Translations under genes and position numbers: made by a program | Assembly (NCBI GenBank): GCA_026992735.1 | Contig: JALWYO010000033.1 | Span: forward strand, 2,091-66,090 | Origin: Deltaproteobacteria bacterium | GTDB taxonomy: Bacteria; Desulfobacterota; Dissulfuribacteria; Dissulfuribacterales; QOAL01 | Direction: 5' to 3' | Length of the DNA stretch: 64,000 nt | Notes under the pieces: generated by a model | The model's database searches: none | What the model was told of the DNA's origin: nothing | The model's input: the letters and a program-made list of their open reading frames with translations, nothing else | Shown: in pieces, positions 1-64,000 of the stretch | Layout of the letters: each line of letters opens with the position of its first letter | Position numbering within the stretch: position 1 is the first letter of the stretch

Positions 1-1048
1 CTCTCCTGGAGAGAAAGTCGGCAACCTTTACTATTCTTGCATTAGACGGAGAACTTGCAACAGAAGTATAGAGAGGCCCTTCTTCCGATGCCTTTTTGCG
101 CATGGTTGATAGATAGATCAGCAGTGCAGACAGAAATGTGCCAGCCACAGCCACTCCAGAGAGCATGATTGGCAATATGGAACCTGTGCGGTTATGCCAT
201 GCAACTCCTATGGCAGTGAATATTGCTGCATGAACTATGTTATCTCCCCAGAAATCCAGTATGCCGCCTAACCTGCTCTCCATGAATTTTATCCTGGCAA
301 TCTCTCCATCACATCCATCTACAATAGAATGCAGCAGGAAAAGAAGCGCGCCGGTTACCTGTAACAGGCCTGTTCCAAGGCTGATGCACCATGCCCCAGC
401 CAGGCCTATTAAAATACTTAAAAGAGTGATCTGGTTGGGTGTTGTCGGGGTATTTACAAGGCGGCGCGAGATGGCAAGGGATATGCGCCTTTCCACATGG
501 CGGGACATGAAGCCCTCTGTGGACTTTATAAGGGAACGGAACAGTATTTTTTCTACTCTTGCTACATTTGCATCAATGGTAAGATCAAATATCCTGCCAT
601 TTTCACATGCATTTGTTTTTTCTAACAGGTGGGTGCGCAGGAATTCCAGCAGGCTGGAATAACCGTCATGTTCAAAGGCCCTTTGCAGTTCAAAGCCCTG
701 GCCGGATGGCTTGAATATGAACAGCCCTTGAAATTCAAGAAGTTCATCTTGTTTGATTTCAACCTGGCTAAGCCATTTCAGGCATTCTATGTCCGGCAGG
801 ATGCCGGGTTTGCATACGATGCACCGGTCGATATTGGCGCAGTGCGTATCTGAATAGTTAGATGCCAGGCAACTCTTGAGGATAGGGATGGACCAAAGCT
901 CAGAATCTTCGGCAACTGTGATCAGGATCCTGTCCATTCCAGCCTTTCGGCCATGATGATACAGCCTTTCAGCAAGGGTCAGGCCGGCAACCCTCGTGGC
1001 CAGCAGGTCTTCCCTGTGGATTGCAGGGATCAGCAGCATACAGCTCAT
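1..1048 (-). CDS. CDP-alcohol phosphatidyltransferase family protein with a degenerate N-terminal nucleotidyltransferase-like domain (partial; 3' end runs off the window)
   Basis: Absent from the ORF track because it is open to the window edge. My translation of the minus strand from ATG (complement of 1046-1048) is stop-free to base 1 (349 codons). It contains the exact CDP-alcohol transferase signature D-G-x2-A-R-x8-G-x3-D-x3-D (DGEIARIKFMESRLGGILDFWGDNIVH), followed by hydrophobic helices. The N-terminus (MLLIPAIHREDLLATRVAGLTLAERL) looks like a sugar-nucleotidyltransferase fold without the GxGTR loop. Confidence 0.8.
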   Translation of the reverse strand, partial: MSCMLLIPAIHREDLLATRVAGLTLAERLYHHGRKAGMDRILITVAEDSELWSIPILKSCLASNYSDTHCANIDRCIVCKPGILPDIECLKWLSQVEIKQDELLEFQGLFIFKPSGQGFELQRAFEHDGYSSLLEFLRTHLLEKTNACENGRIFDLTIDANVARVEKILFRSLIKSTEGFMSRHVERRISLAISRRLVNTPTTPNQITLLSILIGLAGAWCISLGTGLLQVTGALLFLLHSIVDGCDGEIARIKFMESRLGGILDFWGDNIVHAAIFTAIGVAWHNRTGSILPIMLSGVAVAGTFLSALLIYLSTMRKKASEEGPLYTSVASSPSNARIVKVADFLSRR

Positions 1049-1092
1049 GGCAGGTTCCGTTTCAATAGCAAATGGCGGGGTGGGACATGCAG

Positions 1093-2127
1093 CTATGCAT
1101 TGTTGCGCCAGTCCTCTATTTTTACAGTTTGACCGCTGACACTGGATTTTTGGCAATGCAACAGCAGGTTCAGGCAGCATGCAGCCTCGGAAAAATTGCC
1201 GCCCATTAACTTCGGATTCTGCATCTCTGTAAGAAGTTCATTTATTACTGCCGTATACCAATCTGCATGATGCGAGCCATGAGAGAGGCCATGGTCAAAC
1301 GATATCCTTGATGTTCCCCTGTCATTCTCCACCAGTATATCGCTATCAAGCACCTTGATCTCTCCACGGTCACCCTTTATGAAGATGGAATTATCTCTGG
1401 TGTCTCCAGCCCATGTAAAGAACATTCTGCCAACTGAATGGCCGTAATCCAGCAGCACTTCTGCAGTATCTTCAACCTGCATATTGTGGAATTTTCTGTT
1501 TTCCAGGGTGCAGTTTACACTTTTAGGCATGCCGCCAGCCCAGGCATTTACCAGGTAGAAGGCATGCCAGCCGTGATCCACAAGGATGCCGCCTCCTGCA
1601 ATATCGGGATCAAGTCTCCAGTTTTCCGAGGCCCCTGCCTCAACTGCTACAGATGGCTGGGTCCTGATGACCCTGTATTCTATTTCCTCCGGGATGCCAA
1701 TCATCCGGTCTTTCATTATAGCTTCGACCTTTTGCAGAATAGGAGAATAACGCCAGTTATGGACAGTGACCACCGTCCTGCCGGCGGTCCTGGACGCCTT
1801 CCAGATGCTGAGAAGATCTTCCTGGCTGAGGACAAGCGGTTTTTCACACAAAACGTGCTTTCCTGAAGACAGAGACTGGAGAATAAATTCGGCATGGAAG
1901 GCGGGAGGAGTGGAAATATCTACAAAATCCACGTCTTCTTTCTGAAGCATATCCATCGCGGAGGAATAGAATCTGGAGCCAGGCAATAGAGTCCTGCACA
2001 ATTCCGCCCTGTCGGGATGGCTGTCACAGACTGCCTCTATTCTTACGGCAGGGGTTTCCAGATATGCAGGCACATGACCATTTGCTGCAATATGTCCAAA
2101 TCCTATTATTGCTCCCTTTGCAACCAT
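1093..2127 (-). CDS. Gfo/Idh/MocA family NAD(P)-dependent oxidoreductase
   Basis: 344-aa ORF. It has an N-terminal Rossmann segment (IIGFGHIAANGHVPAY) and the EKPL motif typical of the inositol/sugar dehydrogenase-like family. It lies 12 nt from the upstream gene and 44 nt from the downstream gene on the same strand. Confidence 0.85.
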   Translation of the reverse strand: MVAKGAIIGFGHIAANGHVPAYLETPAVRIEAVCDSHPDRAELCRTLLPGSRFYSSAMDMLQKEDVDFVDISTPPAFHAEFILQSLSSGKHVLCEKPLVLSQEDLLSIWKASRTAGRTVVTVHNWRYSPILQKVEAIMKDRMIGIPEEIEYRVIRTQPSVAVEAGASENWRLDPDIAGGGILVDHGWHAFYLVNAWAGGMPKSVNCTLENRKFHNMQVEDTAEVLLDYGHSVGRMFFTWAGDTRDNSIFIKGDRGEIKVLDSDILVENDRGTSRISFDHGLSHGSHHADWYTAVINELLTEMQNPKLMGGNFSEAACCLNLLLHCQKSSVSGQTVKIEDWRNNA

Positions 2128-2139
2128 ATAACAACCTTT

Positions 2140-3477
2140 TCAGACCCTGGCCTCTATGGCCAGCAGTGCGCCTTTAAGCGCCTGGAATCCCTCCATGGCT
2201 TCGTCCTCGGTGATAATCAGTGGAGGGTTTATCCTGATATTGTAGCCGTAACACATTGATATGAGGCCTCTATCCAGGCATTCATGGAAGAGCTGACGGG
2301 TCAGTTCCTTGCGGAGGGGTTCTTTTGTTTTCCTGTCAGAGACCAGTTCCACTCCGATCATGAGACCTTCTCCGCGCACGTCTCCAATGATGCCGCAATG
2401 CTCCTTCAATTCCAGCAGGCTGTTCCTGAGTATGGCCCCGATCCTACGGGAATTATCAATAAGATTTTCATTTTTGATGATTTCCAGCACTGCGCGTCCG
2501 GCTGCAGCTGCCATGGGATTCCCTCCATAGCTGGAGGAACTTCCACTGGGATTCCCGAATGGTTTTGCACTGGCTGCTTCCATGGAACTGGCCAGGGCGC
2601 TCATTGGAAAACCGCCTCCTATGCCTTTCCCCAGGGTCATCACGTCCGGGATTATACCATCCCTGTCCACACCCCAGGCACGCCCGGTACGGCCAAAGCC
2701 GGTTATCATCTCATCAGCAATAAGAAGCGCGTCAAGTTCTCTGCATAATTCCTGGACCGCGTTCATGTAGCCCTTTGGAGGAACCACATTCCCTGCTGTT
2801 CCCTGTATGGGTTCTATCAGAATGCCTGCGATATTGTGTGTTGACTGCCTTTTCAGTCCTTCCTTGAACCATTCCAGGCAGGCAAAACCGCAACCAGGGT
2901 GTTCCAGGCCGAGCCTGCATCTGTAGCAATATGCGTATGGGCCGGGCAGATAGACTCCGGGCATAAGCGGCCCCAGCCCGGCCTTGAACGAAGTGTCACC
3001 CAGCATCCCCATAACGCCACCCGTCTTGCCATGAAAGCCTCCCCAAAAGGCAGCAAATTCATATTTATGAGTAACCGATTTTGCCAGCCTGAGTGCAGCC
3101 TCAACCGCCTCTGCGCCACCGGAATACATCTGGACAGCATCAATACCTGGAGGGGTCATGGATGTCAGCAGTTTGAGAAATTCGAGCCTGTTTTCCGAGC
3201 AGAAGCTGCCGAAATTCGCCCTGGCGATCTGTTCTGAAAGGACTTTGACATAGTGTGGATGGGCATGACCGACACTGCCTACTCCGATGCCTGCAGTAAA
3301 GTCTATATAATTATTGCCATCCAGGTCTGTTACACGGACACCACGGGCCTTTTTTATAACGAGCCTTGAAAAAAGTGCTATGGACTGGAGACCGGGCGCC
3401 ATGAATTTGCTTTCTTCCTCAAATACAGCGCTGGAAACAGGGCCAGGCACCTTGTATTTTCCGCCAATATTTTTCAT
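2140..3477 (-). CDS. class-III (omega-type) PLP-dependent aminotransferase
   Basis: 445-aa ORF with class-III hallmarks: GGAEAVEAALRLA, ADEMITGFGRTG and the PLP-lysine context DVMTLGKGIGGG. Confidence 0.9.
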   Translation of the reverse strand: MKNIGGKYKVPGPVSSAVFEEESKFMAPGLQSIALFSRLVIKKARGVRVTDLDGNNYIDFTAGIGVGSVGHAHPHYVKVLSEQIARANFGSFCSENRLEFLKLLTSMTPPGIDAVQMYSGGAEAVEAALRLAKSVTHKYEFAAFWGGFHGKTGGVMGMLGDTSFKAGLGPLMPGVYLPGPYAYCYRCRLGLEHPGCGFACLEWFKEGLKRQSTHNIAGILIEPIQGTAGNVVPPKGYMNAVQELCRELDALLIADEMITGFGRTGRAWGVDRDGIIPDVMTLGKGIGGGFPMSALASSMEAASAKPFGNPSGSSSSYGGNPMAAAAGRAVLEIIKNENLIDNSRRIGAILRNSLLELKEHCGIIGDVRGEGLMIGVELVSDRKTKEPLRKELTRQLFHECLDRGLISMCYGYNIRINPPLIITEDEAMEGFQALKGALLAIEARV

Positions 3478-3495
3478 AAATGCCAGATGCTCCTT

Positions 3496-4413
3496 TCAAG
3501 TTATGCCAGGCACAGCGGAATCGTCTGAAAGCCCGGATATGCTTTTTGCGCCTGATTTTGAATGCATGGAAGCTCCAAGACATTTTGCGAGCTTTGTCTT
3601 GATAAGCCGGGCAATAAAGCCTGCGGCCTCCTCTCTGTAAAGGGCAAAACTGGGCCATGCGTTTATGTCAATTATAAATATCCGTCCGTCATTATTTACA
3701 ATGGCATCGCCGCCATAGATATCAAGTCCCATTATATCCCCGGCTTTCATGCAGCTTATCATGAGTTCATCTGCTGAAAAATCATGGTATTGCAGATCCT
3801 GATCACGGTGATAAAACCACTTGAACCACCAGGTATGACCGGCTTGGCAATCCCTGATGCAGTAAAATTTTATTATATCTCCAGGCACGTGTTCCTGTAT
3901 GAGCACGGTGCCTATGTCCCGGGAAGCAAACCCATTCAGGGCATTTTGGGCTGACTGAATATCTCTGACAAACACAACGTCGTCTCTGTCTATCGCGTGA
4001 TAATCGCCTCTTTTCAGCCAGCATGGGACATGGATACTGGGCAGTGCATCTGATATGGAATGGATTGATGTCGCAGGGAAAAAAACCTGGTTTTTCAAGG
4101 CCGCAACCATGTTCTTTCGAAAGGTATTTTCTACAGCTTCAACAGTATTGACCAGCAGGCATCCGGTATTTTCAGCCATCTCCCTGAGCCTGGCAAGATA
4201 AGGCGCTTCTTCGCACATAAAGAATATCAGTGCAGGCTGTATGTCAAAATGGGCCTCGAGAAATTCCTCTGGAGAAAGCAAGCAGACGTCTATGCTGCCA
4301 GAGGAGGCAAGCTTTCTGGCAGTTTCTCTGAGAATTGCCTCGTCGTCGTATTCTCTTTCCGGTGAGTGTGATCTTTCCCGGAATATGGCGATAGTGGATA
4401 TATTATTCATCAA
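3496..4413 (-). CDS. ATP-grasp domain protein (carboxylate-amine ligase or kinase type)
   Basis: 305-aa ORF. The C-terminal half shows ATP-grasp-like segments (GTVLIQEHVPGDIIKFY; DGRIFIIDINAWPSF). It is the first gene of the four-gene minus-strand cluster, 18 nt upstream of the aminotransferase. Confidence 0.7.
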   Translation of the reverse strand: MMNNISTIAIFRERSHSPEREYDDEAILRETARKLASSGSIDVCLLSPEEFLEAHFDIQPALIFFMCEEAPYLARLREMAENTGCLLVNTVEAVENTFRKNMVAALKNQVFFPATSIHSISDALPSIHVPCWLKRGDYHAIDRDDVVFVRDIQSAQNALNGFASRDIGTVLIQEHVPGDIIKFYCIRDCQAGHTWWFKWFYHRDQDLQYHDFSADELMISCMKAGDIMGLDIYGGDAIVNNDGRIFIIDINAWPSFALYREEAAGFIARLIKTKLAKCLGASMHSKSGAKSISGLSDDSAVPGIT

Positions 4414-4748
4414 TAGTATTTTTTACTGCTTCAGGCAGATATTAAGGGCTCACCAGCAAAGATTCTAATGCCAGGCAGTACGGCAGCCTATTAAGTTTAT
4501 TCCTGTAGTGATGATCAAAACTCAAACGGAATTATATACTATGTGTCGGGTATCAAGAGAAGTTTTTTCTACTTTCTTCCCGGGGAGGTTTCATGCTGTT
4601 TACAGGAGCGCAGAAGTGATGGGGATGGACCGAAGGTCTATTCTTTGAATGTCAATTGCCTGACAATACAACAATACGGTGCCTGGCAGGCAAAGGCGAA
4701 ATTTTTCAAAAAGCGGGGAGTCGGGGAAGGCAGGACTCGAATCGGATA

Positions 4749-5033
4749 TCAGATATTGGGAAAGCGTTTTTTGAGGTGAAGCCGGGCAAATTTATCTGCA
4801 TGTGCACTGTTGACCCTTATCCATCTTTTGCCTTGGAGACACCACCACTGTTTCCCGTCAAAGCGTGCTACAAGCGCCCCGTGATAATGCATCATGAGCT
4901 TTATCTCCTCCTTGGAGTATTGAGGGACATAGCTGCCTTTTACCTTGGTGTCTTTGCAGCCGGAAAGCAGTACAAGACAGCCCAGCAACAGGCACAGACA
5001 GGCGCAATTTTTTAAGCTTTTAAGCCTTTGCAT
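4749..5033 (-). CDS. small predicted lipoprotein, unknown family
   Basis: 94-aa ORF with a signal peptide and lipobox (LLLGCLVLLSGCKD). There is no clear Shine-Dalgarno sequence and I recognise no family. Confidence 0.5.
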   Translation of the reverse strand: MQRLKSLKNCACLCLLLGCLVLLSGCKDTKVKGSYVPQYSKEEIKLMMHYHGALVARFDGKQWWCLQGKRWIRVNSAHADKFARLHLKKRFPNI

Positions 5034-5461
5034 AAGAATATCATAGTTTATTTTTTTGTAATGTCAATGCCAACAGATGGAGTTTGCCCATTGCATTCCT
5101 CGGCGCCACAGAGAGCATTGGAGCATTGCCTGCTAACAAGGTATCATGAAAATAACAGCAACTGGTACTATATGTTGTGGTTGTTTGAGTTAAGCAGATA
5201 CCCCGGTAGCTGAATTGTAAACCTAAACGTAATATAAAATTTTGCGTCTTGATTGAATATCCCGATATTAAATTACAGGTTATCTGCTCATAACAAAAAA
5301 CTGAAAAAAAGTACTTGAGTCTTTTAAAGAATTAGGTAGACTTAAATTATCTTCATAATTTATAGTCTCAAGTCGTTATTAAACCATAAACATTGGCGTC
5401 TGATTTTTTTCAAGATGCTGAAGAATAAAGAGATAAAAACAACATAAAGGAGGTTTTTTTC

Positions 5462-6193
5462 ATGAGGGTTTTGATGCTAACAGGGTTAATTTTATCTTTT
5501 TTTGTCGTGGGTTGCGCCGGGCCGGCGGTACAGGTGGATGACCAGCTACATGCTACCAGGGCGGTTCTTAATGATGCCAAGGCAAATAAACTGGACAAGA
5601 AATGTCCCAAGGCATACAAACAGGCAGAGGATCTTCAGAACAGGGCAGTTGCACTGTACAGAAGGTGCAAGTGTGCTAATGCCATGGGCCCTGCCCAGGA
5701 GGCATACAAGCAGGCCAAGTCGCTTTGTCCACCTGTTCCCTGTCCTGCAGCATGCAAGAAACCTGCTCCGCCAAAAGACAGTGATGGTGACGGTGTAATC
5801 GATTCCGAAGACAGGTGCCCTAACACTCCAAGGGGAGCAAAGGTTAACAAGGTTGGCTGCTGGATTATCAAGGGCCTTCTTTTTGACTTTAACAAGGCTG
5901 ATATCAAGCCACAGTATTACAAGAACCTCGATGAGGCCATAAAGGTCCTTAAAGAGAACCCAGGCATGAAGGTTGAAATCCAGGGACATACCGACAACAT
6001 TGGTTCTGCAGGATACAACCTTGAGTTGTCCAAGAAGAGGGCGCAGGCTGTAGCAAATTACCTGATAGCTCATGGTATTGCAGCAAGCAGGCTCGTAGTC
6101 AAGGGTTACGGTTTCAGCAGGCCGGTAGCTCCAAATGATACACCTGAAGGCCGGGCCTTAAACAGAAGGGTACAGCTCAAACCTATAAGATAG
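5462..6193 (+). CDS. OmpA-family lipoprotein (TSP type-3 repeat plus OmpA C-terminal peptidoglycan-binding domain)
   Basis: 243-aa ORF with AGGAGG upstream of the ATG. It has a lipoprotein signal (LSFFVVGCAG), a thrombospondin type-3 repeat (DSDGDGVIDSEDRCPNTP) and an OmpA_C region (GHTDNIGSAGYNLELSKKRAQAV). Confidence 0.85.
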   Translation: MRVLMLTGLILSFFVVGCAGPAVQVDDQLHATRAVLNDAKANKLDKKCPKAYKQAEDLQNRAVALYRRCKCANAMGPAQEAYKQAKSLCPPVPCPAACKKPAPPKDSDGDGVIDSEDRCPNTPRGAKVNKVGCWIIKGLLFDFNKADIKPQYYKNLDEAIKVLKENPGMKVEIQGHTDNIGSAGYNLELSKKRAQAVANYLIAHGIAASRLVVKGYGFSRPVAPNDTPEGRALNRRVQLKPIR

Positions 6194-6253
6194 CTATATT
6201 GAGATAGTTGTATTGCGCTAAAAAATAGTCAGCCAATATCTACGAGGCTGCCC

Positions 6254-6296
6254 AGCGGCTGCCGGTCCACTACTTGGGCCGCAGCCGTTTTTTTTT
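6254..6296 (+). terminator. rho-independent terminator after the OmpA-family gene
   Basis: Stem CGGCTGC (6256-6262) pairs with GCAGCCG (6281-6287), followed by a run of nine T (6288-6296). Confidence 0.6.
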
Positions 6297-6570
6297 GCAA
6301 GATATCCAGTAATTTCTCAATAGGTGTGTGCAAATTCCCCTGTATCTGCTTACAGGAGGACTCAGATAAGCGCAGACTTCGTACGCAGATAAAAGACAAA
6401 GAAAATCTTGGCGCTTCTGTGTTTGTTTGTGTTCAAACTTGTAATTTGCAGACTTTTTGAGAAATTACAATATCCATGCTTAACTATGCGAATATTTAAG
6501 ATAAACAGAGAAAATCCACGGTTGTCAGACCTTTCTATATGCATTCGTAGCAGATTAACCACTTATTTAA

Positions 6571-6599
6571 TTGACAAACCATGCCTGAAAATTTAGTTA
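6571..6599 (+). promoter_or_regulatory. candidate sigma-70 promoter for the Hdr-like operon
   Basis: Perfect -35 TTGACA (6571-6576), a 17-nt spacer, then TAGTTA (6594-6599). This implies a leader of about 200 nt. The -10 match is weak. Confidence 0.3.
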
Positions 6600-6804
6600 T
6601 TACCTTGTTGAATACAGGGTTGAAAATACCGTATTTGACAGTAAGTTGCAGATTCTGATTTTGTCCCAAGGATGCAGGACTATGCAGCGTAGGCAAGGAT
6701 GCTGTGATGCCGTGTGCGCTGATACCTGAAATTAATCCGGGACCGCAGGCCCACCGTGGCCTGTATGCAGGTTTATCGTGAATAAATTATTGAGGATTGC
6801 GGGC

Positions 6805-8058
6805 ATGCAGGAAAACAATATAGACCTTGAAAAGATCAGGGCGGGTGTCAAGAAAAAGATAGAGCAGGCCGTTCCTGAAGCCAATATCAACTATTGTCTG
6901 ACATGCGGGCTATGCGCAAGCGGCTGTCCTGCTACAGGCCTGGATGATATGGATCCCAGGAAATTTCTCAGGATGTTGGTGCTTGGGCAGGACGAGGAGA
7001 TCCTGAATACCGACTGGATCTATGCCTGTACCATGTGCCAGAGATGCCGTTATGCCTGTCCCATGGGCATAGATGTAGGTAGAATAGTATATGAAATCAG
7101 GGGGATGCGGCCTCGAGAAAAGCGTCCAAAGAACCTGCAGCGCTCCTGCGACTTGCAGAGGCAGAATAACAGTACAGGTATTCCTAATGAGGATTTTGTC
7201 TGGGTAGTGGGAGACGTGCTGGAAGAGGTCAGGGAGAACGAGCCCGAGTGGAAGGACCTCCAGGCTCCTATAGATAAGAAGGGTGCAAAATATTACCTTA
7301 ACCAGAATGCCAAGGAACCGACAGTGGAGCCGGAGGAGATGGTCCCTCTCTGGAAGATACTACATGCTGCAGATATTGACTGGACCTATTCCTCCGAATG
7401 GTGGGACGGTGCCAACTATTGCCTGTTCACCGGCGATCCTGGAGACTGGGAATACACTGTGCGCAAACAGGCAGAGGTGGTGGATTCCCTTGGGTGCCGA
7501 TATTACATAAATACGGAGTGAGGCCACATGTTCTATGCGACCCTGGAAGGGTTGCGCCGCTTCAACATTCAGCACAAGTTTGAGTTTGTCAGTATTATCA
7601 GCCTCTATGCCCAGTGGATCAGGGAAGGCAGGCTCAAGGTGGATTCATCATGGAACAGGGAAGGCCTTAAGTTCACTGTTCAGGATCCCTGCAAGCTCGT
7701 GAGACAGGGTCTTGGCGATGTTGTGGCTGAAGACCTGCGTTTTGTGGTCAAAAAGGTAGCTGGTGAGGAAAATTTCGTTGACGTATGGCCCAGGCTGTCG
7801 AATAACTATTGCTGTGGCGGCGGTGGCGGCGCCCTGCAGGCCGGTTTCGTGGAAAACAGGCGGAAGTACGGCAAGTTGAAGTTTGATCAGCTGGCGGCAA
7901 CTGGAGCGGATGTGGTAATCACACCATGCCACAATTGTCATAGCCAGGTCCTGGATATATGTGATTTCTACGGAGGCAGGTGGAAGACCACTCACCTGTG
8001 GAACTGGCTTGCAAATGCGCTGGTCATGGATGATTCGGCGACAGGTAGGGAAGGATAG
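6805..8058 (+). CDS. HdrD/GlpC-like Fe-S oxidoreductase (two [4Fe-4S] motifs plus CCG domains), probably a selenoprotein read through UGA 7519-7521
   Basis: Track ORFs 6778..7521 and 7528..8058 are in the same frame and are separated only by TGA plus 6 nt. The N-terminal part has CLTCGLCASGCP and CTMCQRCRYACP. The C-terminal part has a complete CCG domain (C-x39-CCG-x36-CxxC). The start is set at ATG 6805 (GAGGA 8 nt upstream) rather than GTG 6778. Alternative reading: two separate genes, since GAGG lies 4 nt before ATG 7528. Confidence 0.6.
7537..7555 (+). other. candidate bacterial SECIS hairpin
   Basis: GCGACCC-UGGAA-GGGUUGC forms a 7-bp stem (one G-U pair) with a 5-nt G-containing loop. 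It starts 15 nt after the in-frame UGA. Confidence 0.45.
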
Positions 8059-8061
8059 GAT

Positions 8062-11000
8062 ATGAGTACCCCAAAAGGTTCTGTGCTTGTTGTAGGAGGT
8101 GGAATTGCTGGTGTCCAGGCAGCTCTGGACTTGGCGGACAGCGGGTTCTATGTTCACCTGGTAGAGAAAAGCGCGGCCATTGGAGGAAGCATGTCACAGT
8201 TGGATAAGACGTTTCCCACCAATGACTGTTCTGCCTGTATACTTTCGCCAAAGCTGGTTGAGTGCGGAAGGCATCTTAATATAAATCTTCTTACCCTTTC
8301 CGAAGTTTTGTCTGTAGATGGTGAAGAGGGCGATTTTCAAGTAAGAGTGCGGCAGAATCCCAGGTATGTTGATCCTGAAAAGTGTATTGCATGCGGTAGC
8401 TGCGCTGAAAAATGTCCCAAGAAGGTGCCCAACGAATTTGACATGGGCCTTGGCAAGAGAAAGGCCATATATCTCAGATATCCCCAGGCAGTTCCCTTGA
8501 AATATGCCATTGATCCCGATCACTGCATATATCTTAAAAAGCCGGGCAGGTGCGGCTTCTGTGAAAAGGTCTGCCCTGCGGACGCCATAAATTTCAAGGA
8601 TCAACCCAAAGAACATCTGCTCAATGTGGGTTCTGTCATACTTGCGCTTGGTTTCAAGCCCTTTGATCCATCCGGGCTGGATTTTACAGGCTATGGAAAC
8701 TTGAAGAACGTGGTTACCAGTATGGAGTTTGAGAGGCTTCTCAGCCCTTCAGGCCCATGCCAGGGCCACATGGAAAGGCCTTCGGATCACCAGGAGCCGA
8801 AGAAGATCGCCTGGCTCCAGTGTGTCGGGTCCAGGGATATCAACAGGGCCTGTCATGGCTATTGTTCGTCTGTATGCTGCATGTACGCCATAAAACAGGC
8901 GGTGATCGCAAGAGAGCATTCTTCCAGCGGTGCTGTTGATGCAACGGTCTTCTATATGGATATGCGGACTCATGGCAAGGGCTTTGAGGCCTATTATGAC
9001 AGGGCCAGGGAAGAGGGAATTAAATTTCACAGGGCCAGGGTCCATACGGTCTCACCTGCTGAAAATGACAACCTGAAGGTTCGTTATGCAGGAGAGAATG
9101 GGGACATAAGAGAGGATGAGTTCGATTTGGTAGTCCTTTCCGTAGGCCTTGCGACAGATCCGCAGGTCATCAAGCTTGCCAACGACCTGGGCATAGAGCT
9201 GGATTCAGACAGCTTTGCCAGGACAACATGCCTCAGGCCCGTAGAGACCAGCAGGAACGGCGTGTTCGTATGCGGGGCCTTGGCAGAGCCCAAGGATATC
9301 CCCCAGTCTGTCATGGAGGCCAGTGCTGCAGCCCTTGAAGCAGAGCGGATACTCTATCCTTCCAGGTGGACTGAAACAAAGGAAAAACATTTCCCCAAGG
9401 AAAGAGACGTACATGCAGAGCCGCCGCGTATAGGTGTCTTTGTATGTTCCTGCGGGATAAACATAGCCGGAGTGGTAGATGTCCAGGCAGTGACGGATTA
9501 TGCCTGGAAATTGCCAGGCGTGGTATTTGCCCAGAACAACCTGTTTACCTGTTCGCAGGATACCATCAATCAAATGGCAGAGACCATCAAGAGAGAACGG
9601 CTGAACAGGGTGGTCGTGGCTTCATGCACACCCAGGACCCATGAGCCACTGTTTCAGGAAACATTGCGCGAGGCCGGTATCAACAAGTACCTGTTTGAGA
9701 TGGCCAACATCAGGGATCAGGATTCATGGGTGCATCAGCGGCAGCCTGAGGCAGCCACTGAGAAGGCCAAGGACCTGGTGAGGATGGCTGTGGCAAAGGT
9801 AAGGGGAGATGATCCCCTACCGTACAATACCGTGCCTGTTATAAAATCCGCCATGGTCATTGGTTCTGGCGTGGCAGGCTTGACGGCAGCGCTTTCCCTG
9901 GCAGACCAGGGCTTTCCTGTGACTCTTGTGGAAAGGAAGGACAGGCTTGGCGGGCATGCGCACAAGTTTTTCAGGACATGGCAGGGGCAGGAGATGCAGC
10001 CCTATCTGAGTGAGCTGGTGTCCATGGTTGAGGCCAGTGATCTGATAGATGTGCATCTGGGCACCACGGTCCAGGATGTCTCAGGTTCAGTTGGCCAGTT
10101 TACCAGTATCTTGACGGATGGTACCGAGGTGAAACATGGTGTGGCCATCGTTGCCGTTGGCGCCGAATCGTTCAAGCCCAGAGAAGGCAGGTGGAATTAC
10201 CTCTATGGCAAGAATCCCAATGTTCATACGCTCCTGGAACTGGACCAGAGATTTATAAAGGATGATCCGGGCTTAAAGGGCCTTAACCAGGCGGTCTTTA
10301 TCCATTGTGTCGGCTCAAGGGTGCCTGAGCGTCCTTACTGCAGCAGGGTATGCTGCACCCATGCAATAGACCAGGCCCTGCACCTGAAAGAAATGAATCC
10401 GGACATGGATATCTTCATGCTCTACAGGGATATCCGCACCTATGGCAAGAGAGAGCATCTATATCAGGAGGCAAGGGCCAAGGGCATAATTTTCATCCGC
10501 TATGACCTGGAAAACCTTCCCAGAGTCTCGGAAGAGAACGGCAGCATGGTAGTCAAGGTCAGGGACCCGATAATCGATGCCAGCGTGACGCTTCATCCTG
10601 ACCTGCTGATATTGGCCTCTGCGGTGCGGCCCAGGGATGATGTCGGAGGCCTCTCCAAGCTGTTCAAGTGCGCCATGACCGGAGACGGTTTCCTGCTGGA
10701 GGCCCACATGAAGCTGCGCCCTGTGGATTTCGCCACGGACGGCGTTTACCTGGCAGGCCTGTGTCATTATCCAAAGCCGGTGGAGGAGACTATAGCCCAG
10801 GCAAAGGCCGCTGCTTCCAGGGCGGGCCTGGTCCTCTCCAGGGATGCGGTTCCGGCAGAAAGCATAACTGCGGTTGTGAACCTTCAAAAGTGTACCGGTT
10901 GTGCAGTATGTGCCAGGGTCTGTGCCTATCATGCGGTAAATATGGACGAGAACAGCGGCAAGGCACAGGTTGACACCGGGCTATGCAAGGGCTGTGGAGC

Positions 11001-11097
11001 ATGTGTGGCAGGTTGCCGTTCCGATGCAATAACATTAAAGAACCTTGGAAATGAACAGATAATGGCTGCAGTGGAAGCGGCCATGGAAGATTTTTAG
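8062..11097 (+). CDS. hdrA: HdrA-family FAD/Fe-S protein, tandem double-HdrA fusion
   Basis: 1011-aa ORF. It has two FAD Rossmann motifs (VVGGGIAGVQAA; VIGSGVAGLTAA), two CSxVCC motifs (GYCSSVCCMYAIKQA; PYCSRVCCTHAIDQA) and several ferredoxin CxxCxxCxxxCP motifs. It starts 3 nt after the preceding gene. Confidence 0.9.
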   Translation: MSTPKGSVLVVGGGIAGVQAALDLADSGFYVHLVEKSAAIGGSMSQLDKTFPTNDCSACILSPKLVECGRHLNINLLTLSEVLSVDGEEGDFQVRVRQNPRYVDPEKCIACGSCAEKCPKKVPNEFDMGLGKRKAIYLRYPQAVPLKYAIDPDHCIYLKKPGRCGFCEKVCPADAINFKDQPKEHLLNVGSVILALGFKPFDPSGLDFTGYGNLKNVVTSMEFERLLSPSGPCQGHMERPSDHQEPKKIAWLQCVGSRDINRACHGYCSSVCCMYAIKQAVIAREHSSSGAVDATVFYMDMRTHGKGFEAYYDRAREEGIKFHRARVHTVSPAENDNLKVRYAGENGDIREDEFDLVVLSVGLATDPQVIKLANDLGIELDSDSFARTTCLRPVETSRNGVFVCGALAEPKDIPQSVMEASAAALEAERILYPSRWTETKEKHFPKERDVHAEPPRIGVFVCSCGINIAGVVDVQAVTDYAWKLPGVVFAQNNLFTCSQDTINQMAETIKRERLNRVVVASCTPRTHEPLFQETLREAGINKYLFEMANIRDQDSWVHQRQPEAATEKAKDLVRMAVAKVRGDDPLPYNTVPVIKSAMVIGSGVAGLTAALSLADQGFPVTLVERKDRLGGHAHKFFRTWQGQEMQPYLSELVSMVEASDLIDVHLGTTVQDVSGSVGQFTSILTDGTEVKHGVAIVAVGAESFKPREGRWNYLYGKNPNVHTLLELDQRFIKDDPGLKGLNQAVFIHCVGSRVPERPYCSRVCCTHAIDQALHLKEMNPDMDIFMLYRDIRTYGKREHLYQEARAKGIIFIRYDLENLPRVSEENGSMVVKVRDPIIDASVTLHPDLLILASAVRPRDDVGGLSKLFKCAMTGDGFLLEAHMKLRPVDFATDGVYLAGLCHYPKPVEETIAQAKAAASRAGLVLSRDAVPAESITAVVNLQKCTGCAVCARVCAYHAVNMDENSGKAQVDTGLCKGCGACVAGCRSDAITLKNLGNEQIMAAVEAAMEDF

Positions 11098-11112
11098 GCA
11101 AAGGCGCAGACT

Positions 11113-11553
11113 ATGAATGATATATCAAAAAGCAAGGGGGCGTGGGAGCCCAAGATCATCGCCTTTCTCTGCAACTGGTGCAGCTATGCCGGTGCTGACC
11201 TGGCCGGGGTGAGCAGATATCAGTATCCCCCGTCTATCAGGATAGTCCGTGTTCCCTGTTCAGGCCGGGTAAGTCCTAACCTGATACTGGATGCGCTCCG
11301 TTCAGGTGCTGACGGCGTGCTGGTTTCAGGCTGTCATCCCGGGGACTGTCACTATATCAGCGGCAACTACTATGCCAGGAGGCGTTTTGCCCTGCTCAAG
11401 AGATTTCTGGAATTTGTAGGGGTGGAGCCTGACAGGGTGAACTTTACCTGGATTTCTGCATCAGAAGGTGAGCAGTTTGCGCAGGTTGCTACAGAGGTGA
11501 CAGAGCGTGTGAGAAAACTCGGCCCGGCAACACATCTGTTAAAGGAATTTTGA
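11113..11553 (+). CDS. mvhD: MvhD/FlpD-like [2Fe-2S] protein (methyl-viologen-reducing hydrogenase delta-subunit family)
   Basis: 146-aa ORF. The motifs KIIAFLCNWCSYAGADLAG ... RVPCSGRV ... VSGCHPGDCHY are characteristic of MvhD. Confidence 0.9.
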   Translation: MNDISKSKGAWEPKIIAFLCNWCSYAGADLAGVSRYQYPPSIRIVRVPCSGRVSPNLILDALRSGADGVLVSGCHPGDCHYISGNYYARRRFALLKRFLEFVGVEPDRVNFTWISASEGEQFAQVATEVTERVRKLGPATHLLKEF

Positions 11554-11555
11554 TC

Positions 11556-12599
11556 ATGTCCACTGTAAATGAAAAGATAACCTCTGAAATCAGGGAAAAG
11601 GTCCGCGAGCTGCTGGCATCAGGTCATGTGGCAGCCTTTTTGGGCTATACCTCCGGTTCAGTCCCTATGGTCATGCAGCCTCTGATCATCAGGACCCCGG
11701 AGGATGCTGACAGGCTTGAGTGGAACAGTTTTTGTGTTCTGAACCTTGCCAACTATCTGCCTGCACTACTCAAGAGTTTTGAGCCACCCAGGCGCCCGGG
11801 CGATCCTCCTCCAGAGGGTCCTCTTCCAAAGGTTGGGGTCCTGGCAACAGGCTGCTGGTCAAGAAACATGGTAATTCAGGTCCAGGAAAACCAGGTGGAC
11901 AGGGACCGTGTTGTGGTCGTGGGTATTTCCAGCAGGGGCATGGTTGACAGGAAAAAGGTGCTTGCAGCAGTAGGTCACAGGGATGTAACTGCTGTTTACG
12001 AGTATGATCATAGCCTTAAGGTTTCAGGGCCTGGTTATGAGCGGGAGATAAACCGCTGGGATGTTGTAAGAGATAACTGCCGGACCTGTGTCCATCCTGA
12101 TCCTGTTATATTTGATCACATGATAGGTGATCTCAAGGGTGAGAGGGATGTCGCTGACCGTTTCAGGCAGGTGGAAGATATCGAGGTCCTTGCTCCAGAG
12201 GATAGATGGAGCTGGTTCTCCACTGAAATTGCTTCCTGCATAAGGTGTTACGCATGCAGGAATGCATGTCCTCTCTGCTATTGCCCCACATGTTTTGTGG
12301 ATGATTCCAGGCCGCAATGGGTTGGCAAGAGTATAGACAAGGCGGACACAGCCATTTTCCATATACTGAGGGCTTACCACTGTGCAGGCCGCTGTACTGA
12401 TTGCGGCTCCTGTGAAAGCGCATGTCCCATGGGGATAAAGATGAGAATCCTGACCAGGAAACTCCAGAAGGATGTCCTTGAACTCTATGGCGCAGAGGCA
12501 GGTATGGATATGCAGAGTCCTCCACCTCTTAGTACTTACAAGATGGACGATCCACAGGATTTTATCCTGACAGAATCTATCAAGGGTGAAGAAAAGTGA
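11556..12599 (+). CDS. 4Fe-4S dicluster protein (Hdr-associated electron-transfer subunit)
   Basis: ORF track 11550..12599 begins at TTG; I prefer ATG 11556. Cluster motifs are CIRCYACRNACPLCYCPTCF and CTDCGSCESACPMG. The stop overlaps the next start (GTGA). Confidence 0.75.
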   Translation: MSTVNEKITSEIREKVRELLASGHVAAFLGYTSGSVPMVMQPLIIRTPEDADRLEWNSFCVLNLANYLPALLKSFEPPRRPGDPPPEGPLPKVGVLATGCWSRNMVIQVQENQVDRDRVVVVGISSRGMVDRKKVLAAVGHRDVTAVYEYDHSLKVSGPGYEREINRWDVVRDNCRTCVHPDPVIFDHMIGDLKGERDVADRFRQVEDIEVLAPEDRWSWFSTEIASCIRCYACRNACPLCYCPTCFVDDSRPQWVGKSIDKADTAIFHILRAYHCAGRCTDCGSCESACPMGIKMRILTRKLQKDVLELYGAEAGMDMQSPPPLSTYKMDDPQDFILTESIKGEEK

Positions 12600-13624
12600 A
12601 GGTTTTGATCCTCGACAAGGCAGGTTTTCAGGACTGGCTTAGGGCGCTTGCCGGTGAGTTTGATATAATTGGTCCGGCTGAAAATACAAAGGGCCTGCTG
12701 GATTGGAATAAGCTGGAGCCAGGTGAATTACCGGATTTCAGGCCCGGCCTGCCCAAAAGTTCCATAAAGACGTTTTTCTTTCCGCAGCCGGAGACACTTC
12801 TGGAATTTTCTGCGAGGCCAGGAGATGATCAGGCCTTCAGGCCGCATGAACCATCTGAAGGCAGAAGAGCAAGGCTTTTGGCAGGTGTCAGGCCCTGTGA
12901 TGCAAGGAGCGTGGCCCTGAACTCTATGCCTTATGCCAGTGATCCTTACTTTCTTAAAAACAGGGAGAACGTGGCCATGGTAGGCCTTGCATGCACTCAG
13001 GGCTGTTCCACCTGTTTTTGTACGTGGACAGGGGGATCTCCTGTGGGTTCAGATGGCATGGATGTAATGGCGTATCCATTGGGAGATGCCTTTGCTCTTG
13101 AGCCAGTTACCGGCAGGGGCAAAGACATGCTTCTTAAAGCCTCGTCTGCAAGGGAGGCTGCCCAGGAAGATCTGGCTGCCCTGGATGCATTAAAGGCCTC
13201 AGCTCCGTCTTCCCTGCCCGATGCCATGGACCCTGCATCGGTTCTCAGGGAAAAAGAATTGATGTCATTGTACAATGCATCTTTCTGGCAAGGGCTTTCC
13301 GAATCCTGCCTGAACTGTGGCACATGCACATTCCTCTGTCCCACCTGCTACTGCTTTGATATCCAGGACGAGACCCTGAAGGGAAAGGGCCGCAGGATCC
13401 GCTACTGGGATTCCTGCATGTTTCCTCTTTTTACCCTCCATGCATCAGGGCACAATCCCAGGGGTGAGAAGGTCAAGAGGGTCAGGAACCGGTTCATGCA
13501 CAAACTGAAATATTTTCCCGATCGTTTCGGTCCGCTCTCATGCGTTGGATGCGGGCGCTGTGTAAGGGACTGCCCGGTAAACATAGACATAAGACAGGTC
13601 ATGAAAGATCTTCTTGCAATCTGA
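12596..13624 (+). CDS. AsrA / sulfhydrogenase-beta-like 4Fe-4S protein
   Basis: 342-aa ORF with a GTG start. Motifs CLNCGTCTFLCPTCYCFD ... YWDSCMF ... CVGCGRCVRDCPVNIDI match the anaerobic sulfite reductase subunit A / HydB-type family. Confidence 0.8.
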   Translation: MKVLILDKAGFQDWLRALAGEFDIIGPAENTKGLLDWNKLEPGELPDFRPGLPKSSIKTFFFPQPETLLEFSARPGDDQAFRPHEPSEGRRARLLAGVRPCDARSVALNSMPYASDPYFLKNRENVAMVGLACTQGCSTCFCTWTGGSPVGSDGMDVMAYPLGDAFALEPVTGRGKDMLLKASSAREAAQEDLAALDALKASAPSSLPDAMDPASVLREKELMSLYNASFWQGLSESCLNCGTCTFLCPTCYCFDIQDETLKGKGRRIRYWDSCMFPLFTLHASGHNPRGEKVKRVRNRFMHKLKYFPDRFGPLSCVGCGRCVRDCPVNIDIRQVMKDLLAI

Positions 13625-13648
13625 ATACCCTGTTGAGAGAGAAAAGTA

Positions 13649-14482
13649 ATGAATCCCTATCTGCCTTATCCTGCAAGGATAGATGACATAATAGTAGAGA
13701 CCGAGGACGGCAACCTGAAGACATTCAGGCTGGTCCTGGAAGACAGTAATGACCGGGAGGCATGGACGCATGTGCCTGGCCAGTTTGCCATGCTGAGTAT
13801 TGCCGGCAAGGGTGAAATCCCCATCGGCATTGCATCCTCTCCTACTGAAAAGGGCCATATCCTGTTTACCGTTAACAGGGCAGGCGTGGTGACAACGGCC
13901 CTACACAAGATGAATGTTGGTGATCCTATTGGCGTGAGAGGCCCTCTTGGCAACGGATTTCCCGTGAACTCGGAACTGAAAGGCAAGAATATAGTTATAA
14001 TTGCAGGCGGTTTCGCATTCACAACACTCAGGGCCACGCTGATATACATGCTGGAGCACAGAGATGATTATGGCAGGATAACCGTTATTTACGGTGCCAG
14101 GACTCCTGGAATGCTCCTGTATAAAGATGAGCTCACTGCATGGCAGCAGAGAGATGATCTCGATGTCCATATCACCATAGACAGGGAAGCCCCTGGATGG
14201 ACAGGACTTGTAGGTTTTGTCCCAACAATTGCCGGGCAGGTAAAACCATCCCCTGAAAATGCAGCAGCCTTGATATGCGGCCCTCCTATAATGATAAAGT
14301 TTACAATGCCGCCGCTGGAAGAAGTTGGATGGACAGATGATCAGGTCTATCTTTCCCTTGAGAACCGGATGAAATGCGGCTTGGGCGTATGTGGCCACTG
14401 TAACGTGGGGCCTGTCTATGTCTGCAAGGACGGCCCGGTTTTTACCAGGGCACAGGTGCAGAAACTGCCTGTGGAATTCTGA
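13649..14482 (+). CDS. AsrB / PyrK-like FAD-NAD(P)H oxidoreductase with a C-terminal [2Fe-2S] site
   Basis: 277-aa ORF with a ferredoxin-reductase-type fold (FAD-binding and NAD-binding halves, IIAGGFAFTTL). The C-terminal motif CGLGVCGHCNVGPVYVCKDGPVF resembles the PyrK/AsrB cluster motif. Confidence 0.8.
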   Translation: MNPYLPYPARIDDIIVETEDGNLKTFRLVLEDSNDREAWTHVPGQFAMLSIAGKGEIPIGIASSPTEKGHILFTVNRAGVVTTALHKMNVGDPIGVRGPLGNGFPVNSELKGKNIVIIAGGFAFTTLRATLIYMLEHRDDYGRITVIYGARTPGMLLYKDELTAWQQRDDLDVHITIDREAPGWTGLVGFVPTIAGQVKPSPENAAALICGPPIMIKFTMPPLEEVGWTDDQVYLSLENRMKCGLGVCGHCNVGPVYVCKDGPVFTRAQVQKLPVEF

Positions 14483-14529
14483 TGTTCAGGTTACTTGACC
14501 TTAAGCCAACAGTGGGCTAAAAATCTGCC

Positions 14530-15654
14530 ATGACTTCCAAGAACAATAATTTCGGCCCACCGCCTCTTAAGATAGGCCACATAGAATCACGTTATCCCAT
14601 TATCCAAGGCGGCATGGGGGTGGGCATATCCATGGCGGGGCTTGCTTCTGCTGTTGCAAGGGCAGGTGGAATCGGCGTTATTGCCGGGGTTCTCATTGGC
14701 ATCACTGAAAAGGACTTTGCTTCTGATCCTCAGGGTGCAACCCACAGGGGGTTTGCGAAACAGATAGAGAAGGCTAAAGAACAGTCAGGCGGCGGTCCAA
14801 TCGGTGTTAACATAATGGTGGCCCTGCAGGATTATGATGAAATGGTGGAGATTGCTGCCAGGGCAGGGGCTGATCTCATTATCAGCGGCGCCGGGCTGCC
14901 TTTGAAGATGCCCGCCATGATACCTGATGGCTGTGATACCGCCCTGGTGCCCATAGTGTCTTCCGGCAGGGCAGCACAGCTCCTGTGTCGCAGGTGGAAA
15001 CAGCACTATGACCGTTTGCCGGATGCATTCGTGGTAGAAGGCCCCAAGGCTGGCGGACACCTTGGCTTTAAGGCAGAGGACCTGGAGAAGCCTGAATCCC
15101 AGGTGGAAAACCTGGTGCAGGAAGTGATAGATGCGGTAATACCCTATCGCGAGAAATACGGAGCTCCGATTCCGGTTATTGCAGCAGGCGGCATTTACAC
15201 AGGTAGCGATATATACCGTTTTCTAAAGATGGGAGCTGCCGGTGTACAGATGGGCACCAGGTTTGTGGCTACCAATGAATGTGATGCATCCGATGAGTTC
15301 AAGAACGCCTATCTCAGGGCCAAGAAAGACGACATTCTCATAATCAAGAGCCCGGTGGGCATGCCGGGACGTGCTCTCAAGGGTCCGTTCCTGGAGAAGA
15401 TGGCCCGCGGGGAAAAACATCCCAAGAAATGCGCCTACAAATGTATAAGGACCTGCCGTTATCCAGATACTCCTTACTGTATCAGCATGGCTCTGGTGAA
15501 TGCGCAGCGGGGCAATCTTAATGCCGGTTTCGTTTTCTGTGGTGAAAATGTCTGGAGGGTGGACAAGATAGTCCCGGTGGAAGGGCTTATACAGGAACTC
15601 GTGGAGGGCTACAGGGCGAGCGCAGCCAAGGATATGACAGCGGCAGACAGCTGA
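14530..15654 (+). CDS. nitronate monooxygenase / FabK-like FMN oxidoreductase family protein
   Basis: 374-aa ORF. PIIQGGMGVGIS and a TIM-barrel pattern typical of the NMO (2-nitropropane dioxygenase) family. It carries an extra Cys-rich C-terminal segment (KKCAYKCIRTCRYPDTPYC). Confidence 0.8.
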   Translation: MTSKNNNFGPPPLKIGHIESRYPIIQGGMGVGISMAGLASAVARAGGIGVIAGVLIGITEKDFASDPQGATHRGFAKQIEKAKEQSGGGPIGVNIMVALQDYDEMVEIAARAGADLIISGAGLPLKMPAMIPDGCDTALVPIVSSGRAAQLLCRRWKQHYDRLPDAFVVEGPKAGGHLGFKAEDLEKPESQVENLVQEVIDAVIPYREKYGAPIPVIAAGGIYTGSDIYRFLKMGAAGVQMGTRFVATNECDASDEFKNAYLRAKKDDILIIKSPVGMPGRALKGPFLEKMARGEKHPKKCAYKCIRTCRYPDTPYCISMALVNAQRGNLNAGFVFCGENVWRVDKIVPVEGLIQELVEGYRASAAKDMTAADS

Positions 15655-15717
15655 TCCAGCCATTTGGGCTGTTAATTAATGCCCATCTGCCGCCAATCCC
15701 TTGTTTTTGTTAAAGGG

Positions 15718-16788
15718 TCATTCCAGGATCTTTGTCCAGTTAAATTTATCTTCCTTGTCACCATATTGAATGGTTGTGATTTCATCGAACAGGCGCTGTG
15801 CCAGGGGGCCGGTCTGCCCCTTGTTGATCTCTATGTTCTTGCCCATGTAGTAGAGGGATCCAACAGGTGATATCACAGCGGCAGTGCCTGAGCCAAAGGA
15901 TTCCTGGAGCTGGCCCGATTCCGCTTTTTCTATGACTTCATCAATGGAGATGGCCCGCTCTTCCACCTTTATGCCCCATGATCTGGCCATCTGGATAACT
16001 GAATCCCTTGTGATGCCAGGGAGTATGCTGCCAGACAGCGCTGGGGTCACCAGCACATCATCTATCATGAAGAAGATATTCATGGTGCCAACTTCTTCAA
16101 TGTATTTTCTCTCCGCAGCATCCAACCATAGGACCTGGGTGAAGCCGAGTTCCTTGGCCTCTTCCGATGCCATGAGGCTTGCGGCATAATTGCCAGCAGT
16201 CTTGGCCTCGCCAACTCCGCCTTTGGCAGCCCTTACGAATTTTTCAGTTACAAATATCTTTACGGGATTGAAACCCTCGGCATAATAGGCACCTACTGGG
16301 CAGAGTATGATGGAGAAGAGGTACTGTTTCGCAGGCCTGACACCGAGAAATGCCTCTGTCGCCACCATGAACGGCCTGATGTAAAGAGATGTTCCATGCT
16401 GGCCCGGCACCCATCTGGACTCTATTTTTACCAGTTCTTCAATGGCCTGAAGGATATCGGCTTCGTTGATCTGTGGCATGCACATGCGCCATGTAGACCG
16501 GTTCATCCGTTTCATGTTCTCGTCTGGCCTGAACAGCCTTATTTGCCCGTCAGTTCCTCTGTACGCCTTAAGCCCCTCAAATATGGCCTGCCCGTAGTGC
16601 AGTGCCACGGCTGCAGGGTCCAGACTGAAATTTCCATAGGGTACTATCCTTGGAGAATGCCAGCCCTTGCCGTCATCGTAGTCCATGAGGAACATATGAT
16701 CCGTGAAGTGTATGCCAAATCCCAGATTATTTGCATCAGGGAGGGGCTTTAGTTCGCTTTCGGCCTTTAGCTCTTTTTGTATTTCCAT
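15718..16788 (-). CDS. ilvE: branched-chain amino acid aminotransferase
   Basis: 356-aa ORF with a class-IV aminotransferase pattern (HYGQAIFEGLKAYR, GGVGEAKTAGNYAASL, EEVGTMNIFF). Confidence 0.9.
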   Translation of the reverse strand: MEIQKELKAESELKPLPDANNLGFGIHFTDHMFLMDYDDGKGWHSPRIVPYGNFSLDPAAVALHYGQAIFEGLKAYRGTDGQIRLFRPDENMKRMNRSTWRMCMPQINEADILQAIEELVKIESRWVPGQHGTSLYIRPFMVATEAFLGVRPAKQYLFSIILCPVGAYYAEGFNPVKIFVTEKFVRAAKGGVGEAKTAGNYAASLMASEEAKELGFTQVLWLDAAERKYIEEVGTMNIFFMIDDVLVTPALSGSILPGITRDSVIQMARSWGIKVEERAISIDEVIEKAESGQLQESFGSGTAAVISPVGSLYYMGKNIEINKGQTGPLAQRLFDEITTIQYGDKEDKFNWTKILE

Positions 16789-17023
16789 CTTTTTGAATAC
16801 CTCGCCAGCATGAAAATTTCACCAGGGAGGAATATGCAGTGCGGCACTGCAGATCCTTCTACAATCCTGCCAAAGGACAGAATGCCCTGATGGATGCCAC
16901 AATAACTCGGGTCAAGGCATGATGTCCATAGGCAGAATCCATCTTGTGGGAAAGGCATCTCTTTAAAGAATTGAGGTAATTGTATTATTGGTTTTAGGTC
17001 ACTTGCAGTACGATTGGCAATGA

Positions 17024-17057
17024 AGAAAAAACAGAAAAGGCTGGACAAGCCAGCCTT
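17024..17057 (-). terminator. rho-independent terminator after tRNA-Ala
   Basis: On the minus strand: AAGGCTGG-cttgt-CCAGCCTT followed by TTCTGTTTTTT. Confidence 0.6.
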
Positions 17058-17068
17058 TGTTTGCCTTC

Positions 17069-17144
17069 TGGTGGAGCTGAGCGGGATCGAACCGCTGACC
17101 TCGTGAATGCCATTCACGCGCTCTCCCAACTGAGCTACAGCCCC
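17069..17144 (-). tRNA. tRNA-Ala (anticodon GGC)
   Basis: The reverse complement folds as a 76-nt cloverleaf: GGGGCTGTAGCTCAGTTGGGAGAGCGCGTGAATGGCATTCACGAGGTCAGCGGTTCGATCCCGCTCAGCTCCACCA. It has the G3:U70 Ala identity pair, an anticodon loop AUGGCAU (GGC), a GGTTCGATCC T-arm and an encoded CCA. Confidence 0.95.
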
Positions 17145-17156
17145 AATGGGATCTTT

Positions 17157-17185
17157 TAAATAACATGGTGGGCGAAATCAGTCAA
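17157..17185 (-). promoter_or_regulatory. candidate sigma-70 promoter of tRNA-Ala
   Basis: On the minus strand: TTGACT (-35), a 17-nt spacer, then TATTTA (-10). The -10 ends about 12 nt before the tRNA 5' end. Confidence 0.4.
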
Positions 17186-17507
17186 CCTTGGGCATGGCCA
17201 TGTGTACCCGGCAGGCCGCGGAGGTTTTTTATACGCAAGCCCGGCTGGGGACTTGAAAAAAACGGCTGATCAAAACAGGACAAAAGATTGCTGATTATGT
17301 TATGAAAGAAACATTAAAGACAGGACTGCTGTAACGTCTGGGTATGGAAAACTGCAATTTGGGCAGAGAGCCTGGCAGTTTTCGCAAAAAGGCTTTGTGT
17401 GAGAACCCTGTTCGAACAGACGGCAGCTCTGATCAGGGCCGGGACAACTGCATGAGATTATAAGTGATTATCTTTCTTCATGATGCAAAAATTTAATCGG
17501 TGACAGG

Positions 17508-18953
17508 ATGCATCCCATATTCAAGGATCTTCAGGAATTCATAAAGGCTTTGGAAGCCGCAGGTGAACTTGTCAGGATAGCCGAACCAGTGAGCCCTGAG
17601 TTGGAGATAGCGGAGATAACCTGCCGAGTTTCCCATAGTCATGGCCCGGCATTGCTGTTTGAAAACGTATCCGGCGGATCAATGCCTGTGCTGACCAATG
17701 CATTTGGATCCCTGAAACGCATGTGCATGGCCTTCGGCATTTCTGACCTGGACAGTCTCGCCTCTGATGTCCTGGATTTCATTGATCTGGAAGATCCTGC
17801 TGGATACTGCAGCAGGCATGCCATTGATATGTATGCAGGCAAGATAAATCCTGTAAGACCAATACCGGTATCATCTGCGCCTTGCCAGGAGAGGGTCTTT
17901 GTTGGAGATGAAGTGGATCTCGCCATGCTGCCGGTTCTCAAGTGCTGGCCTAGTGATGGCGGCCCGTCTCTCACCATGCCCGTGGTGTTGACAAGGGATC
18001 CTGAAACAGGTGTGAGAAATGCCGGGGTTTACAGGATGCAGGTATATGGCAGAAACAGGACAGGCATGCACTGGTATGCTTCCAGGGGAGGCGCCCGTCA
18101 TTACCGTTCTGCTGAACGGCTGAATGAGCCTCTGGAGGCAGCAGTATGTATCGGCCCCGATCCTGTTACGACTTATGCGGCTACCGCCCCTCTGCCAGAC
18201 GGCATTGATGAGCTGCTTTTTGCCGGTTTCATCAGGCATGATTCAGTAGAACTGGTAAAGTGCAGGACAGTGGACATGGAAGTGCCTGCGCAGTCCCAGA
18301 TAGTCCTGGAAGGCTTTTTAGCGCCTGGTGAACGCCTGCCGGAAGGTCCGTTTGGAAACCACACAGGCTGTTATTCCCCCGTGGAGGAATATCCGGTATT
18401 TCATGTTACCTGCATGACCATGAAAAAATCACCTGTTTATCAGGCCACTGTTGCAGGGCCTCCTCCACAGGAGGACTGCTTTATGGCAAAGGCCACAGAA
18501 CGCCTGTTTCTTCCTTTGATAAAGAGGACTGTGCCTGGAGTAGTGGATGTAAACCTGCCAATAGAAGGTATATTCGGCAACCTTGCATTTGTCTCCATAG
18601 ACAAGCGTTTCCCAGGTCACGCCCGGAAGGTAATGAATGCCCTGTGGGGCCATTTCCTGGGAACGTGGAGGATAATCTGCGTGTTTGACAGGGATGTGGA
18701 TGTGCAGGATATGACTCAGGTATTGTGGCGTCTTGGAAATAATATAGATCCCAAGCGGGATGTATGCTTTACTGACGGCCCTGTGGACATCCTGGCATGG
18801 TCGGCCCCCTTTCCTGGCTACGGCAGCAGGATGGGTATAGACTGCACTGTGACATGGGATGAGGAAGGAGGCAGGCCGTGTCCCGGGACCATGGAGATGG
18901 ATCCTGCTGTCAGCCAGAGAGTGGACCTGCTCTGGTCCAGGCTTGGACTTTGA
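17508..18953 (+). CDS. UbiD-family (prenyl-FMN-dependent) decarboxylase, menaquinone/ubiquinone-type
   Basis: 481-aa ORF with UbiD-family similarity along its whole length (GVYRMQVYG, PFGNHTGCYS). A UbiX-type gene follows immediately. Confidence 0.9.
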   Translation: MHPIFKDLQEFIKALEAAGELVRIAEPVSPELEIAEITCRVSHSHGPALLFENVSGGSMPVLTNAFGSLKRMCMAFGISDLDSLASDVLDFIDLEDPAGYCSRHAIDMYAGKINPVRPIPVSSAPCQERVFVGDEVDLAMLPVLKCWPSDGGPSLTMPVVLTRDPETGVRNAGVYRMQVYGRNRTGMHWYASRGGARHYRSAERLNEPLEAAVCIGPDPVTTYAATAPLPDGIDELLFAGFIRHDSVELVKCRTVDMEVPAQSQIVLEGFLAPGERLPEGPFGNHTGCYSPVEEYPVFHVTCMTMKKSPVYQATVAGPPPQEDCFMAKATERLFLPLIKRTVPGVVDVNLPIEGIFGNLAFVSIDKRFPGHARKVMNALWGHFLGTWRIICVFDRDVDVQDMTQVLWRLGNNIDPKRDVCFTDGPVDILAWSAPFPGYGSRMGIDCTVTWDEEGGRPCPGTMEMDPAVSQRVDLLWSRLGL

Positions 18954-18960
18954 TTTGACA

Positions 18961-19554
18961 ATGGGCAGTATGAACAGCATGCAGATCGACTTGCCGGTTC
19001 TTCTGGCCGTGACAGGAGCCAGCGGTTCTATCTATGCGCTGAAATTTTTGGAGATAATGGCCGGGATAGGGCAGGAAGTACACCTGGTGGTATCAGAAAC
19101 CGGCAGGCAGGTATGCAGGCTGGAACTCGGGCCAAAAGGCATGGAAGCCATGGCAGGGTTTGCAGGCCGGGTTTACAATTGTTCCAGGTTTGACGAGATG
19201 CCTGCCAGCGGCTCCAGCAGGTGGAGGGCCATGGTTATCCTACCATGCACCATGGGCACCATGGGGGCAATTGTCAACGGCATATCAATGAATCTCATAC
19301 ACCGTGCCGCTGACTGTTTTCTCAAGGAAAACAGGCAAGTGGTTGCGGCAGTCAGGGAGACCCCGCTAAACAGGATACATCTGAAGAATATGCTGGCATT
19401 CTCAGAGGCCGGGGGGGTGGTTTATCCCGCCATGCCTTCATTCTATTCTCATCCGGCAGGTCTTGATGAGATGGCGGCATTTTTCGCAGGCCGTCTGGCT
19501 GAATTTCTGGGATTTAGAATAGAGGGGTTGCCTGTATGGCAAGGCAATCCTTAA
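18961..19554 (+). CDS. ubiX: UbiX-family flavin prenyltransferase
   Basis: The track ORF starts at 18859 inside ubiD. I trimmed it to ATG 18961, just after the ubiD stop. The sequence LLAVTGASGSIYALKFLE ... PCTMGTMGAIVNGIS is typical of UbiX/Pad1. Confidence 0.9.
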   Translation: MGSMNSMQIDLPVLLAVTGASGSIYALKFLEIMAGIGQEVHLVVSETGRQVCRLELGPKGMEAMAGFAGRVYNCSRFDEMPASGSSRWRAMVILPCTMGTMGAIVNGISMNLIHRAADCFLKENRQVVAAVRETPLNRIHLKNMLAFSEAGGVVYPAMPSFYSHPAGLDEMAAFFAGRLAEFLGFRIEGLPVWQGNP

Positions 19555-19659
19555 TTTTAGAATAGGGAATCGGTTTATGTTTATACGCATCTCTACAAGC
19601 CCGGTCAAACCCGGCTGTCGCAATTTAATATTATGCGGGAATTCCGCAGGGAGGATGCA

Positions 19660-20394
19660 ATGAGTCCAGATATAGAAAAGGCCTTGGCTTACCAGGTAAA
19701 AAAGGAGATAGCACAGCGCTATTTTGGCATTCGCAAGCTCATAGATGAGGACAGCGCCAACGTTAAGGCCATGATAAAGGATCTGAACCAGTTTCTGGAG
19801 AAGAAGATAGCGCCAGCTATTCTCCGCATATATATGTTGCTCATGGACAGTGATCTCATAGACGAGTTTCTTAATATCATTGGCTGGGAAGGCCGGCCCT
19901 TCATTGATGCCAATGTTGCGGCATCGGCAGATGCCCGCAAGAAATTGCTGCAGGGAATACATACTCACGGCTGGCTCAAGAGCTCCAGGTTTGCAAATCT
20001 GCTCCTGAAAAGTTATGAAGATCTATATGATGTGTACCTGGAATTTGATGATCTCAGGGAAGATATTCTGGATGAGCTTGCAATAGTGGAAGAAGAGATA
20101 ACCCAGTTCAAGAGAAATTATTCCCTGGATGAGATAATGTCTTTCCTTCGTGGTCTGAATTTTGATGACGAGGCCACTGTCAAGGCCCTGGGTAAAAACA
20201 TAGACTCTTCCAAGATGGGAGAGCTGGAAAAGAAGCTCGGTTTTCCGGATATCCAGAGTATCAGGGCGGAAATGCCGGATGTTCCAAAGCTTCCGAAGCC
20301 TGAGGCAATAGAGGATCAGCTTCGGGACCTGGCCAGCCGGGTATATAACCGCCACAAAGACGAGATACAGGAGCTGCTGGAAGTGGTTAGGTAA
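19660..20394 (+). CDS. hypothetical protein (acidic, helical), embedded in the UbiD/UbiX/UbiA cluster
   Basis: Track ORF 19633..20394. I prefer ATG 19660, which has GGGAGGA 5 nt upstream. I recognise no family motif. Confidence 0.6.
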   Translation: MSPDIEKALAYQVKKEIAQRYFGIRKLIDEDSANVKAMIKDLNQFLEKKIAPAILRIYMLLMDSDLIDEFLNIIGWEGRPFIDANVAASADARKKLLQGIHTHGWLKSSRFANLLLKSYEDLYDVYLEFDDLREDILDELAIVEEEITQFKRNYSLDEIMSFLRGLNFDDEATVKALGKNIDSSKMGELEKKLGFPDIQSIRAEMPDVPKLPKPEAIEDQLRDLASRVYNRHKDEIQELLEVVR

Positions 20395-20481
20395 CATAGA
20401 CATAGAAGTGTTGTGCCGTTATGTCATCTGGTATGCTGTATGACAGGATGTGGATATTAGAAACAGGCGGAATATAAGATA

Positions 20482-21360
20482 ATGACGACAGGCAGTAAGA
20501 CGATTTCCGGCAGAGTCCGGATATTTCTGGACATGATAAAGTTCCAGCACACCATTTTTGCGCTTCCCTTTGCCTATGTGGGTGCCTTTCTCGCAGCTAA
20601 GGGGGTTCCTCCCATTGGAACATGTGTCTGGATACTGCTTGCCATGGCCGGTGCCAGGACAGTAGCCATGGCAGTCAACAGGATAGTGGACAGGGAGTAT
20701 GATGCTGAAAACCCCCGCACCATGGACCGCCCTCTGGTTACAGGGGCCATAATGGAGCCGGATGCATGGATCATGGTGACTATGGCTGCCCTTGTATATT
20801 TCATTGCCTGTTACAACCTTACTACCTTGGCATTCAGGCTTTCCCCCCTTATATTGGCTATTCTTGTCTTCTATTCTTATACAAAACGTTTCACCTTCCT
20901 GTGTCACCTGTTCCTGGGGCTTGGCATAGGCATTACTCCCACTGCTGGCTGGATAGCGGTCAGTAATTCCATAGGCATTACTCCTCTGCTTCTAAGCCTG
21001 GGCGTAATGTTCTGGATTGCCGGGTTCGATATACTGTATGCATGCCAGGATGTAGAATTTGATGCGGACCGCGGCCTTCATTCTATCCCTGTAAAGCTGG
21101 GGGTAAAGCGGGCATTCGTCGTCTCCGGGGCATTCCATGTGATAGCATTCGGCGCCTTTATGGCAGCCGGCATTACGGCAGGCTTGAACTGGATATATTA
21201 CCTTGGCATGGTGGCTGTCTTTGTGCTTCTCTGCCTCCAGCGTATGGTAATTACCCCCTCTGACCTGAGCAGGATGAACCTGGCTTTTTTCAGAATGAAT
21301 GCGGCAATCAGTATAATCCTGCTGGTTTCCACCTCGTTTTCCATCTTTATGGCCAGGTAA
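20482..21360 (+). CDS. UbiA-family aromatic polyprenyltransferase (4-hydroxybenzoate / menaquinone-precursor type)
   Basis: 292-aa polytopic membrane protein with UbiA Asp-rich motifs (NRIVDREYDAENPRT; YACQDVEFDADRGLHS). Confidence 0.9.
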   Translation: MTTGSKTISGRVRIFLDMIKFQHTIFALPFAYVGAFLAAKGVPPIGTCVWILLAMAGARTVAMAVNRIVDREYDAENPRTMDRPLVTGAIMEPDAWIMVTMAALVYFIACYNLTTLAFRLSPLILAILVFYSYTKRFTFLCHLFLGLGIGITPTAGWIAVSNSIGITPLLLSLGVMFWIAGFDILYACQDVEFDADRGLHSIPVKLGVKRAFVVSGAFHVIAFGAFMAAGITAGLNWIYYLGMVAVFVLLCLQRMVITPSDLSRMNLAFFRMNAAISIILLVSTSFSIFMAR

Positions 21361-22163
21361 TGGCAGTCAGGCATGACATGAATGCCCGGATTTTGCTCCA
21401 GGAGGAGGTTGGGCCGGACACGTTTCTCATGAGATTTGAGGCAACCGTCATCTCGGAATATGCCCGTCCAGGCCAGTTCATAATGATAAGGCTGTGCGGT
21501 TATGAGGGCCATGATCCTCTGCTGAGAAGGCCTTTTTCCATCCATGCAGCAGACCCTGATAAGGGAACCGTTGATATCCTGTACCGTGTCGTGGGTAGGG
21601 GGACAAGGCAGATGTCCGGCCTTGCGCCAGGCATGGCCCTGAAGGTACTCGGCCCTCTTGGCCGAGGATTCAGCCTGCATGAAGAAAGGACCCCTGTACT
21701 GGTAGGTGGAGGTCTTGGCGTTGCGCCCCTCCTCTTCCTTGCCAGGCATCTTAAGGGTCAGGGAGGTTCTGTCATACTTGGTGCAGTGACATCCCGCCAG
21801 CTTCTGAGGCTGGATGCATTTGAGAATACCGGCCTTGATCTGCTCGTTGCAACCGAAGATGGCAGCGCAGGAGTCAGGGGGCTGGTAACAGGTGTGCTGG
21901 ATAATCTATTGAAGGATATCGGCAGTCATCACGCCCGGCCTGCAGCAGTGTATTCATGCGGGCCCATGCCCATGCTCAAGGCGGTGGCCGGGGTATGTAT
22001 GGAATATGCCATCGAATGCCAGGTATCTATAGAAGCGGTAATGGCATGTGGCCTGGGGCTGTGTCTCGGATGTGCAGTAAAGGCAAGGCATGATGGCTAT
22101 GTGCATGTGTGCAGGGAAGGCCCTGTGTTTTATTCAGACCAGATAGACTGGGAGCAGCTGTAA
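21360..22163 (+). CDS. pyrK: dihydroorotate dehydrogenase (type 1B) electron-transfer subunit
   Basis: 267-aa ORF with a ferredoxin-reductase fold and a C-terminal [2Fe-2S] motif CGLGLCLGCAV...VCREGPVF. Its ATG overlaps the ubiA stop (TAATG). Confidence 0.9.
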   Translation: MAVRHDMNARILLQEEVGPDTFLMRFEATVISEYARPGQFIMIRLCGYEGHDPLLRRPFSIHAADPDKGTVDILYRVVGRGTRQMSGLAPGMALKVLGPLGRGFSLHEERTPVLVGGGLGVAPLLFLARHLKGQGGSVILGAVTSRQLLRLDAFENTGLDLLVATEDGSAGVRGLVTGVLDNLLKDIGSHHARPAAVYSCGPMPMLKAVAGVCMEYAIECQVSIEAVMACGLGLCLGCAVKARHDGYVHVCREGPVFYSDQIDWEQL

Positions 22164-22170
22164 ACGCATC

Positions 22171-23112
22171 ATGAAATCAGAAAAGGAGATAAAGCAGGCC
22201 TGTTCTTCACCTGACATCAGTGTCAAGATAGGCGATTTAGAGCTTAAAAATCCGGTTATGCTGGCTTCAGGAACCTGCGGTTACGGCTTGGAATTCGCAG
22301 ATTTTGTGGACCCGTCTAGTTTGGGGGCCGTGGTGGTCAAAGGGCTTTCGCTGGAGCCAAGGGAGGGGAATCCTCCCCCGCGCCTGGCAGAGACTCCATG
22401 TGGCCTCCTGAATGCAATAGGGCTGGAGAATATAGGTCTTGATGCCTTTCTCAAACAGAAGTTGCCTTGGCTCATGGAGAGAAATGTGACCGTTGTGGTG
22501 AATATACTGGGCAGCACCCTTGAAGAATATCAGCGTATTGCAGCAAGGCTGTCAGAGTCCTCCGGGGTGCATGCCATAGAGGTAAACATTTCCTGTCCAA
22601 ATGTAAAAAAAGGAGGCGTGGCCTTTGGGACAGATCTCGTGCAGGCAGCAAATGTTACCAGGAAGGTAGTTGAGGTTTCATCAATTCCCGTAATAGTTAA
22701 ACTGTCTCCCAACGTGACCGACATCTGCGCCATTGCCAAGGCGGTGGAAGATGCCGGAGCCACTGCGGTATCCCTTATAAATACGCTCCTGGGCATGGTC
22801 ATTGACATCCATAACAGAAGGCCTGCGCTCGGAAATGTATTTGGAGGGCTTTCCGGCCCTGCCATTAAGCCGATAGCGCTTAGGATGGTATGGCAGGTGG
22901 CACGCTGTGTTGGTATCCCGGTCATAGGAATCGGCGGGATTGCAACTGCCGAAGATGCCCTGGAATTTCTTATGGCCGGGGCTTTGGCGGTGCAGATAGG
23001 CACTGCCACTCTTGTGGATCCTCTTGCATCTAAGAATGTGTTAAATGGAATAGTTGACTTTCTTACGAAAAATAACTACCGTAATCTTGTAGAGTTGAGG
23101 ATAAGCTCTTAA
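22171..23112 (+). CDS. pyrD: dihydroorotate dehydrogenase (type 1B) catalytic subunit
   Basis: 313-aa ORF with LKNPVMLASGTCGYG, NISCPNVKKGG and GIGGIATAEDALEFLMAGA. Confidence 0.9.
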   Translation: MKSEKEIKQACSSPDISVKIGDLELKNPVMLASGTCGYGLEFADFVDPSSLGAVVVKGLSLEPREGNPPPRLAETPCGLLNAIGLENIGLDAFLKQKLPWLMERNVTVVVNILGSTLEEYQRIAARLSESSGVHAIEVNISCPNVKKGGVAFGTDLVQAANVTRKVVEVSSIPVIVKLSPNVTDICAIAKAVEDAGATAVSLINTLLGMVIDIHNRRPALGNVFGGLSGPAIKPIALRMVWQVARCVGIPVIGIGGIATAEDALEFLMAGALAVQIGTATLVDPLASKNVLNGIVDFLTKNNYRNLVELRISS

Positions 23113-23175
23113 AGGCAAGATCTCTATCCAGGTTACACTCCTTGGCATCCTGCGAGTTGCATGTGCGTTTTGTGC

Positions 23176-23204
23176 TTGACAAAAGAGATGCTGGAGGTTA
23201 GATA
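23176..23204 (+). promoter_or_regulatory. candidate sigma-70 promoter inside the pyrD / EF-G intergenic region
   Basis: Perfect -35 TTGACA (23176-23181), a 17-nt spacer, then TAGATA (23199-23204). The -10 is imperfect. Confidence 0.3.
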
Positions 23205-23210
23205 GGCAAC

Positions 23211-23340
23211 TCTCTGAAGGCTTCGAAACGAAAGAATCCTCTATCACCTGCAGTTCGCACGCTAACTTCACAGTTTTTACATAGCTTTAGAGGGCAGGGC
23301 TTCCTGCTGGAGCTGTGTTGCAGCAGGAGTTTTCCCTTTT
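23211..23340 (+). ncRNA. candidate ~130-nt small RNA (or a structured pyrD 3' UTR)
   Basis: Bounded by the candidate promoter at 23176-23204 and the intrinsic terminator at 23302-23340. It has an internal helix CCTCTA...TAGAGG. It matches no RNA family I recognise. Confidence 0.3.
23302..23340 (+). terminator. rho-independent terminator
   Basis: TCCTGCTG (23302-23309) pairs with CAGCAGGA (23321-23328) across a loop, followed by GTTTTCCCTTTT. Confidence 0.7.
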
Positions 23341-23426
23341 GTGCATGGTATATTGTCTGTCAGTCCTGCAGGTTTAGGCCGCTTTCTTGTGAGCGCTGTT
23401 TACATCTGCTCTTTATGTGTGGAAAA

Positions 23427-23459
23427 TTGCGGACTATATGACATTGATAATATTATCAA
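23427..23459 (+). promoter_or_regulatory. candidate promoter with an overlapping perfect 16-bp palindromic operator (TTGATAATATTATCAA)
   Basis: TTGCGG (23427-23432), an 18-nt spacer, then TATTAT (23451-23456). The palindrome at 23444-23459 covers the -10. It lies about 140 nt upstream of the EF-G start. Confidence 0.4.
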
Positions 23460-23600
23460 GGACTTCAGAAAGTTTTAATTCAGAATGCTGTAACTGTGCT
23501 ATTAAAAGAGCATATATAGTTGCCCGCCTGTGATTTTATGCCCTGGGCAGTAATGGTTGTACAGGCAGGTTATATGAAAAGTTTGAGGTAGGAAAGGAAG

Positions 23601-25682
23601 ATGAAGAAAGATCCGGAAAAGGTAAGGAACATCGGTATCAGTGCCCATATTGACGCTGGTAAAACCACTTTGACTGAAAGAATGCTGTATTATACCAACA
23701 GGATTCATGCCATTCATGATGTGAAGGGCAAAGATGGTGTCGGGGCTACCATGGATTTCATGGAGCTTGAAAAGGAAAGAGGAATCACCATCACCTCTGC
23801 TGCTACATATTGTGAATGGAAGGACCATGAGATAAATATTATTGATACCCCTGGTCACGTTGACTTTACTATAGAAGTTGAAAGAGCTCTGAGGGTCCTT
23901 GACGGTGGTGTTCTTGTTCTGTGTTCTGTCGGCGGTGTCCAGTCGCAGTCCATCACCGTTGACAGGCAGATGGCAAGGTACAAGGTGCCTTGTATTGCCT
24001 TTATAAACAAGTGCGACAGGAGCGGGGCAAATCCTTTCAGGGTCATAGACCAGCTCAGGGAAAAACTTCACCATAATGCAGTTGCCCTCCAGGTGCCGAT
24101 CGGCCTGGAAAACAAGTTTGAGGGCGTTGTTGACCTGGTCAAGATGAAGGCCATTTATTTTGAGGGGCAGCAGGGTGAAAAGATTCGCGAAGCAGAGATC
24201 CCTGCAGAGCTTATGCCCGAGGTGGAAGAAAGGCGTGAGGCACTGATAGATGCCGCTTCCATGTTTTCAGAGGAGCTTATGGAGGCAGCACTTGAAGGTG
24301 ACGTGCCCGAAGATTTGCTCGTTCAGGCTATAAGAGAGGGTACCCTCAAGAGGGAAATCACACCTGTAATGGTTGGCTCTGCCTACAAAAATAAAGGCGT
24401 GCAGCCCCTGCTGGATGGTGTCACCAAATACCTCCCGCATCCTGGGGAGGTGGTGAACAAGGCCCTTGACTTGGATAACGATGAGCAGGAGGTGATATTG
24501 TCTTCCGATGTCGATGCCCCGCTTGTGGCCCTTGCCTTCAAGCTGGAAGAGGGCAGGTATGGTCAGCTGACCTACATACGGGTTTACCAGGGTAACCTCA
24601 AAAAGGGCGATTTCATAGTGAACTCCAGGACCGGCAGGAAGGTCAAGGTCGGCAGGGTGGTAAGGATGCATGCTGATGAAATGGAAGATATCCAGGAGAT
24701 ACCGGCTGGATACATAGGAGCCCTTTTTGGTATTGATTGTGCCTCTGGTGATACCTTTACTTCTCCTGGTCTCCGATATTCCATGACATCCATGCACGTG
24801 CCTGAACCGGTGATTTCCCTGGCCATCGTTCCTGAAGATAACAAGAGCCAGCAAAATATGTCCAAGGCTTTGTCGCGTTTTACCAAGGAAGATCCAACTT
24901 TCAGGGTAAGGGTGGATCACGAAACAGGGGATACTATAATCTCCGGTATGGGTGAGCTGCATCTCGAGGTATACATAGAAAGGATGAAGCGGGAATATGA
25001 TGCTATCGTACATACAGGCGCACCGCAGGTTGCCTACAGGGAGGCTATTTCCCGCATGGCCGAATTCAACTATACTCACAAAAAACAGACAGGCGGTGCA
25101 GGCCAGTACGGCAGGGTTGCAGGTTACATGGAGCCGTGTGAAGAGGAATTCGAGTTTGTAAACAAGATAGTGGGTGGGGCAATCCCTACAGAGTTTATCA
25201 GCTCGGTTGAAAAGGGTTTCAAAAGCGCCTTGGCCAAGGGCCTTCTCCTGGGGTTCCCTGTAACCGGGATAAGGGTTGTCATCAATGATGGCCAGGCTCA
25301 CGCTGTAGATTCTTCCGATACCGCATTCCAGGCTGCTGCCAGGGGCGCTTTCAAGGAAGGGTTTAAAAAGGCAAAGCCCATTATACTTGAACCTATTATG
25401 AAGGTGGCTGTGGAGACCCCTTCAGAATTTCAGGGAGCTGTCATGGGTTCTCTGAATCAGAGAAGAGGCATGATCCTTGGCACCCAGGATGAAGGAGAGA
25501 TGTGCGTTATAGAGGCAGAAGTGCCTCTGTCTGAAATGTTCGGCTATTCCACAGATCTGCGTTCTTCCACACAGGGGAAGGCCCAGTTCACCATGGAATT
25601 TGCATCATATCGCCAGGTGCCTAAGTCCATAGCTGAGGAACTGGTGAAAAAGGTTCAGGAAAAGAACAAGAAGGCCGCATAA
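23601..25682 (+). CDS. fusA: elongation factor G family GTPase (stand-alone paralog, not in an rpsL-rpsG-fusA-tuf context)
   Basis: 693-aa ORF with G1 [10 protein letters not shown]3 DTPGHVDF and G4 NKCD, plus full EF-G domains II-V. AGGAAAGGA lies upstream of the ATG. Confidence 0.9.
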
Positions 25683-25772
25683 TTGCCTTTAAACAGCAGC
25701 AATCCCCTGGCTGGAAAGAGTGATCAGCCGGCATGGGGGCAAATTATATACTTGAGAGAAAGGTCGATCGTC

Positions 25773-26468
25773 ATGTTGAAACAGGATTTGATTCTGAGAA
25801 ATCCTTTGAGAATACTTGGAAATCAGGAAAAAGAACCCCTTAAGGAAGGGGCATTTGGAGCTGTTCTTGCCAAGGCCGGGGTGGGAAAGACGGCCTTTCT
25901 GGTGCAACTTGCCATGGATAACCTGCTTAAGGGCAGAAATGTTTTGCACATCAGCCTTACGCAGCCGGTAAGAAAAGTGTGTCTTTGGTATGAAGAGGTT
26001 TTTCATAACATAGCCAGGGAATACGACCTCAAAAATACATCCGAACTCTGGGAAACCATCTTGCCTCACAGGTTCATAATGACCTTCAGGACAGATGATT
26101 TTTCAGTGTCCAGGCTGGAAGAGAGGCTGAATGACCTTACAGAGCAGGGCATATTTTTCCCACAGCTTGTTATAGTGGATGGCCTTAATTTCAGTCAGGG
26201 AGTCAGAGATGCCTTGTCCGAATTCAAGATCGTGGCCAGGGAACAGGGTTTCCCCGTCTGGTTTGCAGTAAAGGTGCAGCCCGAAGAGGAACTGGAACCC
26301 GGCAGCCTTCCCGCTACAGTTGAAGATGTATCCGATCTCTTTCAGTTTCTTATTGGTCTTAAGCCCTCCAGGAAAGAGATAAACATCACGGTTATCAAGG
26401 GAGATGCGGACCCGGATGCTCCGCCGATGTTTCTGGATCCCGCAACTCTTCTCATAAAGAATCGCTAA
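25773..26468 (+). CDS. RecA/KaiC-superfamily-like P-loop protein, function unknown
   Basis: The track ORF starts at TTG 25683; I trimmed it to ATG 25773. Walker A-like AKAGVGKT and Walker B-like LVIVDG are present. Its stop overlaps the next start (TAATG). Confidence 0.55.
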   Translation: MLKQDLILRNPLRILGNQEKEPLKEGAFGAVLAKAGVGKTAFLVQLAMDNLLKGRNVLHISLTQPVRKVCLWYEEVFHNIAREYDLKNTSELWETILPHRFIMTFRTDDFSVSRLEERLNDLTEQGIFFPQLVIVDGLNFSQGVRDALSEFKIVAREQGFPVWFAVKVQPEEELEPGSLPATVEDVSDLFQFLIGLKPSRKEINITVIKGDADPDAPPMFLDPATLLIKNR

Positions 26469-27457
26469 TGATTTCCATATCTTTGTCAGGTTCGTCAGAC
26501 CTGTTGGAGATCAGAAATCTTCATGTATTTATAAAGAATAAACCCCGCCCCTTACAGCCTGTCAGGGGCGTTTCCTTTTCTATCAGGCCTGCAGAGCGTG
26601 TATGTCTGGTTGGAGAGTCGGGCTGTGGAAAGAGTGTTACGGCCTTTAGTATCCTGAGACTCCATCCCGAAGATAGATTTTTTGTTCCAAAGGGCAGTAT
26701 TATGTTCAAAGGCAGGGACTTGCTAAGGCTTTCTCTTCATGAAATGAGAGAAGTCAGGGGTGGCAGTATAGGCATGGTATTCCAGGAGCCCATGACCGCG
26801 CTCAATCCAGTGCTTACGGTTGGCTTCCAGATTTCCGAGGCAATCCTGTTTCACAAAGGGCGTTCTGAACAGGAGGCCAGAGATGATGTTTTGCAGCTTA
26901 TGTCCATGGTCGGCATTCCCGACCCGGAACTCACCTATTATCAATATCCTCACCAGCTTTCTGGCGGGCTCAGGCAGAGGGCAATGATTGCAATGGCACT
27001 TTCCTGTGGGCCGGACTTGCTCATTGCCGATGAGCCTACAACAGCCCTTGATGTTACCATTCAGGCACAGATACTGGATCTGCTTGACGATCTGGCTTCA
27101 GGGATGGGCCTGGGGGTCCTGCTTATCACCCATAATCTCGGCGTTGTTGCGCGCATCGCCCAGAGGGTTCTGGTAATGTATGCCGGGTATATTGTAGAGG
27201 AGGCGCCAGTGGAGTTTGTATTTCAGAATCCACTGCATCCATATACCAAGGGCTTGCTGAAATCAGTGCCCTACGGCCACACTGCATCCATGAAAAGACT
27301 GTCTTCCATCCCGGGAACTGTTCCTCCTCTAACCATGATTCCCTCAGGCTGCGCCTTTCGTGACAGGTGTCCGGCTGCTGAATCAATATGCAGCAATGAA
27401 CTGCCAGCGCTGCGCGAAGTGGCAGATGGCAGAAAAGTAGCCTGTCATCTTGTCTGA
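26468..27457 (+). CDS. OppD/DppD-type ABC transporter ATP-binding protein (no permease or binding protein adjacent)
   Basis: 329-aa ORF with Walker A GESGCGKS, signature LSGGLRQR, Walker B LLIADEPTTALD and the C-terminal oligopeptide-ABC extension (NPLHPYTKGLL ... CAFRDRCP). Confidence 0.9.
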   Translation: MISISLSGSSDLLEIRNLHVFIKNKPRPLQPVRGVSFSIRPAERVCLVGESGCGKSVTAFSILRLHPEDRFFVPKGSIMFKGRDLLRLSLHEMREVRGGSIGMVFQEPMTALNPVLTVGFQISEAILFHKGRSEQEARDDVLQLMSMVGIPDPELTYYQYPHQLSGGLRQRAMIAMALSCGPDLLIADEPTTALDVTIQAQILDLLDDLASGMGLGVLLITHNLGVVARIAQRVLVMYAGYIVEEAPVEFVFQNPLHPYTKGLLKSVPYGHTASMKRLSSIPGTVPPLTMIPSGCAFRDRCPAAESICSNELPALREVADGRKVACHLV

Positions 27458-27756
27458 CATTGCGCATTTTCCAGCATTATAAATTCTGCAATGCAAACGT
27501 GAATTACGTCACTATTTTACTGGCTTTTTAAAAAGTTGCAAATCTTTTCACGGCGCCAGGCCAGCCGGTTTTCCCGCTCGAAAAAGTGAATAATTATTCA
27601 TTCTGCTTGATTTGAATGGCCGATAGTGATATTTTTCTCAAAATGGCTTGTGGCTAAATGTACATTTCTATTAGTGCTTGCCAAGCCAATAGGGATGTGG
27701 TAGGTTTTGAATCATCATTCATTTTAGCTCTAAATCGCTAAGAGAGGAGGCCTGAC

Positions 27757-28122
27757 ATGATGAGCGGTTTTGAAACCATCGTCATGTATCTTGGAATGTC
27801 ATTGCTGGTTGTGCTGGCAATGCTGGGAGCATCGGCGTTACTTGGTCCTTTTCGGCCGCGGCCACAAAAGGCGACCACTTTTGAATGCGGTGTTCCGCTT
27901 CTGGAACCCGGTCATAAACGCTACTCAGTCAGATACTATCTGGTGGCTGTTCTTTTTCTTGTTTTCGATTTGGAAACAGTTCTTCTTTATCCCCTTGCGG
28001 TCAAATACAAGGCGTTGGCCCAACTTGGCTGGGGAGTATTTTTTGAGGTCTTTATCTTTGTTTTTGTTTTGTTGGTCGGTCTGGTTTATGCCATAAAGAA
28101 AGGCGCTATAGATTGGCGATAG
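27757..28122 (+). CDS. nuoA: NADH-quinone oxidoreductase subunit A
   Basis: 121-aa ORF with three TM helices, a FECG motif and GAGGAGG upstream. Confidence 0.9.
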   Translation: MMSGFETIVMYLGMSLLVVLAMLGASALLGPFRPRPQKATTFECGVPLLEPGHKRYSVRYYLVAVLFLVFDLETVLLYPLAVKYKALAQLGWGVFFEVFIFVFVLLVGLVYAIKKGAIDWR

Positions 28123-28135
28123 TGGGGACTGGAGT

Positions 28136-28651
28136 ATGAATTTTCAGGCAATTCAAGGTGAGGGCTGGCTGCTTACAAAGGCCGAACAGTTGATAAATTG
28201 GGGCAGAAGCAGGTCTCCTTGGCCATTTCCTTATGGTACGGCATGCTGTGGTATTGAGCTTATGTGTGCCCTTGCTTCCGGCTACGATATGGCCCGGTTC
28301 GGTGCAGAGCGCGTGGCATTTACGCCGCGCCAGTGTGATGTGCTGATCGAGGCTGGCACAATAACTAAAAAGATGGTCCCTGTGCTGAAGAGGATCTATG
28401 CGCAGATGGCTGAGCCCAAATGGGTGATAGCTGTAGGTGCCTGTGCCTGTACCGGCGGAGTTTTCAGGACTTATTCAACACAGCAGGGTATAGGTTCTAT
28501 AATCCCTGTGGACATCTACATTCCTGGCTGTCCGCCAAGGCCTGAGGGCATTTTGTATGCACTGCTCAAGCTGATAGACAAGATTGAAGCAGATCATCCT
28601 CTTTATAAAAACCGTCAAAAGGTAATAGAAGCATTGGAGGCTAACAAATGA
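28136..28651 (+). CDS. nuoB: NADH-quinone oxidoreductase subunit B
   Basis: 171-aa ORF. The N2-cluster ligand motifs CCGIE, GACACTGG and IPGCPPRPE are present. Confidence 0.95.
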   Translation: MNFQAIQGEGWLLTKAEQLINWGRSRSPWPFPYGTACCGIELMCALASGYDMARFGAERVAFTPRQCDVLIEAGTITKKMVPVLKRIYAQMAEPKWVIAVGACACTGGVFRTYSTQQGIGSIIPVDIYIPGCPPRPEGILYALLKLIDKIEADHPLYKNRQKVIEALEANK

Positions 28652-29199
28652 GCCTCGAACAACGTATCAAGGATTGTCTCGGTGCGGATGTAGTGGAGAT
28701 CACGGAATTCAGAGGTGATGTCTGTGTGGAGATCCCTAAGTCGCGGGTTATTGAGGCCATGACCCTTCTTAAAGAGAAGGCAGGCTTTGATTTCCTCAGT
28801 GATGTGATTGGTGTGGATAACATGGATCTCTATGCCAAGGCCAAAAAGGCGAAGAAAAAGAAGAAGGATGAAGAGGAAGAGGAGCCCAAGAAGGAAGGCC
28901 CCCCGCCTCCCAGATTTGATGTTATCTATCTTCTTCTGTCTTTGTCTCGTGATGAGAGAGTGCAGGTTAAGGTCCGTGTGCCAGAGGACGATATGGATGT
29001 TCCAAGTGTCACGGGTCTGTGGAAGGCTGCAACCTGGCCAGAAAGAGAGGCCTTTGACATGTATGGCTTCAATTTCACCGGGCATCCGAATCTCCGGCGT
29101 TTGTTGATGTGGGATGAATTTGAAGATCATCCGCTGCGCAAGGATTACCCTCTCGAGGGTAAGGGTGAAGAGAGGCATCTTAACTACGATACTGTTTGA
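28648..29199 (+). CDS. nuoC: NADH-quinone oxidoreductase subunit C, with a Lys/Glu/Pro-rich insertion
   Basis: 183-aa ORF with WPEREAFDMYGFNFTGHPNLRRLL. The start overlaps the nuoB stop (ATGA). It carries the insertion AKAKKAKKKKKDEEEEEPKKEGPPPP. Confidence 0.9.
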   Translation: MSLEQRIKDCLGADVVEITEFRGDVCVEIPKSRVIEAMTLLKEKAGFDFLSDVIGVDNMDLYAKAKKAKKKKKDEEEEEPKKEGPPPPRFDVIYLLLSLSRDERVQVKVRVPEDDMDVPSVTGLWKAATWPEREAFDMYGFNFTGHPNLRRLLMWDEFEDHPLRKDYPLEGKGEERHLNYDTV

Positions 29200-29287
29200 A
29201 AGACTCGATCAGGCCTTGGGAAAAGACTGCTTGTGCAGACTTTTTTGCCCGATGCAAGTGGTTCTGCGAGTTTAGGGGAGGATAAGA

Positions 29288-30433
29288 GTGGCTACTGAAA
29301 CCGTATGCATTACGACCGGCCCTGCCGACGTTGGGGATTATGTTTCTCTCAATATCGGGCCTATACATCCAGCTATGCACGGCACTCTGAGGGTTATTAC
29401 CAGGACCGATGGTGAGACTATTCTAAGTGCCGAGCCGGAGATAGGTTACCTTCATCGTGGTGTAGAAAAGTTAGGCGAGAATTTCACTTACAAGCAATTT
29501 CTGCCACTGACCGACAGACTCAATTATTGTTCTGCCATTTGTAATAATGTGGCCTATGAGCTTGCCGTGGAAAAACTTCTTGGCATAGAGGTTCCACCAA
29601 AGGCACAGCTTGTCCGCACAATTATGATGGAGCTGGCCCGTATCGCTGACCATGAGGTATTGGTGGGCATACTTGGCGTTGATCTTGGGGCACTGACTCC
29701 GTTCTTTTACCTTATCATCCAGCGTGAAGAGATATATGAGATTTTCGAGTGGCATCATGGCGCACGTCTGACCAACTCTATGGGTGCAATAGGCGGTGTA
29801 GAGGCACCTTTGCCTGACAGATTCCATCAGAAGTGGCCCAAAATGAGGGATTCCATCAGGCGGGCAAATGACGAAACAGACAAGCTGCTGACTCATAACC
29901 GTATCTGGATGGACAGGACCATAGGTGTCAATGCTTTTTGCGAAGAGGATGCCCTTAACTGGGGATTTACTGGTCCGATGCTTAGGGCTTGCGGCACCAG
30001 GAGAGATATAAGAAAAGACGAGCCCTACCTGATGTACAACGAGTTTGATTTTGAGGTGCCAACGGGCAAACATGGTGATGTCTTTGATAGGTACATGATT
30101 CGTATGCTCGAGATGGAAGAATCTATCAAGATCATAGATCAGGCCTATGCCATGTACCAGGAAATGCCTGATGATGCGCCTCTCATGAAGAAGGTGCCGA
30201 AGATCATCAAGCCTCCGGCAGGTCAAGCCTACCATGCCATAGAATCTCCAAATGGAGAGCTTGGATTTTTTATCAAGAGCGATGGATCAGATAAACCATA
30301 CAGGATAAAGATTCGTCCACCGTGCTATATGATCTATCAGGCATTCGAGGAATTGGTAAAGGGCGAGATGATTTCAGATCTCATAGCCTGTCTCAGCAGC
30401 ATAAATGTGATTGCTGGTGAGCTTGACAGGTAG
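29288..30433 (+). CDS. nuoD: NADH-quinone oxidoreductase subunit D
   Basis: 381-aa ORF with a GTG start and GGGGAGGA upstream. It contains IGPIHPAMHGTLRV and other conserved 49-kDa subunit blocks. Confidence 0.95.
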   Translation: MATETVCITTGPADVGDYVSLNIGPIHPAMHGTLRVITRTDGETILSAEPEIGYLHRGVEKLGENFTYKQFLPLTDRLNYCSAICNNVAYELAVEKLLGIEVPPKAQLVRTIMMELARIADHEVLVGILGVDLGALTPFFYLIIQREEIYEIFEWHHGARLTNSMGAIGGVEAPLPDRFHQKWPKMRDSIRRANDETDKLLTHNRIWMDRTIGVNAFCEEDALNWGFTGPMLRACGTRRDIRKDEPYLMYNEFDFEVPTGKHGDVFDRYMIRMLEMEESIKIIDQAYAMYQEMPDDAPLMKKVPKIIKPPAGQAYHAIESPNGELGFFIKSDGSDKPYRIKIRPPCYMIYQAFEELVKGEMISDLIACLSSINVIAGELDR

Positions 30434-30447
30434 GAGGGACCATATCT

Positions 30448-31488
30448 ATGGCAGACTGGCAGATTGATTTAATAAAAGTCGTTTTCATCTGGGTTTGGGC
30501 ACTTCTTATTGCTGTTGTCATGACCTGGGTTGAACGAAGGGCTTCGGCCATGATGCAGGACAGGCTCGGCCCTAACAGGGCTGGCCCATTCGGATTGCTC
30601 CAGCCTCTTGCTGACGGCATAAAGCTTTTTACCAAGGAAGATATCATGCCGGAAAAGGCCAGGAAGATATTATTCCTGCTCGGCCCGCCTCTTTTTGCAC
30701 TGCCTGCCTTTTCGGCATACGCAGTGGTTCCCTTTGGCGACAAGATTGTACTGGGAGGCAAGGAGATTATTCTCCAGGTGTCTGACGTGAACATCGGTTT
30801 CCTTTATGTCCTGGCCCTGGGTGCAATAGGCGTCTATGGTATGGTTATCGGTGGTTGGGCATCTAACAGCAAGTATTCAATCCTGGGTGGCTTGAGGGCT
30901 ACTGCCCAGCTGATATCTTACGAAGTACCCATGGGCCTTGCTCTTCTGACCATCGTGCTTCTCTATGGGACGTTCAGCCTGCGGGAGATGGTCCTTCTGC
31001 AACAGGGCACCTTCCTGGGGTTTCTACCTAACTGGGGCATATTCAAGCAGCCTCTCGGCTTTATAATATTTCTTGTTGCTGCTTATGCCGAGGCCAACCG
31101 TGTACCTTTTGACCTTCCAGAGTGTGAGAGCGAGTTAGTCACAGGCTATCATACAGAGTACGGCTCGATGAATCTGGGTCTGTATCTCTTTGGAGAATAC
31201 GTGAACCTGGGGACCTTGGCCGCCATTACCGTGAGCCTGTTTTTCGGTGGCTGGACATTGCCTTACGTGGATATGAGCAAGTTTCTAGGGCCGGTTGCAT
31301 ACGGCGTTGCCTCCTTCATGGTATTTTTCATCAAGCAGGCATTTTTCCTGTTTCTCTTCGTGTGGGTCCGGTGGACAGTGCCACGGTTCAGATATGATCA
31401 GCTTATGGGACTTGGCTGGAAGGCCCTGATTCCGCTTGGCCTGGTTAATCTTTTTGTAACAGCACTGTTAGTACAGTTAACAATTTAG
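30448..31488 (+). CDS. nuoH: NADH-quinone oxidoreductase subunit H
   Basis: 346-aa ORF with ERRASAMMQDRLGPNRAGPFGLLQPLADGIKL and a polytopic membrane profile. Confidence 0.95.
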   Translation: MADWQIDLIKVVFIWVWALLIAVVMTWVERRASAMMQDRLGPNRAGPFGLLQPLADGIKLFTKEDIMPEKARKILFLLGPPLFALPAFSAYAVVPFGDKIVLGGKEIILQVSDVNIGFLYVLALGAIGVYGMVIGGWASNSKYSILGGLRATAQLISYEVPMGLALLTIVLLYGTFSLREMVLLQQGTFLGFLPNWGIFKQPLGFIIFLVAAYAEANRVPFDLPECESELVTGYHTEYGSMNLGLYLFGEYVNLGTLAAITVSLFFGGWTLPYVDMSKFLGPVAYGVASFMVFFIKQAFFLFLFVWVRWTVPRFRYDQLMGLGWKALIPLGLVNLFVTALLVQLTI

Positions 31489-31503
31489 TCGGAGCGGAAG
31501 AAC

Positions 31504-32187
31504 ATGCCCAGACGACCAGTAGTAAAAAAGGAATACACCTTGGGAGAGCGGGTCTATTTGGTTGAAATAGCCAAAGGACTTGGCCTCACATGGAAACATT
31601 TTGTCTTTAATATCAAGGCTTCATTCAGAAAGGGGCCGCATACGGTTCCCACCTGTTGGCAGTATCCCGAGGACAGGAGGGAAATAGCGCCTATATTCCG
31701 TGGAGCGCATATGCTCATGTTGAACAACAAGGCACAGGAGCTATGTGTTGGTTGCGGAATGTGTGCCAAGGCTTGCCCGGCCAAGTGTATAACCGTAAAG
31801 CGCGGCAAGAGGGCTGAAGGAGAGGAAGCTAAGTATGCTGGAAAGACATACTCGGCATCTTTTCAGATAGACATGCTTCGTTGCATATTCTGTGGGAACT
31901 GTGAAAGTGCCTGCCCTAAAAACGCATTGGTGCTTGGCCCGGGTTATGAGTTGGCAGAATATGATATGGAGTCATGTATTTATGACAAGAAGAAGCTCCT
32001 TGCCAATTATCATCAGGCCAAGGCTGAAGGCAAGCTGAAGCCGCCTAAGAAGCCGGTGCCGGTAGATGCACCTCCTGCACCTAAGAAACCGGCTGCCAAG
32101 AAAGCAACTGCTGCTGCAAAAACAGCACCTAAAAAGGCAGCGGGAGAAGCCAAGACAGAAAAGGCAGAGGAAAAGTCGGCCAAATAG
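31504..32187 (+). CDS. nuoI: NADH-quinone oxidoreductase subunit I, with an Ala/Lys/Pro-rich C-terminal tail
   Basis: 227-aa ORF with two ferredoxin motifs (CVGCGMCAKACP; CIFCGNCESACP). It has a basic tail of about 55 aa. Confidence 0.9.
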   Translation: MPRRPVVKKEYTLGERVYLVEIAKGLGLTWKHFVFNIKASFRKGPHTVPTCWQYPEDRREIAPIFRGAHMLMLNNKAQELCVGCGMCAKACPAKCITVKRGKRAEGEEAKYAGKTYSASFQIDMLRCIFCGNCESACPKNALVLGPGYELAEYDMESCIYDKKKLLANYHQAKAEGKLKPPKKPVPVDAPPAPKKPAAKKATAAAKTAPKKAAGEAKTEKAEEKSAK

Positions 32188-32253
32188 GCCAATGAAGGAG
32201 AGGATCCTTGTACAGGGAAGCCTTAATAATTCTGGAGAAGAGCAGGTGATATA

Positions 32254-32751
32254 ATGGACCTATATTTCATTGTATTTGCAATCATGGCCGTGGGTGCGGG
32301 ACTTTTTACCATCACGGCAAAGGACGCCCTACCAAGTGCCTTGGGGCTCTTGACTGTGTTTATTGCGCTGTCTGCCCTGTATCTGCATCTTCATGCACCG
32401 CTGATAGCAATTTTTCAGGTGTCTATCTATGCAGGTGCCATCCTGGTACTGGTTGTATTTGTTATCATGTTGCTTATTACTCCAGATGAAGATCTGGAAA
32501 ATGTGCAGAAGAACATGTCGTATCGCATCCTGGGTGCCTTTCTCGGTTCCTATCTGATAGCGGTACTGGCGATTGGCACAAAGGGAGTAAAAGACCTGCT
32601 CCATCAGCAGACGTTGCCAGACGGATTTGGGCATCCTGCACTAATAGGCGACATGTTTTTCAAGCAGTATCTGTTGCATTTTGAAGTGGCCTCGGTACTT
32701 CTCCTGGTAGCTTTGGTTGCGGCGATCTATCTGGCAAAGAAGAATATTTGA
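32254..32751 (+). CDS. nuoJ: NADH-quinone oxidoreductase subunit J
   Basis: 165-aa membrane protein in the conserved position between nuoI and nuoK. Confidence 0.85.
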   Translation: MDLYFIVFAIMAVGAGLFTITAKDALPSALGLLTVFIALSALYLHLHAPLIAIFQVSIYAGAILVLVVFVIMLLITPDEDLENVQKNMSYRILGAFLGSYLIAVLAIGTKGVKDLLHQQTLPDGFGHPALIGDMFFKQYLLHFEVASVLLLVALVAAIYLAKKNI

Positions 32752-32762
32752 GGGGAATAACA

Positions 32763-33065
32763 ATGGCAGGTATTAACGAATATGTAATTTTATCCTGCGT
32801 CCTCTTCGGGCTTGGGACAATCGGATTTCTTACGAGACGCAATGCATTGATCCTGTTCATGTCTGTGGAATTGATGCTGAACTCGATAAATCTGATGCTG
32901 GTGGCATTTTCTGCGGCCAGGGCTGACATGGGTGGGCAAGTTATGGTGCTATTTATATTTGCAGTGGCTGCAGCAGAGGTGGCTGTGGGGCTTGCCATTC
33001 TTATTTGTCTGTTTAAGCATGTTCATTCTGTGGATATCAACAAGTTCAATGTACTCAAATGGTGA
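32763..33065 (+). CDS. nuoK: NADH-quinone oxidoreductase subunit K
   Basis: The track ORF starts at TTG 32748; I prefer ATG 32763, which has GAGGGG 8 nt upstream. It has three TM helices with conserved Glu residues (SVELMLNS; AAAEVAVGLAI). Confidence 0.9.
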   Translation: MAGINEYVILSCVLFGLGTIGFLTRRNALILFMSVELMLNSINLMLVAFSAARADMGGQVMVLFIFAVAAAEVAVGLAILICLFKHVHSVDINKFNVLKW

Positions 33066-33120
33066 GCGGCTTTTGAGGCTTAGGGACAGGAGATACAAAG
33101 GAGAGTAAAAGGGAATCGTT

Positions 33121-35100
33121 ATGGAGAAATATATCTTTTTAATACCATTGTTCCCCTTGTTAGGATTTCTTATAAACGGCCTTTTTGGGAAAAAATTTGG
33201 CAAGGGGCTTATCTCCTTCATAGCCTGCACGACCATAGGTTTCTCATTTTTGGTAGCTCTATTCATCTGGAAGGATCTTCTGGCCTTAGAGCCTGAGCAC
33301 AGGGTGTTGACCCAGACCCTGTGGGACTGGATGACAGTAGGCAGCTTCCATATAGACTTGGCCTTCATGATAGATCCTCTGTCTATGGTGATGTGCCTTA
33401 TTGTCACCGGCATCAGCTTTCTCATCCATATATACAGTACCGGGTATATGTGGGATGATGAGTCCTACTGGCGCTATATGGCATATCTCAACATGTTCGT
33501 GTTTTTCATGTGCATGCTCATCCTCGGCGCCAACTATGTGGTCATGTTCGTGGGCTGGGAAGGTGTTGGTCTTGCTTCGTATCTGCTCATTGGTTTCTGG
33601 TACCAGGGCTATGACAATGCTATCGCCGGTAAGAAGGCCTTTGTCGTCAACAGGATAGGCGATTTTGGATTTGTCCTCGGCATGTTCCTGATGTTCTGGA
33701 CTTTCGGCTCATTGTCCTATCAGGATGTATTTCCAAAGGCTCTGGAGATGTATGAACATGGCGCATTAGCCATCAACTCTCCATTTATGATAGCTATCTG
33801 TGTGCTGCTGTTCATAGGTGCAACCGGTAAGTCGGCTCAGATTCCACTCTATGTGTGGTTGCCTGATGCAATGGCAGGTCCTACCCCGGTTTCTGCACTG
33901 ATCCATGCCGCTACCATGGTTACTGCAGGTGTTTATATGGTGGCCAGGACAAATGTCCTTTATACATTGGCACCAACCGCCTTGCTGGTTGTTTCATCGG
34001 TTGCTGCCCTAACGGCACTTTTCGCCGCCACCATGGGTATACTGCAGAACGATATCAAGAAGGTGCTGGCATATTCCACTGTCAGCCAGCTTGGCTATAT
34101 GTTTATCGGTGTGGGCGTAACGGCGTACTGGGCCGGTATCTTTCACTTGATGACCCACGCCTTTTTCAAGGCATGTCTCTTTCTCTGTTCAGGTTCTGTG
34201 ATCCATGCCATGAGCGGTGATCAGGACATGAGGCATATGGGTGGATTGGCCAAGAAGATGCCCATTACCTATATAACTATGTTGTTCGCCACCATTGCCA
34301 TATCCGGTCTTCCTCCTTTCGCAGGCTTTTTCAGCAAGGACGAGATTCTGGGCAAGGCATTTGCATTCCCGTATTATCCTATGGCAGGGAAATTCATATG
34401 GCTGCTGGGCACCATTGGTGCAGGCGTTACGGCCTTCTATATGTTCCGTCTTATATTTATGACCTTTCATGGTGAATTCCGCGGCACCGAGGAGCAGGCT
34501 CATCATGTTCATGAATCACCGCTTAACATGACCTTCCCGCTTATGGTGCTGGCAACTTTTTCACTCATTGGCGGTTGGTTTGGCATCCCGGGATTAATCG
34601 GTGAGAAACTCGGCGGGCTTCCAAACCTTCTGGAGCATTTTCTTGAGCCGGTTTTTGAGCATTCAGCTCACATTGTGTCCTCTGTTGCTCCTGTGCCACA
34701 TGTGCCTGAGCCTCTGGAATGGAGTCTCATGAGCCTTTCCGTAATCGTTGCAATCATCGGTATCTGCCTTGCCTACTATATCTATATGGTCAGGGCCAAG
34801 GATCTGCCCGAGAAACTGGCCAAGGAGTATGCATGGCATTACCAGCTCATCTACAACAAGTACTATGTTGATGAGATATACGAACTGATGATTGTTCAGC
34901 CTATATATTATTTCTCAGTCCTGTTGTGGAAGGTGGTTGATGCCTTCATGATTGACGGTATAGGTGTCAATGGCCCGGGATGGCTGGTCAAGCGCCTGTC
35001 TGCCGGAGCAAGGCTGGTACAGAACGGCTATGTTCAGACCTATGGAACCTTTATGGTCATGGGTCTGGTGGCCATAGCCTGCTTCTATCTGTACAGATGA
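33121..35100 (+). CDS. nuoL: NADH-quinone oxidoreductase subunit L
   Basis: 659-aa antiporter-like subunit (WEGVGLASYLLIGFW; PVSALIHAATMVTAGVYM). Confidence 0.95.
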   Translation: MEKYIFLIPLFPLLGFLINGLFGKKFGKGLISFIACTTIGFSFLVALFIWKDLLALEPEHRVLTQTLWDWMTVGSFHIDLAFMIDPLSMVMCLIVTGISFLIHIYSTGYMWDDESYWRYMAYLNMFVFFMCMLILGANYVVMFVGWEGVGLASYLLIGFWYQGYDNAIAGKKAFVVNRIGDFGFVLGMFLMFWTFGSLSYQDVFPKALEMYEHGALAINSPFMIAICVLLFIGATGKSAQIPLYVWLPDAMAGPTPVSALIHAATMVTAGVYMVARTNVLYTLAPTALLVVSSVAALTALFAATMGILQNDIKKVLAYSTVSQLGYMFIGVGVTAYWAGIFHLMTHAFFKACLFLCSGSVIHAMSGDQDMRHMGGLAKKMPITYITMLFATIAISGLPPFAGFFSKDEILGKAFAFPYYPMAGKFIWLLGTIGAGVTAFYMFRLIFMTFHGEFRGTEEQAHHVHESPLNMTFPLMVLATFSLIGGWFGIPGLIGEKLGGLPNLLEHFLEPVFEHSAHIVSSVAPVPHVPEPLEWSLMSLSVIVAIIGICLAYYIYMVRAKDLPEKLAKEYAWHYQLIYNKYYVDEIYELMIVQPIYYFSVLLWKVVDAFMIDGIGVNGPGWLVKRLSAGARLVQNGYVQTYGTFMVMGLVAIACFYLYR

Positions 35101-35191
35101 TGGGCCGTACTGTGCGGACAGAACAGATATATTTGGACGGCATATTCTTCGAGCAAGAGACCTTGAATAGGAAGAGGAGATAGGGGATTCT

Positions 35192-36763
35192 ATGAATGCA
35201 CCCATATTGACATACGTGATCTTTTTACCCCTTTTCGGGGTGCCCTTCATACTGGCCATGTCGCAGAAAGGCGACTCTGGGAAGAATATGATAAGGGGGA
35301 TAGCTCTTGCTATCAGTATCATAACCTTCCTTGCCTCTCTGAGGTTATATTTCGGTTTTGATCCATCCACACCAGGATTCCAGTTTGTAGAGGATCACGC
35401 GTGGATAACAAGCTATGGTATCCGTTACCATCTTGGTCTTGACGGTCTTTCTTTCTGGTTGGTGCTGCTGACCACGTTTCTCACGCCTCTGACCATACTG
35501 TCAACCTGGAAGGCCATAGACAACCGTGTGAAAGAGTTCCAGATATCCATGCTGGTCTTAGAGACAGCCATGCTCGGTACTTTCGTGGCCCTGGACCTTT
35601 TCCTGTTCTATGTCTTCTGGGAAATCATGCTGATACCCATGTATCTCATCATTGGTGTCTGGGGCGGTGAACGCAGGATATACGCGGCCATCAAGTTCTT
35701 CTTGTACACGGCCGTTGGATCGCTGCTCATGCTGGTGTGTATCATCGGGCTGGTCTATTTTCACCAGCAGCAGACCGGAGAGATCACATTCAACCTGCTG
35801 TCTCTGTACGGGACAAGTGTACCAAAGATATACGAAATACTGTTTTTCGCAGCCTTTGCTCTGGCATTTGCCATCAAGGTGCCGATGTTCCCCTTGCATA
35901 CATGGTTGCCTGATGCCCACGTTGAAGCGCCTACGGCTGGTTCGGTAATCCTGGCAGGCATTCTTCTGAAGATGGGAACTTACGGTTTCTTCAGGTTTGC
36001 AATGCCGCTTTTCCCTGCAGGTTCCGACTATTTTGCTCCACTCATAATAACCCTGTCAGTTATAGGTATTATCTACGGGGCATTGGTGGCCATGGTCCAG
36101 CCGGATATCAAAAAGCTCGTTGCATATTCCTCTGTATCCCACCTTGGATACTGCATGTTAGGTCTTTATGTGCTAACCAGGCAGGGCGTTGAAGGATCAG
36201 TTCTCCAGATGATCAACCATGGTATATCTACCGGCGCATTGTTCCTCCTGGTAGGTGTTGTTTACGAGAGGAGGCATACAAGGCTTATCAAGGAATACGG
36301 CGGCATTGCAAGGATAATGCCCATTTATTCCACCATCTTTATGATAGTTACGCTCTCGTCAATCGGCCTGCCTACAACCAATGGCTTTATTGGTGAATTT
36401 CTTATACTGCTTGGAACATTCAAGGTAAACAAGGTGGCTGCAGTATTGGCAGCATCCGGTGTCATTCTCGGTGCGGTATATATGCTCTGGATGGTCCAGA
36501 GAGTCTTTTTCGGTGAGGTCACAAATCCCAAGAATTACAATCTGCCTGACCTGAATCTCAGGGAGATAGCCTACCTGGCACCCTTGATAGTTTTGATATT
36601 CTGGATTGGCCTGTATCCGAATTTCTTCCTGAAAAAGATGCATGTTTCAGTAGATCACTTTATCAGTCAGGTCAAGATAGAGTCTCCGGAACAGTCGTCC
36701 CATGTCCAGCAGGCTTCCTGCATGGAGCTGCCTGGCGTTACAGTTGCTTTGGCCAAGGAGTAG
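35192..36763 (+). CDS. nuoM: NADH-quinone oxidoreductase subunit M
   Basis: 523-aa antiporter-like subunit ([25 protein letters not shown]). Confidence 0.95.
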
Positions 36764-36769
36764 ATAGGT

Positions 36770-38311
36770 ATGAATGATCTTAATTTCTCATTTGACTTTT
36801 TTCACCTGTGGCAGGTGATTGGAGGTCAGTTGATTCTTATAGTGGCTGGTCTCATACTGATTCTCGCGGACATCGCCATGCTGAAACTGGACGAGGATGT
36901 ACGAAGCAGGCGGCTTGGCTGGCTCACGGTGATTATCTTCGCCCTTACTGCTGCGCACATGATGTCCAGGGAGTGGGGCCTGCATAATATCGTGTTCATG
37001 GGTATCTTTTCTGCTGACAAGTTCAGTATATTTGTATCTATAGTCATGGTGCTCTCCGGCTTGCTGGCTGCATTGATGAGTATAGGTTACCTCCAGAACA
37101 ACGATGTTATGAAGGGAGAATATTATATCTTAATGATATATGCTGTGGCAGGGGCGATAGGGCTTGTCCAGTCTGTTGATCTCCTCATGATGTTTATTAC
37201 TCTTGAGGTAATGTCTCTGGCAATCTATGCCCTGGCTGCCTTTCTGAAGAACAACAGGTTTTCCCAGGAAGGTGCCCTTAAGTATTTTCTCCTTGGAAGT
37301 TTTGGTTCCGCCTTCTTCCTTTTTGGAGTGGCTGTAATTTACGGGGTTACCGGAACCATTAATCTCACTAAGATTGCACAGAGTATTGCAGGCGGGCTTT
37401 ATACGAACCCTGCCATCTTGCTTGCTTTTGCCATGCTGTCAGTAGGCCTGTTTTTCAAGATGGCGATGGTGCCCTTTCACATGTGGACTCCAGATGTCTA
37501 CGAAGGAAGCCCGTCAGTGATTACCGGTTTTATGGCCACGGCGGTTAAAGCAGCAGCATTCGGTGTTTTTGTCAAGTTGTTGTTTGTCACCTTTACTCCT
37601 ATGCTGAGCCAGAGCGGACAGCCTGATTTCCAGAATACCATAAACCTTGCGGCTCTCGGAGCATATTGGAAGCCTGTACTCTGGTGGCTGGCGCTTCTCA
37701 CCATGTTTTTTGGCAATCTCATTGCTGTCTCTCAGCAGAATGTCAAGAGAATGCTTGCTTATTCATCCATAGCCCATGCAGGATATATGGCAGTCGGTAT
37801 CATTGCTGCCAATGGTGATGGCAGAATGGGTGTCTTGTTCTACCTGTTCTCTTACACCCTTATGAACCTGGGTGCCTTTGGAGTGATATACCTTATCGAT
37901 GGTAAGGAAAGAAACGCACAGACACTGGAAGACTATCGCGGGCTTGGATACAAGTATCCGGCCCTGGGCTTTCTGATGGGGCTCTTCCTGGTGGCCATGG
38001 CCGGCCTGCCGCCAACAGCAGGCTTTATTGCCAAGTTCTATGTATTTGCGGCAGCCATTAAGGAAGGTTATTTTCTGTTGGCCGCACTTGGCGTAATGAC
38101 CAGTGTTATCGGTGCTTACTACTATCTCAGGGTTATCTACATGATGTATATGAAGGATGAGGTAAGGGATGTTGTCAGGGGGCCTGTTGCAATGCCTACT
38201 GTAATTGCGCTGGTGATTACCGCCATTGGTGTAATATACCTTGGAATCCTTCCGGAACAGCTCGCAAATATAGCAAACGCGGCTCAGCAGAGCCTGTCCA
38301 TGATATTTTAG
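36770..38311 (+). CDS. nuoN: NADH-quinone oxidoreductase subunit N
   Basis: 513-aa antiporter-like subunit (FHMWTPDVYEGSPSVITGFM). Confidence 0.95.
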   Translation: MNDLNFSFDFFHLWQVIGGQLILIVAGLILILADIAMLKLDEDVRSRRLGWLTVIIFALTAAHMMSREWGLHNIVFMGIFSADKFSIFVSIVMVLSGLLAALMSIGYLQNNDVMKGEYYILMIYAVAGAIGLVQSVDLLMMFITLEVMSLAIYALAAFLKNNRFSQEGALKYFLLGSFGSAFFLFGVAVIYGVTGTINLTKIAQSIAGGLYTNPAILLAFAMLSVGLFFKMAMVPFHMWTPDVYEGSPSVITGFMATAVKAAAFGVFVKLLFVTFTPMLSQSGQPDFQNTINLAALGAYWKPVLWWLALLTMFFGNLIAVSQQNVKRMLAYSSIAHAGYMAVGIIAANGDGRMGVLFYLFSYTLMNLGAFGVIYLIDGKERNAQTLEDYRGLGYKYPALGFLMGLFLVAMAGLPPTAGFIAKFYVFAAAIKEGYFLLAALGVMTSVIGAYYYLRVIYMMYMKDEVRDVVRGPVAMPTVIALVITAIGVIYLGILPEQLANIANAAQQSLSMIF

Positions 38312-38338
38312 TACTATCTAAAATATTTATAGCTTCAG

Positions 38339-38362
38339 AGGCGCTCTTTTGAGCGCCTTTTT
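38339..38362 (+). terminator. rho-independent terminator after nuoN
   Basis: AGGCGCTC-tttt-GAGCGCCT followed by TTTTT. A second hairpin, TTTGCCCG-gcatgg-CGGGCAAA, follows at 38365-38386. Confidence 0.8.
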
Positions 38363-38397
38363 AGTTTGCCCGGCATGGCGGGCAAAACCAGTCTGCG

Positions 38398-38700
38398 TCA
38401 CGCAGGCGTCACCTCGGCTAGGGGGAAGACAATCCGAATCGCAAGGGCGTGGCTGGTAATGGTAGGATCTGATACGTGGCGCTCAATGCCCGGAAGCAGG
38501 CCAGCCTCTATCTTGAAGAAGATGTTTTCCCCAAGGTGAACGAGGAGAAGACGCACATCTGTCACAGCAGTGGCGGTATAAAGTGACTTGGCGTAATCAT
38601 TCATGATGCCTATATTCAGATACAGCCTGCCGAGGTTCAAGGATCGGATGAAGGTGATAACATGCTGAAATTCCTCGGTCAATTTTGAGGAAGTAATCAA
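38398..38700 (-). CDS. hypothetical protein (weakly supported ORF)
   Basis: 100-aa ORF with a TTG start, no clear SD and no family I recognise. It is the only ORF in an otherwise empty 480-nt gap. Its composition looks protein-like (beta-strand-like hydrophobic periodicity). Confidence 0.25.
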   Translation of the reverse strand: MITSSKLTEEFQHVITFIRSLNLGRLYLNIGIMNDYAKSLYTATAVTDVRLLLVHLGENIFFKIEAGLLPGIERHVSDPTITSHALAIRIVFPLAEVTPA

Positions 38701-38797
38701 GAAATTGAACTATTATCTCTGATTCAGGCAGGTAAAGGGCTTTTTAGGTATATTGGAAGGATTTATTAGAATATTTACCCAGAAAATTGAATATAAA

Positions 38798-39796
38798 ATG
38801 AATTTCATAGACGAGGCAGATATATATATAAAGGCTGGCGACGGCGGCCAGGGCTGCGTTAGCTTCAGGAGAGAGAAATATGTGCCCAGAGGCGGTCCAG
38901 ATGGTGGTGACGGTGGGGCAGGTGGCTCAGTGATTCTGAAGGTGGATACAGGTCTTAATACGCTTCATATGTTCAGGCATAAAAGGAAATTTATTGCTGA
39001 AAAGGGAGTCGCAGGCAGGAAAAAGAACCAGCATGGCAGGGCCGGCAGGGACTTGGTCATCAAGGTCCCCCAGGGCACAGTGGTGAGAGATGTTGAGACA
39101 GGCCTACTGCTGGCCGATCTTACAATGCCTGGCCAGAAATGGGTTGCTGCAAGGGGTGGCAAGGGCGGCAAGGGCAATGCCCGTTTTGCGACCAGCACCA
39201 ACCAGGCGCCCCGCTATGCCCAGCCTGGGCTGCCTGGTCAGGAGCGCACTCTCAGGCTTGAGCTTAAGCTCCTGGCCGATGTTGGCCTTGTAGGCGCGCC
39301 CAATGCCGGAAAGTCAACTCTGTTATCCAGGGTTTCCGCTGCCAAGCCAAAGGTGGCGGATTACCCTTTTACAACGCTGGTCCCTCATCTCGGAGTGGTG
39401 GAGCTTTCGGATGAGCGTTCTTTTGTCATGGCGGATATTCCAGGCCTCATAGAGGGGGCACATGCTGGTGCAGGCATGGGGACGGATTTCCTGAAGCATG
39501 TGGAGCGTACAGAGGTCCTGTTGCACATGATAGACGCCTCCCTGGGGGCTGATGCAGCTATTGCAACTTATGATATGATATGTGCTGAACTCAAGGGTTT
39601 TGACAGCTCCCTTATGGACAAGGCCCAGTTGATTGCCCTGAACAAGATGGACATCGTCTCCGAACAGGAAATGGCAGAACTTGAAGGTCGTTTTATGGGC
39701 AGGGGCCTGGAAACGTACAGGATTTCCGCATATACCGGTCAAGGCCTGGAACCCTTGCTGGAACAGCTTTACCATCTCTGTAGAGGCAAGCAGTAA
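38798..39796 (+). CDS. obgE: GTPase ObgE/CgtA
   Basis: The track ORF starts at 38753; I trimmed it to ATG 38798 (MNFIDEADIYIKAGDGGQGCVSFRREKY, the canonical Obg N-terminus). It has G1 GAPNAGKST and G4 NKMD. Confidence 0.9.
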   Translation: MNFIDEADIYIKAGDGGQGCVSFRREKYVPRGGPDGGDGGAGGSVILKVDTGLNTLHMFRHKRKFIAEKGVAGRKKNQHGRAGRDLVIKVPQGTVVRDVETGLLLADLTMPGQKWVAARGGKGGKGNARFATSTNQAPRYAQPGLPGQERTLRLELKLLADVGLVGAPNAGKSTLLSRVSAAKPKVADYPFTTLVPHLGVVELSDERSFVMADIPGLIEGAHAGAGMGTDFLKHVERTEVLLHMIDASLGADAAIATYDMICAELKGFDSSLMDKAQLIALNKMDIVSEQEMAELEGRFMGRGLETYRISAYTGQGLEPLLEQLYHLCRGKQ

Positions 39797-39797
39797 T

Positions 39798-40958
39798 ATG
39801 GTCAAGGCTATTAACAGGCAGAAACGGATGACACCCGAAGAGATAATCGCCAAGGCGGAAAAGGTTGTTATAAAGGTCGGGAGCGCAGTGCTTACTGACG
39901 GAAACGGGCTGGACAGGAAAGTGGTCAAGGATCTCTGCTCCCAGGTGGCACAGCTTGTGTCAGGAGGGCGCCGGGTCATCATGGTATCCTCAGGCGCCGT
40001 GGCTGCCGGTATCGGTAAGATGCCGGAGATGTCTTCTCCCAGGACAGTGCCTGAAAAACAGGCCCTGGCAGCCATTGGACAGGGGCTGTTGATGAGGATT
40101 TATGAAGAGGCCTTTGAGGAACACAGGATCAGGGTGGCCCAGGTCCTGCTTACAAGAGATGGCCTGATTCCCAGGAGGCGCTATGTAAACGCCAAGAATA
40201 CCATAAAGACCCTTATAGACTGGAACGTTATCCCAATTATAAATGAAAACGATACAGTGGCTACAGAAGAGTTGCAGTTCACCGATAACGATGCACTTTC
40301 CGGCCTGGTGGTAAACCTGGCGGAGGCAGATCTCCTCGTATGCCTCAGTGACATAGACGGCCTCTACGACAGGGACCCGAGGCATTCCCCTGACGCCAGG
40401 AAGATAGACCTTGTGGAAAGGGTGACGGACAATATTCTTGCCAGTGCCGGTGATGATCCTGGCAGGGCCGGCAGGGGGGGCATGAAGTCCAAGCTCCATA
40501 CCGCATACATGGTCACGTCCAGCGGCTTGCCCATGATAGTAGCAGGTGGCAGGACCCCCCGTGTGCTCAAGCGGCTTTTTGCCGGTGAGCAACTCGGCAC
40601 GTTTTTCATGCCTGCAAGAGACAAGAAGATATACGGCCGAAAGTCCTGGATCGCATTTGCACTGGAAAGGAAGGGGACAATAAGCCTGGACTCAGGCGCT
40701 GTGACAGCCCTTACAAGAGAAGGCAGAAGCCTTCTGCCTGTTGGCGTTACAGGGGTTTCCGGCAGGTTCCTGGAGGGAGACTGCGTAGTCTGCCTCGATG
40801 CCCAGGGCAGGGAGGTAGCAGTGGGCCTGTCCAATTATTCATCCGATGACCTGAAAAAGATAACAGGATGCCGCAGCAGTGAGGTCATGGCCAGGATAGA
40901 CAAGGAAGCGGTCAGGGATGAGGTCATACATAGAGACAATATGATGCCTCTGAAATAA
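39798..40958 (+). CDS. proB: glutamate 5-kinase (with a C-terminal PUA domain)
   Basis: The track ORF starts at 39681 inside obg. I trimmed it to ATG 39798, 1 nt after the obg stop. It contains VIKVGSAVLTD, INENDTVATEE and a PUA-like tail. Confidence 0.9.
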   Translation: MVKAINRQKRMTPEEIIAKAEKVVIKVGSAVLTDGNGLDRKVVKDLCSQVAQLVSGGRRVIMVSSGAVAAGIGKMPEMSSPRTVPEKQALAAIGQGLLMRIYEEAFEEHRIRVAQVLLTRDGLIPRRRYVNAKNTIKTLIDWNVIPIINENDTVATEELQFTDNDALSGLVVNLAEADLLVCLSDIDGLYDRDPRHSPDARKIDLVERVTDNILASAGDDPGRAGRGGMKSKLHTAYMVTSSGLPMIVAGGRTPRVLKRLFAGEQLGTFFMPARDKKIYGRKSWIAFALERKGTISLDSGAVTALTREGRSLLPVGVTGVSGRFLEGDCVVCLDAQGREVAVGLSNYSSDDLKKITGCRSSEVMARIDKEAVRDEVIHRDNMMPLK

Positions 40959-40989
40959 ATGCTTGCATGTGTTGGCATAGATTGCAATA

Positions 40990-41019
40990 AACAAGGGCTG
41001 CACAGAGGCAGCCCTTGTT
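40990..41019. terminator. bidirectional hairpin terminator between convergent proB and glnA
   Basis: A perfect 12-bp stem AACAAGGGCTGC / GCAGCCCTTGTT with the 6-nt loop ACAGAG. It is T-rich on the plus side (GTTTG). Confidence 0.7.
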
Positions 41020-41093
41020 GTTTGAAATGCCATTTTACCTCTGTCTTACAGGCTCGAATGTAAAATGGCTGGAGTATCTATCCTGCGTAGCTG

Positions 41094-42506
41094 TTAAATA
41101 TCATAGTAGAGATAGAACTCATAAGGATGTGGGCGGAGTTTTACCGCATTTACTTCATTCTCGGTCTTGTATTCCAGCCACATGTCGATGACATCCTGTG
41201 TAAAGACGCCACCCTTCAGCAGGAATTCGTGGTCTTCCCTGAGGGCATCCAGCGCCTCGTCGAGAGAGCCGGGAGCAGAAGGAATGTTGGCCAGTTCTTC
41301 AGGTGGCAGATCATAGATGTTCTTGTTCAGGGGTTCGCCTGGATCTATCTTGTTGTCAATGCCGTCTATGACTGCCATGAGCATGGCGGAGAAGGCCAGA
41401 TATCCGTTGCAGGATGGATCAGGTGTGCGGAATTCTATCCTTTTGGCCTTTGGAGATGCGGAATACATTGGCAGCCTGATGGCGGCACTCCTGTTCCTGG
41501 TCGAATATGCAAGGTTTACAGGTGCCTCAAATCCTGGAACCAGCCTCTTGTAGGAATTTGTAGACGGGTTGGTGAAGGCACAGAGGGCGCGGCAGTGCTT
41601 CAGTATGCCGCCTATGGCATACATGGCCATCTCAGACATTCCACCATGCTTGTCTCCGGCAAACATGGGCTGGCCGTCCTTCCAGATGCTGATGTGTGTG
41701 TGCATGCCTGTGCCGTTGTCGCCGTAGAGGGGCTTGGGCATGAAGGTCAGGGTCATGCCGTGTTTTACTGCAATGTTCTTAAGGACGTACTTGAACCACA
41801 TGAGCTGGTCGCCCATCTGGAGGAGTGGCTTGAATCTCATGTCGATTTCTGCCTGGCCTGCAGTTGCAACTTCATGGTGCTGGCACTCCGTGTCGATTCC
41901 CAGTGCCTCCAGGGTGAGAAGCATCTCTGTGCGGATGTCCTGAAGCTTGTCTGTTGGTGGAACCGGGAAGTAACCTTCTTTGTGGCGTGGCTTGTAGCCG
42001 AGGTTCGGGCATTCATCCCTTCCGGAGTTCCAGATGCCCTCAATGGAATCCACCTCGTAGAAGCATCCATTTGATGCGTTGTCAAAGCGGATATCGTCAA
42101 AGATGAAGAATTCTGCCTCAGGGCCGAAAAAGGCCGTATCTCCATAGCCGGTGCCCTTGAGGTATGTTTCTGCCTTCTTGGCTATGTTTCTTGGATCCCT
42201 GCTGTATGCTTCTCTTGTTACAGGGTCAACGATATCCCCGATGAGGACCAGGGTAGGCTCTTCGAAAAAGGGATCTACCTGTGCCGTTGATGCGTCCGGG
42301 ACAACCAGCATGTCGCTTGCGTGAATGGGCTGCCATCCCCTGATGCTTGAGCCGTCAAATCCGAAACCATCCTCGAAAGAACCTTCGTTGAGCTCGGTTG
42401 AAGGCACGGTAAAGTGCTGCCATACTCCTGGAAAGTCCAGAAACCGCAGGTCAACAACCTTGATGTCTTTTTCCTTGATGTAGTCCAATACTTCCTTCGG
42501 GGTCAT
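41094..42506 (-). CDS. glnA: glutamine synthetase, type I
   Basis: 470-aa ORF with AAGGAGG upstream. It contains FDGSSIRGW, the [13 protein letters not shown] region and the adenylylation-loop region NLYDLP-like NIYDLPPEE. Confidence 0.95.
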
Positions 42507-42584
42507 AAGAAAAATCCTCCTTTGGTCTTTAAATTGATTTCATCCTTTTTATCATAAAGGAACAAAAAAAACACTTCATTTTCT

Positions 42585-45164
42585 TCATAATACGCAGCTC
42601 TGTGCAGAGTACAGCAGGGCATCTTTCAGTTCCTTGAGAAAATCCTCTTCCTGGAGCTTTTCACCCAGGTTGTTAAGCACGTAAAAAACATCCACTATCT
42701 GGTCGCCACTTGTGCCTATCTTGGCCTTGTATATATTGATTCCAAACTCTGCCAGTGTCTTTGTAATACTGCAGAGAAGGCAGGGGGAATCCTTGGTGTA
42801 TATTTCTATTATGGAATAAAAATCCGATTGTTCATTATCTATTATTACCCTGGGTTTGGCCCTTATGGATACCTTGCTGCCCTGGGTAGCCATGGCCCCG
42901 AATTTCGCTGCCAGCCTGTGCGAAAGCCCTATCTTGTTGTCCAGTGCCTTTTCAAGATCGTTTTCCAGGCCTTTCCAGTCTATATCATCCGGCATGCCGC
43001 TGTCCATTAGATGACCTGCGTCTATGACATCCACTACCGTCCCGTCTTTAAGCGTAAATATCTGGGCCTGGAGTATGTTCAGGTTATAAAGGGCAAAAAT
43101 GCCGCATATCTTGGATAGAAGGCCTGTCCGGTCCCTGGTCATCAGCAGGATGGACCAGTAATGCCCCCTTGTCTCCGGGATTATGATGACCTTGTTGCCC
43201 TGTATTTTATCTCTGATCTGCAGATGCCTGACCACTGCCTCCGGCGTAAAACTCAGCAGGTAGTCTTCCGGAAGGATTTCCAGTGCCTTCATCTCCCCGG
43301 AACCCATGAGTTCGGACACCTTTTCCTTCATCCATTCGACCGCAGCTATCCGGTCAGGATCGATGAGATCATGCTGTTGCAGGAGATGGGCTATCTTGTG
43401 ATATATTTCCAGCAACAGGGCCTCTTTCCATTCATTCCATACATTGGGGCCGGTTGCCTTGGCATCTGCAACGGAGATGAGATAAAGCATGTTGAGCCTG
43501 TCTATGCTCTTTATATGCCTGGCGAATTTCAGGATGAGGGATTCGTCTTCAAGGTCCCGCCTGGTAGCATTGTCCATCAGGAACAGGTGGTTTTCTATGA
43601 GGAAGCTCAGGGTATCAGACTGCTCTGGAGTCAGGGCTAGCCTGTCCGCAATGCCTCTGGCAATCTCTGCTCCTCTTGCAGCATGTCTGCCACCGAGCCC
43701 TTTGCCTATGTCGTGCAGAAAGGCTGCCAGAAACAGCAGTTTATGGTCCTGGATCTCTGAGAAGAGGCCCTTGTTTCTTTCCTTTAGCTGGTTAAGGCAC
43801 GTGACAGTCTCCACCATGTGTCTGTCCACGGTGTTTATGTGATAGATATCGTGCAGGGCAAGGGCCCTGAGATGTTCTAATTCCGGCAGGAAGAAGCAAA
43901 GCAGGCCGGTGTCAAGCATCTGCAGCAGGCTTTGCGGAGTGCGGGATTTCTCAAGGGTTTCAAGAAAATACCTGGCACATCTCCTGGACCTCCTCGCCTT
44001 TTCATCCAGCCTGTCCACCAGTGATGCGATTCTCCGTCTGGACCGGTAGTGGAGAGGGATTTCCATCTCTGCTGACAGGCTGAAGGCCTTGAACAGCAGG
44101 TAGGGTTTTTGAAGGAGGAGTTTTGCGTCAGTCAGGAATATCTTGTTGTTCAGTATTTCTATGCCTGGCGCCAGCTTCCTGTGTGGCTTCCCGGCCTTTG
44201 GCGGGTTTATCACGTCTTCCACGTGTTCGAAGAAGAGGTCGGATGCCGTTGCGATTGTGTACAGGCTTGTATGGACCTTCTTCATGAACCGTTCCACGCC
44301 CAGGGTTTCCCTGGAGTCATAGAGACGCAGTTTCCTGGCGATTTCCTCCTGGTATTCAAAGAACAGCCTGTCATTTTTCCTGCCGCTGGCATAGTGCAGG
44401 CGGTTGCGGATGATGAACAGGTCGTTTTTGGCATCTTCCAGTGCCTGGAATTCTTTCTGATTCAGAAGGCCCTCTTCATGGAATTCAGCCGGGGTGCTCA
44501 GGCCGAATAGAACCTTTCCGGTCCAGAACATGGCCTGAAGATCCCTCATTCCTCCTCTGCTGTCCTTGATATTCGGTTCGAGCAAATATGTATGGTCACC
44601 GAATCTGCTGTGCCTCTCTGCCCTGTGGGCCATCATGTCCTGCGCAAATGTCTTCCTGCTGCCCTTATCGAAACTTGCCAGGAATTTTTGTGACAAATTT
44701 GTAAAAAGTTCCTTGTCGCCACAGATGAACCTCTTGTCTATCAGGGCTACCTGGAAAAAGAAGTCCTTTTTGATATCTTCCAGACATTCGTTTATGGTGC
44801 GTACGCCATGCCCGACTTCTACGCCGGTATCCCATAGCGGGTACAGCACTGCATCGGTAACCGGCTCGATTAGCTGGTAGGAATCTTTCCGGTACAGTAA
44901 AAGCAGGTCTATGTCGGAAAATGGAAAAAGTTCCTTTCTGCCATATCCGCCCAGTGCAAGCAGTGAGATTCCCTTGGCGTCTCTGCCGACAGCATCGTGG
45001 AACCTTGTTTTTATGAAATTGTCCACCAGGGAAGAATGGTGTAAAAGCAGTTCTACGCCCGACAGGCCCTGCTCCCACAGGGCTGCCAGGGCCTGTCTCG
45101 GCGATAGAAACTTTACCAGTTCCTCGTCTGCTATATGTGATTCCTGTATTTTAGTATCCTGCAT
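42585..45164 (-). CDS. glnD: [protein-PII] uridylyltransferase / uridylyl-removing enzyme
   Basis: 859-aa ORF with a nucleotidyltransferase motif (GGYGRKELFPFSDIDLLLL), an HD domain (FLHDIGKG) and two C-terminal ACT-like domains. Confidence 0.9.
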   Translation of the reverse strand: MQDTKIQESHIADEELVKFLSPRQALAALWEQGLSGVELLLHHSSLVDNFIKTRFHDAVGRDAKGISLLALGGYGRKELFPFSDIDLLLLYRKDSYQLIEPVTDAVLYPLWDTGVEVGHGVRTINECLEDIKKDFFFQVALIDKRFICGDKELFTNLSQKFLASFDKGSRKTFAQDMMAHRAERHSRFGDHTYLLEPNIKDSRGGMRDLQAMFWTGKVLFGLSTPAEFHEEGLLNQKEFQALEDAKNDLFIIRNRLHYASGRKNDRLFFEYQEEIARKLRLYDSRETLGVERFMKKVHTSLYTIATASDLFFEHVEDVINPPKAGKPHRKLAPGIEILNNKIFLTDAKLLLQKPYLLFKAFSLSAEMEIPLHYRSRRRIASLVDRLDEKARRSRRCARYFLETLEKSRTPQSLLQMLDTGLLCFFLPELEHLRALALHDIYHINTVDRHMVETVTCLNQLKERNKGLFSEIQDHKLLFLAAFLHDIGKGLGGRHAARGAEIARGIADRLALTPEQSDTLSFLIENHLFLMDNATRRDLEDESLILKFARHIKSIDRLNMLYLISVADAKATGPNVWNEWKEALLLEIYHKIAHLLQQHDLIDPDRIAAVEWMKEKVSELMGSGEMKALEILPEDYLLSFTPEAVVRHLQIRDKIQGNKVIIIPETRGHYWSILLMTRDRTGLLSKICGIFALYNLNILQAQIFTLKDGTVVDVIDAGHLMDSGMPDDIDWKGLENDLEKALDNKIGLSHRLAAKFGAMATQGSKVSIRAKPRVIIDNEQSDFYSIIEIYTKDSPCLLCSITKTLAEFGINIYKAKIGTSGDQIVDVFYVLNNLGEKLQEEDFLKELKDALLYSAQSCVL

Positions 45165-45246
45165 ATGTGTTTGCCATTAATTGCTGCGTGCTAAAACCCA
45201 TGTTTTATGGATGACAAGACAACACATGCATCACGTTAAAGCAGGG

Positions 45247-45588
<342 letters not shown>

Positions 45589-45597
45589 TTACCTCCG

Positions 45598-46815
45598 TTA
45601 TTGGGTATAGCCGATCTCGCTGTGCTGACTGAGGTCAAGACCCATGATTTCATCCTCTTCACTTACCCTGAGACCTATGACCGTGTCCACTATTTTCAGT
45701 ATTACAAGGCTCAAGACAAGCGAGTATGCAATGGATGCCCCTGCCCCTGCTGCCTGAATCAGAAACTGAATGGGATTCCCAAAGAAAAGGCCATTGGCAC
45801 CGTCAGGATTCCAGTAAACTGATGCGAATAGCCCTGTGGCAAGGGCACCCCACAGTCCCCCGGCGCCGTGCACGGCAACTACGTCCAGGGCGTCATCATA
45901 GCCAAACCTGGTTTTTAAAAATATGACACTGTAACATAGCGCCCCTGCCACAATGCCAATGATTACAGCTGATAGAGGCCCTACAAAACCTGCTGCCGGT
46001 GTAATTGCAACAAGGCCTGCAACTGCCCCTGACACGGCTCCAAGCGTTGTGGGTTTCCCCTGAATTATCCATTCGGCCACTACCCAGGACATCAGGGCGC
46101 ATCCACTGGCGATCTGGGTAGTGAAGAAAGCCAGGGTTGCTGTTTTTCCGGCAGACAGAGCACTGCCGGCATTGAAGCCGAACCAGCCGAACCATAGAAT
46201 GGCAGCTCCCAATATTGTCATGGGAAGGTTGTGAGGATGCAGGGCCTCCTGCCCCCAGCCCTTTCTTTTGCCCATAAAAATTGCTGCGGCCAGTGCTGCG
46301 CAGGCAGAGTTTATGTGGATTACCGTGCCGCCGGCGAAGTCCAGGGCGCCAAGCTTTCCGAGCCATCCACCCTGTCCCCATACCCAGTGACATACCGGCA
46401 GGTAAACAAAGGTAAGCCAGAGCGCGGTGAACAGGAGAAAGGCGCTGAACTTCATCCTTTCAGCATATGCACCAGAGATGAGAGCAGGTGTTATTATGGC
46501 GAACATGAGCTGAAAGGCGCAGAAGAGAAGGTCCGGGATGGTATCCGAATACGGACCCGGGGCCAGGCCCACGCTTTTAAGGCCGATCCAGTCCAGGCTG
46601 CCGACAAATCCTCCAATGTCAGGGCCGAATGCCATGGAGTATCCATAAATCACCCAGATAATCGAGACCATGCCCAGGCAAAAAATGCTGTGCATCATGG
46701 TCCCCAGGACATTTTTCTGCCTTACGAGCCCGCCGTAGAACAGGGCAAGTCCAGGGGTCATAAACATCACCAGCGCTGTGGCTACAAGCATGAAAGCAGT
46801 ATCACCGGAATTCAT
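45598..46815 (-). CDS. amtB: ammonium transporter
   Basis: 405-aa Amt/MEP-family membrane protein (DFAGGTVIHINSACAALAAA; VHGAGGLWGALATGLF). Confidence 0.95.
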   Translation of the reverse strand: MNSGDTAFMLVATALVMFMTPGLALFYGGLVRQKNVLGTMMHSIFCLGMVSIIWVIYGYSMAFGPDIGGFVGSLDWIGLKSVGLAPGPYSDTIPDLLFCAFQLMFAIITPALISGAYAERMKFSAFLLFTALWLTFVYLPVCHWVWGQGGWLGKLGALDFAGGTVIHINSACAALAAAIFMGKRKGWGQEALHPHNLPMTILGAAILWFGWFGFNAGSALSAGKTATLAFFTTQIASGCALMSWVVAEWIIQGKPTTLGAVSGAVAGLVAITPAAGFVGPLSAVIIGIVAGALCYSVIFLKTRFGYDDALDVVAVHGAGGLWGALATGLFASVYWNPDGANGLFFGNPIQFLIQAAGAGASIAYSLVLSLVILKIVDTVIGLRVSEEDEIMGLDLSQHSEIGYTQ

Positions 46816-46840
46816 AAATTTTTTCCTCTATATTCCCATA

Positions 46841-48070
46841 TTATTCGTTATATGCTGTTTCACTGTGCTGGCTCAGGTCGAGTCCCATGACTTCTTCCTC
46901 AAGAGATACCCTGAGACCGAAGATGGCGTTTACTATCTTTAGCAGGACGAAGCTTACTGCAAAGGCATAGACCAGGACTACCAGCACGCCGAATGCCTCA
47001 GTGGCAAAAAAAGCGGGGTTGCCAGCCAGCAGGCCGTCAGCCCCATCAGGGTTGACCAGCTTGGATGCAAAAAGTCCCAGGCATAGCGTGCCAAGCAGGC
47101 CGCCAAGACCGTGAATGCCTACCACGTCCAGGCTGTCATCATATCCAAAGCGATTTTTCATGGATACGGCAGTGTAGCAGGCAACACCCGCAATGATGCC
47201 TATTACCATTGCCGATACCGGGCTTATAAAGCCTGCCGCCGGGGTTACTGTGGCAAGACCGGCTATGGCGCCTGATGCTGCTCCAAGCGTGGTGGCATTG
47301 CCCTGCCTGAACTTTTCCATGATGCACCAGGATGTCATGCCTGCCATGCCCGCCAGGTGAGTGGCCACGAAGGCAGTGGCTGCAACGCCGTTTGCGGCAA
47401 GTGCGCTTCCTCCGTTAAATCCAAACCATCCAAACCAGAGGAGGCCGGTGCCGAGCAATGTCATGGGAAGGTTGTGCGGCAGGAAACTTTCACGTCTGAA
47501 TCCTTTCCTGGGACCTACTACAATGGCAGCGGCAAGGGCTGCTGCACCCGAGGTAAGGTGGACTACAAGCCCGCCTGCAAAGTCCAGGACACCTCTTTGG
47601 CCCAGCCATCCGCCGCTTCCCCATATCCAGTGGCAGACAGGGTTATACACCAGCACGGCCCAGAGGACGCTGAATACGATAAACGGTCCGAACTTCATTC
47701 TCTCTGCAAATGCCCCTGTGATGAGGGCAGGAGTGATGATGGCAAACATACACTGGTAAATCATGAATACCAGGTGGGGCACCGTGGTGGCATAGCTTGT
47801 GCTGGGGGCAGTTCCCACGCCGGCCAGTCCAAACCATGAAAGGTCGCCGATGAAGCCGCCAATGTCCGGCCCAAAGGACATGGTATATCCTATAAATACC
47901 CACTCAAAGCTGATAAGCGCTATCATGATCAGGCTATGCATGATGGTTCCGAGGACATTTTTATTCCTGACCATGCCACCGTAAAAAAGTCCTAATGCCG
48001 GGGTCATGAGCAGTACAAGACCCGCAGAGGCCAGTAGAAAAGCTGTATCTCCCGCCGAAATTGTGTTCAT
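46841..48070 (-). CDS. amt: ammonium transporter (second, tandem paralog)
   Basis: The track ORF extends to 48154. I trimmed it to ATG at 48070, which has AGGAGG 6 nt upstream (MNTISAGDTAFLL...). It carries Amt-family motifs (DFAGGLVVHLTSGAAALAAA; IHGLGGLLGTLCLGLF). Confidence 0.9.
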   Translation of the reverse strand: MNTISAGDTAFLLASAGLVLLMTPALGLFYGGMVRNKNVLGTIMHSLIMIALISFEWVFIGYTMSFGPDIGGFIGDLSWFGLAGVGTAPSTSYATTVPHLVFMIYQCMFAIITPALITGAFAERMKFGPFIVFSVLWAVLVYNPVCHWIWGSGGWLGQRGVLDFAGGLVVHLTSGAAALAAAIVVGPRKGFRRESFLPHNLPMTLLGTGLLWFGWFGFNGGSALAANGVAATAFVATHLAGMAGMTSWCIMEKFRQGNATTLGAASGAIAGLATVTPAAGFISPVSAMVIGIIAGVACYTAVSMKNRFGYDDSLDVVGIHGLGGLLGTLCLGLFASKLVNPDGADGLLAGNPAFFATEAFGVLVVLVYAFAVSFVLLKIVNAIFGLRVSLEEEVMGLDLSQHSETAYNE

Positions 48071-48116
48071 GTTTACCTCCTGTAACAAAAAACTTTTGTG
48101 AAAATCGTGAATATTA

Positions 48117-48132
48117 AGCAATGGCCGTGCCA
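48117..48132 (-). promoter_or_regulatory. sigma-54 (-24/-12) promoter of the amt-amtB-glnK(-glnD-glnA) operon
   Basis: The minus strand reads TGGCAC-GGCCA-TTGCT, an exact match to the TGGCAC-N5-TTGCW consensus. It lies about 47 nt upstream of the amt ATG. Confidence 0.65.
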
Positions 48133-48464
48133 TGAAGTTTTGACGATATAACATGTTGATATTAAAAGATAGTATCGCGGGACTCGCAATAACCTACCTT
48201 CTGTTGTTTACTATTTTGTAAAATTTGACATTGGAAATTACATTTTTGTCATATGGGTAATTTTTGCTGGGCCGGTGACGATGTTAATGCTTATCGGCGT
48301 TTATGCTGCAGTATCTTGTGAAGCCATTGACATAAGTCAATGAGTTTATATCGACCATGCTGAATAATTATCCTGGATTGAACTTCATATTTTAGCTGAA
48401 GACACAACGGGAACAGACGGATGGCAGGGAATAAAAAGCAGTAAATTCAGGAGAAATACGGACC

Positions 48465-49223
48465 ATGAAACTACTCAGAAAGATCATAGAAATAGACGAG
48501 GAATTATGTGACGGTTGCGGGCAGTGTGTGCCTGCCTGCGAGGAAGGTGCAATAGAGATCATCGGGGGGAAGGCCAGGCTCGTTGCAGAAAAATACTGTG
48601 ATGGCCTTGGGGCGTGCATGGGTGAATGTCCTACCGGTGCCCTAAAAATAGTAGAGAGAGAGGCCGAAGACTTCGACGAGCTAGCTGTGGAGCAGTATCT
48701 CAAGGCCAGGAGAGCGGAATCCGCAGTGCCGGGAGCAGCCTGTGGCTGTCCGTCCGAACAGGTTGCGGACCTGAAACCTGCGGGCCGGCAAGGCTTATCA
48801 GGCCCGTCACTTTCAGGGACTTCGGTTTCCCTTCTTGGACACTGGCCCATCCAGATCCGGCTTATTCCTGCTCATGCGCCATTCCTCAAAAATGCTGATT
48901 TGCTGATAACTGCCGACTGTGCGGCTGCAGCCTGTCCGGATTATCACCAGAGATTTGTCAAGGGCAAGGTAGTGATGCTTGGCTGTCCAAAGTTTGATGA
49001 CGCCACGGATTATGTAAAAAGATTCAGGGAGATTCTTGAAAAGAATTCTATCCGTAGTATCTCTATCGTGATTATGGAGGTGCCATGCTGCTCGGCCATG
49101 ATAGGCATCATTAAAAAGGCCATCGAGGATTCGGGCACGCATTTCCAGGTCAGGAAGACGGTTATTGGCCTGAAGGGAGCTGTGCTCCGGGAAGAGGCCG
49201 AGACATTTGGCAAGGGCTCATAG
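48465..49223 (+). CDS. 4Fe-4S dicluster domain protein with an uncharacterised Cys-containing C-terminal domain
   Basis: 252-aa ORF. The N-terminus has CDGCGQCVPACEEGAI ... CDGLGACMGECPTGAL. The C-terminal domain has CAAAACP, GCPKFDD and VPCCS. Confidence 0.75.
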   Translation: MKLLRKIIEIDEELCDGCGQCVPACEEGAIEIIGGKARLVAEKYCDGLGACMGECPTGALKIVEREAEDFDELAVEQYLKARRAESAVPGAACGCPSEQVADLKPAGRQGLSGPSLSGTSVSLLGHWPIQIRLIPAHAPFLKNADLLITADCAAAACPDYHQRFVKGKVVMLGCPKFDDATDYVKRFREILEKNSIRSISIVIMEVPCCSAMIGIIKKAIEDSGTHFQVRKTVIGLKGAVLREEAETFGKGS

Positions 49224-49265
49224 CCCCTTTTAACAGCAGGGGCAGGAATAATAAAAAGGTGAGAT

Positions 49266-49979
49266 ATGTCCAGGTTTTCTGCCCTCAGGGCCTTGTATTC
49301 ATTTTATGACGAGTTTGCAGGCGGTTTTTCTGTGGCGTGCCGCAAGGGTTGCCACGTATGTTGTACTACAAATGTTTCAGCTACCAGCCTGGAGACAGCC
49401 TATCTGCTGAATAAAGGCAATCTGGACAAGGCATTGCTGGAAAGGGTGGAAAAGGCAAGGCTCCAGGATCACTATGTCCCCAGTACAACCATAAATACTA
49501 CTGCTGCAATGTGCCTGGCTGGCAGGGCAATCCCGGAGGAGACATCTCCAATAACATTTGATCCATGTCCGTTCCTGGATGATGAAGGCTCTTGTTCTGT
49601 ATACGAGTACAGGCCCTTTTCCTGCAGGGCCATGTGTTCAAGTACCCTATGCACAGAAGGAGGCCAGGCGGATATGCCGCCTTTCCTTGTCACCATCAGC
49701 CTGGCAGTTTACCAGATACTGGAACATATGGACAGCCAGGGCTGGTATGGAAACCTCCTGGATATCATACCTATGTGCGATGTAGACAGGGCCGAGGCCA
49801 GGGAAATGGCGGATGCGCAGCAGGGCGTCATAAAGACCAACAGGGATGTTCCCTGTTTCATCGTGCCTCCTGATGATGTGATGAGGTTCAAGTCCTTTCT
49901 GAGGAGGTTGTCCCGTGTGGAGGCAGGCAGTACCACCATGGGTGAATTTCTGCCCGAAGACTATCAGATACTCTCTTAA
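49266..49979 (+). CDS. YkgJ-family (CxxCxxCC) zinc/iron-chelating cysteine-cluster protein
   Basis: 237-aa ORF with CRKGCHVCC ... CPFLDDEGSCSVYEYRPFSCR, the pattern typical of the YkgJ/UPF0153 family. Confidence 0.6.
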   Translation: MSRFSALRALYSFYDEFAGGFSVACRKGCHVCCTTNVSATSLETAYLLNKGNLDKALLERVEKARLQDHYVPSTTINTTAAMCLAGRAIPEETSPITFDPCPFLDDEGSCSVYEYRPFSCRAMCSSTLCTEGGQADMPPFLVTISLAVYQILEHMDSQGWYGNLLDIIPMCDVDRAEAREMADAQQGVIKTNRDVPCFIVPPDDVMRFKSFLRRLSRVEAGSTTMGEFLPEDYQILS

Positions 49980-49994
49980 AAAGGCTGCTTTGCA

Positions 49995-50031
49995 GGTAAC
50001 CGCTTGAGCAGTTACGAATCAAGCGGTTACC
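49995..50031. repeat. perfect 13-bp inverted repeat (hairpin) immediately after the 49266..49979 stop
   Basis: GGTAACCGCTTGA (49995-50007), an 11-nt loop, then TCAAGCGGTTACC (50019-50031). No U-tract follows. Confidence 0.7.
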
Positions 50032-50160
50032 CGGGATAAGTGCATTTTGGCCTGTCATCAATTGGCAGGAAACCTCCCTGGAGAAGGCCTCCTGTTATTA
50101 CATGAAGTGTAACTGATCACAGGGTTATGTCGAGTTTTGTGGCACACCTTCCCCATTTTA

Positions 50161-50267
50161 TAAGCGTTCACAGAGTGCCGCAGATGCAAGGCGACGGGCG
50201 CGCAGTCGTACTCCCTGTACTTCAAGCGCCCGCCAACACAGCAGATGTGGTGCCCTGTGAACGCTTA
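50161..50267. repeat. 107-nt GC-rich structured element closed by a perfect 13-bp inverted repeat
   Basis: TAAGCGTTCACAG (50161-50173) pairs with CTGTGAACGCTTA (50255-50267). There is an internal GC helix GGGCGC / GCGCCC and a GTAC-tccct-GTAC centre. It sits between convergent genes. Confidence 0.6.
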
Positions 50268-50303
50268 CCATGAAGTCTGTCAGCAAAGATCACTTAGAAA
50301 AAT

Positions 50304-50645
50304 TTAACCGTATGCGTGGGTGCCCAGCACACAGGGTACCTTGAATTTTTCCTCAACTATTTTCTGAAACTGTTCGAAATCGTGGTTTTTGCACATGGGA
50401 ACTGCCTTTGCCATGCAGTTGCTCAGGTGTATTGCATCAACCTTTACGTTTTTCATTACCTCGCCTATATTGGAAATTGTTGCTCTGCCAGGGCATTGAC
50501 AGCGCAGGAATCCAACAATGACAGGGTCGTCATACTTGGCGAATTCACCGTTTTTTTCCCTGACGGCATTTATGCACTTGTACTCTCCAGGGCAGCCGTA
50601 ACCGGCGTCCATGTACGATCCGCATCCAATGACCAGAATGTTCAT
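50304..50645 (-). CDS. CGGC domain-containing protein
   Basis: 113-aa ORF beginning MNILVIGCGSYMDAGYGCPGEYKC, followed by FLRCQCPGR; this is the CGGC-domain pattern. Confidence 0.8.
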   Translation of the reverse strand: MNILVIGCGSYMDAGYGCPGEYKCINAVREKNGEFAKYDDPVIVGFLRCQCPGRATISNIGEVMKNVKVDAIHLSNCMAKAVPMCKNHDFEQFQKIVEEKFKVPCVLGTHAYG

Positions 50646-50728
50646 GTTCTGCCTCCTTTCAGTTTTTAATTATTATAGTTGAATTACACTCAGGATGGAA
50701 AAAATTCAAGGCCTGCTTTTGCTCCGAG

Positions 50729-50757
50729 TTGACTACATGCCATTTTTTAACAATAAT
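50729..50757 (+). promoter_or_regulatory. candidate sigma-70 promoter of the rib operon
   Basis: TTGACT (50729-50734), a 17-nt spacer, then AATAAT (50752-50757). This implies a leader of about 145 nt before ribD. Confidence 0.4.
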
Positions 50758-50909
50758 GCCGCTGAGTTTTATTGTCATGCTCAAAACATGACTTATCTTG
50801 TGATAGTTCGCTGTGGTTCCTGGCGATGTCTGGATATGTTTGTCAAGGCCGGCATGTTGAGCGTTCCTGAGATAACAGGTACCACGGTATTACTGAAGAA
50901 TATGAAAAG

Positions 50910-52049
50910 ATGAACGGATTTACCAGTCAGGACAGACGTTTTATGCGGGCTGCCATCAGGCAGGCGGAAAAGGGCCTGGGTTTCACCACTCCCAACCCTG
51001 CTGTTGGAGCCGTGATAGTCAAGGAAGGAAAATTGGTGGGCAGGGGCTACCACAGGAAGGCCGGTACGCCTCATGCCGAGGTTAATGCCATACAGGATGC
51101 TGGTGAAAACTGCAGGGGCGCTGATATCTATGTCACCCTTGAGCCATGTAATCATACCGGCAGGACACCTCCATGTACCAGGGCCATACTGGATGCAGGG
51201 TTAAGGCGTGTGTTTATAGGCGCCCTGGACCCGAATCCTTCGGTCAAGGGCGGAGGCGCGGAATTTCTGCGCTCAAGGGGTTTGCAGGTGAAAACAGGCC
51301 TCTTGGAACAGGAGTGCAGGCTGATACTTGCCCCGTTTGCCAAGTCGGTGAAGAAGGGAAGGCCGTGGGTGCGGGCCAAGACGGCATGCAGTATGGATGG
51401 CAGGATTGCCACAAGGACAGGCCATTCCAAGTGGATAACCAATGAAAAGGCCAGGGGATACGGCCAGAAGCTCAGGAAGATGAGCGATGCCATCCTTGTT
51501 GGCCGCGGGACCGTGGAAGCAGATGATCCCGGCCTTACCTGGAGGCCGGGTGTCAAAGATGCCGTGCCAAAGAGCCTGCTGAGGGTTATACTCGATAGCA
51601 CGTTGAGAAGCCCTGCCGGTTCCCAGTGCTTTAAGCCTTCCGATACCGCTCCTGTGTTGGTGGCAGTAACCCGGCCGGACAGGGAAAAGCAGAAGCTGTT
51701 AGAGGAAAGGGGGGTAAAGGTTGAAAAATTTCCTCCTGATTCCCATGGAAGGCCGGATGCAGGTGCCTTGCTGGATTATCTTGGCGCTATGGGTATCCAG
51801 TCCATTCTTGTAGAAGGAGGGGCGGGTGTGCTTGGCAGTTTCTATGATGCGCACTTGGTTGATGAGTCCTTTTTTTTCTACGCGCCACTGATAATTGGCG
51901 GAAGCTCGGCACGAGAGGCCATAGGCGGCCTTGGGGCAGAGATGCTGGGTGAGGCCGCAAGGCTCAAGGATGCCCAAATAAGCAGGCTCGGTGACAACTG
52001 GCTGGTCAGGGGCACAATATTTGATCTGGACAGCCTGTGGAGAAGATAA
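50910..52049 (+). CDS. ribD: bifunctional diaminohydroxyphosphoribosylaminopyrimidine deaminase / 5-amino-6-(5-phosphoribosylamino)uracil reductase
   Basis: 379-aa ORF with deaminase zinc motifs (HAEVNAI; PCNHTGRTPPC) and a C-terminal reductase domain. Confidence 0.95.
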   Translation: MNGFTSQDRRFMRAAIRQAEKGLGFTTPNPAVGAVIVKEGKLVGRGYHRKAGTPHAEVNAIQDAGENCRGADIYVTLEPCNHTGRTPPCTRAILDAGLRRVFIGALDPNPSVKGGGAEFLRSRGLQVKTGLLEQECRLILAPFAKSVKKGRPWVRAKTACSMDGRIATRTGHSKWITNEKARGYGQKLRKMSDAILVGRGTVEADDPGLTWRPGVKDAVPKSLLRVILDSTLRSPAGSQCFKPSDTAPVLVAVTRPDREKQKLLEERGVKVEKFPPDSHGRPDAGALLDYLGAMGIQSILVEGGAGVLGSFYDAHLVDESFFFYAPLIIGGSSAREAIGGLGAEMLGEAARLKDAQISRLGDNWLVRGTIFDLDSLWRR

Positions 52050-52053
52050 TTCT

Positions 52054-52722
52054 ATGTTTACAGGCATAATAGAAGGTCTTGGAACCATTGTCGGCATTAC
52101 GTCCGTATCCAGAGGCGTGCAGTTCAGGATAAGGCCTGATTTTGATATTGACGACCCCCAGGTTGGCGAGAGCATAGCAGTGAACGGCGCATGCCTGACA
52201 GCCACTGTTTTTGATGCCGAGACATTTTCAGTGGATGTTTCACCGGAGACGCTTTCCAGGACTACCCTGGGGAGCCTAAGGCCAGGCTCAAGGGTCAACC
52301 TGGAGCGGGCATTGAGGCTTTCCGACCGCCTCGGAGGTCATATAGTCAGCGGCCACGTTGATTGTGTTGCCATGGTTGAGGAACGGCAGAGCCAGGGAGA
52401 TTTTACAATCTACTCCTTCAAGATGAATCCAGCATACGACCGCTACCTCATTGAGAAGGGCTCAGTGGCTATTGACGGCATCAGTCTCACGGTCAATTCC
52501 TGTACCAGGGGAGGCTTTTCCGTGGCTGTTATCCCTCATACTGCCGGACGTACCACCATGGCCATGAGGAAGCCGGGAGACAAGGTTAATATTGAGCTGG
52601 ATATCATAGGAAAGTATATTGAAAAGTTGCTCTCTGCCACAGGCGGCAAAGAGGCTTCTTTCAGTGAAGAGGCGGCACAGGGCGTTGACAGGGAACTGCT
52701 GGCGCGTTTCGGTTTTCTGTGA
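52054..52722 (+). CDS. ribE: riboflavin synthase
   Basis: The track ORF starts at 51991 inside ribD. I trimmed it to ATG 52054 (MFTGIIEGLGTIV, the canonical N-terminus). It has the internally duplicated lumazine-binding repeats. Confidence 0.95.
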   Translation: MFTGIIEGLGTIVGITSVSRGVQFRIRPDFDIDDPQVGESIAVNGACLTATVFDAETFSVDVSPETLSRTTLGSLRPGSRVNLERALRLSDRLGGHIVSGHVDCVAMVEERQSQGDFTIYSFKMNPAYDRYLIEKGSVAIDGISLTVNSCTRGGFSVAVIPHTAGRTTMAMRKPGDKVNIELDIIGKYIEKLLSATGGKEASFSEEAAQGVDRELLARFGFL

Positions 52723-52837
52723 TCCAGCGGCAATGCCCGGATCTTGGAAAAGTATGCTAAGATAAAGGACTTTTACAGGTTTTGGATAGTCTGTGTTTTA
52801 CAGAAAATATTGGAAAATATTGGAGTTTTGGATAATT

Positions 52838-54049
52838 ATGGCAAAAGCAAGCATTGAAGAGGCAATTGAAGATATAAAACAGGGCAAAATGGTCATCCTT
52901 GTGGACGATGAGGACAGGGAAAACGAGGGAGATCTATGCCTTGCAGCGGAAAAAGTCACTCCTGAGGTCATAAATTTCATGGCCAAGTATGGCAGGGGCC
53001 TGATATGTCTTGCCCTTACCGGCGACATGGTGGACCGGCTGGGCCTCCCCATGATGGCGTCAAAAAACACATCACGTTTCGGCACTGCTTTCACCGTATC
53101 CATAGAGGCCAGAAAGGGCGTGACAACAGGGATCTCTGCCCATGACAGGGCTACCACCATCCAGACTGTTATGAAGGAGGGATGTGGCCCTGAAGACATA
53201 GCCACGCCCGGTCATGTGTTCCCTCTGCGGGCAAGAGATGGTGGTGTGCTGGTCAGGGCCGGTCAGACAGAAGGTTCTGTGGATCTTGCGAGACTTGCAG
53301 GTCTCAAGCCTGCAGGTGTCATATGCGAGATCATGAAGGACGATGGCACAATGGCCAGGATGCCTGATCTTGAGGTGTTTGCCCAGGAGCACGGTCTTAA
53401 GATAGTAACCATTGCAGATCTCATTGCATATCGTCTCAAGACAGAATCCTTTGTGAAGAGAGAAGTGGAAACAAGGCTGCCTTCCAGGTTCGGTGGCGAA
53501 TGGAGGCTCATAGCCTACACCTCTGTACTGGATACCCACGAGCATCTTGCCCTGATCCTCGGTGATCCTGTAATACGCCCGGACGAAGAGATCCTGGTGC
53601 GGGTTCACTCCGAGTGCCTGACAGGTGACGTGTTCGGCTCTCTCAGGTGCGACTGCGGCCCCCAGCTCCAGCGGGCCATGCTCCAGATCGGCAGGGAGGG
53701 CAGGGGAGTGCTCCTTTACATGAGGCAGGAGGGTAGGGGCATAGGCCTGCTGAACAAGCTGAAGGCCTACCAGCTCCAGGATCACGGCAAGGATACCGTG
53801 GAGGCCAACAAAGAGCTTGGTTTCAAGGCCGACCTCAGGGACTATGGTGTTGGCGCCCAGATACTCAGGGACCTTGGTATCAGGAAGATGCGCCTCATGA
53901 CCAACAATCCCAAGAAGATAGTAGGCCTTGAGGGCTATGGACTGGAAGTGGTAGAGAGGGTGCCCATAGAGATCCCGCCGTCAGAGGAAAATATCAATTA
54001 TCTCAAGTGCAAGGCAGAGAAGATGGGCCATCTTCTGCACATCGATTGA
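52838..54049 (+). CDS. ribBA: bifunctional 3,4-dihydroxy-2-butanone-4-phosphate synthase / GTP cyclohydrolase II
   Basis: The track ORF starts at 52793; I trimmed it to ATG 52838 ([33 protein letters not shown]). The C-terminal half has the GCH-II motif ([18 protein letters not shown]). Confidence 0.95.
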
Positions 54050-54068
54050 GCAAAAAGGGGAGATTCAG

Positions 54069-54539
54069 ATGCCAAAAAATTTTGAAGGAAACCTCAATGC
54101 CCAGGGATTGAAGGTCGGCATAGTGGTCGCGCGTTTTAACGAGTTCATTTCCAGTAAGCTCCTGGGAGGGAGCCTGGATGCCCTTGTGCGTCATGGTGCA
54201 CAGGATCAGGATATAGAAGTGGCATGGGTTCCAGGTGCATTCGAGATTCCTCTGGTGGCAAAGCGCATGGCTGCATCAGGGAAATACGATTGCGTGATAT
54301 GCCTGGGCTGTGTAATCAGGGGCGCAACACCGCATTTTGATTACGTGGCAGCAGAGTCATCCAAGGGCATAGCACAGGTGGCCATGAAGGCAGACTGTCC
54401 TGTGGCATTCGGTGTGCTCACCACCGAAACCATAGAACAGGCCATAGAGCGGGCCGGCACCAAGGCCGGCAATAAGGGCTGGGATGCAGCCCTTGCCGCT
54501 GTGGAGATGGCAAACCTGCTGAAAGAGATAGATGCCTGA
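54069..54539 (+). CDS. ribH: 6,7-dimethyl-8-ribityllumazine synthase
   Basis: 156-aa ORF with [12 protein letters not shown] and [14 protein letters not shown]. Confidence 0.95.
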
Positions 54540-55033
54540 TGGCAGGAAGGCGTGTTGGGCGTTCCATTGCCCTCCAGATCCTTTACCAGGCAGACTGGGC
54601 TGAGGATGCGGAAGAGGCTGCCTCTGATTTTGCCAGGGTGGCCATAGAACAGTATGAAAAGGATCTTGCGCCAAATGGGTCCGAAGAGGACCCGGAACTC
54701 AGGCGTTTTGTGGAGTCCCTGGTTACAGGTGTGCTTTCCAGGCGCCAGGCCCTGGATGAAGTCATACAGCGGTTTTCCCGCAAGTGGAAACTTCAGCGGA
54801 TGCCTGCAGTGGACAGGAATATACTGAGGCTGGGAATCTTTGAGCTTTGTCATGTGCCGGACATACCGCCCAGGGTGGCCATAAACGAGGCGGTGGAGCT
54901 TGCCAAGAGGTTCGGGGATGCCAATTCTCCCGGATTTGTAAACGGCATTCTGGATTCAGTGTTTCAGGAGGTGTGCAGCAAGAAGCTGGATGGTCAGCAT
55001 GTGGTTCAGTCGCAGGGCAGCCGGGTTGCCTGA
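54539..55033 (+). CDS. nusB: transcription antitermination factor NusB
   Basis: 164-aa ORF whose start overlaps the ribH stop (TGATG). It contains [11 protein letters not shown] ... [12 protein letters not shown] and is in the classical ribH-nusB linkage. Confidence 0.9.
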
Positions 55034-55044
55034 AAATTCAGAGC

Positions 55045-57552
55045 ATGAATATGAGATACGATTTCAAAGAGATAGAGCAGAAACAGCAGCACTTTTGGGA
55101 AAAAGAGGGCCTGTTCAGGCTGGATGACCGGAAGGCATCCAGGCCCTATTACTGCCTGGAGATGTTCCCCTATCCGTCAGGCAGGATTCACATGGGCCAT
55201 GTGAGAAATTATTCCATCGGAGATGTCATCGCCAGGTTTAAGCGTATGCGCGGTTTTGACGTGTTGCATCCCATGGGCTGGGATGCCTTTGGCCTGCCTG
55301 CTGAGAATGCAGCTATAAAGCACGGCATCCATCCTGCAAAGTGGACCTATGAAAATATAGATTACATGCGCCAGCAGTTGAAGCGCATGGGCCTGTCCTA
55401 TGACTGGTCCAGGGAACTTGCCACATGTGATCCGGATTATTACAGGTGGGAACAGCTCTTTTTCATAGAGATGATGGAAAAGGGCCTTGTATACACGAAA
55501 AAATCCAGGGTGAATTGGTGCGAACAGTGCCAGACCGTGCTGGCCAATGAGCAGGTGGAGGATGGTAAATGCTGGCGCTGTGACACCGATGTCCAGGAGC
55601 GTGAACTGGACGGCTGGTTTTTCAGGATTACCGCTTATGCTGAAGAATTGCTGGCAGGCTGTGACAAGCTGAAAAACTGGCCTGAGAAGGTTCTGACCAT
55701 GCAGAGGAACTGGATTGGCAAGAGCACAGGCGCTGAAATCAAATTTCCCTTGAAAGGGCGTGGAGAGGCTCTCACGGTATTCACCACCAGGCCTGATACC
55801 CTGTTCGGCGTGACTTTCATGAGTATTTCGCCTGAGCATCCCATGGCCCTGGAGCTTTCCAGGGGCACCGGCCAGGAAGAGGCTGTAAGAGACTTTATAG
55901 AACGCTGGGAAAAGACCCTCAAGGCAGAGAGATATGGCGAAACCGAAAAGGAGGGCATCTTTACAGGCAGTTATGTGCTTCATCCAGTAACCGGCGATGA
56001 AGTGCCGGTATTTATAGCCAATTTCGTGCTTATGGAATACGGTACAGGGGCTGTAATGGCGGTCCCTGCCCATGACCAGAGGGATTTTGAATTTGCCCGC
56101 AAGTACGGCTTGCCCATACGCCTTGTGATAGCCCCGAGAGATAAAAAGATAGATCCTGACGCCATGGAAGAGGCATGGGAAGGGCCAGGCATCCTGGTAA
56201 ATTCAGGAGAGTTCAACGGCCTGGACAACGAAGAGGCCAAGAAGGCCATCGTGGAATTCCTGGAACAGCAGGGCAAGGGCAGCAGCAAGGTCACATACAG
56301 GTTAAGAGACTGGGGAATATCCAGGCAGCGTTACTGGGGTGCGCCCATCCCTGTGATATACTGCCCGAACTGTGGCGCAGTGCCTGTCAGAAAGGAGGAT
56401 CTGCCTGTAAAACTGCCTGCTGAGGTGGAATTCGATCCAAAGGGCCGTTCTCCCCTGCCTGAGCTCAGGAGTTTTTACGAAACCACGTGTCCAAAGTGCG
56501 GGGCTGCTGCCCGCAGGGAAACGGATACCATGGATACGTTTGTGGAATCCTCCTGGTATTTTGCCCGTTACATCTGCCGGGACGACGACACCATGCCTCT
56601 GGACAGGGAAAGGGTGGACAGGTGGCTGCCTGTTGATCAGTACATCGGAGGCATAGAGCATGCCATCCTGCACCTCCTGTACTCGCGTTTTTTTACCAAG
56701 GTGCTCAGGGACCTGGGTTATCTCTCTGCGGACGAGCCGTTTGACAGGCTGCTTACCCAGGGAATGGTGCTCAAGGATGGTGCCAAGATGTCCAAGTCCA
56801 AGGGCAACGTGGTGGACCCGAATACCATGATAGAGCGCTACGGGGCCGATACGGTCCGGCTGTTCATACTCTTTGCTGCGCCGCCTGAGAGGGACCTGGA
56901 ATGGAGTGACAGGGGTGTGGAAGGGGCCCACAGGTTCCTTCTGAAGATATGGCGCCTGGTGACTGACAACATTGAAGCCCTCAGGAAGTCAGGCAATGCC
57001 AGTAACTCCGGGATGCAAAATGCAGCTTCCATGCATCCTGAGCTCAAGAGACTCAGGCAGAAGACCCACCAGACCATTGCAAAGGTCACCAGGGACATAG
57101 AGGAAAGATACCATTTCAATACTGCCATAAGTGCCGTCATGGAGCTTGCAAACGAGTTGTCCCCCTTGCTCAAGGAGGATTCCATTGAAAGGCTTCCAGG
57201 AGAGGGTTTGTGGCCCGTGGCCCTTGAGGCCATTGAAGCCATGCTGCTACTGTTATCACCAATGGTGCCTCACATGACTGCAGAACTGTGGAAGATGTTA
57301 GGGCATTCCAAGCCCCTGGCTCTTGAACCATGGCCAGAGGCAGACAGTGATGCGGCATCTGTTGAAACCGTGACTATAGTGGTCCAGATTAAAGGCAAGG
57401 TCAGAGGGAGGATACAGGCCCCTGCAGGTGCATCCCAGGAAGATGTTGAGAAACTGGCCATGCAGGAGCCGAATGTGCAGCGTCATCTGGAAGGCAAGGG
57501 TGTGCGCAAGGTCATTTATATAAAAGACAAGATACTGAATATTGTGGTATAG
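55045..57552 (+). CDS. leuS: leucine--tRNA ligase
   Basis: The track ORF starts at 54847 inside nusB. I trimmed it to ATG 55045 (alternative ATG 55051). It has a HIGH-type motif ([13 protein letters not shown]) and the KMSKS motif. Confidence 0.95.
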
Positions 57553-57562
57553 GGCCGTCAAT

Positions 57563-58078
57563 ATGCGGAAAACAGTATTTTTATGGGCTGTTGCACTGTT
57601 GTTTTGCTGTGCATCCTGCGGTTACCACAGGCAGGAGTCCAACTTCCAGCTGCCTTCCTGGGTAAAGACCATCTATGTTGCGCCTGTGAAGAATGACAGC
57701 AACGAGCTAAGGCTTGGCACCTGGGTAACAGATGAGCTCCGCGAGGAATTTCTCCGGGATAGTGGCCTTAAGTTGGTGCCGAAGGATGAGGCGGACATAA
57801 TCCTGGATGGAAGGGTGGTCAGTGCCTATACCACAGGGCTTTCGTATGTCCGCTACGATGTGGCAGTGGAGAGGCGCATTGGCGTGGAATGCGCCATAAA
57901 GCTCGTTGACGCCAAGACGGGCAAGCAGATCTGGCAAAGCGCAAACATATACAGGGAGGAAGGCTTTTACGTGGCAAAGGATATCATGACCACAGAGGAT
58001 CACAAGGATACCGCCCTGAAAAAGATAAGCCGGGACATAGCGGAAATTGTCCACCACAGGGTTACGGGCGTTTTCTGA
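57563..58078 (+). CDS. lptE: LPS-assembly lipoprotein LptE-like
   Basis: Trimmed to ATG 57563. It has a signal peptide with a Cys-rich lipobox region (LLFCCASCG), is about 170 aa, and is in the conserved position right after leuS as in E. coli. Confidence 0.65.
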   Translation: MRKTVFLWAVALLFCCASCGYHRQESNFQLPSWVKTIYVAPVKNDSNELRLGTWVTDELREEFLRDSGLKLVPKDEADIILDGRVVSAYTTGLSYVRYDVAVERRIGVECAIKLVDAKTGKQIWQSANIYREEGFYVAKDIMTTEDHKDTALKKISRDIAEIVHHRVTGVF

Positions 58079-58090
58079 GGCTGTTCTGGT

Positions 58091-59242
58091 TTGAAGATTC
58101 TCTCGATATTCGGCACCCGCCCAGAGGCCATCAAGATGGCTCCTGTAATCATGCGCCTTAATCAGGAGCCCGGGCTGATCTCACGTATTTGCGTTACCGC
58201 CCAGCACCGCCAGATGCTTGACCAGGTGCTGGAGCTATTCGGCCTCCAGCCTGATTACGACCTGGACATCATGCGTCCTGACCAGGACTTGTTTGACATA
58301 ACAGCCCGTTCTTTGGTGCTTGTCCGTGATGTGCTCGAACAGGAACGTCCTGACCTGGTGCTTGTACAGGGTGATACCACCACTTGTTTTGTGGGTGCGC
58401 TGGCTGCATTTTACAAGGGGATACCTGTCGGTCACGTGGAAGCCGGCCTTCGTACGGGCAATATTCATGCCCCGTTCCCGGAAGAGGCCAACAGGTGCAT
58501 GACTTCCCGTATCGCAAGCCTGCACTTTGCCCCTACGGAGCGCTCCAGGGAAAATCTGATTTCAGAAAACGTGTCTCCCGATACCGTCTGGGTGACCGGC
58601 AATTCTGTAATAGACGCATTGCTTCATGTCAGAAAGATGATGACGCAGCTTGCAGATCTACCAAATGTCTATGGCACAGCCCAGGAAATCGTTTCAGACA
58701 GCAGGCCTTATGTCCTGATAACAGGCCACAGGAGGGAAAATTTCGGCCAGGGGTTTCTTGATATCTGCGGTGCCATTGGAGACCTTGCAGAGATCCATCC
58801 GGATATCCATTTCCTGTACCCTGTGCACCTGAATCCCAATGTCCAGGAGCCTGTTTACCGCATCCTTGGACATCTGGAAAATGTTCATCTGATTGCACCG
58901 TTGGACTACGCACCTTTCGTAGTGGCCATGGACCGTTGCCTGTTTATCCTTACTGATTCTGGCGGTGTCCAGGAGGAGGCCCCGTCTCTTGGCAAGCCCG
59001 TTCTGGTAATGCGGGATACAACAGAGCGGCCCGAGGCAGTGGAGGCAGGCACGGTCAGGCTGGTTGGCACTGATAGGCATAGGATCGTAACCGAGGCTGA
59101 ACGCCTGTTTAACGACAAGGCGCATTATGCCAGGATGGCCGCCTGCCACAACCCTTACGGAGACGGAAAGACGGCAGACAGGATAGTTGAGGTATTAAAG
59201 GTCGTCCCTGCCTGGATAACCGGGCGGCCTGTGCAACCTTGA
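58091..59242 (+). CDS. wecB: UDP-N-acetylglucosamine 2-epimerase (non-hydrolysing)
   Basis: 383-aa ORF with a TTG start that preserves the canonical N-terminus MKILSIFGTRPEAIKMAP. HVEAGLRT and DSGGVQEEAP motifs are present. Confidence 0.9.
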   Translation: MKILSIFGTRPEAIKMAPVIMRLNQEPGLISRICVTAQHRQMLDQVLELFGLQPDYDLDIMRPDQDLFDITARSLVLVRDVLEQERPDLVLVQGDTTTCFVGALAAFYKGIPVGHVEAGLRTGNIHAPFPEEANRCMTSRIASLHFAPTERSRENLISENVSPDTVWVTGNSVIDALLHVRKMMTQLADLPNVYGTAQEIVSDSRPYVLITGHRRENFGQGFLDICGAIGDLAEIHPDIHFLYPVHLNPNVQEPVYRILGHLENVHLIAPLDYAPFVVAMDRCLFILTDSGGVQEEAPSLGKPVLVMRDTTERPEAVEAGTVRLVGTDRHRIVTEAERLFNDKAHYARMAACHNPYGDGKTADRIVEVLKVVPAWITGRPVQP

Positions 59243-59254
59243 GCTGGATATGTG

Positions 59255-59788
59255 TTAAAGTCCGTTTGCACCGTCATTGCTGGATTTTTCTTTCAGCAGG
59301 CCAATTATCTCTTTCATAAAATATGGTATGTCCTCCGGCTTCCTGGCGGTAACTATATTGCCGTCCCTGATGACTGGCACGTTATCGTATTTTGCCCCGG
59401 CATCCTCGATGTCTTCGGCTACTTTCCAGTAACAGGTAGCCTTTCTGCCCTGGAGTATGCCAGCTGCTGCTAATATGAGCGGGCCGTGGCATATTGCAGC
59501 TATGGGCTTTTTCTCCTTTTCAAAGGCCTGAACTATCTTCTGGACATCCGGCATGTGTTTGAGACTGGCAGGGGCCTTGCCGCCTGGCAGGTAGAGGGCA
59601 TCAAACGCAGATGGCTCAACATCGTCCAATGACAGGTTGGCGCTCACCACATAACCCTTTTTACCTATGACTTCTCCCCATTCCGGCACTGCAATATCCA
59701 CCTGGAAGCCCTCTTCCTTGAATCTGTATGCAGGGCAGATAAGCTCCGAGTCTTCAAAGCCATTCGCAGTGATTATCAGTATCCTCAT
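59255..59788 (-). CDS. DJ-1/PfpI family protein
   Basis: 177-aa ORF with the nucleophile-elbow context AAICHGP and LPGG. GGAGG lies upstream of the ATG. Confidence 0.9.
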   Translation of the reverse strand: MRILIITANGFEDSELICPAYRFKEEGFQVDIAVPEWGEVIGKKGYVVSANLSLDDVEPSAFDALYLPGGKAPASLKHMPDVQKIVQAFEKEKKPIAAICHGPLILAAAGILQGRKATCYWKVAEDIEDAGAKYDNVPVIRDGNIVTARKPEDIPYFMKEIIGLLKEKSSNDGANGL

Positions 59789-60018
59789 GGTCGTTGCCTC
59801 CTGTATTTTGTCATGAAGTCATTATGTCAAAAATCTGGATTCAAGTAATGACATCAAGCGGCTTTCCAGTCAACTTGATCTTTAATCCGTCACGACTTTT
59901 CAGCACGATTAGTTTTCTGTATATTTGGTAGCACCATATCTTCTTAAGTTGCTTGCCTTTTTAGGCATTAGTTACTGTTCCTTTCTCTGTCATGATTTAG
60001 AAAAAATGGAGGAGAAAA

Positions 60019-60576
60019 ATGGGTATTTTTTTAAGTTTTTTACCATGGATTATTTTTTGGGTCATAAGCGGCAACAATAATTATCAAATAGGTGCTCTGG
60101 CGGCCATGGTGATGGTTATTTTTTTGAATATTAAAAATGTCAAACAAGGAAATGTAAAGATTCTCGATTTGGGCACATTGATATTCTTTTTTATTTTGAC
60201 AGGGATTTCCTTTTTCTCAATGGCTGTTTGGGTCGATAAATATGCTGCACCTCTCAGCAATGTTGCTATGTTTCTGATTGCTGTGATATCATTGGCTCTT
60301 AGGAAGCCATTTACCATACAGTATGCATACGAGAAAGTTAATCCTGAGTTTTGGAATACACCAAAATTTTATACGACTAACCGCACTATTACTGTAATTT
60401 GGTGTATTACATTTGCAATCAATGCTTTCTTGTCGTACCTTTATGTGCGTAATCCTAATATATTTTTTTGGGGGATTATTATCATTGTCCTAATCGGTGC
60501 TATTAAATTTACTGTTTGGTATCCTGATTTCGTAAAAGCAAAAAGTCAGCAAAGTAGACAGGTTGCGCGCGATTGA
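60019..60576 (+). CDS. hypothetical integral membrane protein (AT-rich gene)
   Basis: 185-aa ORF with GGAGGAG upstream and 5-6 predicted TM helices. I recognise no family. It is visibly AT-richer than the surrounding genes. Confidence 0.7.
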   Translation: MGIFLSFLPWIIFWVISGNNNYQIGALAAMVMVIFLNIKNVKQGNVKILDLGTLIFFFILTGISFFSMAVWVDKYAAPLSNVAMFLIAVISLALRKPFTIQYAYEKVNPEFWNTPKFYTTNRTITVIWCITFAINAFLSYLYVRNPNIFFWGIIIIVLIGAIKFTVWYPDFVKAKSQQSRQVARD

Positions 60577-60723
60577 GAAACCATAGCTTGCAGGATACGA
60601 TGCGCCTGTAGAAGAAATTGGAGCGGATGTCGATCAACGATACCAGGGAGACAAGTCACCCATTTTCATAGTCAGCATCAATGGATTTCATTCTCGCCTT
60701 TTCCCTGTTTTTTTTGATTCTGC

Positions 60724-61314
60724 TCATGCATTCCATCCCCAGTTTTGGTACCTGTCCCGGGACCAGCGCAGATATTTCATCAATTCCCAATTGACCAATT
60801 CGGGATAAAATTGCTCGCTGTCAAATTCTCCACCAAACCATTCCATGTGGCTCTCATGCTCTTCATGTCCCGGGTCTTTCAGCGCTGTGCAGAATTCAAA
60901 GTAACCGGTCACTCCACCCACATCCTCAGGCGGGCAGGCTCTTGCGCCGTCAAGACAAGCGATAGGGGTTCTCAGTTCGGGGTTGAAATAGCGGCTTTCT
61001 TCGATAAGTAGTTCATGTTTCCAACAGTCCCCGAAATCATAGACATATCCAAAAGTCCGGCCCTTTCGTTTGATCAGATTAACGAGCCGGTATCTTCCGC
61101 ACGCAAGACCATCCTCCTTCGATTCCGGATATTCAGTGTACCGCTTTTTCCCAATGGTAAACTCATGGAGATGGCTGTCGGTCCAGCCCATGACAATCTG
61201 AATGACATCGTGCAGCCGGTCCAGTGTAATGTTGGCAGGCACCACAAATTTCCGCCAGATAGCCGGTTCGATATCAAGGAGTTGTATTTTAAGCAGATAA
61301 AATCGTTCATTCAT
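60724..61314 (-). CDS. plasmid pRiA4b ORF-3-like (MM3350-like domain) protein
   Basis: 196-aa ORF. The N-terminus YLLKIQLLDIEPAIWRKFVVPANITLDRLHDVIQIVMGWTDSHLHEF is the characteristic signature of this family. Its start overlaps the upstream gene stop by 4 nt. Confidence 0.85.
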   Translation of the reverse strand: MNERFYLLKIQLLDIEPAIWRKFVVPANITLDRLHDVIQIVMGWTDSHLHEFTIGKKRYTEYPESKEDGLACGRYRLVNLIKRKGRTFGYVYDFGDCWKHELLIEESRYFNPELRTPIACLDGARACPPEDVGGVTGYFEFCTALKDPGHEEHESHMEWFGGEFDSEQFYPELVNWELMKYLRWSRDRYQNWGWNA

Positions 61315-62663
61315 TTTTTCACCTCATATTTTGACCAGAAGCTCCGTTTGCGGCCATGAGCCTGAATGATCTGTTCCTTGAATGCTTCGTGATTGTTAAA
61401 ATCCTTCCAGTCAGTTACCAACCCAGACAGTTTGTCCAGCTTCTTCAGATACCGGACACCGTGTGGATACGCCTTGGTGTAGCCGCGCTCCAGAATGGAT
61501 ATCAATAAGCTGCGGTATATCAGGGTGGTGACAAGATGCCGGTTATCTGATTCCATTGCTTCAGCAAGTGAAAGCAGACTGCCGTAATAATTGCCATCGA
61601 GCTGGTCTGCACGTTCCAAAATATAGGCCTCTGCTTCATCCATCTTGCCGATAGCAATCAGAAATTCTGCATCCGACTCCTGGAGTCCGTCGCTATTCAA
61701 AATGTGCGTCACCTCATCGGCAATAACTTCATCGCGTTTATCATGGCCAATCACATCCAGAAGCGCCTGCAAGGTATCCGTAGTGTGAAACGATCTGAAT
61801 TTCTGATACAGGAGTTTTGTCAGCGCTTCGGAGTTGCCCAGCCTACGGTAGATTTCCTCCAGCAGTTCATCCCGTTCATATTCCTGATAGGTTTCGCCTT
61901 CAGGGATTTTCTTTAGCCAGGAATGGGCGGTTTCAACATCACCGCTTTCCAGATAGACACGGGCAATGTCAATAAGTGCCGCAGTGGACAGCTTTCCCCA
62001 CGAGGCAATGCGGGCCTTTTCAAAAAGCCTGGGATCCTTGATCTGTCTGGCCAGCGATTCGATTAACATCAAGTGACGACGCTTGCCGTATTCATCCTTT
62101 TCTTTATCCGCCCGTTTCTGAAGCTCGGCTATCATTGAACGAATGACCTCTTCAGGCAGGCACTCACCGGTGCAATCAACCAGAGTATTCCGGATGCCGT
62201 AGTTATCCTCTTGATTCACTTTCAGGATAATGCCTGCAACTTTCTCTTTATCAGAACAACGGGAGGCATAATCGACAAACAGATCCCTGGCATCATAACG
62301 GAACACACTGCCGATATGTCCGCTGGAGTCATCGCACATCTCAAAGATGGCATTGTCCGCCTGGTAAAACGCAGCAACCAGTTCAATACCGGTGACAGGA
62401 TCATTCACACCCGCTTTCAAATCCTGAAGCAGCATTTCAAGCTCCCGGGCAAAGCCGGCGGATTCCCGCCACCCAATGAACCGTCTCCGCCGCTTAAGCC
62501 CCGCCAGTTTCCTTTTGAACCGCTGGATATTTTCTTTAGGTGTGGCAATCAGTTGTTCAATCAGGTCATCCGCTTCGTCAGAGTGAACAGCAAGGTTCAA
62601 CAATGCGTCTGCCAGAGCATCCGCACCAAGAGCTATCAGTTTTTCCTTTCGAGGGTCAACCAT
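61311..62663 (-). CDS. hypothetical alpha-helical repeat protein (450 aa)
   Basis: A long ORF with helical, TPR-like composition and a basic C-terminus (HGRKRSFWSKYEVKK). It is translationally coupled to the MM3350-like gene. Confidence 0.7.
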   Translation of the reverse strand: MVDPRKEKLIALGADALADALLNLAVHSDEADDLIEQLIATPKENIQRFKRKLAGLKRRRRFIGWRESAGFARELEMLLQDLKAGVNDPVTGIELVAAFYQADNAIFEMCDDSSGHIGSVFRYDARDLFVDYASRCSDKEKVAGIILKVNQEDNYGIRNTLVDCTGECLPEEVIRSMIAELQKRADKEKDEYGKRRHLMLIESLARQIKDPRLFEKARIASWGKLSTAALIDIARVYLESGDVETAHSWLKKIPEGETYQEYERDELLEEIYRRLGNSEALTKLLYQKFRSFHTTDTLQALLDVIGHDKRDEVIADEVTHILNSDGLQESDAEFLIAIGKMDEAEAYILERADQLDGNYYGSLLSLAEAMESDNRHLVTTLIYRSLLISILERGYTKAYPHGVRYLKKLDKLSGLVTDWKDFNNHEAFKEQIIQAHGRKRSFWSKYEVKK

Positions 62664-62734
62664 TTGTCTAAACTCCTATCTTTGCATACGCTGGCCCGGA
62701 CAGCGAACTGCGGCCATCCGGATACACGTTTTGC

Positions 62735-63901
62735 TCATCCTGGCAGTTCTGTTTCCTGGTTCATGATCTCCACATATCCTGCATAGCTGAAAAGCCGGTT
62801 GCGCTTGCGGGAAGTCAGTTTCCGGACAATGCCCAGCCGCTCAAGATGGGCAAGCGCCTTGTTGACCGTTGCAGCAGTGATGCCAGTCTTTTTCACCAGC
62901 CACCCGGATGTAGTGATGGGCCGCTCCATCATGGCACGATGAATCCGCAGAGCAGATGACGCTGCCCGGCCGAGGCTGCTGATCTTATCGCGGTCAATAC
63001 TCGCCAGATCGACAAGTTGTCGCGCTGTTTCCACCGCCTGGCCAGCAGTAACAATGACCGCCTCGGCGAAGAAGTCGAGCCAGGCTTCCCAGTCACCGGT
63101 CAGACGCACATTGCCCAGCAATTTGTAGTAATATCGGCGGTGTGTTTTGAAATAGAGGCTCAGGTAGAGCATGGGCTCACGGAGTACTTTCTGCTCGCAC
63201 AGAAGCAGCGTGATCAGGAGCCGTCCAAGACGGCCGTTACCATCCAGAAAGGGATGGATGGTCTCGAACTGCACATGGGCCAGAGCAGCTTTAAGGAGCG
63301 CAGGGGTCGGTTCCGGCTGGTCATGCAGAAATAATTCCAGTTTGCCCATGCACTCCATAACCAGCTCTGCCGGTGGAGGAACAAAGGCCGCGTTGCCGGG
63401 TCTGGTGCCGCCAATCCAGTTTTGGGTCCTGCGGAATTCGCCCGGCGTCTGGTTGCTGCCCCGCCCCTTTGCAAGCAGTATGGAGTGCATCTCCTTTATA
63501 AGACGCAGGGAAAGCGGGAACCCCTGGGCCAGCCGTGAAAGACCATGGTCTAGGGCCGCCACATAGTTGCTTACTTCCCGGACATCATCCATGGGTACGC
63601 CGGGCTCCATGTCCAATTCGAAAAGAAGAAGATCGGAGAGCGATGACTGCGTTCCCTCGATCATGGAGGAAAGTACCGCTTCCTTGCGGACATACATGTA
63701 AAGGAACAGGGAGATATCAGGCAGGAAAGTAGAAATACTGTCCAACCGCCCGAGAGAAAGCAGCGCCTGGTCGAACTTGTCGCGCAACTCCGGCGTCCAC
63801 TCAATGGGCGGTTTCGGAGGGAGTGGAGCGGGAACAAAGGCCCGGGCATTCTCACCCACCGTTGATATAGTTACATAATGTCCCTGGAGTTTGCGCTTCA
63901 T
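62735..63901 (-). CDS. Fic family protein (AMPylase-type) with a C-terminal winged-helix domain
   Basis: 388-aa ORF with the Fic core motif HPFLDGNGRLGRLL (HxFx[D/E]GNGRxxR). It has an N-terminal inhibitory-helix-type motif SSMIEG ([S/T]xxxE[G/N]). The C-terminus is wHTH-like (VNKALAHLERLGIVRKL). Confidence 0.9.
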   Translation of the reverse strand: MKRKLQGHYVTISTVGENARAFVPAPLPPKPPIEWTPELRDKFDQALLSLGRLDSISTFLPDISLFLYMYVRKEAVLSSMIEGTQSSLSDLLLFELDMEPGVPMDDVREVSNYVAALDHGLSRLAQGFPLSLRLIKEMHSILLAKGRGSNQTPGEFRRTQNWIGGTRPGNAAFVPPPAELVMECMGKLELFLHDQPEPTPALLKAALAHVQFETIHPFLDGNGRLGRLLITLLLCEQKVLREPMLYLSLYFKTHRRYYYKLLGNVRLTGDWEAWLDFFAEAVIVTAGQAVETARQLVDLASIDRDKISSLGRAASSALRIHRAMMERPITTSGWLVKKTGITAATVNKALAHLERLGIVRKLTSRKRNRLFSYAGYVEIMNQETELPG

Positions 63902-64000
63902 CTTTTTCCCGCATTCTGAAAAACTTTTTTATTATTTTAGGATAAAGCTTTAACTTAAAATAATATGGGGCACATCAAGAGTCAAACAGCGTAACCTAAA

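Follow-up and report, generated by a model that had tools for sequence, protein, structure and literature searches.

Four closely spaced minus-strand genes, encoding an ATP-grasp enzyme, an aminotransferase, a dehydrogenase and a CDP-alcohol phosphotransferase, form a real operon in the 64-kb window (the whole stretch of DNA analysed) and belong to a widespread, uncharacterised bacterial gene set. Co-occurrence, conserved order and gene fusions in other genomes mark them as a functional unit. We consider it plausible, if somewhat short of probable, that these genes make up the core of a cassette whose product is a modified, probably aminated inositol-phosphate head group of an envelope lipid. 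The literature searched yielded no characterised pathway that uses this set of enzymes, in agreement with the initial annotation, which knew of none.

Gene organization and conservation of the cassette

Three of the genes are complete minus-strand ORFs in the ORF listing of the window: an orphan ATP-grasp enzyme, recognized by its AlphaFold model and a Foldseek search (3496..4413; 305 aa from a TTG, or 304 aa in the gene call from the next ATG), a class-III (omega-type) PLP aminotransferase of 445 aa (2140..3477), and a Gfo/Idh/MocA NAD(P)-dependent dehydrogenase of 344 aa (1093..2127). The fourth, an AF2299-like CDP-alcohol phosphotransferase (1..1048, minus strand), is cut by the window at codon 349 of 392. 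Its frame (2..1048) has 349 stop-free codons, as the initial annotation had read it, and the 3' end was recovered from the source contig, where the gene is complete with 392 codons (L001:11080-12258). The intergenic gaps of 18, 12 and 44 nt reported earlier were reproduced when recomputed from the coordinates. All four core genes are full length and keep their family motifs.

Upstream of the ATP-grasp gene, at a distance of 335 nt and on the same strand, is a 94-aa ORF (4749..5033, minus strand; in the ORF list and called as a gene on four contigs) whose signal peptide is of the lipoprotein type (…LLSGC). It had no Pfam match and no homologue beside the cassette in any other locus examined, and its membership in the operon is doubtful. 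Just upstream of it, a sigma-70-like match on the minus strand (TTGACA-16-TATGAT, 11/12; 5040..5067) is a possible candidate for where transcription of the unit begins. Shuffled sequence contains at least as many promoter-like sites as this region, and this prediction is therefore a lead only.

Conservation was examined in 80 species-representative loci from at least eight phyla, chosen only for a relative of the transferase. At least 566 matches were obtained, of which these 80 score best; frequencies in the whole family may therefore differ. The ATP-grasp, aminotransferase and dehydrogenase genes all lay within 8 kb of the transferase in 47 of these best 80 loci, and the strong co-occurrence on which the earlier reading depended was thus found. 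Gene order was kept in Thermodesulfobacteriota, Nitrospirota, NC10, Rokubacteria, Acidobacteriota, Verrucomicrobiota, Elusimicrobia and Chlamydiota; in Alphaproteobacteria and Chloroflexi it was rearranged, with the genes still linked. Since the same order returns in many phyla, the arrangement is far beyond chance.

The full cassette comprises eight families: an HpnL-like flippase, a HAD phosphatase, an IPCT-like cytidylyltransferase (NTP), the four core enzymes and myo-inositol-1-phosphate synthase (MIPS). All eight were present in 19 of the best 80 loci, in which NTP was counted 57 times, the HpnL-like protein 52, MIPS 48 and HAD 41. In other genomes the MIPS gene sits directly after the transferase. 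The separate nucleotidyltransferase has as its best NCBIfam match the IPCT half of IPCT/DIPPS (61 bits) and a weak match to HddC, and the HAD protein weakly matches GmhB. The carriers are mainly soil, groundwater and sediment lineages. Although the unit proposed in the initial annotation is real, it is only half of the system and not the whole route: the four partner families, absent from this contig, are part of the cassette in other genomes. Judging by gene content, the polyol can be named as inositol, because MIPS and the IPCT-like cytidylyltransferase share the cassette in most other genomes.

Assignment of the CDP-alcohol transferase

The transferase matched CDP-OH_P_transf (PF01066) with 46 bits against a cut-off of 22. 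Direct reading and a regex scan located the signature D1xxD2GxxAR...GxxxD3xxxD4 (DGCDGEIARIKFMESRLGGILDFWGD) at 242..319 on the minus strand, once in the 64-kb window. All eight catalytic residues are present, so the motif was rightly called perfect, and they are invariant in an alignment of 25 diverse family members. Its best NCBIfam matches were DIPPS (the DIPPS half of IPCT/DIPPS at the top, 91.5 bits), archaetidylinositol-phosphate synthase and PIP synthase, all of which outscored PgsA. A PDB search returned AF2299 (E=4e-23) and then IPCT-DIPPS (E=4e-16). The sequence thus falls in the inositol-phosphate/AF2299/DIPPS clade, outside PgsA/PssA. Grouping with the latter, which would have spoken against the original proposal, was checked and not seen. 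A housekeeping PgsA/PssA enzyme beside unrelated metabolic genes, to which we give next to no credence, is refuted by scores (PgsA, 23 bits against a cut-off of 109; archaetidylserine synthase, 17 bits), architecture, linkage and fusions. The label 'phosphatidylglycerophosphate synthase', which some sources attach to relatives of the transferase, is the sole point in favour of it.

The predicted structure (pLDDT 87.8) overlays AF2299 (Foldseek TM 0.64/0.73) and IPCT-DIPPS along the full length of the model, bearing out the IPCT-DIPPS-like architecture with a dead N-domain that had been suggested. A degenerate N-domain is followed by a juxtamembrane helix and six predicted TM helices. In the model, the N-domain by itself matches RmlA-type nucleotidyltransferases, which agrees with the earlier description; its only invariant residues are G, R and P, and the GxGxR loop is absent.

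The closest solved relative by both sequence and fold is AF2299 of Archaeoglobus fulgidus (PDB 4O6M/4O6N/4Q7C), which was crystallised with CDP and CDP-glycerol and whose physiological role is not established. The two proteins share the inactive cytidylyltransferase-like N-domain, the juxtamembrane helix and the six TM helices, and are near-identical in sequence from that helix through the signature (…LHSIIDGCDGEIARLKFMES…). The alignment stops after TM3, and the acceptor-side half (TMRxK…GPLYTSV…ADFLSRRDFIYLVVILA) is particular to the bacterial family, which, unlike AF2299, is set in an eight-gene cassette. IPCT/DIPPS (PDB 4MND; NCBIfam NF041135), the bifunctional di-myo-inositol-phosphate enzyme of hyperthermophiles, likewise fuses a nucleotidyltransferase-like domain to a CDP-alcohol transferase, needs MIPS and CDP-inositol, and relies on a phosphatase to finish. 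It is the best NCBIfam match for both the transferase and the separate cytidylyltransferase, but at 91.5 and 61 bits against an equivalog cut-off of 580. The cassette differs from it further in that the fused N-domain lacks the GxGxR loop, with the active cytidylyltransferase encoded by a separate gene, in its extra ATP-grasp, aminotransferase, dehydrogenase and HpnL-like genes, and in hosts that are not hyperthermophiles.

A putative route through a CDP-activated cyclitol

The reading we favour is a Kennedy-type route: a cyclitol phosphate derived from inositol, and probably aminated, would be CDP-activated and then passed to an envelope lipid. The observed parts of this route are the gene families with their conserved linkage and fusions, and the clade to which the transferase belongs. 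Inositol-1-phosphate would be supplied by MIPS; the dehydrogenase would oxidise a ring hydroxyl, and amination of the resulting ketone by the aminotransferase would yield a cyclitol of the inosamine type. The ATP-grasp enzyme could act as a cyclitol or cyclitol-phosphate kinase which, with the HAD phosphatase, would position the phosphate for activation. The cytidylyltransferase would then make the CDP-cyclitol, and the membrane transferase would give the phospho-cyclitol to an envelope hydroxyl acceptor, of which diacylglycerol would be the simplest and a hopanoid polyol another possibility. Finally, the product would be flipped by HpnL and taken outward by MlaC/MlaA/MMPL-type proteins. The initial annotation had the alcohol moved onto a CDP-activated donor. 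The direction is probably the reverse: the separate cytidylyltransferase would turn the modified cyclitol itself into the CDP-activated donor, from which it would pass to an acceptor. On the donor side, the juxtamembrane helix and TM1-3 of the transferase are near-identical to AF2299 and DIPPS, which accept soluble CDP-alcohols (PMC4634129).

The dehydrogenase carries the GFO_IDH_MocA and C-terminal domains (PF01408, PF22725, PF02894), a GFGHIA Rossmann loop and an LCEKPL motif. Its top NCBIfam match was inositol 2-dehydrogenase IolG, at 75 bits against a cut-off of 355, and no close characterised relative was found in the PDB. The aminotransferase matched Aminotran_3 (PF00202, E=5e-97), with the PLP-lysine motif TLGK at aa 281-284 and an AAAGGAG ribosome-binding site upstream. 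It reached no NCBIfam equivalog, and its nearest PDB relatives are GABA-AT-like enzymes, dialkylglycine decarboxylase and racemases. As neither enzyme has a close characterised relative, we infer the substrate and the amination of the cyclitol from the classic pairing of the two enzymes. Actinomycete pathways for aminocyclitol antibiotics of the inosamine type, such as hygromycin A and streptomycin, employ MIPS, a phosphatase, a Gfo/Idh/MocA inositol dehydrogenase and an aminotransferase. The same four enzyme types in the cassette would lead from inositol through inosose to inosamine. The IolG score does not support orthology to those genes, and the cassette product would feed a membrane transferase rather than become an antibiotic.

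The ATP-grasp enzyme matched no Pfam family over cut-off. Its AlphaFold model (AF2, pLDDT 91.6) matched ATP-grasp structures at a Foldseek probability of 1.0, and the top matches were mixed: the ligases VanA/Ddl, LysX and RimK together with the inositol-phosphate kinases ITPK1 and PPIP5K2. The fold search thus leaves kinase and ligase unseparated. If the enzyme were an amide or ester ligase in the same cassette and with the same lipid destination, it would put an amino acid or carboxylate on the aminated inositol head group. The resulting cationic aminoacyl-cyclitol lipid, flipped by the MprF-like HpnL, would be a tRNA-independent analogue of lysyl-phosphatidylglycerol. Characterised ATP-grasp enzymes are mostly ligases; the structural matches to VanA/Ddl, LysX and RimK have TM values of 0.60-0.69, the best full-length profile match is the graspetide ligase PsnB, and YheCD, RimK and TTL are among the weak Pfam matches. 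The order GRASP-AT-DH keeps these three genes side by side, and the HpnL partner is akin to the flippase part of MprF (preprint 10.1101/2025.07.29.667474), with which it shares PF03706; it lacks the aminoacyl-tRNA-dependent synthase domain of MprF. We nevertheless hold a ligase to be on the unlikely side. The Mg-site motif (GGDAIV...IIDINAWPSF) has D-x-N, as in ITPK1-type kinases, against E-x-N in the aligned ligases, and a local profile match aligns IIDINAWPSF to VIDINAFPGY of ITPK1. The commonest weak Pfam match in the family was Ins134_P3_kin (15 of 30 members). Among 1263 family representatives, at least eight were NTP::GRASP fusions, with single cases of HAD::NTP::GRASP and GRASP::CDPT; none of the fusions seen joined the enzyme to an aminotransferase or a dehydrogenase. 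Some cassettes retain the ATP-grasp gene without either of these. Because its fusion partners are the cytidylyltransferase, HAD and transferase, and because it persists in the absence of the amination pair, a kinase in the activation arm fits the data better than acylation of a new amine. Of the two activities on the amine suggested previously, acylation thus fits worse, and phosphorylation is favoured, but in the activation arm. In ADP/GDP-heptose activation, a kinase (HldE/HddA), a HAD phosphatase (GmhB) and a nucleotidyltransferase (HldE/HddC) cooperate. The cassette resembles this system in combining three such activities to shift a phosphate and then make an NDP-alcohol, and the HAD::NTP::GRASP fusion mirrors the triad; the heptose system differs in its substrate and in a kinase that is not ATP-grasp.

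The contig of the window itself carries the four-gene core only, and no MIPS, cytidylyltransferase, HAD or HpnL gene was found on it within 64 kb upstream or about 20 kb downstream. Only the putative oxidation and amination, kinase and transfer steps are encoded at this locus, and unless the pathway is incomplete, the remaining functions have to be encoded in another part of the genome. That the four genes are a remnant, or were put to another use after the other parts were lost, would suit this bare contig and the syntenic relatives that retain an HpnL-HpnM-HAD-NTP module beside the core (L011/L093) or 7 kb away (L095). We regard it as very unlikely, since the four ORFs are full length with intact family motifs, the 91-kb contig is a small part of the genome, and three of the four closest loci (L008, L009 and L010) likewise have the four-gene core but lack partners directly upstream, which argues that the split of core from partners is old and stable. 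The fourth closest locus, L007, is too short to tell about upstream partners.

Destination of the product

We infer a lipid rather than a solute as the destination of the product. An HpnL/LPG_synthase_TM (PF03706) neighbour was present in 52 of the best 80 loci, and MlaC/HpnM, MlaA, HpnN-like MMPL or MacB neighbours occurred in several phyla. Heaver et al. (2022, PMC9246714) put forward the same backbone as a Kennedy-like route via CDP-inositol to the inositol lipids that Bacteroides and Prevotella species produce; their putative 'alternative inositol lipid cluster', described for Bacteroides vulgatus and Prevotella, is itself unconfirmed. That cluster shares NTP, the CDP-alcohol transferase, HAD, MIPS and a nearby LPG-synthase homologue with the cassette, but has no ATP-grasp, aminotransferase or dehydrogenase gene, and the word 'aminotransferase' occurs 0 times in the article (PMC9246714). 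Neither this three-gene insert nor the hopanoid link was found in the literature searched.

Flanking genes frequently have roles in lipid trafficking or belong to hopanoid-associated families (HpnL, HpnM/MlaC, MlaA, HpnN-like MMPL, HpnA, IspH and DXS), and the HpnL-like partner had TIGR03476 HpnL as its best match in every case tested. The cassette could accordingly be imagined to decorate hopanoids, with phospho-(amino)inositol placed on the bacteriohopanepolyol side chain, or the dehydrogenase and aminotransferase acting on the polyol, and the conjugate carried to the outer membrane by HpnL, HpnM, MlaA and HpnN. Genes for HpnA (504 bits; cut-off 368), HpnL (307 bits; cut-off 196) and HpnM (164 bits; cut-off 160) stand ahead of the cassette in one relative from the Desulfobacterales, and upstream are MlaA and a PNP_UDP_1 protein, a family that presumably includes HpnG. 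HpnN-like MMPL genes were found in 18 loci, MlaC in 9 and MlaA in 9; in about 20 Acidobacteriota loci the genes immediately before the cassette are IspH and DXS, and one locus (L088) has SQS_PSY and a B12 radical-SAM gene nearby. HpnL, HpnM and HpnA are themselves still without known function. We consider hopanoid decoration unlikely: no squalene-hopene cyclase gene was seen in any locus examined or in the window, the HpnL-like neighbours mostly score under the HpnL cut-off, and the association could reflect common trafficking rather than common chemistry. The window also has no gene of the MprF, HpnL, HpnM and HpnN families. We know of no phospho-inositol hopanoid, and none was found in the literature searched.

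The transferase itself supplies an argument against a lipid. Its nearest relatives, AF2299 and DIPPS, make soluble products and do not process lipids, and a six-TM architecture is said to typify enzymes with soluble acceptors (PMC4634129). These features favour a soluble product or a phosphorylated soluble acceptor. MIPS, an IPCT-like NTP, a DIPPS-type transferase working on a phosphorylated acceptor and a HAD phosphatase would, just as in DIP synthesis, make a phosphodiester resembling di-inositol phosphate and possibly aminated, for use as an osmolyte or stress solute; an invariant Arg-Arg pair where TM5 begins might bind the acceptor phosphate. Such a product seems quite unlikely to us, since the flippase-like and lipid-trafficking neighbours make little sense for a cytoplasmic solute, the acceptor-pocket half of the transferase does not align with AF2299 or DIPPS, and the carriers are not hyperthermophiles. 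The Bacteroides version of the backbone, moreover, goes with inositol lipids (PMC9246714).

The operon as half of a larger cassette

The four minus-strand genes that the initial annotation had read as one operon do form a unit, and their frames and spacing were confirmed. Complete ORFs for an ATP-grasp protein (3496..4413), a class-III aminotransferase (2140..3477) and a Gfo/Idh/MocA dehydrogenase (1093..2127) precede the frame of a CDP-alcohol phosphotransferase (2..1048), with intergenic gaps of 18, 12 and 44 nt. The transferase frame is open over 349 codons and leaves the window. An exact-protein look-up gave NCBI contig JALVZL010000052.1 (assembly GCA_027037655.1), a longer contig with the same operon (L001), on which the full gene has 392 codons. 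Convergent xseB and 5-formyl-THF cyclo-ligase genes come next, and the transferase is therefore the last gene of the unit.

We investigated the genomic context of the transferase in other bacteria. More than 1800 relatives were present in the protein collection, and a search of one genome per species gave at least 566 matching stretches. The 80 best loci of these were analysed, each with flanks of up to 8 kb, by phmmer and jackhmmer on six-frame ORFs, and linked families were sought by targeted jackhmmer and phmmer searches using annotated neighbours as queries. The ATP-grasp, aminotransferase and dehydrogenase genes were all found in 47 of the 80 best loci, and at least one of the three in 61, so that the proposed association of the four genes recurs elsewhere. 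The order ATP-grasp, aminotransferase, dehydrogenase, transferase was kept in Thermodesulfobacteriota, Nitrospirota, NC10, Rokubacteria, Acidobacteriota, Verrucomicrobiota, Elusimicrobia and one Chlamydiota MAG. In Alphaproteobacteria and one Chloroflexi MAG, the trio adjoins the transferase on the opposite strand.

These comparisons revealed that the four genes make up only half of a larger cassette. The partner families were a separate nucleotidyltransferase (NTP, in 57 of the 80 best loci), an HpnL-like membrane protein of the LPG_synthase_TM type (52), myo-inositol-1-phosphate synthase (MIPS, 48) and a HAD protein (41); the full eight-family set was present in 19. The top NCBIfam match of the separate nucleotidyltransferase was the IPCT half of IPCT/DIPPS, the enzyme of di-myo-inositol-phosphate synthesis. 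The order LPG_synthase_TM, HAD, NTP fused to ATP-grasp, aminotransferase, dehydrogenase, transferase, MIPS was read from the contig of P0238, an ATP-grasp homologue with this fusion. Annotated examples of the cassette are also found on a 4.46-Mb contig (L088), on a 1.78-Mb contig (L089), in Ca. Methylomirabilis lanthanidiphila (L090) and in a Chlamydiota MAG (L091). By family assignment, the cassette encodes a widespread, uncharacterised CDP-alcohol/inositol head-group pathway, whose chemistry past that assignment we infer.

Shorter variants also occur. Six Acidobacteriota loci carry HpnL-like, HAD, ATP-grasp and transferase genes without aminotransferase or dehydrogenase; locus L048 likewise lacks these two and has HpnL-like, HAD, NTP, ATP-grasp, transferase and MIPS genes; a marine Nitrospinota variant consists of just the HpnL-like and transferase genes. 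In NC10 and Rokubacteria, a second system adjoins the cassette (L058:11308-13714, L039:1263-3166 and L054/L057:2972-5999). In L058, its nucleotidyltransferase domain retains the GxGxR loop intact and forms a fusion with a CDP-alcohol transferase; in L039, L054 and L057, nucleotidyltransferase and transferase matches are adjacent. L054, L057 and L058 each have another HpnL-like gene next to the pair. Bacteria of these groups with the second system may make two different CDP-cyclitol-derived products.

The enzymes of the four-gene core

The transferase signature D1xxD2GxxAR...GxxxD3xxxD4 is present as DGCDGEIARIKFMESRLGGILDFWGD (window 242..319) on TM2/TM3, with no second copy in the window, and all eight of its residues are invariant across 25 diverse aligned relatives. 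The protein matched PF01066 at 46.1 bits (gathering cut-off 22). Its AlphaFold (AF2) model (pLDDT 87.8) has a juxtamembrane helix (177-194) and six long helices, and superposes over the full length on AF2299 of Archaeoglobus fulgidus (TM 0.64/0.73, Foldseek), which is also the closest solved structure by sequence, followed by IPCT-DIPPS. In the predicted model, the N-domain alone matches RmlA-type nucleotidyltransferases. Its only residues invariant in the 25-relative alignment are G, R and P, and the glycine-rich GxGxR loop is missing and replaced (MLLIPAIHRE…). Model and alignment thus agree with the original description of a complete signature behind a degenerate nucleotidyltransferase-like domain. 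An active N-domain in those cassettes that have no separate NTP gene was considered and rejected, since the domain is degenerate there as well.

The top NCBIfam match of the transferase was the DIPPS half of IPCT/DIPPS (NF041135), at 91.5 bits against a cut-off of 580 and over profile positions 201-358 of 419 only. Below this cut-off and with no active-type GxGxR loop, it is not a bifunctional IPCT/DIPPS enzyme by this model. Equivalog level was reached neither for archaetidylinositol-phosphate synthase (57 bits) nor for PIP synthase (PIPS, NF045883; 42.6 bits, cut-off 170). A housekeeping PgsA/PssA enzyme, a grouping that would have spoken against the initial annotation, was rejected on the scores for PgsA (TIGR00560, 23.4 bits against 109) and archaetidylserine synthase (16.8 against 200), and is also contradicted by the two-domain architecture. 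The profile alignment with AF2299, DIPPS and PIPS ends after TM3. The donor side is common to the known enzymes and resembles AF2299/DIPPS more closely than PIPS, and the acceptor side (TMRxK…GPLYTSV…ADFLSRRDFIYLVVILA) is family-specific.

The dehydrogenase is a standard Gfo/Idh/MocA protein (PF01408, 76.8 bits; PF22725, 63.4; PF02894, 53.6) with the EKP motif LCEKPL at aa 93-98. IolG (TIGR04380) was its top named model, yet at 74.6 bits against 355 the equivalog was not reached. The aminotransferase is a standard class-III enzyme (PF00202, E=4.6e-97 over 39-438) with the PLP-binding lysine in TLGK (aa 281-284), and reached no NCBIfam equivalog model.

The ATP-grasp protein had no Pfam family at or above cut-off. 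Its model (pLDDT 91.6) matched many ATP-grasp structures with Foldseek probability 1.0, and the top matches were a mixture of ligases (VanA/Ddl, LysX, RimK) and inositol-phosphate kinases (ITPK1, PPIP5K2). The family conserves G-G-D…D-x-N, of which D-x-N is the Mg site; the segment IIDINAWPSF aligns with VIDINAFPGY of ITPK1 as a local match only. Against the ITPK1-type kinase family (PF05770, Ins134_P3_kin), the protein scored 12.8 bits (cut-off 23), and this family was the commonest weak Pfam match, in 15 of 30 members. A family profile searched against 1.84 billion representatives found 1263 members. Among the best 150 of these, at least seven were NTP::ATP-grasp fusions, in addition to P0238 found earlier, one was a HAD::NTP::ATP-grasp fusion, and one joined ATP-grasp to a whole transferase; none was fused to an aminotransferase or a dehydrogenase.

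The initial annotation proposed that the ATP-grasp enzyme could act on a newly made amine. This placement now seems less likely: because of the fusions and of the cassette variants without aminotransferase and dehydrogenase, the protein probably sits in the activation-and-transfer arm of the pathway, not downstream of amination. Heptose nucleotide activation is prepared by a triad of kinase, HAD phosphatase and nucleotidyltransferase, and this likeness, together with the D-x-N Mg site and the weak Ins134_P3_kin matches, also supports the placement. The fold data fit both a kinase and a ligase, of which the kinase seems the more probable. In the cassettes without aminotransferase and dehydrogenase (L044, L049, L052, L055, L082 and L084), two otherwise invariant ATP-grasp motifs are consistently altered, WxKRGDxH to WxKQAxEHK and WFYHRDQ to WFYPKEH, suggesting that these proteins form a subfamily acting on another substrate.

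The predicted product and its hopanoid-associated neighbours

That a modified alcohol is joined by way of a CDP-activated donor was the general idea of the initial annotation, and it stands; the roles within it have changed. Judged from the gene families, the alcohol appears to be inositol-derived, and it would probably serve as the CDP-activated donor, not as the acceptor. The aminopentanetetrol (APT) head group of Thermodesulfobacterium and Aquificales, considered in view of the proposed amino-polyol, was dropped as a candidate, since MIPS and an IPCT-like gene belong to the cassette; nothing on APT biosynthesis was found in the literature searched.

We then considered whether the product is a lipid or a solute. 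AF2299 and DIPPS yield soluble products, and six-TM enzymes of the CDP-alcohol transferase family are described as using soluble acceptors (PMC4634129), in favour of a solute. The gene context, however, points the other way: the HpnL-like protein, the Hpn, Mla and MMPL neighbours, and a backbone of the gene types proposed for Bacteroides make an envelope lipid more likely than a solute. Heaver et al. 2022 proposed a Kennedy-like inositol-lipid route, unconfirmed, in inositol-lipid-making Bacteroides and Prevotella species, and its backbone consists of the same gene types as that of the cassette: NTP, CDP-alcohol transferase, HAD and MIPS, plus an LPG-synthase homologue close by (PMC9246714).

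The membrane partner carries PF03706 (MprF flippase region). For all of the partner proteins tested, HpnL (TIGR03476) was the top match, and one of them exceeded the HpnL cut-off. In a Desulfobacterales relative (L011/L093), HpnA, HpnL and HpnM genes precede the cassette, all above TIGRFAM cut-offs, and an MlaA gene and a PNP_UDP_1 gene, which we take to be HpnG-type, lie upstream. Matches to HpnA, HpnL and HpnM in other loci were below these cut-offs. Among the 80 best loci, HpnN-like MMPL genes were found in 18, MlaC in 9 and MlaA in 9. About 20 Acidobacteriota loci have IspH and DXS ahead of the cassette, and in several, MacA/MacB/OEP genes come after it. Convergent past the cassette of Ca. 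Methylomirabilis lanthanidiphila (L090:12581-19742) are MlaC-like, HpnN-like MMPL, DUF309, acyl-CoA-synthetase-like and glycerophosphodiester-phosphodiesterase genes, which may together serve as a module that moves and turns over the product.

No squalene-hopene cyclase gene (shc) was seen in the loci examined or in the window. The association with Hpn genes may reflect a hopanoid conjugate or just shared trafficking. In two recent studies, HpnL, HpnM and HpnA are given as hopanoid-associated genes of unknown function, with no mention of inositol, CDP-alcohol transferases or ATP-grasp genes. In the literature searched, no paper contained both 'myo-inositol-1-phosphate synthase' and 'hopanoid', and none tied hopanoid genes to the cassette enzyme set, to inosamine lipids or to MIPS/CDP-alcohol transferases.

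A fuller scheme can be offered only tentatively, as one possibility that we consider less likely than not. The cassette would make an undescribed phospho-aminocyclitol (inosamine-phosphate) lipid by a Kennedy-type CDP-cyclitol route, with the first bacterial ATP-grasp cyclitol/cyclitol-phosphate kinase, diacylglycerol or a hopanoid polyol as the acceptor, and flipping by HpnL. If true, this would give a function to the long-unexplained hopanoid-associated HpnL, perhaps to HpnA and HpnM too, and would predict a new biomarker of broad phylogenetic range, in Acidobacteriota, Nitrospirota, NC10, Rokubacteria, Verrucomicrobiota, Alphaproteobacteria and Thermodesulfobacteriota. Should the chemistry hold, an aminated inositol phosphate would be a new head group, the bacterial ATP-grasp fold would gain a new enzyme role, and HpnL, HpnM and HpnA a first functional handle. 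By our own calculation, an inosamine phosphate head group is predicted to have a mass of about 259 Da, and an inositol phosphate head group one of 260 Da. Inositol lipids have long been regarded as rare in bacteria; transferase relatives occur in at least 566 species-level genomes, and in major environmental phyla the family is part of a conserved cassette that includes inositol-phosphate synthase.

The missing half and the surroundings of the operon

The window carries only the four-gene core. Most related loci have NTP, CDP-alcohol transferase, HAD and MIPS genes in one cluster, and this full foursome is absent from the window and its contig; no MIPS, NTP, HAD or HpnL gene was found in the 20 kb past the operon on its own contig, where KdtA, LpxK, a PKD protein and ribosomal genes lie. 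A ClC protein encoded nearby shares 69% identity with its counterpart in Dissulfuribacter thermophilus (Thermodesulfobacteriota), a rough indication of the lineage. Two syntenic Desulfobacterales relatives have an HpnL-HpnM-HAD-NTP module, directly upstream of the core in L093, and 7 kb off on the other strand in L095. The closest relative, L007 (68% identity), is too short to show upstream partners. L008, L009 and L010 (54-63% identity) likewise have the core alone, without partner genes immediately upstream, and the split of the core from the remaining cassette genes is therefore old.

No RNA element or riboswitch in the operon 5' region matched Rfam at E<=0.1 (window 1..7000), and promoter and terminator counts were not above those of shuffled sequences. 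The single lead kept was an 11/12 sigma-70-like promoter match (5067-5040, minus strand) that precedes a 94-aa ORF (4749..5033, minus strand), 335 nt upstream of the operon; the ORF carries a lipoprotein signal peptide and matched no family. Among the loci examined, this ORF was restricted to this organism's contigs; no homologue lies beside the cassette elsewhere, and it is therefore probably not a member of the system. Divergent from it is a plus-strand OmpA-family lipoprotein gene (5462..6193), whose product has a Cys-rich, thrombospondin-like linker rich in Asp.

Beyond the operon, the window is housekeeping in content, with a heterodisulfide-reductase (Hdr)-like cluster, EF-G, Nuo, GlnA/GlnD/AmtB, LeuRS and UbiD. 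The Hdr-like cluster (6778..13624, plus strand) is unrelated to the operon and typical for sulfate-/sulfur-metabolising Thermodesulfobacteriota; it comprises HdrC/B-like Fer4 and CCG proteins (6778..8058), a 1011-aa HdrA-like flavoprotein (8062..11097), an FlpD/MvhD-like protein and more Fer4 proteins. A minus-strand nitrogen-regulation block (41094..48154) holds glutamine synthetase (41094..42506), GlnD uridylyltransferase (42585..45164) and an ammonium transporter (46841..48154). The sole match of a 450-aa protein (61311..62663, minus strand) was DUF6880 (E=2.5e-48). This organism (L001:15879-16922) and a Desulfobacterales relative (L095:14538-15587) both have a eukaryote-type, diacylglycerol-kinase-like lipid kinase gene (DAGK_cat and DAGK_acc) in a conserved position, 3-4 kb downstream of the operon.

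Follow-up and report, generated by a model that had tools for sequence, protein, structure and literature searches.

FlxABCD-HdrABC (Flox/Hdr) of Desulfovibrio vulgaris Hildenborough is reported as a cytoplasmic system that has, encoded beside HdrA, a FAD/[2Fe-2S] subunit binding NAD(P)H, a pair of Fe-S proteins and one MvhD-like protein (Pereira et al., 2011; Ramos et al., 2015). Bifurcation from NADH to ferredoxin and DsrC has been proposed for it, and an interaction with DsrC has been reported. In Syntrophobacter fumaroxidans, a related Hdr/Flox cluster (Sfum_1969-1977) was described in which "HdrBC is replaced by ... HdrD", on the basis of genome and proteome data only and with HdrD not detected (PMC5947623). 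[quoted passage not shown] Archaeal type II HdrA clusters encode an HdrA with two thioredoxin-reductase-like (TrxR) domains together with MvhD, FdhB, a Molybdop protein and sometimes HdrD (PMC12054007). The Fdh-Hdr(-Fmd) and Mvh-Hdr complexes of methanogens (7bkb, 8rvu, 5odc) provide structures for HdrA, MvhD and FdhB-type subunits.

The g1-g6 gene cluster and its neighbour g7

The window, a stretch of 64,000 nucleotides from a Deltaproteobacteria bacterium, contains seven + strand genes at this locus, separated by gaps of 3, 15, 2, -4, 24 and 47 nt. These positions and spacings agree with those of an earlier note on this DNA, and its domain assignments hold for g1-g7 (Pfam, NCBIfam). The features are:

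6569-6602, + strand: promoter-like element upstream of g1, invariant positions in 8 related loci
6805-8058, + strand: g1, predicted HdrD-type selenoprotein subunit, in-frame TGA at 7522-7524
7540-7558, + strand: SECIS-like hairpin within g1, 7-bp stem GCGACCC / GGGTTGC, loop UGGAA
8062-11097, + strand: g2, fused HdrA pseudo-dimer, 1011 aa
11113-11553, + strand: g3, MvhD/FlxD [2Fe-2S] adaptor, 146 aa
11556-12599, + strand: g4, Fe-S protein in the FlxC position, FdhB/FrhB-like fold
12596-13624, + strand: g5, FlxB-type Fe-S protein, HydB/AsrA-like
13649-14482, + strand: g6, FlxA-type FAD/NAD(P)H/[2Fe-2S] subunit, HydG/AsrB/PyrK-like
14530-15654, + strand: g7, NMO-like

Genes g1-g6, among which the largest gap is 24 nt, probably constitute one operon, hdrD(Sec)-hdrA(fused)-flxD-flxC-flxB-flxA, whose product would be a soluble complex of the Flx-Hdr type performing flavin-based bifurcation (FBEB) along the path described below (a reading to which a probability of roughly 0.6 is given). 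No transmembrane segments are evident in the g1-g6 products and no gene for a membrane cytochrome b partner (HdrE) adjoins the cluster. Hydrogenase, HdrBC and formate dehydrogenase, the usual partners that the earlier note had found missing, do not occur among the large ORFs of the 64-kb window; no ETF gene was found in cluster or window, and no AOR-type or NuoEFG/HydABC-type genes in the cluster. The tRNAs of the window comprise tRNA-Ala only.

Position 6571, the left end of the stretch singled out in the earlier note, is no coding start, as its frame has stops at 6586 and beyond; the g1 ATG is at 6805, the same start as in the public gene call. Position 6571 falls instead within a promoter-like element, with TTGACA (6571-6576) and TAGTTA (6594-6599) separated by a 17-nt spacer and followed by a leader of ~200 nt. 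Both hexamers are invariant across the 8 related loci, in contrast to the remaining intergenic sequence, where mean column identity is down to 42%. A generic sigma-70 scan did not report this element because its -10 hexamer is atypical.

Other genomes repeat the order g1-g6 at 18 of 35 fully flanked loci, which is far from a chance arrangement. It was found in Desulfobulbia, Dissulfuribacterales and Thermodesulfobacteria-like genomes, and the five-gene core from hdrA to flxA (g2-g6) in 30 of the 35 loci; four of these 30 core loci place a g1 homologue after g6, which is the published Sfum_1969-1974 order (PMC5947623). The cluster can be described as a widespread variant of the known Flx-Hdr type, predicted to carry selenocysteine in its putative disulfide-reducing subunit.

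The neighbourhood search recovered six genes of the seven-gene order that had been put forward. Gene g7 (NMO, 4.4e-59) lies on the same strand 47 nt past g6 in seven closely related loci and its cysteine cluster is conserved, features compatible with a seven-subunit complex including this NMO/FabK-like FMN protein. However, g7 does not follow g6 in any of the remaining 47 loci with enough downstream flank, its homologues are widespread in other gene contexts and it has a conserved promoter-like element of its own (TTGAC-N17-TAAAA[A/G]-N6-ATG). In Dissulfurimicrobium hydrothermale the g7 gene and the same motif adjoin ilvE, with pnp and a peptidase gene upstream and no flx/hdr gene nearby. A seven-subunit complex is thus extremely improbable; g7 was rejected as part of the unit and is an unrelated neighbour of g1-g6.

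The HdrD-type subunit g1

The g1 product contains Fer4_17 and CCG domains (Pfam) and matches HdrC 7bkb_C (E 1.9e-11); its best NCBIfam matches, every one below cutoff, are HmcF, TmcB and DsrK. By homology it is assigned as an HdrC-HdrB fusion of the HdrD type, the single HdrD-type module recognized earlier, with a predicted Sec239 encoded by the TGA.

Among 30 homologues, codon 239 reads TGA in 28 and TGC in the other two. The SECIS-like hairpin begins 15 nt past the UGA and is missing in both of the homologues with cysteine. Its pairing is kept in 90.3% of cells, compared with 27-49% in shifted controls, compensatory changes affect three pairs and the covariation score was reached by 0 of 500 shuffles; no Rfam family matched. 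The Sec/Cys alternation and the covarying hairpin bear out the selenocysteine that had been considered probable, and the in-frame TGA is assigned on this comparative evidence as a selenocysteine codon.

Two cubane motifs of the form CxxCxxCxxxCP (C31/34/37/41 and C75/78/81/85) are invariant in 30 of 30 homologues. The cysteine map of these 30 proteins reveals one complete CCG motif (C296, C336-C337, C375 and C378) and a degenerate N-terminal CCG-like domain that retains only C206, C231 and U239. A second complete motif (C-x31-39-CC-x35-36-CxxC) is absent from g1, for which Pfam gives a single CCG at residues 291-382. With the N-terminal CCG degenerate, canonical two-cluster heterodisulfide chemistry is excluded.

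The fused HdrA, the Flx module and the predicted electron path

The g2 protein matches HdrA in two halves (PDB 8rvu_a and 5odc_A, E about 1e-188 in three stretches; also sHdrA 6tjr). Residues 7-372 correspond to a first TrxR-like FAD domain with an inserted ferredoxin domain, 447-601 to the HdrA N-terminal domain, ~595-933 to a second TrxR/FAD domain, and 869-1009 include a C-terminal ferredoxin domain. The protein thus has two TrxR-like FAD domains in one polypeptide, the mark of type II HdrA in the archaeal classification. All 28 cluster cysteines are invariant and suffice for seven [4Fe-4S] clusters, the inserted ferredoxin domain with its eight cysteines being invariant, and there is an additional pair, C56-x2-C59. 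In the N-terminal half all 36 homologues examined have E224 and K278, whereas the C-terminal half has D728 and a variable position 770 (D/E/Q/K/other; D770 here), as seen by aligning the halves with each other and with homologues. Of the two FAD sites, only the N-terminal one retains, as judged from these alignments, the Glu/Lys pair that typifies bifurcating flavins in HdrA. The description of g2 as a double HdrA holds insofar as HdrA matches twice; a plain duplicate it is not, as the halves are not equivalent.

Gene g3 begins 15 nt past g2, lacks an in-frame stop and matches FlpD/MvhD (Pfam, 8.5e-58) and MvhD 5odc_D (1.1e-52), as expected of an HdrA-adjacent FlxD. The g4 protein, for which an alternative TTG start exists at 11550, carries a 2x[4Fe-4S] region at its C-terminal end. 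When 20 homologues were combined into a profile, this matched FdhB of Fdh-Hdr (7bkb_E, E 1.4e-28) over both the N- and C-terminal parts, and the best Foldseek matches of the g4 AF2 model (pLDDT 85) were 7bkb_E and 8rvu_E (TMq, the TM-score normalised by query length, of 0.67 and 0.65). The modelled fold of FlxC (g4) is that of FdhB from Fdh-Hdr complexes. The g5 protein matches Fer4_22 (1.1e-35), ShyB/HydB/AsrA (NCBIfam) and, over residues 11-333, the beta subunit of Pyrococcus furiosus sulfhydrogenase I (9nez_B, 1.1e-32), while g6 combines NAD_binding_1, FAD_binding_6 and DHODB_Fe-S_bind (Pfam), the make-up of FlxA, and matches the gamma subunit over its full length (9nez_C, 3.6e-60). The two Fe-S genes between g6 and g3 agree with FlxB and FlxC in family, fold and position. 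Overall g3-g6 correspond to FlxDCBA, an assignment made by domains, fold and order. An AsrAB-type NAD(P)H module had been proposed here; the NAD(P)H input stands, and the module itself is the published Flx module.

The homology of FlxB and FlxA with sulfhydrogenase beta and gamma, which have NADPH-linked sulfur reductase activity, and the existence of non-bifurcating HdrA-like proteins such as sHdrA (6tjr) would suit a non-bifurcating NAD(P)H:disulfide (or polysulfide) oxidoreductase with the HdrA flavins as relay stations only. Such an enzyme is considered very unlikely and a low-potential branch is favoured, since the E224/K278 pair kept in all homologues and the invariant inserted ferredoxin domain are hard to explain otherwise.

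For each of the g1-g6 subunits a homologue exists among electron-transfer partners of known structure (HdrA, MvhD, FdhB, sulfhydrogenase beta/gamma, HdrC plus CCG), and the bifurcating path proposed here was derived from homology with the solved complexes. NAD(P)H would be oxidised at the FAD of FlxA (g6). [quoted passage not shown] At this FAD the electron pair would be split: the low-potential electron would leave via the inserted ferredoxin domain to ferredoxin, and the high-potential electron would cross the TrxR-domain cluster and both g1 cubanes before arriving at the one non-cubane CCG cluster that is intact in g1. This cluster and Sec239 would then reduce a disulfide or trisulfide, with DsrC as its most probable carrier, and the second half of HdrA would act mainly as a built-in partner protomer. 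On these homologies it is plausible that NAD(P)H drives bifurcation to ferredoxin and to a disulfide, probably that of DsrC. The soluble NAD(P)H-linked bi- or confurcating complex with DsrC as a candidate, as previously suggested for this locus, appears in line with the published Flx-Hdr hypothesis.

FBEB enzymes are reversible in principle, and this one may operate backwards, by confurcation. Physiological confurcation, in which reduced ferredoxin and thiols or DsrC would yield NAD(P)H, for instance when Desulfobulbia and Dissulfuribacterales disproportionate or oxidise sulfur, would suit the many loci whose lineages count sulfur disproportionators among their members (Desulfocapsaceae, Dissulfuribacterales, Desulfurivibrio and Thermodesulfobacteria-like MAGs), and confurcation was proposed for the S. 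fumaroxidans Hdr/Flox (PMC5947623). Direction cannot be read from sequence alone; the sole genetic evidence (D. vulgaris on ethanol) concerns NADH oxidation, and confurcation as the physiological direction is regarded as unlikely.

Comparison with described systems and the electron acceptor

The g1-g6 cluster shares with the D. vulgaris Flx-Hdr, as reported, the complement of Flx subunits beside HdrA, the cytoplasmic location and the proposed reaction. It differs in that g1, an HdrD-type fusion with Sec and one intact CCG site, replaces HdrBC (separate HdrB and HdrC subunits occur neither in the cluster nor in the window), in that HdrA is a 1011-aa fused pseudo-dimer, and in its order, hdrD-hdrA-flxDCBA, without an adjacent adh gene. 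The combination had been recognised before: HdrD in place of HdrBC beside FloxABCD and HdrA was noted in S. fumaroxidans (PMC5947623). There, hdrD follows flxA instead of preceding hdrA, a second hdrA is present and the proteins share only 33-48% identity with their counterparts in the window. Six Syntrophobacterales loci (L053, L070, L075, L076, L079 and L080) have the order hdrA-flxDCBA-hdrD, and their HdrD contains the same in-frame TGA.

BamDEF resembles g1-g3 in its order of HdrD-like subunit, fused HdrA dimer and MvhD adaptor, in having seven [4Fe-4S] clusters and in the degenerate distal cluster of the HdrD-like subunit. Compared by residue numbers, not by alignment, BamE and g2 both have a lysine at the N-terminal TrxR FAD (Lys280/K278) and none at the second (Gln768/D770). 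BamDEF differs by its BamBC tungsten and BamGHI input modules, both absent from the cluster, where Flx stands instead of BamGHI; BamF is >100 aa longer than g3 and contains Sec19, whereas g3 is a canonical-size MvhD without Sec and the Sec of the window lies in the HdrD-like g1. The acceptor of BamD is ETF, while that of the window is only predicted.

The same complex could have a high-potential acceptor other than a disulfide, the HdrD-like subunit being, as in BamD, an electron-exit wire to ETF, another redox protein or another substrate. BamD has a disrupted distal cluster and passes electrons to ETF (10.64898/2026.04.10.717634), the distal (N-terminal) CCG domain of g1 is also degenerate, g1-g2-g3 are colinear with bamD-bamE-bamF, and by residue numbers K278 and D770 of g2 fall within two residues of their BamE counterparts. 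Yet position 239 of g1 is Sec or Cys in 30 of 30 homologues, which points to thiol/selenol chemistry, g1 scores best with HmcF, TmcB and DsrK, ETF was not found in cluster or window, and dsrC adjoins an flxA homologue in three loci. An exit of this kind is rather improbable, and reduction of a disulfide is preferred.

Archaeal type II clusters, compared by description, resemble the window in setting a two-TrxR HdrA beside MvhD and an FdhB-family protein, in some cases with HdrD; they differ by F420H2 input and a molybdopterin-family subunit, whereas the window is bacterial, has the NAD(P)H module FlxAB and lacks such a subunit. The methanogen complexes, the source of the path model, are homologous in HdrA, MvhD and FdhB-type subunits; by comparison, catalytic subunits of hydrogenase or formate dehydrogenase are missing from the window, HdrD(Sec) takes the place of HdrBC and the substrate would not be CoM-S-S-CoB.

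Observations on the acceptor point both ways. BamD, a structurally characterised HdrD-like protein, feeds ETF, which speaks against a disulfide (preprint 10.64898/2026.04.10.717634). Circumstantially in favour of DsrC, g1 is closest to HmcF, TmcB and DsrK, all loci belong to Dsr-bearing lineages of Desulfobacterota, and Flx-Hdr of D. vulgaris is reported to interact with this protein. Also in its favour, a bona fide dsrC gene (PF04358, 7e-36, with both C-terminal cysteines) comes immediately after the flxA homologue in L039, L062 and L066; these are, however, only three of 54 loci, and in none of them does the cluster include an hdrD homologue.

Gene content and the conserved unit

Seven open reading frames on the + strand, separated by gaps of 3, 15, 2, -4, 24 and 47 nt, were recovered where an earlier note on this DNA had placed them, and every domain call made there was upheld by Pfam and NCBIfam:

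6805-8058, +, g1, hdrD(Sec): Fer4_17 and CCG (the cysteine-motif domain for a non-cubane cluster); top NCBIfam matches HmcF, TmcB and DsrK, each below cutoff
8062-11097, +, g2, fused hdrA: HdrA twice over
11113-11553, +, g3, flxD: MvhD/FlpD, a canonical MvhD
11556-12599, +, g4, flxC: 2x[4Fe-4S] protein
12596-13624, +, g5, flxB: AsrA/HydB-like
13649-14482, +, g6, flxA: HydG/AsrB/PyrK-like
14530-15654, +, g7: NMO

As also stated before, no hydrogenase, HdrBC or formate dehydrogenase was found among the large ORFs of the window. The closest relatives of this DNA are MAGs labelled Thermodesulfatator, Thermodesulfobacteriota or Deltaproteobacteria.

The start of the operon had been set at 6571, which does not hold as a gene start: stops occur in frame from this position and the g1 ATG lies at 6805, in agreement with the public gene call. 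Position 6571 coincides with a probable promoter: eight related loci all share TTGACA (6571-6576), and a further conserved block follows after 17 nt, amid intergenic DNA that has diverged. This element was revealed by aligning the related loci and was overlooked by a generic sigma-70 scan, which together with a terminator scan gave no more sites than were present in shuffled sequence. Between the promoter-like element and the ATG extends a leader (6603-6804) of about 200 untranslated nt. Related loci differ in the sequence and extent of this leader, and that of L006 and L008 is far shorter (L numbers denote homologous loci from other genomes, found through relatives of FlxC).

At E <= 1e-5, FlxC (g4) has 5,343 protein matches, and no fewer than 576 species-level genomes carry a relative of it. 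Scanning species-representative genomes with a g4 profile left 80 loci, in which synteny was traced by tblastn with all window proteins; gene orders were counted in the 35 loci with sufficient flank on both sides. The order g1-g2-g3-g4-g5-g6 is that of the window in 18 of them, from Desulfobulbaceae, Desulfocapsaceae, Desulfurivibrio, Dissulfuribacterales and Thermodesulfatator-like MAGs. The g1 homologue lies 3' of g6 in four Syntrophobacterales-type loci, an hdrD-last order also seen in Desulfacinum hydrothermale DSM 13146 (L079), whose flank is too short for the count. Genes g2-g6 stand alone in 8/35 loci, and g2 is missing from 5/35. In the eight core loci devoid of a g1 homologue, no HdrBC or HdrD genes were detected by tblastn at relaxed settings or by examining the ORFs of L066, L071 and L072, and dsrC came up instead. 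In L015, L017, L018, L019 and L024, of Desulfobulbaceae type, a pair of genes for TauE/SafE membrane proteins (sulfite-exporter family) is found 3' of the g6 homologue, convergent and on the - strand.

The conserved unit thus comprises six genes and not the seven proposed before, since g7 follows g6 only in the seven loci of the closest relatives. All seven loci have an invariant CTTGAC-N17-TAAAA[A/G] motif, separated from the g7 ATG by 6 nt. The g7 orthologue of Dissulfurimicrobium hydrothermale has the same upstream motif, again with a convergent ilvE, and follows pnp and a peptidase gene rather than flx or hdr; g7 homologues are also plentiful in many other contexts. From its restriction to seven loci, its own motif and its flx/hdr-free context elsewhere, g7 is regarded as a neighbour with a separate promoter. 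A seven-subunit complex including g7 was rejected on synteny, on this motif and on the Dissulfurimicrobium hydrothermale context, and the NMO gene should not be counted within the Flx-Hdr system in annotation.

Among 24 homologues of the g7 protein (NMO family, 374 aa; region 14494-15654) taken from a diversity of anaerobes, C301-x3-C305-x3-C309 never varies and C317 hardly does, a conserved cluster that suggests a metal or Fe-S site. With only 6 nt between the promoter-like motif and the ATG, and no recognisable Shine-Dalgarno sequence, the g7 mRNA may be leaderless. In the window g7 is paired with a convergent ilvE.

The HdrD-type selenoprotein

The reading frame of g1 runs on through a TGA at 7522-7524, a codon at which gene callers break it into two genes. 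Selenocysteine (Sec), named there as probable in the earlier note, was confirmed by comparison of 30 homologous loci, which have TGA in 28 cases and TGC (Cys) in two, and by a covarying hairpin after the UGA. The hairpin begins 15 nt 3' of the UGA, with the stem GCGACCC/GGGTTGC. Across the 28 TGA loci it pairs in 90.3% of cells, whereas shifted 3' partners give 27-49%; compensatory changes occur at three pairs, among them ACC to GTC (Thr to Val), balanced by the synonymous changes GGG to GGA and TTG to CTG. The observed covariation score was reached by 0 of 500 shuffles, and both Cys-encoding loci lack the hairpin. Alternation of TGA and TGC, together with a covarying hairpin missing from the Cys forms, is a textbook mark of selenoprotein genes in bacteria. 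At gathering thresholds, Rfam reported one tRNA only in the whole window and no SECIS family or riboswitch.

The product of g1 is an HdrC-HdrB fusion (HdrD-type) with two cubane motifs and one complete CCG motif, all invariant. Its N-terminal CCG-like domain keeps C206, C231 and Sec239 only, and residue 239, invariably Sec or Cys, takes the place of the last Cys of the lost CCG motif. Judging from sequence conservation, this Sec/Cys likely marks the catalytic residue of g1, the predicted disulfide-reducing subunit. An 'Fe-S oxidoreductase' selenoprotein family was reportedly described by Zhang et al. in 2006, and g1 probably belongs to a known selenoprotein family.

The fused HdrA and the Flx subunits

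The description of g2 as a double HdrA stands insofar as HdrA is matched twice, but the halves are unequal and the protein is an asymmetric pseudo-dimer:

Residues 7-372: TrxR (thioredoxin-reductase-like) FAD domain with an inserted ferredoxin domain, by match to solved HdrA
Residues 447-601: HdrA N-terminal domain, by match to solved HdrA
Residues 595-933: ferredoxin-less sHdrA, by structure match
Residues 869-1009: end of the TrxR domain and C-terminal ferredoxin domain, by match to solved HdrA

The two flavin domains share 28% identity. In the HdrA of Methanothermococcus, bifurcating flavins are marked by Glu356 and Lys409 (PMC12054007). The counterparts in the N-terminal half of g2, E224 and K278, are invariant in 36 homologues, whereas the C-terminal half has D728 and a variable residue 770, mostly Asp. 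Seven [4Fe-4S] clusters are accounted for by 28 invariant Cys, and a C56-x2-C59 pair is also conserved. In 10 of the 36 homologues (L034, L035, L066, L069-L073, L075, L076) C59 is replaced by an in-frame TGA; the pair lies near the first FAD, and the codon, aligned with about 8236-8238, presumably encodes Sec. The window itself has Cys.

The same design is reported for BamE of class II benzoyl-CoA reductase (BCRII), in a cryo-EM preprint of 2026 whose description and residue numbers are the basis of the comparison (10.64898/2026.04.10.717634). BamE is a fused HdrA dimer carrying clusters E1-E7 and a Cys59-Cys62 pair; the FAD at Lys280 bifurcates and the one at Gln768 does not. BamD is HdrD-like with a degenerate distal cluster and BamF is MvhD-like (10.64898/2026.04.10.717634), so that the order BamD-BamE-BamF parallels g1-g2-g3. 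An archaeal 'type II HdrA' likewise has two TrxR domains and is encoded beside MvhD and FdhB, sometimes HdrD; it was catalogued in 2025 without biochemistry (PMC12054007).

Genes g3-g6 constitute an Flx (Flox) module, in which g4-g6 are likened to FlxCBA of D. vulgaris by published description. Full-length homology to Pyrococcus furiosus sulfhydrogenase I, of g6 to the gamma subunit (9nez_C, 3.6e-60) and of g5 to the beta subunit (9nez_B, 1.1e-32), identifies them as putative NAD(P)H/FAD/[2Fe-2S] and poly-Fe-S subunits, respectively. For g4, annotated merely as a ferredoxin, a profile search (1.4e-28) matched the N-terminal as well as the C-terminal part to FdhB from the Fdh-Hdr-Fmd complex of Methanospirillum. 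Its AlphaFold model (pLDDT 85) is nearest to the FdhB-type chains of two Hdr supercomplexes (7bkb_E, TMq 0.67; 8rvu_E, TMq 0.65; TMq is the TM-score normalised by query length), followed by FrhB-family proteins. In our reading of both structures, MvhD is the adaptor between the FdhB-type subunit and HdrA. In annotation, g4 should be given as an FdhB-family adaptor and not as a "4Fe-4S ferredoxin".

As cited in later papers, the Flx module was first described beside hdrABC in Desulfovibrio; it is proposed to oxidize NADH and to pass the electrons, via HdrABC and flavin-based bifurcation, to ferredoxin and DsrC. The Hdr/Flox and HdrD arrangement published for Syntrophobacter fumaroxidans (PMC5947623) matches that of the Syntrophobacterales-type loci, and the HdrD homologues of these loci share the TGA of g1. 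The kind of system, even its HdrD variant, is therefore already in the literature, and the interpretation in the earlier note, which is partly supported, accords with the published Flx-Hdr hypothesis, which it left unnamed. The observation itself stands, with its gene number and start coordinate corrected. A literature search returned no biochemical or structural work on the HdrD variant and no published structure of Flx-Hdr; nor does the literature searched spell out the Sec, an asymmetric fused HdrA in combination with Flx, or the FdhB-type character of FlxC. To our knowledge, no member of the Flx-Hdr type was purified to a defined activity or structurally solved. The locus is a widespread, uncharacterised Flx-Hdr variant with several experimentally useful features, including a built-in asymmetric HdrA pseudo-dimer and, as template for the core, the new structure of class II benzoyl-CoA reductase (PDB 29QY).

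Possible electron route and acceptor

[quoted passage not shown] One electron would then reach ferredoxin via the inserted ferredoxin domain, and the other would move to the cluster of the TrxR domain, on to the cubanes of g1 and finally to the one non-cubane cluster. The reaction may run as bifurcation or, in the opposite direction, as confurcation. Since the second non-cubane site is missing and the place of the final Cys in that motif is always occupied by Sec or Cys, Sec239 is proposed to stand in for the second sulfur-binding site and to form a transient selenenyl-sulfide with the substrate, a role that would resemble the cluster-plus-disulfide chemistry of ferredoxin:thioredoxin reductase.

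Circumstantial evidence favours DsrC, a sulfite-reduction protein, as the acceptor: g1 resembles HmcF, TmcB and DsrK, the taxonomic range is confined to Dsr-bearing lineages, and a true dsrC lies directly downstream of flxA in three loci. These dsrC genes (PF04358, both C-terminal Cys, ending PTGCV; L039 3822-4136, L062 about 10890-11207, L066 13148-13465) are 179-229 nt 3' of the flxA homologue on the same strand. The acceptor may alternatively be something other than a disulfide, with precedent in BamD, for which ETF is the acceptor. A probability of about one in four is given to the reading that HdrD(Sec)-fused-HdrA-FlxDCBA is a distinct enzyme class, in which a BamDEF-like bifurcation core would be fed by NAD(P)H. 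Its HdrD-type subunit would combine selenocysteine with one non-cubane [4Fe-4S] cluster, similar to the way ferredoxin:thioredoxin reductase works, and the complex would act on a persulfide carrier or on the DsrC trisulfide/disulfide, in the reducing or the oxidising direction. Flx-Hdr-type complexes are regarded as a main NAD(P)H-ferredoxin-DsrC route in sulfate reducers, syntrophs and sulfur disproportionators; if the reading is true, this system would be the missing cytoplasmic link of that kind in Desulfobulbia, Dissulfuribacterales and other sulfur-disproportionating lineages without the NADH module of complex I.

Siroheme-decarboxylase-like (AhbAB-type) genes come after dsrC in L039, L062 and L066. 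In the window, a complex I operon (27757-38311) has nuoD (29288-30433) directly followed by nuoH (30448-31488), hence the NADH-oxidising NuoEFG module is absent from it; NuoD, H, I, L, M and N were assigned by Pfam, whereas the calls for A, B, C, J and K are predictions based on gene size and location. A cluster at 17508-23112 consists of ubiD-ubiX-(unknown 253 aa)-ubiA and then pyrK-pyrD (dihydroorotate dehydrogenase B), its PyrK being a paralogue of g6. A tRNA-Ala(GGC) is located on the - strand in the 17036-17144 region, with a terminator-like hairpin just downstream (17036-17058). The nitrogen-assimilation block at 41094-48154 (- strand) includes glnA, glnD and two tandem ammonium transporter genes, and the low-GC region 60001-63901 (0.44), with genes for DUF6880 and Fic/DOC proteins on the - strand, may be a mobile or accessory segment.

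Follow-up and report, generated by a model that had tools for sequence, protein, structure and literature searches.

Positions 6805-8058 on the forward strand of the DNA stretch analyzed here (64,000 nucleotides in total; hereafter, the window) comprise one gene that is interrupted only by an in-frame UGA codon at 7519-7521 and yields a read-through product of 417 residues. We conclude that this is very probably a single gene for an HdrD-like reductase in which UGA is decoded as selenocysteine (Sec) through a downstream SECIS hairpin and the product of which acts in a complex of the Hdr/Flox type. For the codon itself, the comparison of orthologs indicates that it almost certainly encodes Sec, at the catalytic Cys position of the reductase.

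Architecture of the hdrD-like gene

The gene and its elements are arranged as follows:
6805..8058, forward strand: hdrD-like gene for a soluble Fe-S protein of the HmcF/TmcB/DsrK type, with predicted Sec at residue 239
6895..7062, forward strand: HdrC-like part with two ferredoxin-type [4Fe-4S] motifs (residues 31-42 and 75-86; Pfam Fer4_17 and Fer4_8)
7420..7422, forward strand: invariant Cys206 (NYC), aligned with HdrB Cys42 of the vestigial N-terminal CCG motif (hhalign, extended and global)
7513..7527, forward strand: T-E-U-G-H motif, counterpart of T/G-E-C-G-H of DsrK, HmcF and TmcB
7519..7521, forward strand: in-frame UGA, almost certainly read as Sec (residue 239) judging from the TGA/Cys codon pattern in orthologs and the Cys column in protein homologs
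7536..7556, forward strand: putative bacterial SECIS hairpin, core stem 7537-7543 with 7549-7555, loop U-GG-A-A with G7545 and G7546
7690..7938, forward strand: complete C-terminal CCG motif, C296-x39-C336C337G-x36-C375xxC378 (Pfam CCG; aligns to HdrB 153-234)

The two ORFs detected at this locus (6778..7521 and 7528..8058) share a common frame and are separated only by TGA 7519-7521 and the six nucleotides GGCCAC. The true start of the gene is likely ATG 6805 rather than GTG 6778, the mechanical start of the first ORF, because GAGGA is located 8 nt upstream of this ATG and the resulting protein agrees with the N-termini of homologs. Upstream of the UGA, the protein contains the two ferredoxin-type motifs, C31xxCxxCxxxCP and C75xxCxxCxxxCP, and its profile matches the HdrC chains 7bkb_C and 5odc_C with E values of 1e-17 to 1e-18. 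Besides these motifs, the read-through protein has exactly one complete CXnCCGXnCX2C motif, the C-terminal one, where a single noncubane [4Fe-4S] cluster is predicted to be bound; of the N-terminal CCG motif just a vestige is left, with C206 placed 33 residues before the UGA. The NCBIfam HmcF model covers the read-through product in a single stretch (residues 9-409), and full-length homologs retrieved in the protein search are 50-74% identical to it and about 410-430 residues long. In the AF2 model of a Cys-containing homolog with 74% identity (pLDDT 91.5), a single HdrB-like fold runs across the Sec site, and Foldseek comparison of this model with methanogen HdrBC gave TM scores of 0.60-0.63 on the target.

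Predicted selenocysteine codon in orthologous genes

A DNA-level survey covered 82 orthologous sequences, namely the window and 81 other loci. The codon at the Sec position is TGA in 72 of these and TGC or TGT in the remaining 10, and every TGA is preceded by 217-260 and followed by 169-196 open codons (72 loci). The proposal of the initial annotation, that UGA encodes Sec in a single-chain HdrD/GlpC-like protein, is borne out by this pattern; the orthologs split at TAA or TAG stops that it had envisaged as counterevidence did not turn up (0 of 82), and the elementary sequence features on which it was built, including ORFs, frame, TGA with GGCCAC, motifs, hairpin and GAGG, were all reproduced. 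The alignment of homologs points the same way, with single-chain orthologs carrying Cys at the column of Sec239 (21 of 21 full-length protein homologs). The flanking E238, G240 and H241 are invariant or nearly so, residues 238-241 forming E-U-G-H, and the sequence across the Sec residue reads ...YYINTE-U-GHMFYATLEGLR.

Sec would be the majority state in the soluble HdrD clade, being carried by 70 of the 80 closest genome loci. The first protein search had returned nearly all Cys forms because gene callers split the Sec forms, and the DNA-level survey reversed this picture. At the annotation level, one 417-residue selenoprotein should replace the two separate ORFs (247 and 176 residues). The same mis-call is widespread; the truncated protein cluster P0102 alone includes 54 member sequences. 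A Desulfotignum protein named 'oxidoreductase, selenocysteine-containing' (P0035) was discarded as evidence of Sec, its sequence having Cys at the Sec239 column. In one Cys-form sister locus (L004), the sequence is uninterrupted (...STECGHMFYA), with Met at the position of ATG 7528 inside a continuous ORF; this Cys form, in which six of the eight hairpin pairs persist, looks like a recent Sec-to-Cys change. No other credible Sec candidates were found in the window, where the remaining pairs of same-frame ORFs connected by a TGA consist of neighboring genes or of off-frame ORFs.

Covariation in the downstream hairpin

The hairpin GCGACCC-UGGAA-GGGUUGC occupies positions 7537-7555 and starts 15 nt after the UGA. 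ViennaRNA extends the 7 bp stem with the UGGAA loop to a 9 bp stem with a GGA loop, at -12.0 kcal/mol. The published bSECIS model specifies a loop of 3-9 nt, a stem of 4-16 bp and a G in the first two loop positions, as well as a spacing of 16-37 nt and a minimum free energy of -7.5 kcal/mol or lower (PMC13188914); with its 9 bp stem, GGA loop, spacing of 23 nt and predicted stability, the hairpin agrees with all of these limits. Among all TGA trinucleotides of the window, 2.5% precede a hairpin compliant with the bSECIS model and 0.43% precede one that is as stable. Taken alone, the hairpin of the window is only mildly unusual, and the fold z-scores of the single sequence (-0.65 and 0.01) are not significant; given that a 19-nt hairpin is not judgeable by single-sequence folding, we used the comparative data as the decisive evidence.

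The hairpin is kept in all TGA loci, with 95.5% of the alignment cells paired across the 72 sequences, and pairing falls to 16-45% when the partners are slid by one to three columns. Compensatory changes occur in five of the eight pairs (60 double-change cells), and none of 500 shuffles performed as well. The wobble base of codon +10 and the second base of codon +9 change in concert (U-A, G-C and A-U). The entropy of third codon positions is 0.46 bits within the hairpin versus 1.15 bits outside of it, and the loop G-G is invariant in the TGA orthologs. The TGA loci retain on average 7.65 of the eight pairs at -11.5 kcal/mol, compared with 3.8 pairs at -3.8 kcal/mol in the Cys loci. Collectively, the SECIS-like geometry noticed initially, the fit to the bSECIS model (PMC13188914) and the covariation support a role of the hairpin as the bacterial SECIS that directs Sec insertion at UGA 7519. 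An Rfam scan of the window at the gathering threshold (4227 families) detected just one tRNA and left the hairpin unmatched, which speaks neither for nor against a SECIS. 

Alternative explanations of the in-frame UGA

Were UGA 7519 a true stop, the CCG half would be translated from ATG 7528 by means of GAGG 7520-7523, and the locus would encode a split pair of HdrC-like and HdrB-like proteins. The GAGG is indeed located 4 nt ahead of this ATG, an ATG at codon +3 is kept in seven loci that are close relatives of the window (its own subclade), gene callers annotate two ORFs (L001, P0102), and HdrC and HdrB are separate in methanogens; in the subclade of the window, the bare sequence would also allow reinitiation. 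However, GAGG is dictated by the invariant U-G codons (UGA-GGN), 55 of the 72 TGA orthologs lack a start codon within four codons (17 have one), and the first ATG is found only at codon +89 in 50 of the 72 loci. Moreover, TAA and TAG do not occur at this codon, which alternates solely between TGA and Cys codons, and a Met at the place of ATG 7528 occurs inside the continuous ORF of the Cys-form sister. The chain would be cut within the HdrB-like fold instead of at the HdrC/HdrB boundary, with loss of the conserved C/U-G-H, and the covarying hairpin would have no role, so we regard a two-gene organization as quite improbable.

Recoding or read-through of the UGA as Cys, Trp or Gly, without selenium, under a missing Sec machinery or a variant code, appears improbable to a similar degree. 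Bacteria are known to read through UGA by near-cognate decoding, and selA, selB, selD or tRNA-Sec were not found within the 64 kb window (ARAGORN, Rfam, and NCBIfam scans of 40 ORFs), so that Sec insertion by the source organism is something that we infer. Nevertheless, TGA terminates 14 of the 31 confidently identified genes of the window, and the code is therefore not reassigned; the SECIS geometry with its invariant loop G-G, the loss of the hairpin exactly where the codon is Cys, and the prior publication of this family as a selenoprotein family likewise argue against recoding without selenium. In related loci, hdrA and mvhD have in-frame TGA codons and hairpins of their own; therefore, those lineages decode Sec. 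The explanation that we consider hardly credible at all is a pseudogene, or an error of sequencing or assembly that produced the stop codon: a point error would indeed leave a lone in-frame stop in a gene that is intact elsewhere, but 71 independent assemblies share this TGA at this very codon, so that the codon survey already refutes this explanation, and both halves are conserved at the protein level, with open frames on either side.

Predicted position of selenocysteine in the HdrB fold

With the UGA read as Sec, the question is which Cys of the HdrB fold it replaces. The hhalign comparison with HdrB (probability 96-97%) aligns Sec239 with HdrB Cys78, which opens the CxxC belonging to the vestigial N-terminal CCG motif, and C206 with Cys42 of the CC doublet. 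Three alignment modes concur on the former match, and in the AF2 secondary structure the residue is flanked by a strand and by the N-terminus of a helix, as is Cys376 in the intact CxxC. A location of Sec at the CC doublet was rejected in favor of HdrB Cys78 on these grounds. The initial annotation had placed Sec in the first CCG triplet, in lieu of its second Cys; this was a misassignment, and the C-x31-E-U-G spacing that appeared to match the triplet is coincidental. When the vestigial N-terminal CCG domain was aligned with the C-terminal one by hhalign, the outcome was a three-residue NYC match without significance, so that it is the alignment with HdrB on which the mapping of Sec is based. 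Of the five ligands of the distal cluster, just the positions of Cys42 (C206) and Cys78 (Sec239) remain.

In DsrK, the Cys of the T/G-E-C-G-H motif is a non-ligating, catalytic residue that neighbors the single noncubane [4Fe-4S] cluster; it is the sole residue left of the lost distal noncubane-cluster site and has been proposed to act as a sulfur relay between substrate and cluster (PMC10861901; bioRxiv 10.64898/2026.08.25.746951). Neither of these two papers on the DsrK mechanism mentions Sec forms. By homology through the common motif, Sec239 would have the catalytic role of DsrK Cys329. We lean slightly toward the broader view that Sec, as the majority state of the HdrD clade at the counterpart of Cys329, amounts to a natural Cys-to-Sec experiment, which would make the residue a nucleophilic or redox-active chalcogen that forms Se-S intermediates rather than a cluster ligand, and that the clade is systematically under-represented in protein databases because gene callers split its members at the UGA. 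To a modest extent, the match to DsrK Cys329 also gives a testable approach to how enzymes that contain just one noncubane cluster work.

Gene neighborhood and proposed function

The hdrD-like gene is the first in an operon hdrD-hdrA-mvhD-flx-like, with hdrA beginning 4 nt past the hdrD stop codon. The genes that follow are:
8062..11097, forward strand: hdrA, 1011 residues with two HdrA-like modules and Cys, not Sec, at residue 59 (NCBIfam HdrA2, HdrA)
11113..11553, forward strand: mvhD/flxD-like gene with Cys at residues 23 and 74 (NCBIfam VhuD, HdrA2 C-terminus)
11550-12599, forward strand: flx/flox-like Fe-S protein (NCBIfam)
12596-13624, forward strand: HydB/AsrA-like Fe-S protein (NCBIfam)
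13649-14482, forward strand: HydG/AsrB-like FAD/NAD(P)-binding protein (NCBIfam)

Among the 71 related TGA loci, hdrA is present in the flanks of 43 and mvhD in those of 36. The gene order is identical in three loci (L002, L003 and L006), and two others (L008 and L033) have the same gene set in other arrangements.

The protein can be inferred to be a soluble HdrD-like iron-sulfur disulfide or polysulfide reductase. During its synthesis, the ribosome would pause at the UGA, the hairpin would recruit SelB with its Sec-tRNA(Sec) to it, and translation would then carry on into the CCG domain. Sec239 would replace the conserved Cys of T/G-E-C-G-H, by homology to DsrK, and its selenolate might attack a substrate disulfide or trisulfide to form a Se-S intermediate that is reduced by the neighboring cluster. 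From the gene context, electrons may pass from the Flx-like NAD(P)H dehydrogenase, MvhD and HdrA to the two ferredoxin-type clusters, in an Hdr/Flox-type complex with HdrD in place of HdrBC, for which oxidized DsrC is the commonly proposed substrate. With this arrangement, selenium would sit at the catalytic residue of such a complex, the probable role of which is to couple thiol/disulfide or DsrC-type sulfur chemistry to NAD(P)H and ferredoxin in an anaerobe resembling sulfate reducers.

Relationship to known families

The gene represents a further member of a selenoprotein family that is already known and not a new kind of system. The family has been described since 2006 as 'Fe-S oxidoreductase (GlpC)' encoded in glpC-hdrA operons (PMC1794560) and also as an 'Fe-S oxidoreductase-like protein' with a UGH motif (PMC13188914), the published representative being WP_174406253.1; the GlpC-like selenoprotein family named in the initial annotation is thus a real one. 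A Sec-containing HdrD4 is known from Desulfobacterium autotrophicum (PMC2702500). Going by the published description, the family has the same domain make-up and Sec motif (E-U-G-H includes UGH) and is likewise encoded directly 5' of hdrA and an mvhD/frhD homolog in genomes of the delta-proteobacterial type (Thermodesulfobacteriota). The published Syntrophobacter operon continues with the frhG-frhA hydrogenase genes and has Sec also in HdrA and FrhD (PMC1794560), whereas here flx-like NAD(P)H dehydrogenase genes follow, and HdrA and MvhD use Cys. An assignment to GlpC proper was rejected (46 bits versus the cut-off of 278, ferredoxin part only), and no glpA or glpB was detected nearby in the window with NCBIfam; 'GlpC' is only a COG label that the selenoprotein family has carried for historical reasons.

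With DsrK, HmcF and TmcB, the protein shares the two ferredoxin-type clusters, one complete CCG motif, the T/G-E-C-G-H motif and a conserved His, the non-ligating catalytic Cys329 of A. fulgidus DsrK being matched by Sec239. The NCBIfam scores, however, are far below the equivalog cut-offs (HmcF, 189 versus 750 bits; TmcB, 169 versus 735; DsrK, 132 versus 400), and the protein is therefore a paralog, which would function in a like manner. Membership in DsrK, HmcF or TmcB proper was dismissed on these scores and on the lack of a membrane partner gene (dsrM, hmcE or tmcC) beside the hdrD-like gene, the neighbors of which are the soluble hdrA, mvhD and flx-like genes. Many DsrK proteins have Asp as the last CCG ligand, whereas Cys378 is found here, and Sec here takes the place of the DsrK Cys.

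The relationship to methanogen HdrBC (5ODC, 8RVU) extends over the whole protein, in that HdrC is matched by the N-terminal part and HdrB, over its full length, by the C-terminal 260 residues, but here the two are fused in one chain and only the proximal (C-terminal) CCG motif is intact. The operon has HdrA, an MvhD-like FlxD, two Fe-S proteins and an FAD/NAD(P)-binding protein in common with the Hdr/Flox system (FlxABCD-HdrABC), for which electron bifurcation has been proposed (PMC4215793), and a cluster with HdrD for HdrBC has been described in Syntrophobacter fumaroxidans (Sfum_1969-1977; PMC5947623). It differs from that system in the order hdrD-hdrA-flxD-C-B-A and in the 1011-residue double module of HdrA. 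The top structural match of the AF2 model of the Cys homolog is EtfD of Mycobacterium smegmatis (PDB 9ojn; Foldseek E 3e-11, TM 0.71 on the query), which was also found by sequence profile, with 17% identity; EtfD, a membrane protein of 1042 residues, acts together with ETF, and its entry gives no indication of a selenoprotein.

A reading frame interrupted by a single UGA

The initial annotation's reading of the UGA at 7519 as selenocysteine (Sec) is supported by our analysis, apart from its position within a CCG motif. The sequence facts recorded there (ORFs, motifs and hairpin) all proved correct on re-check: ORFs 6778..7521 and 7528..8058 share one frame, with only TGA (7519-7521) and GGCCAC between them. 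The true start is probably the ATG at 6805, which has GAGGA 8 nt upstream and agrees with the homolog N-termini; the predicted product is a 417-residue protein with UGA as codon 239.

Features of the HdrD-like gene
6805-8058 (+), HdrD-like Fe-S protein with in-frame UGA
Upstream half, two CxxCxxCxxxCP motifs (Pfam Fer4_17 and Fer4_8)
Downstream half, C296-x39-CCG-x36-C375xxC378 (Pfam CCG)
7537-7555, hairpin GCGACCC/UGGAA/GGGUUGC, 15 nt after the UGA; nine pairs and a GGA loop in ViennaRNA

With Cys put in place of UGA, the NCBIfam HmcF model gives one unbroken match over residues 9-409, and the TmcB and DsrK models also match. The protein is not a true GlpC, HmcF, TmcB or DsrK, as it scores far under the equivalog cut-off of each. 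A search of a large protein collection returned thousands of relatives of ~410-430 residues (50-74% identity), and their alignment crosses the junction without a break, reading ...N-T-E-C-G-H.... The closest entry, P0102 (94% identical, 238 residues), stops at ...INTE; on its contig, L001, the identical TGA and hairpin are present and the annotation shows two genes. This entry, shortened by the gene-caller split (L001 1688-2944), represents a cluster of 54 members.

We surveyed the codon at DNA level, using one genome per species; the 80 loci returned, together with L001 and the window, gave 82 sequences. The column holds TGA in 72 of these, TGC in nine and TGT in one, and TAA or TAG, the stops looked for as a sign of consistently split orthologs, in none of the 82. 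The suggested column check thus found Cys in the protein homologs and only TGA or a Cys codon in the genomic loci. Every TGA is preceded by 217-260 and followed by 169-196 open codons. The TGA form dominates among the closest genomic relatives (70/80 loci), whereas the protein search returned almost only Cys forms; the impression that homologs have Cys is an artefact, because gene callers split the Sec forms. One database entry, P0035 (EMS81429.1, Desulfotignum phosphitoxidans), is named 'oxidoreductase, selenocysteine-containing' yet has Cys at this column, which rules out its name as an indicator of Sec there.

A conserved SECIS-like hairpin

Under the published bacterial SECIS model (PMC13188914), the stem has 4-16 bp, the loop has 3-9 nt with G at its first two positions (pattern N1-G-[G|U]-N-N2), the spacing from the UGA is 16-37 nt and the MFE is at most -7.5 kcal/mol. 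The window hairpin, described initially as SECIS-like in geometry, satisfies this model (U-G-G-A-A loop pattern, spacing 23 nt, MFE -12.0 kcal/mol). Its single-sequence fold z-score (-0.65) is not remarkable alone; when all 2308 TGA trinucleotides of the window are considered, a hairpin within the published limits comes after 2.5% and an equally stable one after 0.43%.

Covariation was assessed for an eight-pair helix in the alignment of the 72 TGA sequences. Altogether 95.5% of cells are paired, compensatory double changes occur at five of the eight pairs (60 cells), none of 500 shuffles reached the observed values, and shifting the 3' partners by 1-3 columns lowered pairing to 16-45%; the apical G-G varies little or not at all. 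Especially telling is the pairing of column 26, at the middle position of codon +9, with column 30, at the wobble position of codon +10: Leu-CUG is accompanied by GCA or GAA, Arg-CGG by GCC or GUC, and Gln-CAG by GCU. Furthermore, third-codon-position entropy is 0.46 bits within the hairpin versus 1.15 bits outside. The TGA loci keep 7.65/8 pairs (mean MFE -11.5 kcal/mol), whereas the ten Cys-codon loci keep only 3.8/8 (-3.8 kcal/mol). The related locus L004 (6700-6760), whose sisters L005 and L006 carry TGA, has TGC and still 6/8 pairs; judging from these sequences, it seems to have changed recently from Sec to Cys, leaving a remnant SECIS.

Alternative readings of the UGA

In this single sequence, the ATG at 7528 and the GAGG upstream of it would permit a separately started gene for the CCG half. 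However, any start codon lies within four codons of the TGA in only 17 of the 72 TGA loci, the first ATG being codon +89 in 50 of them, and the GAGG is an unavoidable outcome of the invariant U-G codons (UGA-GGN). The Met at +3 is an ordinary subclade residue, because the continuous Cys form L004 reads ...STECGHMFYA, and the break would fall within the HdrB-like fold, removing the conserved C/U-G-H. A variant genetic code is excluded because TGA terminates 14 of the 31 confidently identified window genes, as is a sequencing error or pseudogene, given the TGA in 71 independent assemblies. Read-through of the UGA with a standard amino acid is improbable, although neither selA, selB, selD nor tRNA-Sec was found within the 64-kb window, the sole tRNA of which is tRNA-Ala(GGC) at 17069-17144 (-).

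Identity of the probable Sec residue

The reading as Sec places the residue in a known motif. DsrK has a strictly conserved Cys in G-E-C-G-H (T/G-E-C-G-H in HmcF and TmcB). This Cys is all that remains of a second CCG motif and was proposed to be essential for catalysis (PMC10861901). In the cryo-EM structure of A. fulgidus DsrK, this residue, Cys329, is not a cluster ligand; it sits between the DsrC substrate cysteine and the single noncubane [4Fe-4S] cluster and bears a persulfide, and it was proposed to act as a sulfur relay, with His331 of the same motif as the likely proton donor (bioRxiv 10.64898/2026.08.25.746951). The window protein has T-E-U-G-H, and therefore Sec replaces exactly the DsrK motif Cys; neither DsrK work mentions selenocysteine.

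A profile of the C-terminal 279 residues of the family was aligned with HdrB (PDB 5odc_B and 8rvu_b). In local, greedy and global modes, hhalign gave one collinear alignment (probability 96-97%), and HMMER gave the identical register.

Correspondence of family residues with HdrB
Sec239: Cys78, first Cys of C78-N-G-C81
M242 (Ser in most homologs): Cys81, second Cys of CxxC
C206 (NYC): Cys42, second Cys of the CC doublet
No family counterpart: Cys9, lost

In the AF2 model of P0001, a 74%-identical Cys homolog (pLDDT 91.5, pTM 0.90), the Sec-column Cys lies between a strand and a helix N-terminus, resembling Cys376 of the intact CxxC, and the model's Foldseek matches include M. smegmatis EtfD and whole HdrB chains. 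Sec had been assigned to the first CCG triplet, as its second Cys; the alignments place it instead at HdrB Cys78, and the C-x31-E-U-G spacing offered for the triplet is therefore coincidental. An internal-repeat comparison within the family protein was not significant. For the HdrB-like half of the model, the next Foldseek matches after EtfD and HdrB are glutamate/aspartate racemases (E 5e-4, TM ~0.3-0.4), two-domain enzymes with one catalytic Cys per domain; in this model-based comparison the likeness may reflect a shared fold only.

As the initial annotation noted, GlpC-like Fe-S oxidoreductases are already a published selenoprotein family, with the Sec motif UGH (PMC13188914), and Desulfobacterium autotrophicum HdrD4 contains Sec (PMC2702500). 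The window gene is an added member of this family, in a variant operon. What is gained is modest: a connection of the Sec site with both DsrK Cys329 and HdrB Cys78, the predominance of Sec in the closest genomic relatives, and an annotation fix for the split gene.

Operon and genomic surroundings

The Sec gene is the first gene of an operon of the Hdr/Flox type, with HdrD replacing HdrBC, as noted also in Syntrophobacter fumaroxidans (PMC5947623).

Downstream genes of the operon
8062-11097, hdrA, 1011-residue double module
11113-11553, mvhD/flxD homolog
11550-12599 and 12596-13624, two Fe-S proteins
13649-14482, HydG/AsrB-like FAD/NAD(P)-binding protein

The identical six-gene order occurs in three related loci (L002, L003 and L006), L008 and L033 have all of these genes differently arranged, and 43 of 71 TGA loci have an hdrA in their flanks. 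For Hdr/Flox, electron bifurcation has been proposed, with NADH as donor and with ferredoxin and a disulfide carrier, for example DsrC, as acceptors (PMC4215793), and by analogy we infer that the window operon would work likewise. The window has Cys at HdrA Cys59 and at MvhD Cys23 and Cys74, and HdrD is therefore the operon's only selenoprotein. In related loci, the neighbouring genes have in-frame TGAs at these columns (HdrA Cys59 in seven loci, MvhD Cys23 in 12 and Cys74 in six), each with a CCUGGNAGG-type hairpin after it; examples are L021, L034, L053, L066 and L073.

Elsewhere in the window, the stretch 17508-23112 has two menaquinone biosynthesis genes, one for an SCO4490-type UbiD-family decarboxylase (17508-18953) and one for an MqnP-like prenyltransferase (20482-21360), adjoined by pyrK/pyrD-like genes (21360-23112). 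Part of a nuo-type complex I operon, in which NuoD and NuoH were identified, lies at 29288-31488; the operon probably spans 27757-38311, a range that includes large ORFs at 33121-38311. A nitrogen-regulation cluster at 41094-48154 (-) comprises glnA (41094-42506), glnD (42585-45164) and two tandem ammonium transporter genes (45598-46815 and 46841-48154). The leucyl-tRNA synthetase ORF (54847-57552) overlaps the upstream ORF 54539-55033, and its listed TTG start lies ~70 codons ahead of the model match; the real start is probably further downstream.
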